Source: Octopus vulgaris
Taxonomy: Eukaryota
Length of the DNA stretch: 64,000 nucleotides
Reading direction: 5' to 3'
Assembly: GCA_951406725.2 (NCBI GenBank)
Contig: OX597823.1
Span: 6,262,001 to 6,326,000, forward strand
Shown here: positions 1 through 64,000 of the stretch, piece by piece
Layout of the letters: the number at the start of each line of letters is the position of its first letter
How positions within the stretch are numbered: the first letter of the stretch is position 1
Position numbers and translations under genes: made by a program
The notes under the pieces: generated by a model
Told to the model about the DNA's origin: nothing
What the model saw: only the letters and a program-made list of their open reading frames with translations
Database searches by the model: none

Positions 1-275
1 GAGTCTTCGAAAACAGTTATTATTTATATTGTTATTATATATTATTATTATTATATATATGTATTTTATATTATATTATATTATATATATATATGTATAT
101 ATATATATGTATATATATATATATGTATATATATAAGTGGCGGTTTTTTTATTTTTTATTTTTTACTTTTTTTTAACTTTTTTTTACTTTTTTTTACTTT
201 TTTTACTTTTTTTACTTTTTATTTTTTACTTTTTATTAAAATTTTATGTATTGATTAAGTCTTTCCTTGTTTGTT

Positions 276-315
<40 letters not shown>

Positions 316-317
<2 letters not shown>

Positions 318-431
318 GGCCTGCTCGCTTAGCCAGCGGGGTGGCGTCATTTGAAGGTTAAAACAATGCGAAGCGCATTGTGACCAGCGATGTGTAGCAA
401 CACCTGATAGCCTGGTCGGCCATGTGATCAT

Positions 432-436
<5 letters not shown>
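316..436 (+). mobile_element. 3' fragment of tRNA-derived SINE (family B)
   Basis: Matches the reverse complement of 45070-45160 (gaccagcgatgtgtagcaaca...ggtcggcatgtgatcatgtgatata). Confidence 0.55.
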
Positions 437-478
<42 letters not shown>

Positions 479-513
479 GTTTATATATATAACTTGTATT
501 TCTGTGCTTCATG

Positions 514-940
514 TACCAGGTTGAGTCAAAAGTTTTTTCGTATTTCAAGCTTTAAACAATTCAAAGAAACTACACACAGAAGCGTTTATTCATCAAAATA
601 TATCCCATCCTATTCTGTGGTCTGTTTCCATCGTTGTGTCAGAAGCTCAATACCCTATTTTGGTTAGTTTAGAGGCAAAAGTCTTCTCTGCACCAGTTTT
701 CAACTCAACATTGTTGAAACTCTATCCTTCCAGGAAATGAGCCATGGCTCGGAAAAGGTTGTGATCTGATGGTGCAAGGTCTGGACTGTAGGGCAGGGTG
801 AGGCAGCACTTCCCAGCCCCTCAAATTCCTCAAGTTTGCACTTGACCACATTGGCTGTGTATGCTCGGGCATTGTCATGCTGTGAGAATGCGTGTCCTTG
901 ATTGCTGGGTAGCAGGCTTTCAATACACCATATACTTGCT
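514..940 (-). mobile_element. Mariner transposon remnant (C-terminal transposase, frameshifted)
   Basis: Minus-strand translation across frames gives HDNARAYTA...GWEVLPHP...YSPDLAPSD.NLFRAM...RWK...DGIYFDE*, the mariner DD34D motifs. Confidence 0.85.
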
Positions 941-966
941 GCGGTTATTGAGTATAAAGGTTAGCA

Positions 967-1133
967 TAGGCGCAGGAGTGGCTGTTTGGTAAGTAGCTTG
1001 CTTACGAACCACATGATTCTGGGTTCAGTCCCACTGCGTGGCACCTTCAGCAAGTGTCTTTTACTATAGCCTCGGGCCGACCAAAGCCTTGTGAGTGAAT
1101 TTGCTAGACGGAAACTAGAAGAAGCCCGTCGTA

Positions 1134-1188
<55 letters not shown>

Positions 1189-1412
1189 ATGTGTGTATAT
1201 GTTTGTGTGTCTGAGCTTGTTCCTCCAACATCGCTTGACAACCGATGCTGGTGTGTTTATGTCCCCGCAACTTAGCGGTTCGGCAAAAAGAGACCGATAG
1301 AATAAGTACTGGGCTTACAAAGAATAAGCCCTGGGATCGATTTGCTCGACTAAAGGCGTTACTCCAACATGGCCACAGTCAAATGACTGAAACAAGTACA
1401 AGAATAAAAGAA
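967..1412 (+). mobile_element. Full-length SINE family A: tRNA-like head, internal (TA)n/(TG)n tract, CR1-like 3' tail
   Basis: Head ggcgcaggagtggctg..tggtaag...gggttcagtccc (A/B-box-like); tail catggccacagtcaaatgactgaaacaagta; many homologous copies in the window. Confidence 0.85.
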
Positions 1413-1814
1413 AGACTAAATTCACAACACGACCATCTGAAGCAAGCTCAAAATGCGGCAACTCCTCGAAATTTCACCAAACACACAACCTGACCTTCTG
1501 TTCAAACCGTCCTTGTTTGACAACAGGTTCTGCAGCCAGGCCGGAACGAAGTCACCTATTTCTCTTATGGAGCATCTGGAAGATCTGCCAGCGCTTGCTT
1601 GCAAATGTTCACATATCGTCGTTGAGTCTGGTCCTTGGTCAGTTTATTAGGGGGCTTCTTAACCACAGCCATGCACGCGGATATATACTTATGCTTACGG
1701 CAGGAGAAATAGAATGTTCTGGTATCTATTCTTATTCTAAAAGAATGAACAACGGAAATTAAACTTTCTGCCAATTCATCATTCTTAAGAGTAAATCTCG
1801 AGAATGAAATTCTG

Positions 1815-1816
1815 CG

Positions 1817-1847
<31 letters not shown>

Positions 1848-2030
1848 TCGTGGTCGTCGTCGTGATAGTGGTGTAGTCGTAGTGATGGTAGTCGTAGCGG
1901 TGGTAGTGGTGGTTAAGGTAACGCGACGGCGGTGGCGGTGGCAGTGATGGTCGTGGTCGACGTCGTGGAGGTGGTGATGGTGTTGGTGGTCGTGGTCGCG
2001 GTCGTGGTGGTTATGGTGGTAGAGGCGTTA
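1815..2030. repeat. Degenerate (GGC/GGT/GTC)n trinucleotide tract
   Basis: Direct inspection. Confidence 0.85.
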
Positions 2031-2939
2031 GTATACGGCAGAGAGTGATGTTTGTATTAAATCCTTTAGATTAAATGGAAATCTCCAAGGATTTCACTTT
2101 GCTTTTCAACACAGTCATAAAGTATGTCAAATCAATGAGCGCCATTATTCACAAGTTAAAATGCGTCTTTTCACTTTGTCTCAATTTTTTACTATAAACC
2201 TAAATAGCAAAATTTTGCTCCATTATATTAGCATCAAATATAGATATATATATAACAAAAATTAAGCTTTTGTGCACGTCTCTAGTAGATATTATATGTG
2301 GCATAAATTGAGTGTATTGTCTTTGCTTCTATTAGTTATGGGCCTGATGTTATCTCTACAACAGTCTTCACAGCAAGATATTAAATATTCATTCAGAATG
2401 AAAATATATGGTAGTAATCGTAACACAAAGTACTTTGTGATATTTGATATTGCGTTCTTTATAGTCTTAGTTCAAATCCCACAGGTGTTTTTGCTTGCTT
2501 TTCAAGTTAATAAAACAAGTATATACACACACGAACACATGTATGCATGTATGTATGTGTGTGCATGTACGTGTGTGTGTATGAATGTATTTGCTCGCAC
2601 AGATACACTTGTGCGCATTGAATTTGGTAAACTGGAATCGAGCAATGTCTGCTTCTCGGACGGCCATCTAGATTCTGGCTTACTGGAGTTTTTTGTACGC
2701 CACTTCTAATATTGAGTACGTTTTCTTCAATTTGTTACATGCGTGTATATCTATATACATACATATGTATATATGTATATGAATATTTGAATATGTATGC
2801 ATGTATATATGTAGGTATATAGTGTATATATGTGTATGTATGTATGTATGTATGTATGTATGTATGTATGTATGTATGTATGTACGTGTGTATGTATGCA
2901 TGTATGTATGTATGTATGTATGTATGTATGTATGTATGT

Positions 2940-3700
2940 AGATAAAACTTACTTGGAAAAGGGTGGGTGGCGTTCGATCATATAATAATATAAATAATAT
3001 ATAAATATATGCATATATCTACATACATATATGTACATACCTACATATATATGTATATGTACATGCATATATGGGTACAGGACATAAAAAAAAACGTTAG
3101 ACACAATGAGAAACGAAAACAAAAACAAAACATAGAAACGAACTTATTTTTCGAACAACGAAAACAAACAAACAGAGAAACGAGACATACAACATAAAGA
3201 ATATCCCCCTTCTTCAGTTGTCCCTGTTTCATCTACTCCACGTGTCGAAGGCAAGCACAAGACGCAACTTCTTTGAAACAGTCCTTCCCGCAAAGCAAAT
3301 TTGTCTCTGTCTATCTCTCTCCTTCTTTGTTCTTCATCCTTTCTGGTTTTCTCTCCCACCCTTCCCTATTTTCTCCTCTCCTCTTCACCGTTTTCTCTCT
3401 CTCTCTCACTCCGCCTCCTCGACTCTCTCGTCGCTGACACGTGACGAAAGATAATCTGTCTTTCTGCCCACAACCTTCGCAAAGAAAAAACGTGCTTCAA
3501 CTGTCTCCTTCATAAGCTCGTCTTCCTAGCGTTCAAAAATATTTTTTCCATCGTCTCGACTTAACATCCCTCACCGTATGTTTTTACTGTTTTGTTCTCA
3601 TTGTCCTGTTCTTGTTACCAATTTCACCCTCGGCAAAAAAATTCCAAATTTTATTTAATTTGCTTTGCGGGAAGGTCTCTGTCAACGAAGTCGCGTCTTA
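2940..3700. mobile_element. Interspersed repeat, probable Penelope-like terminal (pseudo-LTR) fragment
   Basis: Shares aacttacttggaa..gtggcgttc.atca.ataata, gggtacaggac and acataaagaa...cttc.tcagttg...tctactcc blocks with 14975-15320 and 15760-15960. Family identity is inferred. Confidence 0.5.
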
Positions 3701-3815
3701 TTGCAGCGGCCCTTCAGTTTTTCTAAACCCTGTAAAAGAACTCTGAAGGTTGGGTCTCCAAGCAGGCCTTTCCTGATACCCTTAAAGCCAGAAACTTTTC
3801 AGCAGCCCCTCGTAC
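3697..3815. mobile_element. Partial mariner-derived MITE
   Basis: Homologous to the right half of 42685-42905; ends aacttttcagcagcccctcgTA. Confidence 0.7.
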
Positions 3816-4181
3816 AGTAAAGTATGAGAAGCGGAAGAGCACATGACACAGAGATGAATATAAATGTGTTCGTGTACTTTTGATCGCTAGTAGATGCGTA
3901 GCGATCGTGTATGGAAATGTGTGAGAAACGGAAGCATTCAGAGCAAAATACGGAACAGTAAGTATTATGTTACGACTCTTTCCATTTCGGATTCAGACCC
4001 CGACCGATCAACTCTGCCTTTCATCTCTCAAGGGATTAACGATAAGATAAGACACAGACTATATATTCCACTTCACTCTACACCTTACTTTCCCTTTCTA
4101 TTTCTTTTCTGTTCATCTTTTTCCTTTTATTTTTTAATTTTTAAATAAAACTTGTGTCTGGATATGAGTTATGTATTTATT

Positions 4182-4236
<55 letters not shown>

Positions 4237-4599
4237 TATCGTTGTTGCTTTCCTTAAACCCTTAAGTCCACTCTGATCGAGCAGACCCGTGATGAAAAGC
4301 ATTCCAGCCGTGATCCTTCATCACTTAACCTGTTCAAAACTCACTAAAGTTGATTTTGCCTTTTATCACTCCGAGGTCGACAAAAATGCACGAATCATGT
4401 ACTGGGTGTAGAATTCTCTCTCTCTCTCTCTTTCTCTCTCTATCTCTCTCTCTCCCCCCTCTCTCTCTCTCGCTCTCTCTTTTTTTTTGTTACACGGCTC
4501 AATTAGGGCCTCCGCTACTTGAGGAAAAGGGTGGAAATTAAGATCAGATGGGAAACCAGCTCGGAATACTTCATCCAAGTAGATTCCACTAAAGGAACC

Positions 4600-5345
4600 C
4601 AACGACAGAAAAGGTTCTTCCAATTTGGTTCCATAGAGTGTCATCTCCTCAATAAATGTCACTCACAACGCTTCTGTCGACGACAATGTACAAATCCTTG
4701 TACATTGTCATTATTTTCCGACTTTTATTTTAATCAACACCTTACAGTCCCTCTTTGTTCCAATTCACGAAACCTGCCGCATATCTCACAATTGATGCAA
4801 CCCTTAAATTTCTTACCTTTGCAATAACTTTATCGTTCTGATGTACTCCTTCAAAATAGTTTCCTTCATTTCTCTTTTTTCGATGGTAGCTGATTCCAAA
4901 AATTTTCAAATGTTTGTATCCTTGACTTTCTTCTAAACTTTTCATTACTACATTATTTGGCGGCTGCAGTCCTTGATTCTGCGCTACCTTCCCCCTTTCC
5001 AGTATCAAAATGGCATACGTATTGATACCAAATTCCATACCTGTGCCATAATTAAAAATTCTCACTGTGTTCATCAGTGTACCATATTTATATTTTTCCC
5101 CCCATGAAGCTGTAATACGTCCTTGTATAGTGGATGGTTAACCATTCACACACCATTTCCCAAATCATTTCCTGCTTTATCATCTCTCAAAACCATCGGC
5201 AGAGATATCAATATCAGCACAAACAGAAGTAGTGAGAGATTATCTCCTTGAAATATTCCTCTTCTGATATTCTCTGAACCCAATGACTTCCCCGTAGATG
5301 TCAACTCCGTACATTCTCTACCACTCCGAGCGACCAGCATGATAC
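4600..5345 (-). pseudogene. Old, degraded R4/Dong-type (RLE) LINE reverse transcriptase fragment
   Basis: NIRRGIFQGDNLSLLLF, MEFGI...LERGKV and YKHL motifs, homologous to the RT at 50550-51385. Confidence 0.75.
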
Positions 5346-5732
5346 TGAATCCTATTTCTTCGCATTATAGTAGCACTCAAATGAAGCCACCCCACCGGGT
5401 AGGCGGGAATGCTTAGCTAGCTTCCAAGCTCTAACGGTTAGACTACATGCTCGCTTCAGGGAGACAGTCTTTCTGCTGGGTCCCTAGTTTGGTGTCTTTG
5501 GTTAGACCTGCCACGGTATTCGCCCCCCCCCCCCTACCACAGCCGCCGGAAGAGCAGTTAGTTTCATCACTATGAGGTATTGACTTATATTTACATATGT
5601 ATAAATAAGACATACATATATATCCACACACACACACATGCACGCGCACACACACACATACACACACATATATATATTTATATACGCACACATTCATATA
5701 TGTATATACGCAAACATTTATTTATATATATT

Positions 5733-5792
<60 letters not shown>

Positions 5793-5880
5793 CATATATA
5801 TCTACATATACACATACACACATACATACACACATATGTGTGTGTGTGTGTGTGCGTGTATGTGTGTGTTTGTATGTATA

Positions 5881-6142
5881 CAGTGGCGGACCGTCCATGT
5901 TGCCAGCTTGCCCGACGGCAAGTGGGTCCCTGAGCCATTAGAATCCATATATGAGGGCCCATGTTAGTACCTAAGGGGCCCATTCCCTCACGTTTGAGAA
6001 TTTTTTATTCACTCCTGGAAGAATGCATTAATTATTTCAGCCTGGCTGTGTTTGTAGACAGTTGAAAAGAATAGTTTAACAAGTAGTTGCGGGTGGGCCC
6101 CTTTGGTCTCCTGGCAACCAATATTTTTAGACCCCGCCGCTA

Positions 6143-6145
<3 letters not shown>
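5881..6145. mobile_element. Probable hAT-like MITE
   Basis: Termini cagtggcgg ... ccgccgctactg form imperfect inverted repeats; GC-rich gggccc subterminal motifs; flanked by TA repeats. Confidence 0.5.
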
Positions 6146-6204
<59 letters not shown>

Positions 6205-6494
6205 TTTTTGTACCTTCGGTGGAACACAGCCGTTGAAAACTACATTTGCGTAGATGGAAAAGTCGGCGGAATGAATGAAGTCTGACTTTCTCATGGCTAT
6301 TGATTACGACACAGGAGCCAAAGGATTGTGACTGTTACCATGGTGGAAGATTTCAACCAGGGACTGGAACAGATTACCACATCGAGCTGACAAAATCTAA
6401 TTATTACTTTTCTCAGCTCACTTTCCCACACACGCATTGAAACATTATGCACATACAGACGTACCTGTAGGCACACACACATACATGCACATAC

Positions 6495-6533
<39 letters not shown>

Positions 6534-6629
6534 TAAAAATGGTAAGACAACAAAAGAATGAAAGAGACCTCGATATTATGTAAAGAGAGGAATTTATCTG
6601 TAAATGTAATATGTGACAACTATTCAGTA

Positions 6630-6700
6630 GCCATGATAAAACTCCGAGTTTCGGATACCGAGGTGGAAATCCACGCTGCCATCTCTTCAGTTATCCGGCC
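6630..6700 (-). ncRNA. Type I minimal hammerhead ribozyme (Penelope-like pseudo-LTR context)
   Basis: Minus strand: gataa-CTGAAGA-gat...gtggatttccac...atcc-GAAA-ctc g gag-TT-ttatc. Stem I gataa/ttatc, near-palindromic stem III, GUU cleavage triplet. Lies between ~38-bp inverted repeats (6595-6632 / 6710-6747). Confidence 0.65.
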
Positions 6701-6774
6701 ATCGGAAAAGGCTACCGAATAATTGTCACATATTACATTTACAGATATATATATATATATATATATACATATAT

Positions 6775-6879
<105 letters not shown>

Positions 6880-6894
6880 CACATAAATATATAC

Positions 6895-6982
<88 letters not shown>

Positions 6983-7247
6983 ATATATATATATATGCTG
7001 CACGTACGTACGTATGTATGTATCTATGTATATTGGTCGCTTTCAATTCCCAAATTTCATTGAATCCCCCACTATTGGCTTGTAGAATGGAAAGACACGG
7101 GCCAATGTAATTCTAGATGTAGGAATCGAAGGGACGGTCAAGTTTGAAGCGTCTTTTAGTCTGCTTTGATAATGAACGCCAAAGTGGAGCCCGGCCGTGC
7201 GAACAACATATGTATTCACTCACAGAAACAAACACATGAACTTTCGA

Positions 7248-7330
<83 letters not shown>

Positions 7331-7443
7331 GTATGTATATGTATACATACATACATATATATACATACATACTTACACAGCACACGCGCATATTTGTACA
7401 TATATATAATATACATGCATATATAAAATATCATATGTGTGTG

Positions 7444-7483
<40 letters not shown>

Positions 7484-8624
7484 TACACATGCTTATATAT
7501 GTTAATGTATACTGTTGATATTTTATAGAAAATCTTATATTTGACACGTTTATTCGATATTCTTGGGGGAGAATTAAAATATGTGTTATATAAATGCTGA
7601 TACGAAAAAGATTAATAAACACCAGAATCAAAATACTATTCTTGTCACGAAAACCATTTCTGAACTCCCATCGGGACTTAAAAGGAAGCAATGCAAACTT
7701 CACCGTGACATTTGCCTAATGTCTACACAATTTTTTAGTTTCTTTCCCCTATTTTTTGTTTTCTGCTCTGATTTTTTTTCTCTTTGGAATCTGCTGGAAC
7801 CAAGTGTTATAAGGGCACTGTATATATTTATTTATTTAATTATTTATCACATGCTGTTTGTCAAGTTTAATACAAGGTAACGTACAGACGACTTCTAAGC
7901 ATATTACTTCAGCTAATCTGCGTGATCAAACGAAAGTACCCCAGAATAATGTTGCTAACAAGAGTGCTACAGTATTAACCTACAAGTTGTATGAAGGCAT
8001 AACTGTGTTGTTAAGAAGTTTTATTTTCATAACCATGCGAATCCTGGTTCGATCCTGCTCCGCGGACCTCGCACAAGTGTTTGTATGAGCGAGCATACGT
8101 GCGTCATACAAGCTGCGTAAGGGCGTTTATACATCCATATCTGTTAACGGTTTTATTTAATACTTTTTTCGCCGTATTGCGTATTGGTTTCTTTTTGGAA
8201 TCTGTTTCTTTATTATTGATATTCTATATATATGAAGCCATATCCTTAATTGTGCTACTTCTTTTTCACAAGAACTGAGAAAATACATTGCGCAACTGTT
8301 ATTTTAACGAGTTGTATCTGCTTATCACCCAAAGAGACACATCTGCACCGTAGGATGCTCCCGAACCAGTTAATAAGTGTCCCACCCGTGAGAGATCGAT
8401 GCTAGACGTGTCGAAACAATTGTAGTGATTAATAAAACTTTCATATCTTCCATCTTCCGTCTCTCGTTGCTCAGATACATACATACGTTTGAGAATAAAT
8501 TATTTCCTTATCTGTATATTTCAATACAGCTTAGCGCTTCTAAAAAGTAAACTCAGCTTATTTACATTCATAGATATATATATATATATATATATATATA
8601 GGTATAGAAATTAAATATAAAATA

Positions 8625-8900
8625 TAAATTACAAAGTGGGACAAGAACGCAAAAACACACAAGGAGACGACACAAAAAAACAGACGGGTCACTCGAAGCC
8701 TCTAATCTTCAGTCAGGAACCGGATCATCTTAGTAATTTCGGCTGTTTAATCTCGATATTACTCCGACCCGGCCAGCCCCAAGGAAAATCCAAGCCACAG
8801 GCATTGGATTTCTTGGAAAGAGGGTCGAATGTATACGGAACAAAGACAGGATGCCACACGAATATAAATACAAGAAACAAAAATATATATAAAAAACAGA
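8625..8900. mobile_element. Interspersed repeat (probable Penelope-like end); inverted homolog at 40200-40478, fragment at 19925-19982
   Basis: gggacaagaacgcaaaaca...gacgacacaaaaaa...tcgaagcc...aatcttcagtca is shared among the three loci. Confidence 0.55.
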
Positions 8901-9022
8901 AATAAAAAACACGAAGGTGGACAGTACAAGGACAGGAGCGTCTTACGACTTTAGACAATTTTTAACTTATCTTGGCTGGCGTATATGAAAAAGCCTTCAA
9001 CGGCAAAAACGAAAACAACGTG

Positions 9023-9071
<49 letters not shown>

Positions 9072-9871
9072 TGTATGGGTAGTGAATTTTGCAAGCATGA
9101 ACTGGATTCGATCCACCACAGCCAAATTTAAATTAGTAGTTCAACAGAACTTTTCTCACGGTAAAACAGTAGTTTTTCTCTGACAGTGGTTTTACATTTG
9201 CCAGATTGCCTTTAGCTAGGCCGAAATAATGTCTTCACTACTTGACCCTTATAACCTTTTCTACTTCACCAAAAGCTAGAATAGCGATATCACAGTACCA
9301 CCAACGAAGCCCATTGTTCTCAACGATATGTCTATTCTTCTGGATAGTTATAAAAACAAGAACCCGCAAGCAAAAGACAGTCATTTCGGTGACAATTGAG
9401 TGAGAACGAAGTCTGGCTGACCAGCTAGAAACTTGGTCAGAGGGAGAAATGAAGTTTACTGTCATCAACAGTGAGACAACGTCCCACAACCCTACAACTC
9501 TCACTAGCTCTAATTCTATTCTCTTACAGCATCATTCTATCTCTCTCTCAGTAATTACTACTAAACAATGAAGAGGACACAAACACAAACTTTACTTCAC
9601 ATGCTTTTGGATGTATCAAAACCTGCCCGTCGTCGAGGCAAGGTATTGTAACGTAACGGTAAATGAATATTTCCTTAAAACTTCATGCATTGTTCATCTT
9701 TCACATCTTACAACTTGCCGTTATAACAACAGATTCTTATCGTCACAACTGCTGACTCCGACATTTCATGATAATGTTTATTGATCAATCTTAAACCCGT
9801 TACAATTGGTAACTACACTAATTAAAACTTAATCGTTACATATGTATACACAACCATACATGTACACACGT

Positions 9872-9955
<84 letters not shown>

Positions 9956-10043
9956 TATTATTATTATTATTATAACTAATATGTTACAAGCTAATCACAC
10001 TGAAAGTTTCTAAAGGGAATGAAATAGTAATACATATGATTAT

Positions 10044-10074
<31 letters not shown>

Positions 10075-10952
10075 TATATATATATATGTGTGTGTGTACG
10101 TATATGTGTGTGTACCGTGTCGCTTCTTCTCTCTCTCCCCCGCTCTCTCCCCCCTCTCTCGCAAAATACCCTGGGCTTCGAGTGGGTCGTCGGAGACCAC
10201 TTGTAGAACACTCTTTCTCCAAAACACGGATTAATGAAATGCGAAATTAATAAATGGCTTTTACTGAAAGTCTTTGCACGACATTTCATCTGTTGTTTTC
10301 AACCAGGTCACGTGGTTTGCAGTCGTGTACCGCTCAATGCTTTTATTGGTCGTTACTTATGGATAACTCTTTGTTCCTAGGGGAGATTACTCTGGCGCTT
10401 TGTCTTCATTTCAACCTTTCAAGGAAATACAGTTTATTTATTTATTTATTTATTTATTTATTGATGAATCTGTCTATTGGGCTTCGAATTCCGGTAGGAA
10501 ATGGTTTTACCCTTCGGGGATAAAGTTTGAGAAGGTTGTCGTTTCTTTCTGTGATGTGATATTTCCCCGAAATGCACATCTGCTACTTTATCTCAACATC
10601 TGCATCCTATCCTGTGAGTCTGTGCATGTGTGTGTGTGTGTGTATGTGTGTGTATATGTGTGTGTGTGCGCGCGCGCGTGTATCTTCTCTCCTGTATACA
10701 TGTATGCCTAGATGGTTGGATGGATGGTTGGATGGATGGATGGATGGTTGGATGGATGGATGGATGGTTGGATGGATGGATGGATGGATGAATGGCTGGG
10801 TGGATAGATTATAAATGCTCGCATGTTTGTATATATATATGTATGTATGCGTCTATGTACGCGTTTATGCATGAACAATCGCAGTTGTATGAAAGAAATG
10901 CGTGCGTATCCTGTATGTTCTTATGCGCGATTATGTCTCGCAACATATCTAT

Positions 10953-11068
10953 TTGAGGGTCGACTGAAAAGTACATTGGCTGGCCATGACACTCTCATGG
11001 AATGGGGACAAATGTGGTTTATTTTTCAACATAACCCCATTTGCAGTCCACACACTTCTTCCATCAAT
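10953..11068 (-). mobile_element. Mariner 3' end fragment
   Basis: TIR-like gagggtcgactgaaaagt; minus strand encodes terminal ...KCVDCKWGYVEK*. Confidence 0.6.
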
Positions 11069-11081
11069 ATTGTGTGCGCTT

Positions 11082-11082
<1 letters not shown>

Positions 11083-11125
<43 letters not shown>

Positions 11126-11332
11126 ATTTGGCTCAAAAGCAAATAGCAAGGCCATGTAGGGGGACATGGGGTTAAGTACAGGGTGGTGTTCTTGTAAAGA
11201 GTTCAGGCCACTTGAGGTCAAGGGAGGCTTTGAACAAAGCGGTCGTCGGCATCTTCACCATCTCGTCTGGCAGCTTGTTCCACGGATCCGCAACCCGGAC
11301 GGAGAAAGCTCCTCTCCTTCGATTGAGATCTC
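11083..11332 (-). mobile_element. CR1-clade LINE 3' end with (CTAA)n tail
   Basis: Minus frame RRRGAFSVRVADPWNKLPDEMV...LFKASLD, a typical CR1 C-terminus, then a 3'UTR and (TTAG)n on the plus strand at 11083-11124. Confidence 0.75.
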
Positions 11333-11944
11333 ATTGGTGAAGAAGCTTCCGTTGTGTCGATCAAAAAGTCATCAACAACAGGCATGACGTCATCATCACT
11401 GCAACACTGGTTCCCAGCCAAGTGTTTTTTTTTTTCATGTTGGGGAAAAGCTGATAGTTAGATGGGGCTAAAGGACCAAATCAGGAAAATAGGGAGGCTG
11501 AGCAACAAGTTGTACGCGCCAGTATCTATAACATGCATTATCAATCCATGGCCAAAAGTCTTTGCCAAGAAGTCAGTGACTTGGAGCCAATAACACAATT
11601 AATTTGTTTGCTTTTAAAGTATAATTTACAGACACATGACGCGGAAAAGGATTGTAAGTACATGCATAAGTAAATACACATACACACATGTGTGCGTGTA
11701 TGCGTATGTACGTATATGTGCATGTATAATATGTGTGTGTACATATATATATGTGTGTATGCCTGAATGTGTGTGTGTGTGTGTGTGTTCATGCGTCATG
11801 CTGAACTGGCAATTTTAGCAAGTCTCTGAATAATTACAAAGTTTTATGTCTGTAATATATATATATCCCTACCGTTCACACATCCTTAATACATGTTGCT
11901 TTTGCGCAATAAATGTGTCGGTTTGGGGATTATGCAATGTGGAT

Positions 11945-12033
<89 letters not shown>

Positions 12034-12084
12034 TATATATATACATACATACATACATGCATATACATATACATACATGCATAT

Positions 12085-12125
<41 letters not shown>

Positions 12126-12212
12126 CATGCGTGTGGGGGGGTGTACTGGTATGCTTATATGTATATGAATATAGATAAACAGACAGACAGAAAGACAAAT
12201 AAATAGACAGAG

Positions 12213-12313
<101 letters not shown>

Positions 12314-12314
12314 C

Positions 12315-12347
<33 letters not shown>

Positions 12348-12902
12348 CACACAGACACACATATGTAAGCAGAAATATATACATATGAACGCATATAATG
12401 CGTAGGAATGTTACGCATGTATGTATATAAATACATACATGCACATATATTTATTTATGTGTGTGTGTGTGTGTGTGTTTGTATATTTGTACGTGGCTGT
12501 GTTTAGTTTTGTGTGCATGTATATAAGCATTCACATGTACATGTATGCGTGCACATGTGTGCAAATGCATGAATGTTTAATCTGTATTAATGTTTTGGAA
12601 ACAAAAACATGAAAGCAATAAGAGGAAGGTCACGGTTTGTTTCTATTCAGGCCGGAAGTGGTGAGTTCTCTAGACGACAGAAACTGGAGTGGGTTTATAA
12701 TGAGACAACCTTGCAATATTAAGTGTACGGTAAGAGGCTGTGTCTCGGCTATTATATCTCAACATCCGTATCCGTTGCTCTGTATGTGTGTGTGTGTATG
12801 CGCATACATATATGTCTACATGTGTGTGCGTCTCTGTGTGTACACAGACATCTGCATACATGTGTGTATATACGTATCTGCTGTCTGTTTGTCTGTCTAT
12901 CC

Positions 12903-12945
<43 letters not shown>

Positions 12946-12950
12946 CATCC

Positions 12951-12993
<43 letters not shown>

Positions 12994-13040
12994 CATCCAT
13001 CTATCTATCTATCTATCAATCTATCTATCTATCTATCTAT

Positions 13041-13279
13041 CTACACTTCATATTGACATTTCTGTGATAACGATCCCTATTGATCAATTTTTTTCCTCCC
13101 CCCTTTTTTTTAAACCCCTTTTTTTTTTTGTCCTCTTTCTCTCCTTTTACGATCCCTTTTGATCGAAACTCCCCCTTCCTTTTTTTTTTTTTTTTTTTTT
13201 TCTTAAACCTTCAAAAGAAAAGCTCTACCTTGTAATTTGTTCTATCTGTGTGCAGCCCTGTGTGGCTAATAAAGAAACA

Positions 13280-13280
<1 letters not shown>
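13041..13280 (+). mobile_element. Isolated 3'UTR copy of the adjacent Tx1-clade LINE
   Basis: Identical to 14352-14591 apart from homopolymer lengths; flanked by (TATC)n on both sides. Confidence 0.85.
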
Positions 13281-13318
<38 letters not shown>

Positions 13319-14591
13319 AGGGCTGGGCATGCCGTGGTTGATGATGCGCAGACACGCGCTGAGACTGCGACATCTCTGGCTCTATGTAGACGACGGTGAA
13401 CAGGTGTGGTCGCCGTTTGTGAGGCACGCTTTCCCGCAGCTCGTCTCCATGACCGAACTGCAGTCGTGGATCAAAAAGAGGCCGAGGAAGGGCGAATGGC
13501 ACCGCGAGTGTCGCGTTGCTCTCAAGCAACTCTGCCGTCCTGGGTCGACCTTAAGTGACTTCAACACAACCAAAGCATTCTATAGGGGTTTAGTGGAGGG
13601 GAGGTACGACGACGAGCTCGGGGCGAACCTGGACGTCGACGAGGAGTACCTGACCCGCCTGTTCAGGACGACTTTCGGGCCAGGGCCCATGGACAACTTC
13701 CAGAGATCCCTGGCCTGGCAGTGCTACCGAGAAGCGCTACCCGTTCGGGATAAGCTCTACAGACACGGCTCGAGAAACACGGGGCCGACCTGCCCGAGAT
13801 GCGGTCAGAGCGACGAAACCGTTCTGCACGCACTCGTTCAGTGTCCAACAATTTCCGACCTGTGGGCTTATGTCGAACAACTGCTGTCACGTGTGGGACG
13901 AGTCGGTTTATCAGCTGAGTCTATCGTCAATATTGCCACGCCTCCTTCCTTCAAACGGGAAGGAAGAGCTATTTTCATCATCCTTGTGGCTATGGCGAAA
14001 GAATGTATCTGGTGGACGCGTCTGAAAGGATTGGAGACAAACACTTTCCTCTCTGGTCAATCTCTCATCAACTTCTTCAAGTACCACTTGAAAAGGAAAG
14101 TGAGAGTAGAGAGGCAGGTTTTGTCTAGCGAATGTTTTAAAAAGATGGGTGAATGTAGCAAGAATGGCACGTATGAATGACGAAGCCACCTTGAGCATAG
14201 TCCTATGAACCCAGAAATCGAAAACAGAGAGTTGCTTATTTGCAAAAAAAAAAAAAAAAGAAATATAAAATGTGACATCATTGACCGAGGTTACCGTGGT
14301 CTTTTCCGTAGGCTTTTCTTTGCACGGGTAAACCTCACCTGTCCTCCCCTTTACACTTCATATTGACATTTCTGTGATAACGATCCCTATTGATCAATTT
14401 TTTTCCTCCCCCCCTTTTTTTAACCCCCCCCCTTTTTTTGTCCTCTTTCTCTCCTTTTACGATCCCTTTTGATCGAAACTCCCCCTTCCTTTTTTTTTTT
14501 TTTTTTTTTTTTTCTTAAACCTTCAAAAGAAAAGCTCTACCTTGTAATTTGTTCTATCTGTGTGCAGCCCTGTGTGGCTAATAAAGAAACA
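13319..14591 (+). mobile_element. 5'-truncated Tx1/L1-clade LINE (ORF2 C-terminus with zf-RVT CCHC zinc knuckle) embedded in (TATC)n
   Basis: GLGMP...WQCYREALPVRDKL...CPRCGQSDETVLHALVQCP...LW; 3'UTR with aataaa followed by (TATC)n. A 1-bp frameshift near 14140 relative to the 59575-60654 copy. Confidence 0.85.
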
Positions 14592-14628
14592 TATCTATCT
14601 ATCTATCCATCCATCTATCTATCTATCA

Positions 14629-14752
<124 letters not shown>

Positions 14753-14754
14753 CT

Positions 14755-14814
<60 letters not shown>

Positions 14815-14974
14815 CCTACCTGATTGGCTATGTGGTAAGAAGCTTGCTTCCCAGCCATATGGTTTCGAGTCCAGTCCCACTGCATGGCACCTCAGGCAAG
14901 TGTCTTCTGCTATAGCCTCGGGCCGACCAAAACCTTGTAAGTAGATTTGGTAGACGGAAATTCTATATATATCT

Positions 14975-15071
14975 AAAATAAACTTATTTGGAAATGGATG
15001 TGCGGCGTTCAATCAAATAATAATATAAATAATATATATACATGCATACCTGTATACATATATGTATATGC

Positions 15072-15145
<74 letters not shown>

Positions 15146-15965
15146 ATATATACATACATACACACACACACATGCATATACGGGTACAGGACGTCACCAA
15201 ACAAGAAACAAATGGAAAACAGAACAAGTAACATAAAGAACGACCCTTCATCAGTTGTTGGCTGTCTATCTACTCCTCATTTCGTGCATTGAACGACAAT
15301 ATGAGTCTTCGAAAACAGTCTTCGAAGACAGTTGCTCCCATGCGTGCCAAAATAAAATTTGGGACTTATGGAGGGTCAAAGCTGGGAACAAAAACAGGAC
15401 TGTGGAGACAAAGAAATCGAACGAAAACAAACATGGAGGGTCGTTAGACCAGAACGAGGGTAAAAATAGCGAACGCTGAAGAAATACATTCTTTGAGAAG
15501 AGAAAAGATATAAGAGAGAGAGAGATAGGATCCGTGCTGTCCTTACGACAGTCGTGAAAGAAAAGAAACATGATCACGTGAGGAAGGGAAAGATGAACGA
15601 TTGTCACGAGAGCGAGAGAGCGGAGAAAGAGGGAGAGAGAGAGAGAGAGAGAGAAAGAGAGACAGATAGAAAACGGTGAAGTGGAGGAAAAAAGGGAATT
15701 AGAGAAAGGACGAGAGAGAAAAAAGTATAGAGTAGAGTCGCATCAAAAAGATAAAGATAAGCTTACTTGGAAGTGGATGCGTGGCGTTCAATCAAATAAT
15801 GCTCGAAATGAGGAGTAGGCAGACAGCCTGTAACTGATGAAGGGTCGTTCCTTATGTTCTTATGTTCTGTTTTCCATTTGTTTCTCTCGTTGTTTGCGTA
15901 TTGAATTCATTCGCTTTCATATTTCTTGTTGTTTACTGTTTGGTGACGTCCTGTACCAATATATG
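14975..15965. mobile_element. Penelope-like element ends in inverted arrangement
   Basis: 15180-15295 and 15800-15960 are imperfect reverse complements (gtacaggacgtcaccaaaca ... gacccttcatcagtt); a direct repeat of cttacttggaa.tggatg.g.ggcgttcaatcaaataat is at 14982 and 15762. Confidence 0.5.
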
Positions 15966-15979
15966 CATGTGTGTATGTA

Positions 15980-16067
<88 letters not shown>

Positions 16068-16149
16068 TGCATAATGTATGCATGTATATACATATATATC
16101 ATTTATATTATATATGTATATATACACACACACACACACACATGTATGT

Positions 16150-16355
16150 ATTTGTGTGTCTGTGTTTGTCTCCCGACCATCACTTGGCAACCGATGTTGG
16201 TCTGTTTATGGCCCCTGTAATCTTGCGGTTCGGCAAAAATGACCGATATAATAAGTACTTGGCTTACAAAGAATAAGTCCTGGGATCGACTTGTTCGACT
16301 AAAGGCGTTGCTCCAGCATGGCCGTAGTCAAATGACTGAAACAAGTAAAAGAAAA
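16150..16355 (+). mobile_element. SINE family A 3' half
   Basis: caaccgatgttgg...gcggttcggcaaaa...ctccagcatggccg.agtcaaatgactgaaacaagtaaaag. Confidence 0.8.
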
Positions 16356-18059
16356 ATCTGTCTGTCTGTCATTGTGTGTGTGTGAATATGTTTGTATTTA
16401 TGCATATATACTGTATCTGCCAATATATATCAATATATCTGTATATATCTATATTTGTGTGTGTATACACACACACATACATGTATAAATGTTTATGCAT
16501 AAAACAAATATATACATTTATATTTACATGCATACGCATACAAACGTGTATGTGTGTGTGTGTTTGCATGCGTGTGTGTACTTGTACATGCGTTAGTATA
16601 AATATGTAAATATATCTGCTTGTACAATGATATTCAACACTGTCGAACGTGGGAAAACCTTTCGCTGTGGAAATAATCTCGGTAGAAATCATTCCTCATC
16701 GACAACATGTGTCAAAACACATTGGACTTTCAGTGACGTCATCTGATCTTTGGGCGTATGTGTTTCTGCGTTGTTCCGCGTCATCAGCCACGAATACCGA
16801 ATACGTTCTTCGCAGCGCTACCAAAACGATTGCTCTCGGGGACAGCAACGGCTGACAGTAAATATATGCTAGCGTGAGTGAAGCTTGGTTAAGCTGGAGT
16901 GAATGAAACACAGTCGTACGAAGCAGCAATGAATGGAATATATGCATGTATATATTCATATGACAGCTATGGCGACACTTCGAAGTCACAGTCACATTTT
17001 GAATAATTTTTAGTTCTACGAATTGATTTGTGTGTTCAGTCTGTTGATTTTTACATTTCTACATTATTAAAAACATTATTAAAAACACCCACATTATCAT
17101 GTGTTCACATTCACGTGCGCACGCACCCACGTACACGCGCATACACACACGCACATACATACATACATGCATACATACATACATACATACATACATACAT
17201 ACATACATACATACACACACATACATGCACATGCCTATATATTTTGTATGTAAAATGTATTTTGTATATAAAATGTGTTTGTGTGTTTGTGTGTATAATA
17301 TACATATATGTGTGCGTGTGTGATATACATGTGTGTGTTGGTTTGCGTATTTTTGTGGCCTGTCATTATTAACTATAAATGAGCGGCCATATATCATATA
17401 TTTCTTCTAAGCTCTGGGTGACTGTATTCCTGTCTTCTAATTTATTCCCCGATGCCATGTGCTGTTCGGTGGGAGTCCTTCCTTCAAAGATATTGGTGTC
17501 AAAACATATGATTAGAATGTAAGACATCGATATCAAATTTCAACAAAAATGACAAAAAAACAATGATTGTCGGTCGGTTTATATTACAAAATGGCGTACC
17601 TCTAAAAATTATTTATATCCTTTACGCAGACATTATGTCTAAGTGGCACCTCGTCGAGTCGTTTGGGTGCCAACCAAACCAAATGAATGCTATGTCGATT
17701 GCTCATACCCATCTTTCTGTTCTTCGCAAAAACAAAAAAACTTCATTTACAACGACCAAGCTGCTAACCGTTTTCTTCCATTGAATCCTTATTCCAAGTG
17801 GTTCGCTCCTCAGGAATTCCACCCTGCTTACGTTGTTGTTGTTGGTGATATTGGTGGTGGTTTCGTTGATATTCTCCCCAAGTTCGGTCCTGTTTGATCA
17901 GAGCTTCGATTAATGGCGTTCCTCTCGTTTGTAACTTATGAGATTTATTTCAGGCATAAAATGTCTAGGACTATATTATCCAATACGTAGTTTAATTTTG
18001 GTTGATGGTAGGGTGCGATTTAAGAATTTTTAGAAATATATCATATACAAATGTGTGTG

Positions 18060-18348
18060 TGTGTGTGAGCGTGTGTGTGGAGGACTCTCCCGTCGGAGAC
18101 GACGAATGGGCGTTCAGCATTTGTTCGAATGACATTCACAAATGAATCGTTTATAGTGATCAAATGTTCATACCTGCGCATAAGCTCACTCCCTCCATCA
18201 AATTGACGTTGCCTGAACAGGTGCGGTGATCGCAGAGCAATGAGATGAAGTGGTTTGCTCAAGAACACAACACATCATCCGGTCTAGGAATTGAAACCAC
18301 GATTTCGCGATCGTGAGTCCAGCACCTTAACCACTAGGCCATACGCCA

Positions 18349-18350
<2 letters not shown>
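18060..18350 (-). mobile_element. tRNA-derived SINE family B
   Basis: Minus head ggcgtatggcctagtggttaagg...ggtttcaattcc, then tgtgttcttgagcaa. Confidence 0.75.
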
Positions 18351-18430
<80 letters not shown>

Positions 18431-18463
18431 GTATATATATATATATTTATATATACACATATA

Positions 18464-19906
<1,443 letters not shown>

Positions 19907-19984
19907 TGTGTGTGTGTGTGTGTGTAAAATAATACAAACTGGGACAAGAACGCAAAACATTTAGAAGACGATACAAAAAAGCAC

Positions 19985-20055
<71 letters not shown>

Positions 20056-20169
20056 TATATATAGATAGAGGGATAGATATAGATATAGATATACACACAC
20101 ACATACAAAGATAAATTGATAGATACAACTGAGTGGGCAAACAAAAATATGAGACACTGCCTAGTGCTT

Positions 20170-20465
20170 TTTTTATTTTGATAAGCCTGGTACTTATTCT
20201 ATCAGTTTCTTCTTGTGAAAGCAGTAAGTTATGGGGATGTAAATAAACGATCACCTGTTGTGAAGCAGTGATGAGGGAGAAACACAAAGACACACACATA
20301 GACTTACATATATTCATACAATTGATTTCTTTCAGTTTCTGTCTACAAAATCCACTGACAAGGCTTTGGTTGGTCTGAGGCTATGGCAGAAGACACATGC
20401 CAAGTTACCACACAGTGGGACTGAATTGAGGACCATGTGTTTTGGAACCAAGTTTGTTACTACCT
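20170..20465 (-). mobile_element. Diverged SINE family A
   Basis: ctggtacttattctatc ... ttcagtttc.gtctac.aaatccact.acaaggctttgg ... cagtgggactgaa. Confidence 0.7.
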
Positions 20466-20564
20466 GCACTTATGTATGTGTGTGTGTGTGGATGGGTGGG
20501 TGGATCGGTGTCTGTGTGTGTATGTGGGTATGGGTGTATATATGTATGCATTATCTATGTGTAC

Positions 20565-20659
20565 ATATTACATATACATCTATATATACATCTAGACATA
20601 CATGTATATCTATAGAAATACATCTATAAATATACAGCTATACATATACATCTATATAT

Positions 20660-20699
<40 letters not shown>

Positions 20700-20794
20700 A
20701 TATATAGATGTATATGTATAGCTGTATATTTATAGATGTATTTCTATAGATATACATGTATGTCTAGATGTATATATAGATGTATATGTAATAT
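20565..20794. repeat. 230-bp perfect palindrome centred on (TA)n
   Basis: The left arm atattacatatacatctatatatacatctagacatacatg...cagctatacat reads as the reverse complement of the right arm. Confidence 0.9.
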
Positions 20795-20817
20795 ATATAT
20801 ATATATATATATATATA

Positions 20818-21671
20818 CAGGGTTTCCCCAAAAATTGTATACACACTTTGAATAATTGCAAAGTGGGTGTTTATTAAAATACATTTCATTTTCAAAATTG
20901 ATAAAATCTACAGACATTATTTTATTGTTTTGTCAACGCTTCTTTTCAAACTGATGTCCATTCTGGTCCAGGTACTGTTGACAACGCAAAAGAAGGGAAT
21001 CGCCAACATCACGAAACAATTCGTTTGGTGTTTGTGTGCCTTCTCGTTCAGTGGTTGCTCTCAAATCAAAGGTTGTTGCAGGTTTCATAGTGTAGACTTT
21101 GTCTTTTAGGTATCCCCATAAAGAAAAAAGGCTAGTGGTGTGTGGTCTGGTAAATATGGAGGGTATTCAACGAAACCCCTTTGTCCAATCCACCTGTTTA
21201 GCGATGGTAGTGTGGGGGTGCCCCATCTTGCTGAAAATAAAACTCCTCATCATCAAAGTCTTCTCTAATGCGTTGGACAGACGGTTTTGGAATACCTACC
21301 TCATGACTCGCTTGCTGCACAGATTGTCTTGGACTTCGATGATACGTTTCCAATACTCCTTCTTGCTTTGTGGGCGTTGTTGTTGTTCGTGGTCTTCTGG
21401 ACTGCTTCTCGTGGACATTCTGAACAGTCTGATCGGCATCAAAGGATCTCTAATTCGACTGATGGTGAGTCGCATTGGTGGATCTGTTTGAAACTCCCTC
21501 CTAAACTGTCTTTGCACTTCAACTGCGTTTTCCCACTTTCAGTAGCATTTTAGAATGAATTTTCTTTGTTCCAAGCTTAGTCTGACTGCCATCATTAATT
21601 ACAATGGATTTTATCTGAAAAGAAAAAATTGAGTTATCAGCTACTAAGGTGTGTATACATTTTTTTTGGAC

Positions 21672-21677
<6 letters not shown>
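20818..21677 (-). mobile_element. Internally deleted Tc1/mariner-superfamily transposon (rosa/DD41D-like) with ~30-bp TIRs and TA flanks
   Basis: TIRs cagggtttccccaaaaattgtatacacac / gtgtgtatacatttttttggacacccta. Minus fragments: QRQFRREFQTDPP.RLTISRIRD, FQQDGAPPHYHR, PDHTPLAFFLWGYLKDKVY. Confidence 0.85.
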
Positions 21678-21718
<41 letters not shown>

Positions 21719-21809
21719 ATCTATCTATCTATATATATACATACATACATATATATATCCATCTATTTATCTATTTATCTATCTGTCTGCTTATCTGTCT
21801 ATCTGTCTG

Positions 21810-23275
<1,466 letters not shown>

Positions 23276-24261
23276 ATATATATATACAGACATATATATG
23301 TGTGTGTACATATATGTATGTAAATATATATGTACATATATGCATGTATATGTGTGAATACATGCATGTATACAAGCATACATACAGGGTGGATGTTGAC
23401 TCGTGGCCGAGTAACCCCACTTCTTGAACTCATTTAATTCCAAGAAACGCTTTACCTTTGCTTTCGTTATCACTGACGCCTCACACGATTCTTAAGGGCT
23501 GCAAGTCTTTCCACTATGATTACACTTTAGTTTCCCAGCAGCAGCAGCAGCAGCAGGAGCAGCAGCCAGACTCTCTTGATGTTGAGCTTTATAATGTTGC
23601 CTGTGTCCACTGGCCGATCTACACACTTTGTTACTCAAAATGTGCGACAGATTCATACAATGAGAGTTCTCCATCCAAGAGATTAGTGTCAAAATTAGTA
23701 ATATTGCAATTATTATCAGATCGACGTGCCACGTAACAACACTTTCATTGTTTTGTTTTCCGCCCAGGTTTTTCCTGCATGAGGAGAATGGAGTTGTTCA
23801 AATAAAACACAATAGACCTTAGTCATTATGGCTAGAATTATACAGACAGCTTGGCTTGAACATCCCTAGATTTTGAGACACCAGACTGCAGCCTCCCAAT
23901 CCTGTAGATAAATCCAGCACCTCTTATAGATGTTGTCGATTTTGAAAGTCCTACAATTTTTTGTGTTAAACACTTGTAGTAAGCAAATTGGGAGCTCCAG
24001 TGTATATAAATAGATTGGTTACTTATTTCTCTGGGATTGGTCATGAGATGTAGACACCTTTGATGATACCATTATAAAGGTTGAAAATCGATTTAGGCTG
24101 TCCATCTTTTTCTTTTCTTTTTCTTTTCTAAATCAACGGAGAAATAGATAAATTTGCCATGTCAGTGAGTCTACAATGTAAATTTATATCTATCATATCA
24201 TGAAACTATGTGGACTGGGTTTCCCGTTCACTGACCCCTGATATTAAATAATCTTTTCTAT

Positions 24262-24400
24262 TATAGGCACAAGGCCTGGAGCTTTTTGGAGAAGGAGACT
24301 AGTCGATTACAGAGTTTCGCTAGTACTTAATTTATCGACCGCGAAAGGATGAAAGGCAATGTCGACCTCGGCCGAATTTGAACTCAGAATGTAGCTCAAA
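24262..24400 (-). mobile_element. SINE family C fragment
   Basis: tttatcgacc..gaaaggatgaaaggcaa.gtcgacctcggc.gaatttgaactcagaa. Confidence 0.75.
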
Positions 24401-25037
24401 TTCCGCGGATATTAAATAATGTCTTAAACACATATAGCATACAAATTCCACTAGATTTGATGAATATATAAACGGATGGCTACTTGTTTCTCTGGCATTA
24501 CTCAACCGCTGTACACACCTGATGAAACCAACCCCAGCAACAGTCGAAAATCGATTATGCTTGTTCTACGGAGAAATAAGGAAATTTTACATATTTGTAT
24601 GTCCGTTACGTAGGCTTACATATTTTCACTGATACGAAATGGTTGACGAAACATTGGAATCTATTCTTCCATTTATGAGTTGCATTTGCTATTAATGTCA
24701 CTAAAAGTGGGGCTAAATCTAATAATGTCTCATTTTATATGTTGACTATTAACATATGTTAAATATTAAATATTAAAACTTATTTGCATATTTAAAATAT
24801 TAAAAATGAACATTTTTGTAAGTTTTGACATATTAATTACCCCACAAGTATTTAGTTCCCTTCTATTTGTTAAATAGTCTAAAACATAAACAAACATTCA
24901 CACACACACAAACACGCATGCCCTCATTCCCTATGTATCTAACTTTCACACACAAGCACATACTCTCGCTTTCTCTCTCATACACACACACATCCTCTGA
25001 TTCACACTCTGTAAAATATTATTAGCATAATGTATAC

Positions 25038-25100
<63 letters not shown>

Positions 25101-25117
25101 CAGAGGGGGAGAGAGAG

Positions 25118-25148
<31 letters not shown>

Positions 25149-25183
25149 AAGAGAGAGAGAGAAAGAGACAGACAGACAGACAG

Positions 25184-25255
<72 letters not shown>

Positions 25256-25305
25256 CGAGAAAGACAGACAGACAGACAGATAGATAAATATAGATAGATA
25301 GATAT

Positions 25306-25364
<59 letters not shown>

Positions 25365-25819
25365 CATATGTTCTGAAAAGTTGCAGTTTTGAACCGGGTT
25401 AGAGTAACTATTAAACTTTGCTTCGTACTTCATGTAAATCCATCTTTTCAATCGGGTATCAAGCATCGTTTGTCCTCCGATTTTCATTCGGTATTACATA
25501 CATTTGTACAGATTGCACAAGGTAAATCCAAGATCAGAATAAAACTGTAAATTCAATTCACAGTTCACACTTTGTATCTGCCTACTAACTAACATCGGTA
25601 GCCAGCATTGGAGTAAACTATAGTAGTCTTCTGATGATCTGGTATACAGGGTGATTATGTAACCGTCTTATGTAACTGCGGACGACTTAAACACATGTAA
25701 ACTGTTGCAATTTATGATGTAAAAACGTTTTGCAATCCAATTTCCAGTTTTATTCCTTTTGTGTATTATACATACATGCACACACATACATGCATACATG
25801 CATACGTACATATATACAT

Positions 25820-26848
25820 GATTGATTGATTGATTGATTGATTGATTCTAGTTTCAGCTTATGAGCTGTGGCCATGCTGGGGCACCGCCATTTTGTGTTG
25901 CTACTTGGTTTCACTTCATGGAGGCTTTCTAGCAGCTGCTATTTGGTGCATGAGAGAGTTCGATGCAGCTGCCCTCATCTGCCCCTCCTGCCGTGAAGTT
26001 GGTTCATCTGGGACACCTGACAGGAAGAGATCCAGCTTCATTTTAAAGACATCTGTATCCACCCCATGCAGGTCTCTCAGGTTCTTCGGGAGGATATTGA
26101 AGAGCTGTGGGCCTCGGAAGCCCAGGCTATCACAGTATCTTGTCCTACATCTTGATGGCAGGTTTGGAGTCCTAGGCACCACGCAGTGGCGCCCAGTTCT
26201 GGCATTTGCGTAACTCTCGATGCCAAAGTTCAGGACACTTCCCTCCAGGATCTTCCAGATGTATATTATGGCATATCTTTCCCGCCTACGCTCCAGGGAA
26301 TATAATTTTAATCTCTTGAGTCTTTCCCAGTAGCTTACATTCTGCATAGAGGCTATCTTCTTTGTGTAGCTTCGTTGGATCGCCTCAAGTTCTGTGATCA
26401 ACTTGACACTGGATGGTGACCATAGCTGAGAGCAATAGTCAAAGTGGCTTAGGACAAGTGTCTTCCAGAGGACCATCATGGTTTCTTGTTCTCTTGTTCT
26501 AAAGGTTCTAAGAATCCATCCAGCCAGCCGTCTACATTTCATTGTCAGTTTAGCAACATGTACATGAAAGGTCGCGTCATCACTCATGTGAATACCCAGG
26601 TCACGCACTGATTGTGCCTCTGGGATTGCAATCCCTCCGGGTCCAGTGTATTCATTGGGTATTGCATTCAGTTTTGCATGCTGATAGTATAAAGCTTGAA
26701 ACTTTCCAGCATTGAACTGCATGCTATTCTTTTCAGCCCACTTGTATATTTCGTCCAGCTCACATTGCAGGTGTTTAGTGTCCTCAGGGTTCTGTATTGC
26801 CTGTGAAACTTTTGTATCATCTGCATAACTTGTGATCGTGGCTCTCTG
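25820..26848 (-). mobile_element. 5'-truncated CR1-clade LINE with open RT C-terminal frame and (CAAT)n tail
   Basis: ORF 25916-26896: SYADDTKV...LQCELD..YKWA..N.MQFNAGKF...DLG...LSHFDYCSQLWSP...LYSLERRRER; 3'UTR ggcggtgccccagcatggccacagctc...gaaactagaat(caat)n. Confidence 0.9.
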
Positions 26849-27157
26849 ACTTGTGATCGTGGCTCTCTGACTTGTGATCGTGGCTCTCATACACATTCAC
26901 ACACAAACACACACGCACACACATATTCATATATGTGCATGTATGATTCGGTGTATACCTGTTTTTTATGCAGCTTAACACGTAAATAAATTTAAAGATC
27001 AGTCAATACGTTTCAGTAAATTGGCGACATTTATTTCTATTTATCTTTGCAAAAAAAAAAATAGTTGTATGTATACATCTATGCATATACGTGTGTGTGC
27101 GTGTGCCTGAGTTTGCGTGGTGTATGTGTGTGCATATATATAGACATTTGTGTGCAC

Positions 27158-27202
<45 letters not shown>

Positions 27203-27222
27203 AACACACATATACATATATA

Positions 27223-27480
27223 TGTGAAGGCGCATGGCTTAGTGGTTAGAGCGACGAGCTTACGATCGTGAGGTTGTGAGTTTGAATCCCGGACCGGGCT
27301 GCATGTTGTGTTCTTGAGCAAGACACTTTATTTCACGTTACTCCAGTTCACTCAGCTGTAGAAATGTGTTGCAACGTCACAGGTGCCAAGCTGTATCGGC
27401 CCCTTTTGCCTTTCCCTTGGATAACACTGGTGGCGGGGAGAGGGGAGACCGGTATGCATGGGTGACTGCTGGTCGCCCAT
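27223..27480 (+). mobile_element. tRNA-derived SINE family B
   Basis: gtgaaggcgcatggcttagtggttagagcg (A box) ... gagtttgaatcccggaccggg (B box); highly similar to 46737-47075. Confidence 0.85.
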
Positions 27481-28291
27481 GCCCATATGCACAAGTACTT
27501 TGTTGATGTTGTTTAAAGTTCCAATGAAGGAACCATGGAGTTGGGTCAGAAACCAGTTCTTTTTCTATTGGCGAGAAATTGAGAAATAAAATTGAATAAT
27601 AATATGCACACACATACAAACATCCATCCATCCATCCATACATACATACAAACATCCATCCATACTTACATAGCCATAGATACATAGCTTTCAACCAGTG
27701 CCCACATGACCCTTGGGGATTCATACAAGATTTTGCTATTAAACTTTATCTACAGGAAATTGAATATACTCCGACAGTGCGCAAAATAATTCAATTCATG
27801 TTATATAACTCCAAATAATATTTAATCATAAAAACACAGTGGGATTTTTTAAATATACATCGAATGGTTTATGTGGGTCCAACTGAGCAAAACAGGAATC
27901 GTAGGGGTCCATAGGCAAAACATGATTGTTGTTATTGTAGCGTGGCTCTATGACCAAAGGGGTTACGTCCGTGATGATATGGCTTCCTTCTTCAGGTATA
28001 GTGTATCGAGCACTCTTTTTTTTAATGGGACGGAGTGTAGCCAAAGAATCCAGCTGCTATTTCTAGTGAGTGGAGTAATCCTCTATAGGCTCACCATTTT
28101 TGTAATCCTCTATATTGGCTCTCGAATTATTATTTATGATTCTATGCCGTTCAGTAATGTTATGTATAAACAAATCTTAGCTCTGAATTGTGTGTGTGAA
28201 TGTATGGAGGAGTGTTGCAGGGAGATGCTATGAAATTTAATCTATGAAGCAAGGGATTTTTAAACCTTCATACGCATACACTACACACACG

Positions 28292-28348
<57 letters not shown>

Positions 28349-28427
28349 ACACACACATACACACACACACACACACACACATACCGACACGCACTCCCAT
28401 AAATACGTAAGCCTACAGGCACTGAAT

Positions 28428-28491
<64 letters not shown>

Positions 28492-28624
28492 CAGAAAGAC
28501 AGAAAAAGACAGAGAAAGACAGATAAAGAGGGAGGGAGGGAGGGAGACAAAGAACCCCCCCACACACTCCTATACTAAGGAAGAATGACAACGAAAAACC
28601 CATGCGTAATGTATTTCACAGCAT

Positions 28625-28678
<54 letters not shown>

Positions 28679-28889
28679 TATATTTGACGGTGAATCAATC
28701 AACTCTATCGATTGACAAACTAATCATTCCATGATGCAAGGTCAATCTTTGTAAGGAGCGTGCCATAGAAACGGAGGAATCGCAACTGCAGCTCACGGCG
28801 CCGCAGTGTTGATTTGACGGTCGGAGCATTGACCGGTTGCATATCATTGGAGACGTTTTGTGCTGTGTGCCCGGCATAGCTTTCTATCG

Positions 28890-29288
28890 CCTTTAATTTG
28901 CATTAACCATTTGGATTGCGGCCATGCTGGGGCACTGCCTTGGGAATTTTCATCGAACGAATCGAGCCCAGTACTTATTTCTTTCGATAGAATGAGAACA
29001 AGACTAAGTTACAGGGACGTGAACTCACTCAACGTTGGTTGCCAAGCGGTGGTAGGGGACAAAGACACAAAGAAACACAGACACACACATGCAAACACAC
29101 ACACACACACACTCTTTGTAATGCTTTATGGCAAATTTTTAGGAAATAAAGTAGCTTGCTTACGAATCACATGGTTCCGGGTTCATTCCCTCTGCGTGGC
29201 ACCTTGGGCAAGTGTCTTTTACTATAGCCTTGCGCCGACAAAGGCCTTGTGAGTGGATTTGGTAGACGGAAACTGAAGGAAGCCCGTC

Positions 29289-29358
<70 letters not shown>

Positions 29359-29525
29359 GTGTATGTATGTGTGTATGTATGTGTGTATGTATGTATGTAT
29401 GTATGTATGTATGTATGTATGTATGTATGTATGTATGTGTGTGTGTCTGTGTTTGTCCCCCCAACATCGCTTGACAACCGATGGTGGTGTGTTTACTTCC
29501 CTGTAACTTAGCGGTTCGGCAAAAG
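28890..29525. mobile_element. Two SINE family A copies (minus 28890-29100; plus 29150-29525 with internal microsatellite)
   Basis: Homology to 967-1412. Confidence 0.75.
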
Positions 29526-29591
<66 letters not shown>

Positions 29592-29951
29592 ATAGATCGA
29601 TCGACAGGTAGATGGACAGATAATGACCAAGAGAAATTGGTTCTAGTCGCTCTTCGGTTTGTTCTAGAATGCTGTCTGCACTTTTAACGACGAGAGGGTC
29701 TGATTCTAAAACGAGGCTAAATCTATGTTTATTAAATATTCTATAAATGGAAATGGCTTTAACAGTTCATCCACAACCATGTAAATATAGGTACAACTTG
29801 CGCGCGCGCACACACACACATTACACATTACACACACACATTACACATTACACACACACATTACACATTACACACACACACACACACATTACACACACAC
29901 TATATGCAAAGTAGTCATGCTGCTGGTGGTGGTGGTGGTAGTGGTAGCAGA

Positions 29952-30185
29952 AAGGCGGCGAGCTGGCAGAAACGTTAGCACGCCGGGCGAAATGCGAAGC
30001 CGTATTTCGTTTGTCTTTATGCTCTGAGTTCAAATTCCGCCGAGGTCGACTTTACCTTTCATCCTTTCGGGGTCGATAAATTAAGTACCAGTTGCATACT
30101 GGGGTCGATATAATCGGCTTAATCCGTTTGTATGTCCTTGCTTGTCCTCTCTATGTTTCGCCCCTTGTGGGTAGTAAAGAAATAG

Positions 30186-30254
<69 letters not shown>

Positions 30255-30265
30255 ATAGTAGCAGC

Positions 30266-30311
<46 letters not shown>

Positions 30312-30324
30312 ATAGTAGTAGTAA

Positions 30325-30358
<34 letters not shown>
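29952..30358 (+). mobile_element. Full-length SINE family C with (TAG)n tail
   Basis: aaggcggcgagctggcagaaacgttagc...gagttcaaattccgccgaggtcgacttt.cctttcatcctttcggggtcgataaa...gggtagtaaagaaataggta(gta)n. Confidence 0.85.
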
Positions 30359-31977
30359 CGAGTTTACTGCTGGAAGTGGTGATGCAACATTGTGAAATTG
30401 GCGAATGTTTCGTCGTTTGGCGTCGCTCGTGTTCTGTAAAATGCTGGAGTGCATTGCGTAACGCGCCCTTCCTTTCTAACACAATAAACAAGGGCTGATT
30501 TGCGGGCGACGTGGCTGTTATTTCTAGTATATCAAGCAACCGCTTGGAAGCTCCCAGTTTAGTTCACTTTATTTCACATTCATTATATGGCTGTGTACTG
30601 AAGAAGCTCGCTTTGCAACCATGTGGTTCTAGGTTCAATTCCACTGCGCACCACCTTGGATGACTTCTACAGTTGCTCTGGAACGACCAGTGCCTTATGA
30701 ATAGATTTGGTAGATGGAACCTGTGTGGAAGACCGTCATATACGCGTGTGTGCGTGTGTGTGTGTGTGCATACACACACACATACATATATTTATGTATG
30801 TATGTATGTATGTATGTATGTATGTAGGTAGGTAGGTAGGTAGGTAGTGGGGCCGGTCCCAGGAATTTTTCGAAGCGGGGGCACAAGGTCAGAAGGGAAT
30901 ACAATTCCGGGAGAAAAGGGCTTAATAGCATTATTTAGAAGGGTGCACTTCATTTCTTGAGGGAGGAGGCACGTGCCCCTCAGGCCTCCCTCCCTTGGTA
31001 GGTAGGTAGGTAGGTAGGTAGGCAGGTAAGTAGGTAGGTAGGTAGATAGGTAGGTAGGTAGGTAGGTGAGTGTATATGCATGTATATCTTTGTGTTTGCG
31101 TTTGTTTCCCACCACTGCTTGACAACCGGCGTCGGTGTGTTTACATCCCTCTAGCCTTGCGTTTCGGTAAAAAAAAACCCGACAGAATAACCACCAGACT
31201 TTAAAATAATTACTAGAGTCGATTTTTTCGATTAAAGCCTTTAAGACAGTGCCCCAGCGTGGCCGCAGTATAATGACTGAAACAAGCAAAAAATTAAAAT
31301 TGGTTTCTACCCTGGAGCATTCCAGATCAATTAGCAAAGGAATACTTTCTAAACAGTCTTCGACAGATGGTGTGATTCCAAGACAAGAGATATGATAAGA
31401 AATTGGTTCGTGTGTTTACTTGTCCCTTTAACCCCATGTCTACTGTCACTGGACAAACCCTTCAAAGCAGCACCTCAGCATTGCCGCAATCCAATGATTG
31501 AAACAAGAAAAGGTAAAAAGCATATGTGGGACTGCATTATCCAGTGTGTTTGAAGGAGATCTAGCTGCGTTTTCTAGCAAGCGTGGTCTACGACCTCGTC
31601 GAAGCTCCATAATTGGTGTTTATATTTCATTAGCGTTTGGGAGTTTGAAAGCAAATAATTGAAATCTAATACTAGGACATCTTTATCTCTTGTTCATTAG
31701 ACTGGAAAACTGTATTAAACTAATTAGCTAAGCTACTGAAGAAGCGTAATTGAGATGGAGCAAGCCGTACATAAGATGCTAGTGACAGATAAAATCTCGA
31801 ATAAGAAACAGGCTTTTGTGGACATGTTATAGATCGTTTTAAAAGATTACAGAAACTTAATAGGGGAAAATACGGAGATGGAGAATAATACGATCTGATC
31901 TGAGTATGAACTTGTTCGAAAAATATAACAACTTCAAGGTCAACTCGGGGGTTTATTCTGATGGTTTCGTTGTTGCT

Positions 31978-32012
<35 letters not shown>

Positions 32013-32212
32013 AATCTATTCTGAAGAGGAATTCTATTCAACTTTTATTCGAGTATTTTGAATATAAAAGAGAGAAAATTCCTTGAATTGTTTGTGAGAA
32101 TCGTTTGTAATATCAAACTTCCGTTAAAATGGATTAACCATAACCAAGGCTATTCGTGTGTAAGAGTGTGTGCGTGAGTATGTGTATGTGTGCGTGTGCG
32201 TGAGTATGTATA

Positions 32213-32258
<46 letters not shown>

Positions 32259-32277
32259 CATTCATACATTCATAAAT

Positions 32278-32341
<64 letters not shown>

Positions 32342-32535
32342 TTGAGTAGTTGAATGAATTATCTTATTATGGATAATTCGGTTAACCGATACCTGGGTAG
32401 CAAATTCACGTCAGAAAAACACGGTTGAAGCTACATGCCTAGGGCAGAGATCACGTGCTTTCGTGTGGAAATTTGTGTGTTTTTTTAAATACAAATAAAT
32501 GAAAGAATGGAGTTGAACGACGAATTAACAAAATT

Positions 32536-32630
32536 CCTTTATTTTCGACATGTGTTTCGAAGGCTGCATATTCCTAATTTCGAAGGAATAAGGGGTGCAT
32601 TATGCCGCCTTCTCATCAGGAAAAACAAGG
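32536..32630 (-). ncRNA. Type I hammerhead ribozyme with intact catalytic core
   Basis: Minus strand: ccttgtttttc-CTGATGA-gaaggc...gccttc-GAAA-cacatg-TC-gaaaataaagg. Stem I pairs 9 of 11, stem II has 6 perfect bp and extends, short stem III, GUC cleavage triplet (cut between plus 32547 and 32546). Confidence 0.8.
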
Positions 32631-32785
32631 AACTTATGTCAGCTATGGGCTCTAAAAGTTTTTGTGCATCTTGATGCTGACATAAGTTCCTTGTTTCCTT
32701 GTTTTATTATTATTTTATATATATTATATATATTATATATTATTTTATAATATATATCCTGATGAGAAGGCGGCATAATGCAGCC

Positions 32786-32925
<140 letters not shown>

Positions 32926-32934
32926 TATATACAT

Positions 32935-32979
<45 letters not shown>

Positions 32980-33009
32980 CATACATACATACATATATAT
33001 ATATATATA

Positions 33010-34575
33010 TGTTGGGGACATGATTCTGCCATTTCATGCCAAGGATTTTCCGGAGGCAGCGCTGGCGAAAGATATTTAGGCGACGCTCTTGGCGTGTGTA
33101 TGCCGTCCAAGTCTCACTTCCATACAGTAGAGTGCTAAGTACACATGCCTGGTAAATCTTTGTGGTCTTGGTCAGCTTATTGTTGTCCCATGCCCGTTTG
33201 GAGAGTTGGGCCATCACAGCAGCTGCCTTTCCAATGCGTATATTGAGCTCAGTGTCAAGGGATATGTTGTAGGTGACGGTAGAACCAAGATAGGTAAACT
33301 TCTTCACCTCCTGTAGTCTGTGGTCTCCAATATGTATGTTTGGGATGGTCGATGTAGCCTGACCCATGATGTTGGTCTTCTTGAAGCAGATAACTAAGCC
33401 AAAGTTGCCACATGCTTGCTCAAAACAGTTTATGAGCCTTTGTAGGGCTTCTTCTGTGTGTGATACCAGACCGGCATTATCAGCAAATAGCATCTACTTG
33501 ATCAGGACGCTTCTGATTTTGGTCTTGGCACGCAGACGCGAGAGATTGAACAGTTTCCCATCCCTTCTACTGTGCAGAAACACTCCACCATCCGATGTCA
33601 CAAAGGCATGTGACAGCAGCAGCGAGAAGATGCCAAATAATGTAGGAGTAAGGACACAGCCTTGCTTTACCCCATTTTTTATTTGGAAGGCGGCTGATGT
33701 TGAACCATTGTGCTGTATGGTGCCTTGCATATCATCATGGAAAGATTTGATGATCCTCTGCAGCTTTGGTGGACAGCCAATTTTTTGGAGCAGGATGAAG
33801 ACGTCTTTTCTACTTACCAAGTCAAAGGCCTTTGTCAGATCAATGAAGGCCATATATAATGGTATTTTCTGCTCTCTGGACTTCTCCTGAAGTAAGAAGA
33901 ATATCATGTCAATAGTTGATCTGCTTCTTCTAAAGCCACACTGCGATTCTGGATAAATTCGAGAAGTAAGCAGTTGCAGCCTGGACAGGAAAACGCGAGC
34001 AAAAGCTTTTCCAACAGTGCTTAGAAGAGATATTCCACGGTAATTGTTACAATCACCACGGTCACCTTTGTTTTTGTAAAGCGTAATGATGTTAGCATCC
34101 CGCATATCCTCAGGGACTGTACCCTCTTCCCAGCACTGACACCGAAGCTCATGAAGGTGCCGAAGCAGGATGGTGTTTTTGCCGGTTTTTATGATCTCTA
34201 ATGGGATGTCGTCTTTTCCCGGAGCCTTGTTACTTGCTAGGGAGTCAATAGCCTTGGTGAGCTCTGCTATAGATGGCAGACTGTCAAGTTCACACATGAC
34301 TGGCAAGATCTTGATACCCTCGATTGCAGCCTCAGCTACCGTGGTTCCCCCGTGGTCCCCCGTGAGTACAGATGCTGGTAGTACTCCACCCATCTATCCA
34401 TTTGCTTGCTTTGGTCCTTGATGAGATCTCCAGTAGTTGATTTCAAAGGGGCTGACTTGGTTGCGGATGGACCGAGGGCCTTCTTCAAACCGGCATACAT
34501 CCCACGGGTGTCGCCACTGTCAGCAGCTGACTGGATACTCTGACAGATTTCCTGCCAATACCTATTTGCACAGCG
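33010..34575 (-). mobile_element. RTE-clade (BovB-like) LINE RT region, inactivated
   Basis: [63 protein letters not shown]; in-frame stop at 33494-33496. Confidence 0.92.
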
Positions 34576-34610
34576 TCTGGCAGTCAGTTGGGTTTTATTT
34601 CTTGCCTTTC

Positions 34611-35125
34611 AGGAATCCTACATTGGGAGTGGTAACGACTAGGGTGGGGTAACTGACTACTTATTGTGATCATTCGTCTTTTGGTTTCCTATAGCTTTGC
34701 CCTCTTTTACAAACCCAGTGAACATATATTTCCTATTTCAAAGAAATTCAAACAATAGATATAAGACCCAAGTTAAAAAGATTCTCAACAATTCAACTTC
34801 TCTGGTTGACATTAAGATGCCCACCCCCAACAGGGGCCTTAACTCTTACATTTTAGAGCTCCATGACCTTCATTTTTTAGGAGCAAAATCTTTTTAACAG
34901 GTTCAATAAGACTGGAATTTTGGAATATGCGCATAAAAATCAGTAGTATGAGATATATGTGTCACGATTACAATTTTTTTAGGGTGTGTAAAGAGGGAAA
35001 TAACCCTCATCTGCAATTTTGACGAAATTTGAAACATAGATATTCCAGTTCATTAGAGAAAACATAACAGAAAATTCTAATTCTTCAATTGTATGTAACA
35101 CAGGCAACGCCGGGTATCTCTGCTA
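34611..35125 (+). mobile_element. Non-autonomous Helitron (family H1), 3' part
   Basis: Ends caggcaacgccgggtatctctgCTAG|T; ~500 bp similar to 18464-18978. Confidence 0.75.
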
Positions 35126-35223
<98 letters not shown>

Positions 35224-35319
35224 GCGTGTGTGTATGTATGTATGTATGTATTTGCGTGTGTGTATGGAAAAATATTTGTATCTATATATATCTGTTTGCA
35301 TGTATATATATATATATAT

Positions 35320-35375
<56 letters not shown>

Positions 35376-35525
35376 CATATACAAAATAAGAAAATGGAGG
35401 AATACACTTTAATCAATAATCAACTACCAGATAATACCCATATGTATATGTATATATATAGTTAGACAGATACACACGCGCATATATACATATATAAATG
35501 TGTGTTGTGTGTATTATATATGCAT

Positions 35526-35564
<39 letters not shown>

Positions 35565-35897
35565 AGACTGAATATTTCCTCTTTCGTTTCATAACACAAC
35601 AACAAATACTTTCTTCCGTCCGAACACACTGACCTTTAAGAGGTCATTTTACTAGAACAGTGTGGTAAGTAGTTCACTAAACGGAAGTACTTTAAAATGT
35701 TGCCCAGAAATAAGCTCAGAGTATGTTGCATGCAAATAATATTACACTCAAATAGCAACAAAAAATACCCTCGTCACGTGTTTGAAACTACGAAACTACT
35801 GTTATATGTATTTTACAGTGAATTTTGATACGCCATTGTTCGCTGACAATAAGATCTCTATAACCAAATGACGATGTAGAAAAATACTAGAAAATGG

Positions 35898-35945
<48 letters not shown>

Positions 35946-36574
35946 TACTCGTAACTACCCGCTGTTTTCCGTTCCAGTTGTCTGTCTTTACCCGCTACAT
36001 TTAGTCCTTGTACTTCCATCGCCTCACTGATATTCAGTATTACCATCACATGTCATTATGACGACCAGAACAGTAATACGGAATTTAAAGTCCTCGCATT
36101 TTAAACTCGCCGAAACTCTGCTGATTCTAGTTCCCATGGCTGATAAAAGCATTTCCATGTTTATTTCTTGTTTTCCTTTTACTTGTTTCAGTCATTGGAC
36201 TACGGCCAAGCTGGGGCGCCGCCTTGAAGGATTGGACGAACTGATCGAGACTAGTAAATACTTTATTTAAGTTCGGTACTCATTCTGTATGTCTCTTTCG
36301 TCAAGCCATTGTTGGTTTGTTCCAATTCCGGTAACATCGCGATTCGGTAAAAGTGTAGCTAGAATAAGTACCAGGTTTTTAAAAATTAGTACCAGAGTGG
36401 ATTTGTTCGACTGAATCTTCCAAGACGGTGCTCCAGCATGACCGCAGTTCAATGACTGAAGCAAGTAAAAGGATAACAATACTTGTGTATTCAATGTTGT
36501 TACTACAGTTGCTGCTGCTGCGACCGCTGCTGCTATTGTTGTTGATGTTGTTGTTGATGTTGTTGCTGTTGTTA

Positions 36575-36980
36575 CTCTTTTACTCTTTTACTTGTTTCAG
36601 TCATTTGACTGTGGCCATGCTGGAGCACCACCTTTAGTCGAGCAAATCGACCCTGGGACTTATTCTTTGTAAGGCCAGTACTTATTCTATCGGTCTCTTT
36701 TGCCAAACCGCTAGGTGACGGGGACGTAAACCCACCAGCATCGGTTGTCAAGCAATGCCAGAGGGACAAACACAGACACACAAACACACACACACATACA
36801 TATATATATCTATATATATACATATAAACGACAGGCTTCTTTCAGTTTCCGTCTGCCAAATCCACTTACAAGGTATTGGTCGGCCCGGGGCTATAGCAGA
36901 AGACACTTGCCCAAGATGCCACGCAGTGGGACTGAACCCGGAACTATGTGGTTGGTTAACACACAGCCACTCCTGCGCCT
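36575..36980 (-). mobile_element. Full-length SINE family A (other partial copies at 36170-36475)
   Basis: Reverse complement of 967-1412 including the internal (CA)/(TA) tract. Confidence 0.85.
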
Positions 36981-38744
36981 ATGGTCTGCTCTACAAAGAA
37001 TTTCAACCGTGGTAGAACCGTCTTTAAGTATATTTACAGCAACTTTGTCCATTCTGTCCTGTTTTGCGGGGCTCCTAGAAAACACAGAATGTGATTTAAG
37101 GAGTCTTTGTCTGCTATTTGTAACAAGTCGAACTACTATACAGAGAATGATTCCTCGTCTTTTGGCAAATCGAGGCGAGGGTTGGGGAGATCCAGAAACA
37201 CATGAAAATGAAAACAAATGAAATATAATTGGGGACTATATTGTAGCAAGGAGGAATTCCCCGAGGGGGTTGCTTGTTTCTAATCTCCTAAACGAAATAG
37301 TTTATCAAAATATCATCAGACTCCGAATTTGTCAAATAAAAAGAAGCGAAGCGGAATAGAAGCGGATGTCTGAAGTGGGTGTTATTTCAGAAAGGAAATT
37401 CTGTAATAAAATGCAAGACTTTATTGGTCTATTGGCAGTAGAATGAGAAAGCAGCAATATCCTTAAAATCTCATTTCCTTTGAAGTAAGTTGCAGTTTAC
37501 AGTTATGTAATAGGTTCGAAAAATGATGCTGTTTCCTCTGTGCCTTGAGTTGGTAAATATATAGTAAGAAACACAGCGAATTAAAATAATTGTATGACAA
37601 GTTTACAGATATGTAAACGAAAATATTCTGGGATTTAATGTAAAAATTCGACATTGATTTAAAAAACGAGAAAGCGGTAAAATGAGTGTGTTCAAATAGC
37701 TTACGGTACTTTGGGACACAAAAGAAATAACTGAAATGGGTTATGGTCGATATCAAAACGCAAATTCAGAAAAATAACATATGGGAAGACGATAGGCATT
37801 GCTGGGCAAAAGCAACAAGTTCTACAGAAAAGATCAAATCATCACAACAAATATGAAGCGAAATGAAAAGGTGTACCCCAAGCAAGAAGTCCTTATCCAA
37901 TGTGCCTAACCACCACACTAAACCACTAACTTCAGGGTCTCATTGGACAGAGAGAGAATACGTGTGGTTGGTTCTTTCGCATTTCTTGCTCCAAACATAA
38001 CGTAGAACTTGTAATCGATTCCTACAAACTTGTATCATAACGAAAGCAAACTGAACTCTTGAGAGACAGCTTACGTGTCTTACAACTCAGATGGTCGGCT
38101 GCGAGTGACGCTTCTTTTTCTTTTGTTTTTAGCGGAAGTTGAAGTCCTCTATGGTCCTCGGGATACACACTGTTAACATGTTATTAGTTAAAACACTTAC
38201 AAACATGAATGTAAACATGTGTAGTCAAAATACGTAGCTTAAGTGTAATTGATGTCCACCAATAAAGACAAATCAACAATTATCAACGAAAATTCTTACA
38301 GAAATAAACTGATTGTTGGATAGAGTGTTTCCTCTTGAACATAGACAGCCATTGTTGGGGAAGAAAAGGCAAAAAAAAAAGAGGAAGTAAAAATATTGTT
38401 TATTTTCTCAAACCTAGCTAACTCTATCCAGATGTTTCTTAATGGAGAGGCAAACTAGTTTTCTAGATATGTGTTTTAAAAAAATACCAGTTTTAAATTT
38501 ATTTATTTTTCCTTTTCATGTTAAGTTTGGTTGTACAGACATCTTGTTGAAGATGCCAGCGAGGGAACATCTATGCGGGTACTCTCGAGCCCAAAATAGA
38601 AGACAAAGTTTATTCAAGATCGACAGTCATTAAAAAAAGAGGAAACATATTGGATAATGTAATCTCTATATATATTAATTCTTAATTAAAAAGAAATACT
38701 GATTATTAGGACTGGAACACTGGTATGACGAAATAATAATAGTA

Positions 38745-38812
<68 letters not shown>

Positions 38813-38816
<4 letters not shown>

Positions 38817-39080
38817 TGGAATCTAAAAACAAACAATTCCTATCATAGTAGGTGCATTAGGCATGATAAAAAAATATTCAGACAAATACATAACAAAAGC
38901 ACCAGGACTTACAAACACATATAACATACAGAAAATTGCACTACTAGGCACTGCACACATCCTACGCAGAACACTTTCCATACAATAACTATCAGAGCAT
39001 CACAACAAATCACAGCACATACCCAAGGCACACAGAGCTGCGCTCAGTAGTGAAGTGAAAGCACGTTATAAAAAAAACAC

Positions 39081-39082
<2 letters not shown>
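38813..39082 (+). mobile_element. 3' fragment of R4/Dong-type LINE flanked by (AAT)n on both sides
   Basis: Near-identical to the reverse complement of 49520-49780 (IPIIVGALGMIK...QKIALLGTAHILRRTLSIQ*). Confidence 0.88.
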
Positions 39083-39176
<94 letters not shown>

Positions 39177-39208
39177 ACAACAACAAAAGTAGTAATAGTA
39201 GCCGCAAC

Positions 39209-39254
<46 letters not shown>

Positions 39255-40113
39255 TACGATAGGTAGATGGTAGAACCAGTTGTGTGTTAGATAAAATGCC
39301 TTTAGTTTCGCCCCTGTCTGTTCTGAGCTCAAATCCTGCCGAAGTCCTCCTGGCTTCCCATCCCCTTCTGGGGGATGAAATAAACCAGTAATCCAACCCT
39401 CAGAGTCTATTTAAGCGATTTTTATGTCTCCCTATTAATCTGAGGCCCTGTTAATAAACTAGAAATGTTATCATTTCGTAAACAGGATGTATTGAGCAAT
39501 GGCGGTACGTGATGGTTAGGGCGAGTGGCTGGGTCTTGGTCTGTGTTACGGTTAATGTTTCTAGCATTCCCAAGAACATTAACCAACGAGCTAAACACTG
39601 AAACGGTGTCCCAGAGGAGCAATTGTCGACAACTTCCTGCTGCATTATAATAATTGTTAGGATCATTATTATAATACATACGGACATATATGCAATATAC
39701 ATGGAGATGTACGAACATATATATGCACACACATACATACATACATATATGTATATGCGTGTGTATGTTTGTGTGTGTGTGTGATGACGTAAGAATTTTG
39801 TAAACTTTCGTTCTTCGTTTCTTTTTTTTTTTTTTAATTAATGGTTCTCAAAGCACACTTAAACCTATGGAGAGAAAAAGGAAGGCTGTCCATGGGACTT
39901 GAACCTGCATCTCTCGAATATTTATGAAATTCTCATGACGTCAGCTACATACAATTATCGCCAGTAAGAATAACATTTCTAAAATGAAGAAGAAATTCGA
40001 AGAAACCCTTTGGTCCACTGCTAGAACACAGCCATTGACTTTTCTATCCGAAAGGGGGTTTTCAACTCAATATTTACATGATATTATTTAGAGCTTTATA
40101 TGTGCTTCGAGAG

Positions 40114-40186
<73 letters not shown>

Positions 40187-40477
40187 CGTGTTATCATTAT
40201 TGTTTTAACGTATTTTTGTATTTTTATTCGTGTAACATCGTCCGTTTTCCGTCCTTGTTTTGTATACATTCGAGGCTTTCTTCCAAGGAATCTAAAGCAC
40301 TTGGCTTAGATTTTCCTTTGGGGCTGGCCAGATCGGACCGATCTCAAGATTAATCAGCCGAAATTGCGAAGATGATTCGGTTCTTGACTGAAGATTGAAG
40401 GCTTCGAATGCCCCGTCCGTGTTTTTTGTATCGTCTTCTAAATGTTTTGCGTTCCTGTCCCAATTTGTATTTTTTTT

Positions 40478-40530
<53 letters not shown>

Positions 40531-40632
40531 GGGAGAGTTTACGAAAAAAACAAAAGACGAAGACAGGTTGTGACACAGAAAAAACAAGGAGAGAAAAAGA
40601 TGTGTGTAGTGGCTAACGATCTATCATGGCGA

Positions 40633-40686
<54 letters not shown>

Positions 40687-40690
<4 letters not shown>

Positions 40691-41080
40691 CGAGGGCGCG
40701 GCTGAGTGGTAAGAAACTTGCTTCAACAACATGGATTCCGGGTTCAGTCCCACTGAATGGCACTTATACTTCAGCCTCAGACCGACGGAACTCTTGTGAG
40801 TGGACTTGTTAGAAGGAAACTGCAAGAAGCCCGTAGTATACACGCGCGCATGTGTGTGTGTATGTATTCGTGTCTGTGTTTGTCCCTCACACCATTTGGC
40901 AACTGGTGTTGGTGACGTTACGTCTCCATTGCTTAGCGGTTCAGCAAAAGAGACCGATAGAGTAAGTACCAGGCTTTAAAAGAAAAACAAGTACCGGTGT
41001 CAATTCGTTCGACTGGAATTCTTCAAGATGGTGCCCCAGCATGACCGCTGCCAAAGGACTAAAACAAATAGAAGGAAAAG
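40687..41080 (+). mobile_element. SINE family A
   Basis: Head, internal (TG)n and ggtgccccagcatgacc tail. Confidence 0.8.
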
Positions 41081-41674
41081 GATATATATCTGGGGGTGAG
41101 ATATTATGGAAGCATTGCACAAATATAAAGATTTTTGATTTTGTGATTAGGCACAAGGCCAGCAGTTTTAAGAAATGATGGGGGTCACTCGATTACATCA
41201 ACTCCTGTACTTGACCAGGAAGTGGAGTGAAAGGTGAAGTTGATCTTGGCAGAATTCGAATTCAGAATATCAATAGCTGTAACAAATGCCGCCATGCATT
41301 TTGCCAAACACTCTAAAACCTATCTATCGTTGATATTTCAATGAACTGATATCATTTATGAAGGAAACGGAATGAAATTTGTTTAAACAAGAAAATTGCA
41401 GCAAGGCTGCGTGATAGAGGTGTGAGAGGTGGCATGCAGACCATCAGGTAACGTGTTTGTATTCTTCTCTTCCGTTCGCGCTTCGATGGTTGTAAGAAAA
41501 AGCATTCGAAGCCTACGTGAAACTATCGCGCCGTGGGCGGTAAATTGTAACTTGCCAGTTGCAGCTGAACGTCCTCTCCCGGCAGGTCGCGGTTTAATGA
41601 GGACATAACTCCTATTACGTTTTACGGTCGTTTAAATTTTGATTTCGGCAGCACTAACAAAATTATGCTACCTC

Positions 41675-42502
41675 TGGGAAAGGTATTCAGTGGACATTGA
41701 TGAACAAGCTGGAGGACTTGGACTACGCAGATGACCTCGCACTACTGTCATATCGCCTGCAAGGCATGCAAGATAAGGTAGACCACCTGACTGAAACTTC
41801 ACTGCGAGTGGGCTTGAGGATCAGCCGGGAAAAGACAAAAGTGCTACATATCAACAACAAGCAGGAAGAACCAATCACAATCGAGGGGGAACCTGTGGAA
41901 GAAGTTAGTGAGTTTGTCTATCTTGGCAGCAAGATCAGCAAATCAGGTGGATCAGACGAGGACATCACGGCAAGAAGCAAGAAGGCTTGGCAAGCCTTCA
42001 TTATTCTTCGGCCGGTATGGAAGTCCACTGCCATCTCAACTCGAACTAAACTCCGCTTATTTAGTCCAAACGTAAAATCTGTGCTTTTGTATGGCTCTGA
42101 AACATGGAGAGCCACCTACAGCAACTACAAGAAGATCAAGACCTTCATCAACAAATGTCTCCGGCAGATCCTCCATCTGAAGTGGTTCGACAGAGTGCCA
42201 AACACCGACCTGTTGGAAAGGGCCAACCAGGAGCCTATACATGTTCTGATTAGACGAAGGAAATGGAGATGGATCGGATACACACTACGGAAAGAACCCT
42301 CAAATGTGACAAGTACTTGACTGGAACCCGCAGGAGAAAAGGAAGAGAGGACGCCCGAAGCAGACATGGAAGCGGAGCATTTTGGACGAATTCAGGACCA
42401 CCGGCCTGGCATGGGAAGCAGCCAAGAAACACGCCAATGACCGCAAAAAGTGGAAAACAACTGTTGAGGCCCTATGCTCCACAAGGCGAAAAAAAAAAAA
42501 AA
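41675..42502 (+). mobile_element. 5'-truncated RTE-clade LINE (second family) with A-rich tail
   Basis: [60 protein letters not shown]; frameshift near 42310; A-run at 42489-42502. Confidence 0.9.
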
Positions 42503-42684
42503 GGATTAAGAAGAGAAAATTTTAAATGGATTAACGATCCGTGAGCTTTTGACGCATCATTTCATCTCGCGTTCTTTCTTTATCTATTTATTTATTTGAT
42601 AGAAGAGGATTCATTGTAGATATTTTCTTTTCTCCGTATCTTTTAATGCCTCTAGTATATGGGAAAAGGTCTTTGGTGGTAAAA

Positions 42685-42905
42685 TACGAGGAGGTGCTAA
42701 AAAGTTCCTGCCTTTGGGTACAAAAAAGTACAGGAGGATCAGGTAATTATGATTTTATTCAACATATTCCCCTCTCAGGTTCACACACCTGTTGCAGCAG
42801 TCCTTCAGCTTCGCTAAGCCCTGTAAAAGAACTCGGAAGGCTGGGCCTCCAACCAGGCCTTTCCCAATACCCTTAAAACCAAGAACTTTTCAGTACCTCC
42901 TCGTA
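42685..42905. mobile_element. Mariner-derived MITE with TIRs and TA target duplication
   Basis: TAcgaggaggtgctaaaaagttc ... gaacttttcagtacctcctcgTA. Confidence 0.85.
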
Positions 42906-42990
42906 TTTTAGAAACAATATGAAAATAAATATAAGCCGAAACATTTTGCAAAATTAATTATTTCCGATGTTTCAATGAACAAACTCTAAA

Positions 42991-43240
42991 GTGAAGGCAT
43001 GAGGCCGAGTGATTAGGCTGTTGTACTCATGATCGCAGGATTGTGGTTTCGATTCCCGGACCGAGCTACGCGTTGTATTCTTGAGGAAAACACTTCATTT
43101 CACTCCAGTTCACTCAGCTGCAAATGAATATCTCTGCGACAAACTGGCGTCCCCTTTCAGAGAGAATGTTGTGGTCTCGGTCACATATACACCCATGACA
43201 ACAGAGTGACCGGCTCCATGAGTCCTTGGACTCGGGACGG
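42991..43240 (+). mobile_element. SINE family B
   Basis: gtgaaggcatgaggccgagtgattagg...ggtttcgattcccggaccg...ccagttcactcagctg. Confidence 0.75.
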
Positions 43241-43726
43241 TAATTTCCAGGGGATGATGATGGTGATGATGATGATGATGATGAATAAATGAATGAACAA
43301 ACTCTTGTCTTGAAGCAAAAAAAAAAAAAAACTGCATGGAATAAATTTGAAATAAAAATTATTGGAAATTCATATGAAAATGTATTACAGCGATTGAGAA
43401 AACTGAATCGTATTACTTGAGATTCGATAGCTCTTTGCTTCATAAGTAAAATCCGTTAAAAATCGGTGTAAGTTTGCATGGAAACATAACGCTGCGTGAG
43501 GAAACTAAATTGTACCGACTGAGGTTAGAGAGTTCTCTGCACGAGGCGACATATTTGTGAAAACGGCAGACGACAGATTTCAATGTTTCCTCCATAACGA
43601 TATGTTTTGATGCGAACTCGCAACGATTTTTATTATAACATTTTTTTAACAACATTATCAATAACGACAGCAGCTGAAGCAACTTCCTTGGAATAATCTG
43701 AACTCAATAATTTGAAGAAAGAAACA

Positions 43727-44155
43727 AAAGGCGGTGAGATGGAGGAATTGTTAGTACGCTGGGCAAAATGCTTAGCGGCATTTCGTTCGTCTTTACGTTC
43801 TGAGTTCAAATTCCGCCGAGGCCAACTTTGCCTTTTATCCATTCTGGATCGATAAAATAAGTAGCTATTTCTTTAAACAAGGACAGACATAGGTATTAAG
43901 TCGATTATATCGACCCCAGTGCGTAACTGGTACTTATTTAATCGACCCCGAAAGGATGAAAGGCAAAGTCGGCCTCGGCAGAATTTGAACTCAGAACGTA
44001 ACGGCAGACGAATTACGGCTACGCATTTCGCCCGGCATGCTAACGTTTCTGCCAGCTCGATAAAATAAGTACCAGTTGAACACTGGGGTCGATGTAATCT
44101 ACTTATCCTCCCCACTTGAAATTGCTGGCCTTATACCAAAATTTGAAACCAATAT
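43727..44155. mobile_element. SINE family C (+) interrupted by an antisense family C copy (43864-44057) with ~15-bp TSD tcgataaaataagta
   Basis: TSD at ~43849-43863 and ~44057-44072; the host SINE continues after the insert. Confidence 0.8.
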
Positions 44156-45069
44156 TAGAAGGAAGACAGTTGTTCACTGCATGAAATACGAAGCGGCATT
44201 TCTTAAGCCGTTTGCATAAGCATCTGATCAGTGAAGTGAAGTTTTCTTTCGTGCGATAATAAAAGAAAAGCGGTCTCATATTTAAGTGTATTCATGCAAA
44301 CGAAACAAAATTCTCAATTCTGTTTTGATAAGAAGCAATAGTGATTTCATATATCGACCCGGAAAGGATGAAAGGCAAAGTCGACCTAGGCGGAAATTGA
44401 ACTCAGAACGTGAAGACAGACAAAGAACTGCTAAGCATTTCGCCCGACGTGCTAACGTTTCTGCCAGCTCGCCGCCTTATTGAAGACTTCAAGTGTTGGC
44501 AGGATTCCGTAGATATGCAAAGAGAAAATCCAGTTTATAATCATAGATCCAATTCACGAGTGGTTTGTTGGTGTGGCGTCGGTGTAGGAAGTAAATGTCA
44601 AATAGCGCTTAAAAGGCCACAATTTTCTAGAATAGGCGGGTATAGTCGATACTATTGTACCTATTGTTTGACTAATACTTGACTTATCGATCCTCGAAGA
44701 GTGAAAGCCACAGTTTGGTGGTCGTGTTGTAAACAAGTTCGTTTTGTTGCTACGTTGGTTTGCGAAGTTACTTCTACAATAGCCACGGACCGACCAATGT
44801 TACCTTGGTGAATTTGGTGGATGGAAACTGTGGGGAAGCCCATCGTATACTCTCACACACACACACACACGCAAATACGTTGCTCTGCGATCATTTCGAC
44901 ACCTGACACATGGTACCAAATGCACTTGTACAGACAGCATCGATTTGATGGCGGGAATGAGCTTATGTGCATCACGAACCAAATCATTTGTACAGGTTGT
45001 TCGGCAAAAAGATGAACGCTCATACGTTGTCTTCGACAGGAAAGTCCATCATCATCCAACGCATCATAT

Positions 45070-45712
45070 ATATATATATCACGTGATCACATGACCGACC
45101 CGATGTTGTTACACATCGCTGGTTATAATGCGCTTTTGCCACTGGCTAGGTGAGCTGACCAACATTTTCCCCTGATCGAAGAGTGACTGGATCAAAGTGA
45201 AATGAAGTGTTTTGCTCAAGAATACAATGCGCCGTCCAGTCAGGGATTCGAACCCGCGATCTGGCGATCGTAAGAGCAACATCCTAACCACTAGGCATTG
45301 CGCACGCACATACACTAACGCACGTACGCACATACACACACACATATATATATATGAGGGGGGACAATCAATTAGCTCGACCCATTACGCAACTGGTACT
45401 TAATTTATCGATCTCGGAAGGATGAAAGGCACAGTCGACCGCGGCTGAATTTGAACTCAGAACGTAACAGCAGACGAAATACCTATTTCTTTACTACCCA
45501 CTTGGGGCTAAACACAGAGGGGACAAACAAGACAGACAAACGGATTAAGTCGATTATATATACCCCAGTGCGTAACTGGTACTTAATTTATCGACCCCGA
45601 AAGGATGAGAGGCAAAGTCGACCTCGGCGGAATTTGAACTCAGAACGTAACGGCAGACGAAATATCACAAGGCCTTTCGCCCGGCGTGCTAACGATTCTG
45701 CCAGCTCGCCAC
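45070..45712 (-). mobile_element. SINE B (45070-45305) plus two tandem/nested SINE C copies (45365-45712)
   Basis: Homology to the other copies. Confidence 0.8.
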
Positions 45713-45837
45713 ATACTAAAATATCATAACGATGTATTAGTTGGTTGGTTAATTCCTCTATGTATGACTGGTGCTTCTCTAGCTGAGGGACAGATGGGCG
45801 ATATAAAACCCGGCGTGGTTAAATAGAACATGGGGAA

Positions 45838-46189
45838 GATGACGATGATAACGATGATGACGAAGACAAAGATGTGGACGAAGCGATGATGATGATGATG
45901 ATGATAATGACGACGACGACGACGACAACGACAACGATGATGATGAAGGTGGTAATTTCGATGATTGATGACGATGAAGATGGCGACTATGATGACGTTA
46001 ATGATGACATCGATGACGATGACGATAACGACGACGATGACGATGACGATGATGACGATGCAGATAATGACGACAACGATGATGATGGTGATCAAGATGA
46101 TGATGATGATCAAGATGAAGCTGACGATAGTGATAACAACGATGATAATGCTGCTGCTGCTGCTGCTGTTGATGATGAGGAGGAAGAGG

Positions 46190-46242
<53 letters not shown>

Positions 46243-46312
46243 GATGATGAGGAGGAGGAGGAGGAGGAGGAGGAGGAGAGTTGAAAGATGAAAGATGAAA
46301 GATGAAAGATGA
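45838..46312. repeat. Compound (GAT/GAC/GAG/GCT)n trinucleotide tract followed by (GATGAAA)n
   Basis: Direct inspection. Confidence 0.9.
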
Positions 46313-46736
46313 AAGAAAGGAAAAGAGCGGGTGAAAATAGTAACAATGTTCCAGAGAGAGTCTGGTTGACGGGATGCTGAGGGAGGGAGGGAGGGGAGAG
46401 GGGGAACGGGGGAGGGAGACAAAGAGAGATCATTGTTTACGTAAATTGAAACAATATTTTTTGTAGTATTGCAAGTAACGGCGATTCCCCCCATCCACCC
46501 TCTCCGTTTTACAAAACAATTTACAGTCACACACATCGCCATACGCACACACACACACACGCACACACATATATGTATTTATGAATGTTCGTACGTACAC
46601 ACACACACACATATGTATTTATATATTTTTTACTTGTTTCAGTCTGCGGCCATGCTAGGGCACCGCCTTAAAGAATTATTTTAGTCGAATGAATCGACCC
46701 TAGTGCTTATATATTAAGCCTGGTACTTATTCTATT

Positions 46737-47075
46737 GTGAAGGTGCATGGCCCAGTGGTTAGAGCGTCGAGCTTATGATCGTGAGGTTGTGAGTTCGAAT
46801 CCCGGACCGGGCTGGTGTTGTGTTCTTGAGCAAGACACTTTATTTCACGTTGCTCCAGTTCACTCAGATGTAGAAATAAGTTGCGACGTCACGAGTGCCA
46901 AGCTGTATCGGCCCCTTTGCCTTTCCCTTGGATAACACTGGTGGCGTGGAGAGGGGAGGCTGGTATGCATGGGCGACTGCTGGTCCTCCATAAACAACCT
47001 TTGCCCGGACTTGTGCCTGAGAAGGTAAGTTTCTAGGCGCAATCCCATGGTCAATCATGACCGAAGGGGGTCTCA
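46737..47075 (+). mobile_element. Full-length SINE family B nested in a minus-strand SINE A (46628-46736 + 47080-47180)
   Basis: A/B boxes tggcccagtggttagagc / gagttcgaatccc; acttattctat is present on both sides, consistent with a TSD. Confidence 0.85.
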
Positions 47076-47464
47076 ACTCAACTTATTCTATCAGCCTCTT
47101 TCGTCGAACCTTTAAGTTACGGGGACGTAAACACACCAACACCCGCTTCAAGGGGTGGTGGGGGACAAACACAGTCACAAACACACCCGTGCACACACGC
47201 GCGCACACACACACACTCACACACTCACACATACACACACGCAAAACGCACTCACATATATATGGATTGTATATTATGATGTAATTTTTTAAAGATTACA
47301 TTAAGCAAAACCCCACCGAAACAGCCGTCGCGAATTTTAAACGCTATATGACATTTACTTCTTACACCGACGCCATACCAACAAACCACTCATGATCTAT
47401 GATTATAAACTGGATTTTCTCTTTGCATATCTACGGAATCCTGCCAACAATTGAAGTCATCAAT

Positions 47465-47900
47465 AAGGCGGCGAGCTGACAGAAACGTTAGCACGCCGGG
47501 CGAAATGCTTAGCAGTACTTTGTCTGTCTTCACGTTCTGAGTTCAATTTCCGCCTAGGTCGACTTTGCCTTTCATCCTTTCCGGGTCGATAAATTAAGTA
47601 CCTATTTTTTTACTACCCACAAGGGGCTAAACACAGAGAGGACAAACAAGGACAGACAAACGGATTAAGTCGATGATATCGACCCCAGTGCGTAACTGGT
47701 ACTTATTTATTCGACCCCGAAAGGATGAAAGGCAAAGTCGACCATGGCGGAATTTGAACTCACAACGTAACGGCAGACGAAATACTGCTTAGCATTTCGC
47801 CCGACGTGCTAACGTTTCTGCCAGCTCGCCGCCTAGGGTCGATCTAATCGACTGCCCCCCTCCCCGAAAATTACGGGCCTTGTGCCAAGAGTAGAAGAGA
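47465..47900. mobile_element. SINE C (+) joined to an antisense SINE C (47600-47834): inverted dimer
   Basis: Junction aagtacctattttttttactacccac. Confidence 0.8.
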
Positions 47901-48718
47901 ATATTGTTTATTTCACTGTGAGTTTTATGCTAGAACTCGCAGTTCTGGTTGATGTGCAATTACTATTTGATGTGCCATTTCTGGTTGATGTGCCATTTCT
48001 GGTTGATGTGCCTTGATTCTTAAGAAACCTTATAACGGAATTATATAGTTGCAGACCTACTCATATGGTAAAAAGCTTGCTTCCCAACCATATGGTTCCG
48101 GTTTCCAGTCCCACTGCGTGTCACCTTGGGCAAGTATCTTCTACGATAACCTTGGCCCACGCAGAGTCTTGTGAGTGGATTTGGTGGATGGAAACTGAAA
48201 GAAGCTCATCTTATATAGGAGGCTGCATGAGAATCGAGAAGATCGGGAAGAGAATGAGGGAGGGAAACGGAGGGACGAGGCAAAAGAAGGCAGAAAATGA
48301 GGAGGATGGAGAGAGGGGAGGATGGAAAGAGGGGAGGATGTGTGTAGGAGGAGGAGGAAGAGAGTAACAAAGAGAGGCTGTGAGCGGTTGTAGATATAGT
48401 TAACATGTAACAGATGTGTGTGTGTGTGTGAGTGGATGACTCAAGAAAATAAACGTTCCTTTGGATTTTGTCAAGTTTATAAACATCCCAACACCTTCCA
48501 CCACTGCTACCCACCATTATCCCCCCTCCCCCACCGTCATAGCCACAACGTTTCCCCACCCCCACCACCACGACCATTATTACTACTATCACTAGTTTTG
48601 ATTATGGTGACGACGATATGGTTTGTTTTATAGGTAGGAGACGAGTTAGCTGGAAACTGGCAGAGGATTCAGAATGGGAAACAGATGTACCATATACACA
48701 CATACCTATGTATACATA

Positions 48719-48786
<68 letters not shown>

Positions 48787-48895
48787 TGTATATACACACA
48801 CACATATATATATAAATATATATATATATATAAATATACACATATATATATACACATATATACGCATATATATACATATATATACATATATATAC

Positions 48896-48926
<31 letters not shown>

Positions 48927-49052
48927 CATTATGTATATACATCTACATATACATACATATATATACATTTATGTATATACATCTATATGTACATATATAC
49001 ATATATATATATACACATACAAATATATATATGTATATATATGCATGCATGC

Positions 49053-49130
<78 letters not shown>

Positions 49131-49333
49131 AAACAACACCAGAGACAAACAGACAAAAGCAAATCCATCTAATTAAGACACAAGTGTATTTGGAAAGGGG
49201 GGAGGTAGCATGTGCTACTTAACGCAGTTTAACATTGTTGTTGTTATTGCGGTTGTTGCTATTGTTGTTGTTGTTGCTGCTGTTATTATTATTATTATTG
49301 TTATTATTATTATTATTGTTATTATTATTATTA

Positions 49334-49495
<162 letters not shown>

Positions 49496-49506
49496 TTAAT
49501 ATTATT

Positions 49507-51385
49507 CAGTAGTTTTATTTTTATAGCGTGCTTTCACTTCACTACCGAGCGCAGCTCTGTGTGCCTTGGGTATGTGCTGTGATTTGTTGTGATGCTCTGA
49601 TGGTTATTGTATGGAAAGTGTTCTGCGTAGGATGTGTGCAGTGCCTAGTAGCGCAATTTTCTGTATGCTATATGTGTTTGTAAGTCCTGGTGCTTTTGTT
49701 ATGTATTTGTCTGAATATGTTTTTATCATGCCTAATGCACCTACTATGATTGGAATTGTTTCTGTTTTTAGATTCCACATTCTAGTTACCTCTATTTCCA
49801 GGTCTTTGTATTTTGAAAGTTTCTCTATTTCTTTTAGAGACACGTTGTCATCTGCTGGTATTGATATATCAATTAGAAAGCATTTTTTTCTTCAATATCT
49901 CTGACAACTATATCTGGTCTGTTGGCCTTAATTTCTCTATCTGTGTGTATCGGCATATCCCAGAGTATGGTTGCTTTCTCGTTTTCTGTGACCTTTTCTG
50001 GTGTGTGCCTATACCATCTTTTTTCTGTTGTTATTCCATAATGTTGGCATAGCTTCCAGTGTATGTAGGTCCCAACTCTGTCATGTCTGTGAATATATTC
50101 CTTCTTAGCCAGGACTGGGCAGCTAGAGATAATATGATTTATTGTTTCTTGTCCATCTCCACATATTCTGCAGTTACTTGTAATATTTCTTTTCATTACA
50201 TGTTTTTGGTAATTTCTGGTGGGGAGGCTTTGGTCTTGTGCTGCAATTAAAAATCCCTCTGTTTCTGCTTTGAGTCCTGAGCTTCTCAACCATTGCTGGG
50301 ATTTTTCTTTGTCTATTTCTTTTGCGTTTAGTTTAGTCCAGTATTTACCATGAAGGGGCTTTTCTTGCCATCGTTTTATCATGGTTCGTTGTTGTTCTAT
50401 TTTTAGTTTGGATTTCATTTGTTTTATAGCTTTTGTTGTTTCTTCATCTTCTTCTTCTTCTTCTTCTTCTTCTTCTTCTTCTTCTTCTTCTTCTTCTTCT
50501 TCTTCTTCTTCTTCTTCTTCTTCTTCTTCTTCTTCTTCTTCTTCTTTTATGTTTATTAGGTGGTATGATTTCTTGTTTGTATTTGTCAGCTTCCTTAAAT
50601 ACTGAGAACAGTTTTTTGTTTTGCTCGTGTTTTGCCGCTATCTGGATCAGTTTTCCTTCCTTCTGAAGTAGATATTTTTGCAGTCCTATGGTGGTTATTT
50701 TATAGTAGTTTTCCAGCTGTATAAGGCCTCTACCACCTTCTATACGTTGTATATATAGTCTTTCTATGTCAGATTTTGGGTGATGCATCCTAGATCCTGT
50801 CATTATTTTTTTTGTTTTCCTATCTATTTTGGTCAGTTCATTTCGTGTCCAGTTAAGGATATTGTAGCTGTAACTTATAACTGGGACAGCTAAAGTGTTA
50901 ATACCTATTATCTTATTTTTAGCATTGAACTCTGTTTTTAGTGTTGATCTAACTCGTCTATAATATTCTTTTTTTATTTTCTCTTTCATTTGTGTGTGTT
51001 GTGTCTTATCTAGTTCATGGATTCCTAAGTATTTGTAAGTTTGGCTTTGGTCTAATTCTTTTATTTCATTGGTTTTATCTAGTGTGATGTTGCTACTCTT
51101 AACTAGTTTTCCTCTTTTCAGGGTTACTTTGGCGCATTTTTCTAATCCAAATTTCATATCTATTTCTTTGGTAAATCCATGAACTGTCTTTAATAGTGTT
51201 TCCAGCTGTTTGTCATTTGCAGCGTATAGTTTTAGGTCATCCATATATAAAAGGTGGCTGATCGTTTTGCCGTAACATTTATATCTGCATCCAGTTCTAT
51301 TTAGCATATCAGATAGAGGTGACAGTGCCAAGCAGAAAAGGAGTGGAGAGAGCGTGTCTCCCTGGAATATTCCTCTTCTAATGGG
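49507..51385 (-). mobile_element. 5'-truncated R4/Dong-type non-LTR retrotransposon (RT + CCHC + restriction-like endonuclease) ending in (TAA)n
   Basis: IRRGIFQGDTLSPLLF, YMDDLKLYA, GGRGL, CRICGDGQETINHIISSC, RHDRV, NRPDIVV, KLSKYKDL. Frameshifts near 50548 and 49885; (TTA)n on plus 49282-49506. Confidence 0.92.
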
Positions 51386-51557
51386 GAATAACAAACAACG
51401 TGAACTTGTTTGACGCTCGGAAAAAAATGGAAGTATCTTTGATGTTTCGAGCCGACGCTCTTCTATGGAAAGGACCGAGGAGAGAAAACAGATGAAGAGA
51501 GGAAAAAAGCGGAAAGTCAAAAAACCGTGTCTAGATTAACGGTTGTACATGTTCAAT

Positions 51558-51599
<42 letters not shown>

Positions 51600-51644
51600 G
51601 CACACACACTCACACACACACACTCACACACATGCACAAGCATG

Positions 51645-52250
51645 ACTGTGTTCTGTTTTTCACTGATCTTTAGCTTTATGTTAACATCCGCTGGGCAGCT
51701 AACTTCCACAACTTTGCAGTTTCTCTTCTCTATCTCGAATCATTATATCAGGCCTGTTGTGCTTACATTTTATTGAGGTCTTCACTGGTACATTCCACCA
51801 GTATTCCTTCTTATTATGAGTGGCTATGGCTTTTACCATATTGTGGGTTTTCATTTCTTTGTCCTCGGGATTATCCTGCCGTCGGATTTCATTATAGAGT
51901 TCCTAGCTACAATGTCACGTCTCATCGGTAGATAATACCATGATGACATTTTCGGACAACTGCTTATGATGTGGGTGATATCTTCAGTGTGAACTCCACA
52001 GTCTGCTTCGGTTGTCAAGTTTTACGGCTTTTCCTGCATCTCTATCCCTTTTGTGCATCAGGTACTTGGTTGATATTTCCTGTTCCTGGATTGCAAACGC
52101 ATGCCCTCCAAAGTGAGAGGTAGTAATCCGGCTATTCGTCCATGATAAACTGCTTTGGTGATCGATGTCACTATCATCACAGAGATTTCTACTACCAGAT
52201 CCATGCATAGTTTTCTGCTCATATAGGATCATCCTTTCATCTGATGATAT
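51645..52250 (-). pseudogene. Degraded RLE-type LINE of a different family (zinc knuckle/endonuclease region)
   Basis: Minus fragments FAIQEQEISTKYL...RL..VHTEDITHIISSCPKM...WWNVPVKT...HNRPDIMI...VEVSCPADVNI. Confidence 0.75.
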
Positions 52251-52261
52251 GTTATGTAAGT

Positions 52262-52402
52262 AAGGCAACAAGCTGGCAGAAACGTTAGCACGCCGGGCGA
52301 AATGCTTAGCGGTATTTCGTCTGCCGCTACGTTCTGAGTTCAAATTCCGCTGAGGTTGACTTTGCCTTTCATCCTTTCGGGGTCGATTAAAATAAGTACC
52401 AG
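52262..52402 (+). mobile_element. SINE family C, 3'-truncated
   Basis: Consensus head and core; stops at aagtaccag. Confidence 0.85.
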
Positions 52403-52733
52403 TTTATTGTAGTAAATTCGACTTCCAGCTGTTTCCAGTAGTCATTATAGGCTGGTTTACTCAATCAGCCCATTGATTAGTTGAGAAGAATTGAACGACC
52501 TAAAAAGATTAATGCTACTTTCGTCAGTCATTTCGGGTTAGAACCAAACAGAACACTGAAGGAACGGTACAGGTATTTGGTGTTCTGCTTGATTCTAACT
52601 TGAAATGTATCTGACGAAAGTTGCATTAATTTTCTAGGTCGTTCAATTCTTTTCAACTGATTGAGTAAACTTATCCATAACCGACCTATAATGACGACTG
52701 GAAACAACTGGAATTCGAATTTACTACAATAAA
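52403..52733. mobile_element. ~330-bp imperfect foldback/palindromic element (MITE-like)
   Basis: Arms tttattgtagtaaattcga.ttccag.tgtttccagt.gtcattatagg...gaattgaacgaccta...cagaacac and their reverse complement; short loop near 52558-52579. Confidence 0.8.
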
Positions 52734-53011
52734 GATAAATATGTAATGGCTATTATTTATGCCTTGTCTTGTATACTTGTATATCACTCTGTAAAAGCCA
52801 GTATAACTGGAACACAACCATGGATTTACAATACAGAATGGTGATGAAGTAACACCACGGATCCTGCCACAAGATTATGCGAGATTCTTCACTAATCTAA
52901 ACAATATTGTTAGCATGGTGTTCTAGCAGAGAGATTATAAAGTATTTTGCCCAGTTTGATAATCCCTCACTAATAACTCTGTTATGTATGTGTGTATGTG
53001 TGTGTGCGTGC

Positions 53012-53069
<58 letters not shown>

Positions 53070-53075
<6 letters not shown>

Positions 53076-53217
53076 TAAAAAGCTTACCTCCCAACCACAT
53101 GGTTCCGGGTTAAGTCCCACTGCGTGGCACCTTGGGCAAGTGTCTTCTACTATAGCTTCGGGCTGACTAAAGTCTTGTGAGTGGATTTTGGTAGGCGGAA
53201 ACTGAAGAAAGCTCATC

Positions 53218-53285
<68 letters not shown>

Positions 53286-53516
53286 AGATAGATAGATAGG
53301 TAGATATTTCTGTGTGTCTTTGTTCGTCCCTTCCCACCTCTTGACAAACGATGTTGGTGTGTTTACGTCACCGTATTGTAACGGTTCAGCAAAAGAGACC
53401 GATAGAATAAGTATCAGGTTTAAAAAGGTTAGTCGTAGGGTCGATTTGTTCGACTAAGAACCCTTTAAGGTGGCACCCAGCATGGCCGCAGTCAAATGAC
53501 TGAAGCAAGTAAAAGA
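53070..53516 (+). mobile_element. SINE family A with internal (TA)n(GA)n(GATA)n
   Basis: Homology to 967-1412. Confidence 0.85.
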
Positions 53517-54174
53517 TTTTAAAAAATAAAGGAAATTCATGGACAGAAACATGGATGCGAGTTGGCAGACTGGCAAGAGTGTCGGGAAAAGAATGCCATA
53601 AAGAACTTTATCTGGCTCTTGACTGAGTTGAAATACGACCGGGATCAAATTCGTCTTTCCTCTTTCGAAGTCGATAGAATAAAGTACCAGCTATGTACTG
53701 TGCTCACATTCAGCGTTGCTGATCTTGTACCTGAATCAGAATTATTGAATCTAAATATAGCCTAAAGCAACGTGCTGGCAGAATCGCTACAGCGTCGGAG
53801 AAAATACCTTGCGTGTTTCTTCCGGCTCTTTAAGTTCTGAGTTCAAATTCTTCCGAGGTCAACTTTGCCTTTCATCTTTATGGGTTCGATAGATTGAAGA
53901 TTCAGCGAAGTACTGGGGTTGATTTTATCGTTTAATGCTCTCCCCTAAAAAATTACTAGCCCTTTACCTAAACCAGAAACAGTTATGAAAGCCTATGCCT
54001 CGGACCTTCTCAAGGACGAAGAAGACTATTAACGTGTCGTGGTATTTACCTTTAAACCAGATTACACTTGAACCTGAAAATAAAACAGATGAAAGAGAAT
54101 ATAGGCTGCATGTCAAATTGCGAGAAGTAACAGCCAGATATGCTTCACACATTTAAAAGAAAGACTCTTTAGAT

Positions 54175-55078
54175 CAAGGGTTCTCAACCATTTTTATCTA
54201 GGGACCCCTTTGATTACCAAATATTCTGGTGAACCTCTCATAGCCATTCAATGTTTAAAAACTAGTTTTATAGAAACTTCTTTCAAAATTCCCATTTTGC
54301 TATTCACACAGGAACTTGTGTCGGTTGAACTATGTAAAATGCTAGAGAAAGAAACCTAGCTGCTTCTTGCAATGTTTGTTCTTTCTCGAGCCACCCCTGG
54401 CTCATTAGGGCCGGTTTCCCGGTTTCCTTGGCGTATAGGTTCCCCACCTGGACGGGACGCCGGTCCGTCGCCGGTGAGCTGCAAGATGCAGAAGGAAGGA
54501 GTAACAGAAAGTTGTGGCGAAAGAGTCAGCAGAAGTTCGCCAATACCTTCTTTCGGAGCCGCGTGGTGCTCAGGTGTTTCGCTCATAAACACACACATCG
54601 CCCGGTCTGAGATTCGAGCCCGCGATCCCTCGATCGCGAGTCCACTGCTCTAACCACTTGGCCATGTGCCTTCACTAATAAATGTTCCTTCTCGAGCCAT
54701 GCCAGGCTCATAAGGGTCGGTTTCCCGGTTTCAGTGGCGTAGAAATTCCCCACCTGGGCGGGACGCCAGTTCACCGCAGGATTACTCATTTTTGCCAGCC
54801 GAGTGGTGAAATGAAGTGTTTTGCTCAAGAACACAACGCATCGCCCGATCCAGGATCGAACCCACAACCTTACGATCATGAGTTCAATACCTTAACCACT
54901 AAGCCATGTGCCTCCACGTTTCTTGCAATACATACCAATATATACATCTAAAACAAAATTTGTTCAGGAGCCCTTCAAATGCAATTGTGGATCGCCAATT
55001 TACTATTTTGTTGCGTGGACCCATAAAAATCTTCTTTGGACCCTCAGGGACAATATGGACCACGGTTGAGAACTACTG
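54175..55078. mobile_element. hAT (Charlie-like) MITE with 8-bp TSD ctttagat, carrying two nested minus-strand family B SINEs (54370-54672, 54683-54916)
   Basis: TIRs caagggttctcaacc / ggttgagaactactg; identical 8-mers at 54167-54174 and 55079-55086. Confidence 0.88.
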
Positions 55079-55634
55079 CTTTAGATAATTCTGTCCTACA
55101 TACCCCAAAACAAAGGTTAAAGCCACGAACAGTTGTGTAGCATGGCTAACTACGCCCGGGGAAATGTAAGAATAGGGGATAGGGCAAAGGGCATGTTATA
55201 CTTCAGCTATTATTATTTCTTTTTAAATGTTACGACCCCAAAGATTCTGCATCGAGAGCAACCACCGATATGGCAATGTTCAGGCCACGTCACTGACCAG
55301 CAAAGGGAAGGCGTTTAACGAAAGGTCTCTTCCGGTAGCTTTCACCTAGGGTTAAACAACAAAAACAGTGATCGTTCCTTCAGAGTTTCGTCTACTTCTA
55401 TCAACAGACAAAGAATGAAAGCAAAAGTCGAGATCGAAAGAGTTTCCACTCAGAACAGAGCGCCGTAACAAATGTCGCTAGGGTATTTTGACGGAGGTGC
55501 TAAGGGTTCTGCCAGAAGGGGACAAAATTTATGAATCATCAAATAAAACGCAAAATTTTTTTTTCCTAATTTTATATTCCACAAGACAGCTTAGACCTCA
55601 ATTTCTTTCAGATGCAAATGTTGAAAGTAATTTT

Positions 55635-58600
55635 TTAGTATAAACTAATAAAAAATTGTGTGTCTATGGCGTAGAATTCGGCCCAGTAGTGATTTGTTTT
55701 CGCTATTTGTCCTTCAGCTTTCGCTTCTTCACTAGCGTCACATTCAGACATTTCTTCTTCATTTTCATTCACTCCTTCACTTCTTCGTTCGTCGGCTTTC
55801 TCTTCTTCTTTTCCGTCACCTTCAGTCTCTTCTTCTTCATTTTCATTCACTCCTCCACTTTTTCGTTCGTCGGCTTTCTCTTCTTCTTTTCCGTCACCTT
55901 CAGTCTCTTCTTCTTCATTTTCATTCACTCCTTCACTTCTTCGTTCGTCGGCTTTCTCTTCTTCTTTTCCGTCACCTTCAGTCTCTTCTTCTTCATTTTC
56001 ATTCACTCCTTCACTTCTTCGTTCGTCGGCTTTCTCTTCTTTTTTCCGTCACCTTCAGTCTCTTCTTCTTCATTTTCATTCACTCCTTCACTTCTTCGTT
56101 CGTCGGCTTTCTCTTCTTCTTTTCCGTCACCTTCAGTCTCTTCTTCTTCATTTTCATTCACTCCTTCACTTCTTCGTTCGTCGGCTTTCTCTTCTTTTTT
56201 CCGTCACCTTCAGTCTCTTCTTCTTCATTTTCATTCACTCCTTCACTTCTTCGTTCGTCGGCTTTCTCTTCTTCTTTTCCGTCACCTTCAGTCTCTTCTT
56301 CTTCATTTTCATTCACTCCTTCACTTCTTCGTTCGTCGGCTTTCTCTTCTTCTTTTCCGTCACCTTCAGTCTCTTCTTCTTCATTTTCATTCACTCCTTC
56401 ACTTCTTCGTTCGTCGGCTTTCTCTTCTTCTTTTCCGTCACCTTCAGTCTCTTCTTCTTCATTTTCATTCACTCCTTCACTTCTTCGTTCGTCGGCTTTC
56501 TCTTCTTCTTTTCCGTCACCTTCAGTCTCTTCTTCTTCATTTTCATTCACTCCTTCACTTCTTCGTTCGTCGGCTTTCTCTTCTTCTTTTCCGTCACCTT
56601 CAGTCTCTTCTTCTTCATTTTCATTCACTCCTTCACTTCTTCGTTCGTCGGCTTTCTCTTCTTCTTTTCCGTCACCTTCAGTCTCTTCTTCTTCATTTTC
56701 ATTCACTCCTTCACTTCTTCGTTCGTCGGCTTTCTCTTCTTCTTTTCCGTCACCTTCAGTCTCTTCTTCTTCATTTTCATTCACTCCTTCACTTCTTCGT
56801 TCGTCGGCTTTCTCTTCTTCTTTTCCGTCACCTTCAGTCTCTTCTTCTTCATTTTCATTCACTCCTTCACTTCTTCGTTCGTCGGCTTTCTCTTCTTCTT
56901 TTCCGTCACCTTCAGTCTCTTCTTCTTCATTTTCATTCACTCCTTCACTTTTCGTTCGTCGGCTTTCTCTTCTTCTTTTCCGTCACCTTCAGTCTCTTCT
57001 TCTTCATTTTCATTCACTCCTTCACTTCTTCGTTCGTCGGCTTTCTCTTCTTCTTTTCCGTCACCTTCAGTCTCTTCTTCTTCATTTTCATTCACTCCTT
57101 CACTTTTCGTTCGTCGGCTTTCTCTTCTTCTTTTCCGTCACCTTCAGTCTCTTCTTCTTCATTTTCATTCACTCCTTCACTTCTTCGTTCGTCGGCTTTC
57201 TCTTCTTCTTTTCCGTCACCTTCAGTCTCTTCTTCTTCATTTTCATTCACTCCTTCACTTCTTCGTTCGTCGGCTTTCTCTTCTTCTTTTCCGTCACCTT
57301 CAGTCTCTTCTTCTTCATTTTCATTCACTCCTTCACTTCTTCGTTCGTCGGCTTTCTCTTCTTCTTTTCCGTCACCTTCAGTCTCTTCTTCTTCATTTTC
57401 ATTCACTCCTTCACTTTTTCGTTCGTCGGCTTTCTCTTCTTCTTTTCCGTCACCTTCAGTCTCTTCTTCTTCATTTTCATTCACTCCTTCACTTCTTCGT
57501 TCGTCGGCTTTCTCTTCTTCTTTTCCGTCACCTTCAGTCTCTTCTTCTTCATTTTCATTCACTCCTTCACTTTTTCGTTCGTCGGCTTTCTCTTCTTCTT
57601 TTCCGTCACCTTCAGTCTCTTCTTCTTCATTTTCATTCACTCCTTCACTTTTCGTTCGTCGGCTTCTTCTTCTTTCCGTCACCTTCAGTCTCTTCTTCTT
57701 CATTTTCATTCACTCCTTCACTTCTTCGTTCGTCGGCTTTCTCTTCTTCTTTTCCGTCACCTTCAGTCTCTTCTTCTTCATTTTCATTCACTCCTTCACT
57801 TTTTCGTTCGTCGGCTTTCTCTTCTTCTTTTCCGTCACCTTCAGTCTCTTCTTCTTCATTTTCATTCACTCCTTCACTTCTTCGTTCGTCGGCTTTCTCT
57901 TCTTCTTTTCCGTCACCTTCAGTCTCTTCTTCTTCATTTTCATTCACTCCTTCACTTTTTCGTTCGTCGGCTTTCTCTTCTTCTTTTCCGTCACCTTCAG
58001 TCTCTTCTTCTTCATTTTCATTCACTCCTTCACTTTTTCGTTCGTCGGCTTTCTCTTCTTCTTTTCCGTCACCTTCAGTCTCTTCTTCTTCATTTTCATT
58101 CACTCCTTCACTTCTTCGTTCGTCGGCTTTCTCTTCTTCTTTTCCGTCACCTTCAGTCTCTTCTTCTTCATTTTCATTCATTCCTTCACTTTTTCGTTCG
58201 TCGGCTTTCTCTTCTTCTTTTCCGTCACCTTCAGTCTCTTCTTCTTCATTTTCATTCACTCCTTCACTTCTTCGTTCGTCGGCTTTCTCTTCTTCTTTTC
58301 CGTCACCTTCAGTCTCTTCTTCTTCATTTTCATTCACTCCTTCACTTTTTCGTTCGTCGGCTTTCTCTTCTTCTTTTCCGTCACCTTCAGTCTCTTCTTC
58401 TTCATTTTCATTCACTCCTTCACTTCTTCGTTCGTCGGCTTTCTCTTCTTCTTTTCCGTCACCTTCAGTCTCTTCTTCTTCATTTTCATTCACTCCTTCA
58501 CTTTTTCGTTCGTCGGCTTTCTCTTCTTCTTTTCCGTCACCTTCAGTCTCTTCTTCTTCATTTTCATTCACTCCTTCACTTCTTCGTTCGTCGGCTTTCT

Positions 58601-59164
58601 CTTCTTCTTTTCCGTCACCTTCAGTCTCTTCTTCTTCATTTTCATTCACTCCTTCACTTTTTCGTTCGTCGGCTTTCTCTTCTTCTTTTCCGTCACCTTC
58701 AGTCTCTTCTTCTTCATTTTCATTCACTCCTTCACTTCTTCGTTCGTCGGCTTTCTCTTCTTCTTTTCCGTCACCTTCAGTCTCTTCTTCTTCATTTTCA
58801 TTCACTCCTTCACTTCTTCGTTCGTCGGCTTTCTCTTCTTCTTTTCCGTCACCTTCAGTCTCTTCTTCTTCATTTTCATTCACTCCTTCACTTCTTCGTT
58901 CGTCGGCTTTCTCTTCTTCTTTTCCGTCACCTTCAGTCTCTTCTTCTTCATTTTCATTCACTCCTTCACTTCTTCGATCGTTGGTTGTCTCTTCTTCACT
59001 AGCGTCACCTTCCGTCTTTTCTTCTTCATTTTCGTTCAATGAACGCTTTCTTTTATACTTTGGTGATTCCTCTGCTTCACTTCCTTCCTCGGTTTTCGCT
59101 TCTTCACTTATCTTGTTTGTATCATTCGCAACACCATTTTTTGTCTTTTTGTCTGATTTACATT
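55635..59164 (-). CDS. Putative terminal exon of a host gene encoding a very acidic protein with ~42 tandem 26-aa repeats (NENEEEETEGDGKEEEKADE-RR/RK-SEGV); a few 1-bp frameshifts inside the array
   Basis: Minus-strand acceptor tcttacAG (plus 59165-59166). A unique in-frame lead-in (xCKSDKKTKNGVANDTNKISEEAKTEEGSEAEESPKYKRKRSL) runs into the array. First and last repeats are diverged but keep frame. The unique tail EEEMSECDASEEAKAEGQIAKTNHYWAEFYAIDTQFFISLY ends in TAA at 55635-55637. Unit length is a multiple of 3. Upstream exons not identified. Confidence 0.7.
55745..59040 (-). repeat. 78-bp coding minisatellite, ~42 copies
   Basis: Plus-strand unit ttcattcactccttcacttcttcgttcgtcggctttctcttcttcttttccgtcaccttcagtctcttcttcttcatt repeats almost invariantly; two variants (cacttctt = RR, cacttttt = RK). 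Confidence 0.97.
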
Positions 59165-59196
59165 CTGTAAGATATTATTAACATAATGTATAGAGA

Positions 59197-59228
<32 letters not shown>

Positions 59229-59248
59229 TAGATAGATAGATAGATAGG

Positions 59249-59325
<77 letters not shown>

Positions 59326-59348
59326 CGATAGATAGATAGATAGATTAG

Positions 59349-59384
<36 letters not shown>

Positions 59385-59455
59385 TAGGATAGATAGATAG
59401 ATAGATTAGGATAGATAGATGGATAGATAGATAGATAGATAGATAGATATATTAG

Positions 59456-59526
<71 letters not shown>

Positions 59527-59574
59527 GGATGTATATATGGATGGATGGATGGATGGATTGATAGATAGATAGAT

Positions 59575-60651
59575 AAGTTTCTTTATTGGCCACACAGGGC
59601 TGCACACAGATAGGACAAGTTACAAGGTAGAGCTTTTCTTTTGGGGGAGAAAAAAAAAGGGGCGTAGGTTTTCCATCAAAAGGGATCGTAAAAGGAAAAA
59701 AAGAACAAAAAAAGAAGAAAAGAAAAAAAGGAAAAGAAAAAAAGAAAAAAGGGGAAAAAAGAAGAGAAAAAGAAAAAAAGAAGAAAAAAGAGGAAAAAGG
59801 GGGAGAGGAAAAAAACGATCAATAGGGATCGTGTATCACAGTGTCATGATGTATTGTGTAAAGGGGAAAGCAACTAAGGTTTATCCGTGGGAAGAAAAGC
59901 CTACGAAAAAGACCACGGTAACCTCGGTCAATATTGTTATATGTTACCACATTTGTTTGCAAGTGGGTAACCCTCTGTTTTCAATTTCTGGGTTCATAGG
60001 ATTATGCTCAAGGTGGCTTCGTCATTCATACGTGCCATCCTTGCTACATTCACCCATCTTTTTTTAAAACATTCGCTAGACAAAACTTGCCTCTCTACTC
60101 TCACTTTCCTTTTCAAGTGGTACTTGAAGAAGTTGATGAGAGATTGACCAGAGAGGAAAGTGTTTGTCTCCAATCCTTTCAGACGCGTCCACCAGATACA
60201 TTCTTTCGCCATAGCCACAAGGATGATGAAAATAACTCTTCCTTCCCGTTTGAAGGAAGGAGGCGTGACACTATTGACGATAGACTCAGCTGATAAACCG
60301 ACTCGTCCCACACGTGACAGCAGTTGTTCGACATAAGCCCACAGGTCGGAAATTGTTGGACACTGCACGAGTGCGTGCAGAACGGTTTCGTCGCTATGAC
60401 CGCATCTCGGGCAGGTCGGCCCCTTGTTTCTCGAGCCGTGTCTGTAGAGCTTATCCCGAACGGATAGCGCTTCTCGGTAGCACTGCCAGGCCAGGGATCT
60501 CTGGAAGTTGTCCATGGGCCCTGGCCCGAAAGTCGTCCCGAACAGGCGGGTCAGGTATTCCTCGTCGACGTCCAGGTTCGCCCCGAGCTCGTCGTCGTAC
60601 CTCCCCTCCACTAATCCCCTATAGAATGCTTTGGTTGTGTTGAAGTCACTC

Positions 60652-60654
<3 letters not shown>
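59575..60654 (-). mobile_element. Second 5'-truncated copy of the Tx1/L1-clade LINE, flanked by (GATA)n on both sides
   Basis: ORF 59994-60653 is nearly identical in protein to 13550-14208; same terminal gtgtgcagccctgtgtggc.aataaagaaac. Confidence 0.88.
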
Positions 60655-60739
<85 letters not shown>

Positions 60740-61856
60740 CCGACGGACGGATGAATGGACAGACGGGCGGACGGACGGATGGTTGGATGGATAGATAGAT
60801 TATTGAAGGATTGGTTCATTAATCGATTTACAATCAGAGAGACAGACGTTGTAACAATTCACTAGTTATTGAAACTGTCGTAACTGGTTGGTAAATGTAA
60901 TACCGCCTTCTTTATTCTTTTCACTGTTTTATTTTATACTAGGAAACTGGCCCCTAGGGGGTCACTATGACTTGAGAAGGCAATTTTACTGTTACCTTGT
61001 TCTAATCATTCACCAAAGAAACATTACAATATTGATTGCTCAATTAGAAGATCATGATTACACATACCACTGGCCCGTTCAGTCCACATAATATCAAATG
61101 TACAGCATTACATATATCTATTATAGAAAGATGGAGAAAAGTTCTAACATTGCCAGTAGGATTTGAGTTCAGAGTTCAAACCCAACAGAGGTAGACTTGA
61201 ACATTACCTTTTATTATGGTTGATGAGCTAAACACCAGGTAATGTATTGGGGAAATGAACAATGTCATGACTATTTCCTTCCTTAATGACTTTGTAAATT
61301 GACCAATAAATATTTGGAGCAAAATCTAGTAACATTTTCTCTCGGTGACATATGGCACTTCAAAAAACATATTGGCTGTTTTTGAAAAGAAACAAAATGA
61401 TTTAGGCATTAATTGATAGTCATCTCTCTGTAATGTTGGGCCACAGAGGATAAATGTGGCTTCAGCTTCAACCCTTCATTTGGATTAAATTTCACTGACG
61501 CTTTCTGTTTCTACAGGATGGGATTATAAAGCAAAATTACAATTCAAAAGTCATCTAGAAGTTGAAATTCTCGTTATGTTTATTGAAAGAGCGAAATACA
61601 TATTTTACATTCGATATCAAATCACTATAATTAGTTTTCTATATGTTGTCTTCAAGCAAGATAAAAAGAACACAACTCCATCATATAATTATTCAGAAAA
61701 AATTATTCTGCTTTATTTTTAGCCATGAATCTTCTGTGAATAATTAAACATGTATAATTAAACACATACATGCAGCTTTTAAGCAATAGCCTACGTCCCA
61801 CGAACGTTGGTTTTAGTCTAGTACAAGTAATAAGCGACGTTTTATTTTATGATAGA

Positions 61857-62248
61857 CTAGCATTATCGCCCGGCGTTGCTCGGGTTTGTTGCGACCCTTT
61901 AGAATTGGAATTTTTGAAAAGTAAAAATTTTGCATCATGTAGCTTGTTATTCTCTTTAAGTGAACATTTTTCTGGTTGAAATACACCGAAAAATGGCGAC
62001 ACGGCAGTCAAAAAATCGTAAAAAATGGGGATTTTCATAGAAAAAATGCACCATTTTGATGTAAATAATTTTTGGTGTTAACATGGTACGATTTGAATTT
62101 TTTCTTCTACGGAAGGAAGAGCAAGCCTTCTTTTATCATACTCTCAATTTTGGTCAACTTGCGCCGCAGGGTCTCGGAGGAGATAGTGTTAGTTGAAGGC
62201 TACCAAACCTGCCATACACAGACAACTTCATCTATATATATAGAAAGA
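61857..62248 (-). mobile_element. Complete 392-bp non-autonomous Helitron (family H2)
   Basis: Minus strand A|TCtttctatatatatag ... cccgagcaacgccggg hairpin ... CTAG|T; inserted at AT with no TSD. Confidence 0.85.
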
Positions 62249-62550
62249 TTTATTCCTAAAAAAATAAAAATCTTTACGAACAAGGGAAGCAACTTATTTA
62301 ATAGCAAATTCTTGTTGCTGCCCTTGCTTCTTGTTGTGTAAAGGAGTTATCATCCTTTGCAGTTGTAGCCGTGTGAGATATTTTATATAAAGAAAATCTC
62401 ATTGCTACCGACTGAACTAAATTCTTTATTACACAAAAACAAGTAACGATGCGGACGGGTGGGTGGGTTGTCGACTTTATAAAGACTTTATAAATTGAAT
62501 ATGCAATATAGCCATTTACATTTAACGCTTAGAAGAAGGGATATACTCAC

Positions 62551-62584
62551 CGTAAATTGCAGCTTGCAAATCAATCTATCAAGC
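62551..62584 (-). CDS. Candidate 34-nt micro-exon (only open frame reads LDRLICKLQFT) or 5'UTR exon
   Basis: Minus strand reads ttttctcAG|gcttgat...tttacg|GTGAGTAT: good acceptor and near-perfect donor in unique sequence. Its phase does not join directly to the 59164 exon. Confidence 0.3.
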
Positions 62585-62771
62585 CTGAGAAAATATCTCC
62601 AAAATACGATTCGATTTATACATCAAGAATTTTATGTAAACCTTTACTACAGGGTGGTCAACTAATGGAACAGCATTTCTAATAATTGCTGTACACCGCT
62701 TACCATATTTCAGACAGCTTGCCAGAAATATGTCCGGCTAAAACTCGTGTTTGGTGAACATATTTAATATA

Positions 62772-63034
62772 TTTGTTTGTTCCTTCTCGAGCCACGCTTG
62801 GCTCGTTAGCGCCGACTTCCCGGTTTCCTTGGCGTATAGGTTCCCCACCAGGTGCACTGCAAAATGCAGGAAAGAGCGAAAGAGTCAGCAGAAGTTCGCC
62901 ATTACCTTCTGCCTGAGTCGCGTGGAGCTTAGGTGTTTCGCTCGTAAACACACACATCGCCCGGTCTGAGATTCGAACCCGCGATCCCTCGACCGCGAAT
63001 CCGCTGCTTTAACCACTAGGCCATGTGCCTCCAC
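62772..63034 (-). mobile_element. SINE family B
   Basis: Similar to 54370-54672; head gtggaggcacatggcctagtggttaaagc...gggttcgaatctc. Confidence 0.85.
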
Positions 63035-63446
63035 ATTTAATATACTTATTTAGAGATTAATATAGAATAATGGGATCTTTTCTGCTTGGCTGTAAATATT
63101 CAATCGCTTCAATTTCTATTCGAATTGATTTCATATTCAGTGTAATGATATACTTTTATATGCTAATCAATGTCATGAAAATCATTTTCGCCATAAATCA
63201 ATAAATAAAGAGTTATTGGCTATTAAAGTTTGAAAATTTTGAGTAATTTTGGCAGCCAAACAGAAAAGATCCGAATAATGTGATGGTAAATCAAATTTAG
63301 TATTGTCTTAATGTTACAGCGCATGCTGTTTCCAAAAGCTGATGCGCTGACCGTACACAATAGGCGCAACTGAAGTCAGGTATAACAGCATGCATGTTAT
63401 CTGCACAATTTCATGATTAAACAATGGATTGTGAATTCATATGAAT

Positions 63447-63688
63447 CCGAGGTGGTGTCAAAAAATTCCCGCACTAGTTATCTTTAATACAAAAGTTCTA
63501 ACATCATCACCTTCGAAATAGTCACTACGCGCAGCAACACACCGGCCCCAGCGTTCCTGTCACTTTCGGAATCCAGCCTTGAAGTCGTTTTCCATAAGCA
63601 AGTCGAGGACTTTCTGCGCTTCGCTCTGGATCTTGACAAAAGTGTTCAGACGGTGACCTTTGAGCTGCCTTTCATCTTGGAGAAGAGA
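63447..63688 (-). mobile_element. Mariner 3' fragment
   Basis: Minus translation LFSKMK..LKGHRLNT..KIQ...RWGRCVAARSDYFEGD plus TIR-like cgaggtggtgtcaaaaaattccc. Confidence 0.8.
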
Positions 63689-63927
63689 TGGAAAAACGAC
63701 CAACTGAGACTATGATTAATAGCCAACCGTCTCATTCTCTAGTCGCGTGTCCATCATACCAGAACTGTGATCTGAATGCAGAGAAGAAGTGGCTCGACCT
63801 GGAGAGAGCCCCTGATCTCCAAGCTACGCGTCATGTCGAGGAACGTTACTCTGGAGACCCTTCGGAGGAACCCCATTTCGGCCGCTTGTATTCGCGATCG
63901 TATTCTTTTTATTTTTTTAGGAATAAA

Positions 63928-63930
63928 TCT

Positions 63931-63970
<40 letters not shown>

Positions 63971-64000
63971 CTGAAGTTGTCTGTGTATGGCAGGTTTGGT
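63928..64000 (+). mobile_element. 5' end of Helitron family H2 (runs off the window)
   Basis: a|tctttct.tatata...ag.tgaagttgtctgtgtatggcaggtttggt matches the reverse complement of 62201-62248. Confidence 0.8.

Follow-up and report, generated by a model that had tools for sequence, protein, structure and literature searches.

A minus-strand acidic repeat exon of Octopus vulgaris, probably a partial duplicate of the last exon of a predicted secreted-precursor gene

The acidic array of the window

The window is a 64,000-nucleotide stretch of Octopus vulgaris DNA (contig OX597823.1, positions 6,262,001 to 6,326,000), and its minus strand carries an exon that runs from position 59164 to 55635. The initial annotation had placed a splice acceptor directly ahead of this exon, a KRKR site in its lead-in and about 42 acidic 24-mers separated by dibasic sites behind it, and we found all three. 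The acceptor (…TTACAG) lies at 59165..59181 with 59164 as the first exon base, KRKR followed by Ser lies at 59043..59054, and 42 basic pairs are carried in 78-bp units. The lead-in (58962..59164) begins in phase 1 and comprises 66 codons, KRKR included. It is followed by a homogenised array (55773..58961) of 41 anchor-to-anchor units of 26 amino acids and by a tail (55635..55772). Each unit consists of a 24-mer, in which 13 of the 24 residues are Asp or Glu, and a basic pair; its C-terminus is E-R-R/K and the Gly of an amidation signal is absent. A search of the window exon for Pfam families returned none.

The exon had been taken to be a single open one. However, 5 of the 41 units are short, and the frame from the acceptor ends at about 57645 within a stop-to-stop ORF of 509 aa, so that about 505 open codons are kept behind the intact acceptor. 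The first frame-breaking unit is 73 nt long (57641..57713) and the other four, starting at 57172, 57017, 56238 and 56083, are 77 nt long. All of the deletions fall within A or AG runs. The tail carries a 1-nt deletion relative to the paralogue on C10 that is described below, and the stop that had been assigned to 55635 is instead a TAG at 55645-55647 in the paralogue's frame; as assembled, a TAA near 55635 ends the tail. The window copy contains no in-frame stop made by substitution. Matching deletions are paired two units apart (57017/57172 and 56083/56238), and these identical pairs are due either to systematic errors in the consensus or to a genuine duplication of dimers.

Among the 42 basic pairs, 29 are RR|S and 10 are RK|S; the remaining three are RK sites hit by a deletion (a lost A). 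RR and RK are intermixed in the 5' half of the array and nearly all pairs in the 3' half are RR. This toggling between Arg and Lys had been read as a sign that the basic pair is kept. We consider it weak evidence of selection, because it is a single base change (one G/A difference, AGA/AAA) amplified with the array; of the 53 pair sites in the paralogue, one shows it. All 42 pairs stem from a single event by copying, and a cyclic 26-mer with four basic residues contains an adjacent basic pair by chance in 42% of cases. Since the pairs differ by one G/A change and could have arisen at this chance rate, the window array alone shows no selection for cleavage.

A related gene on C10

Both the lead-in and the tail had been described as unique. 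By contrast, a search of the assembly with the lead-in identified a second copy, 94% identical, at C10:97,144,771, and the tail has exactly two copies in the genome. The second copy belongs to an apparently intact gene on the plus strand (C10:97,141,909-97,149,944; L006:909-8944), here called the parent, that lies 91 million bases from the window copy. Three exons are predicted. Exon a (L006:909-971) contains an ATG and 20 hydrophobic, signal-like codons; exon b (L006:1872-1997) has 126 nt and encodes five Cys; and the last exon, exon c, is 5,138 nt long, closes with an in-frame stop and encodes an acidic array with 71 basic sites. The junctions have AG/GTAAGT ends and phases 1, 1-1 and 1, all of them compatible, and the coding length summed over the three exons is 1,774 codons. 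The acceptor of the last exon is identical in the two copies. The sixth Cys of the N-terminal module is contributed by this exon, and it is the first full codon of the window exon.

The signal peptide was called by a heuristic based on hydrophobicity and the (-3,-1) positions: exon a has a hydrophobic core with a mean KD of 3.0 and V-x-G ahead of the predicted cut. A scan for an ATG, a hydrophobic core and a phase-1 donor returned one match in the 83.8 kb upstream of the parent, and this match was exon a. Exon a opens at an acceptor 2 nt 5' of its ATG, so a further 5' exon is expected; another coding exon 5' of exon a is possible.

The basic sites of exon c are 52 RR|S, 1 RK|S and 18 KRKR|S, the last present once in the window copy, and they are arranged in an 89-aa super-unit. 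The exon is open for 908 codons. Of the 82 Arg in this clean frame, 80 belong to RR|S or KRKR|S sites and the Lys are scattered, and none of its 40 basic sites is preceded by a Gly amidation signal. The invariance of the Arg is not special, however, since 16 of 26 columns of the unit are invariant among 28 units. Glu makes up 33% of the clean frame and Asp is at 9%, and 19 of 67 Ser are in an S-x-E context. Between exon nt 2702 and 4544 the array is garbled: of the 70 intervals between sites, 64 are divisible by three, including all those before nt 2702, and 6 are not.

Several comparisons bear on the nature of the Cys module. Exon b alone scored 14.2 bits (E=0.054) against the Pfam family SVWC (PF15430), below the cut-off of 27 bits, and a search of the genome with the SVWC profile gave seven sub-threshold matches, none of them on C10 and exon b not among them. 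The first Atlas matches for the module were beta-MSP and CirpT4, both at 0.76 and below threshold. With a single-sequence structural model (pLDDT 68), the best Foldseek match had a non-significant E=2.5, with FnI chains at ranks 1, 3, 5 and 8, and VIA gave Z=3.5 and an rmsd of 2.1 over 37 residues, level with unrelated rows. The SVWC, beta-MSP and CirpT hints converge, because CirpT has been tied to both VWC and beta-MSP (PMC6955305). Together these sequence and model comparisons are weak hints that the Cys exon may be SVWC/beta-microseminoprotein/FnI-like.

Searches for homologues of exon b, weak tests with so short a query, found none among proteins of 75-2000 aa by word search, none by HMMER over 1.84 billion representatives and none among PDB sequences. 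A 200-aa query from exon c, whose low complexity makes it a weak test, found none among 7,985 and 7,547 candidates scored and no usable match in the Atlas. A literature search found no matching description, and the parent gene is apparently undescribed; subscription journals lay mostly, and supplements wholly, outside this search, so an entry in a supplementary peptidome table is possible.

The duplicated block, its breakpoint and its reads

The window copy is part of a duplicated block of about 22 kb (39188..60938, minus strand) that is an inverted copy of C10:97,144,182-97,166,757. The long flank matches of this block are mostly 91-96% identical, with 3.6% substitutions in the 3' flank. From the parent gene, the window holds the third exon, its 3' flank and part of intron 2 only. 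The intron remnant (59181..60760, minus strand) is a TATC microsatellite in which the 3' part of a retroelement (zf-RVT) is embedded; the paralogue's intron lacks this fragment. Homology ends at 60938. Here parent intron 2 abuts an unrelated 3-kb segment (60938..63908, plus strand), the two overlapping by 1 nt. This segment has two other copies, one at C10:97,181,872-97,184,837 (94%, same orientation; 38 kb away from the parent exon) and one at C10:7,543,627-7,545,974 (97%). At the breakpoint, both partner sequences run on uninterrupted at their other loci, and the window junction is derived, since the other two segment copies continue differently.

The junction lies in gap-free sequence, and the nearest N gap (100 N, at 79138) is 18 kb past it and about 20 kb upstream of the window exon. 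Exons a and b each have a single match in the assembly, leaving the window copy with no front exons there. The same signal-exon scan over the 154.8 kb upstream of the window copy returned two matches, both past the scaffold gap, and no credible exon between breakpoint and gap. Both matches were set aside: one adjoins a retroelement-like ORF and the other is in simple-repeat DNA. We also consider a pure assembly artefact unlikely, given the 3.6% flank divergence, the private retroelement insertion and the gap-free junctions.

The surroundings of both copies are rich in repeats. The parent's 3' neighbourhood is a segmental-duplication hub (93-96%) with members at C10:97,169,447-97,184,837, 97,238,643-97,244,419 and 7,533,068-7,545,974. 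The zf-RVT retroelement 3' end has two copies in the window, each inside TATC microsatellite (13319-14788 and 59757-60654), and reverse-transcriptase-like retroelement fragments were noted by eye at 49593-51535, 25916-26896, 22487-23491, 32639-34393 and 41658-42320. Upstream of the junction there is a 3.1-kb array of a 23-bp minisatellite (window-equivalent 70420-73558; L016:6420-9558), and from the scaffold gap on, local duplications of 1-2.5 kb are clustered (window-equivalent 79240-123528; L017-L021).

Over 198 nt the two lead-ins differ at 12 positions; 10 of these substitutions are nonsynonymous and two synonymous, which gives a pN/pS of about 1.1 that rests on these 12 changes. The frameshifts of the window array could be taken as proof of a pseudogene, and we dropped this argument: the parent's array is likewise garbled, with comparable lesions, so that a live copy cannot be told from a dead one by its frameshifts. 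The similar lesions in the parent suggest that the assembly mis-calls these arrays, and the window deletions may be sequencing or assembly errors.

Of 24 runs listed for a query that included microsatellite sequence, none is recorded as RNA. Four of them were aligned to the window; in these, 59096-59230 is uncovered and no splice joint was seen, which speaks neither for nor against splicing. Run X1 contains a 108-nt exact window-type piece with at least four mismatches from anywhere in the paralogue exon, as well as a parent-like piece that loops back over KRKR, and thus both array types are present in it. This run may be the assembly's own source. Runs X2 and X3 contain window-type units and leave the KRKR-bearing stretch 58988-59077 uncovered, such holes being uninformative. 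In run X3 we observed a Lys variant at 58940 (depth 112/294) that is absent from all window units, and the window array may differ between individuals.

Predicted processing, known systems and rival readings

On balance, we read the window exon as probably derived from the last exon of a predicted secreted-precursor gene at C10:97.14 Mb, by a partial duplication that broke inside an intron and likely left it with no signal-peptide exon. The parent would be spliced and its product would enter the secretory pathway, where PC2/furin-type convertases would cut after KRKR|S and RR|S. These cuts would free an N-terminal module of about 80 aa with six Cys, VWC/beta-MSP-like and probably the specific binding part, together with about 70 short peptides, mostly of 22-24 aa and about 40% Asp/Glu. 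Taken in bulk, the acidic peptides would most likely form a matrix of granules or secretions that binds Ca2+ and screens charge, and would not serve as receptor ligands. The window copy, whose array has homogenised to one 78-bp unit, most likely would not be translated into a secreted product.

The strict furin motif is R-x-K/R-R, and KRKR|S does not match it because Lys stands at P4. RR with acidic P3/P4, and also RK, may be poor cleavage sites. PC1/3 and PC2 cleave C-terminal to dibasic pairs (PMC9070308). The initial proposal of a secreted multi-site precursor is upheld for the parent, where an N-terminal signal peptide is predicted by the heuristic, the exon phases are compatible, the Arg are concentrated in the sites and paired basic residues flank the products. 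It is not supported for the window copy: in the assembly its front exons, and with them an N-terminal signal peptide, are absent, and homology stops at the breakpoint.

The parent has in common with the Aplysia ELH prohormone and with Sepia SP-alpha and SP-beta a signal peptide (predicted in the parent) and basic cleavage sites. In ELH a tetrabasic first cut sorts the products, and the parent's tetrabasic site could be cut first in the same way (PMC2119775). Sepia pheromone precursors are cut at dibasic sites and yield Cys-containing products, as the parent would, from about 250 aa compared with about 1,770 aa for the parent (PMC3484142). Unlike either system, the parent would give about 70 near-identical acidic products and has no amidation signal and no detected sequence similarity, and the window copy lacks a signal exon. 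The parent's predicted small, secreted, Cys-rich beta module resembles SVWC, beta-MSP and tick CirpT; beta-MSP has 10 Cys compared with the parent's six. Unlike in these proteins, the module is joined to an acidic array of great length, and the scores are all sub-threshold. CirpT has four bridges, compared with six Cys in the parent module (PMC6955305), and a squid beta-MSP (PF05825) is an egg-capsule pheromone (PMC4500399). By analogy, a pheromone role for the parent's products may serve as a lead only. Granins and the acidic spacer peptides of neuropeptide precursors are very acidic, have many dibasic sites and plausibly have a Ca2+-binding granule role. The parent resembles them in the first two respects and plausibly in the third; it differs in its strict tandem repeats, in the lack of any homology found and in that no bioactive, amidated peptide lies between the acidic ones. 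Segmental gene duplicates that are partial and truncated at the 5' end are DNA-level copies with intron and flank and a minimal-overlap rearranged junction. Save for the rapid re-homogenisation of its coding array, the window copy is an ordinary duplicate of this kind, and it is probably an ordinary dead fragment.

Other readings concern the parent product. It could be secreted and stay largely uncut, or be cut at KRKR only, as a long polyanionic protein that forms a matrix or binds mineral, with the window copy still an orphan. The high Glu and Asp content, the S-x-E contexts (S-x-E being a secretory kinase motif), the missing amidation Gly and the chance rate of basic pairs in such units are all consistent with this. 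However, the near confinement of Arg to sites before Ser, with Lys scattered, and the 18-fold occurrence of KRKR|S speak against it, and we regard this reading as rather unlikely. It is very improbable that the protein is nuclear or cytosolic, with a disordered acidic tail, a CDK site and an NLS, as the initial annotation had offered as an alternative: KYKRKR and KKNKRKR do resemble monopartite NLSs, but the signal-like exon and the Cys module lie upstream in phase and the parent has SQ in place of the SP motif. Two non-coding minisatellites that by chance look like exons would account for the failure to find a protein homologue, yet 908 open codons, unit lengths of 39, 72 and 78 and three exons with matching phases make this, too, highly improbable.

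The remaining readings concern the window copy. We consider it unlikely that it is a full, working paralogue or allele, its front exons having dropped out at an assembly gap, or that it is spliced to new upstream exons. The 100-N gap upstream, the intact acceptor, the lack of substitution-made stops and the window-type units in runs X1-X3, with the distinctive piece in X1, are what such a copy would show. However, 60938 is a clean rearrangement junction well short of the gap, no credible signal exon lies between the two, and the RNA nature of runs X1-X3 is a guess. Still less probable is a fuller version, in which an undescribed secreted octopus precursor would contain one signalling module of beta-MSP/VWC type alongside about 70 acidic peptides released by convertases, in a hypervariable array, and the window copy would be an expressed second version that frees a single peptide in 42 copies, such as a reproductive-gland pheromone in its own calcium-binding matrix.

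The parent, if processed, would be an unusually long peptide precursor with almost wholly acidic, non-amidated products. Its Cys module is hinted to be of the domain type that includes the squid contact pheromone, and its sequence gives exact peptide masses to seek in octopus gland peptidomes. The two copies show a coding array rebuilt from the 89-aa super-unit to the 26-aa unit within about 4% flank divergence.
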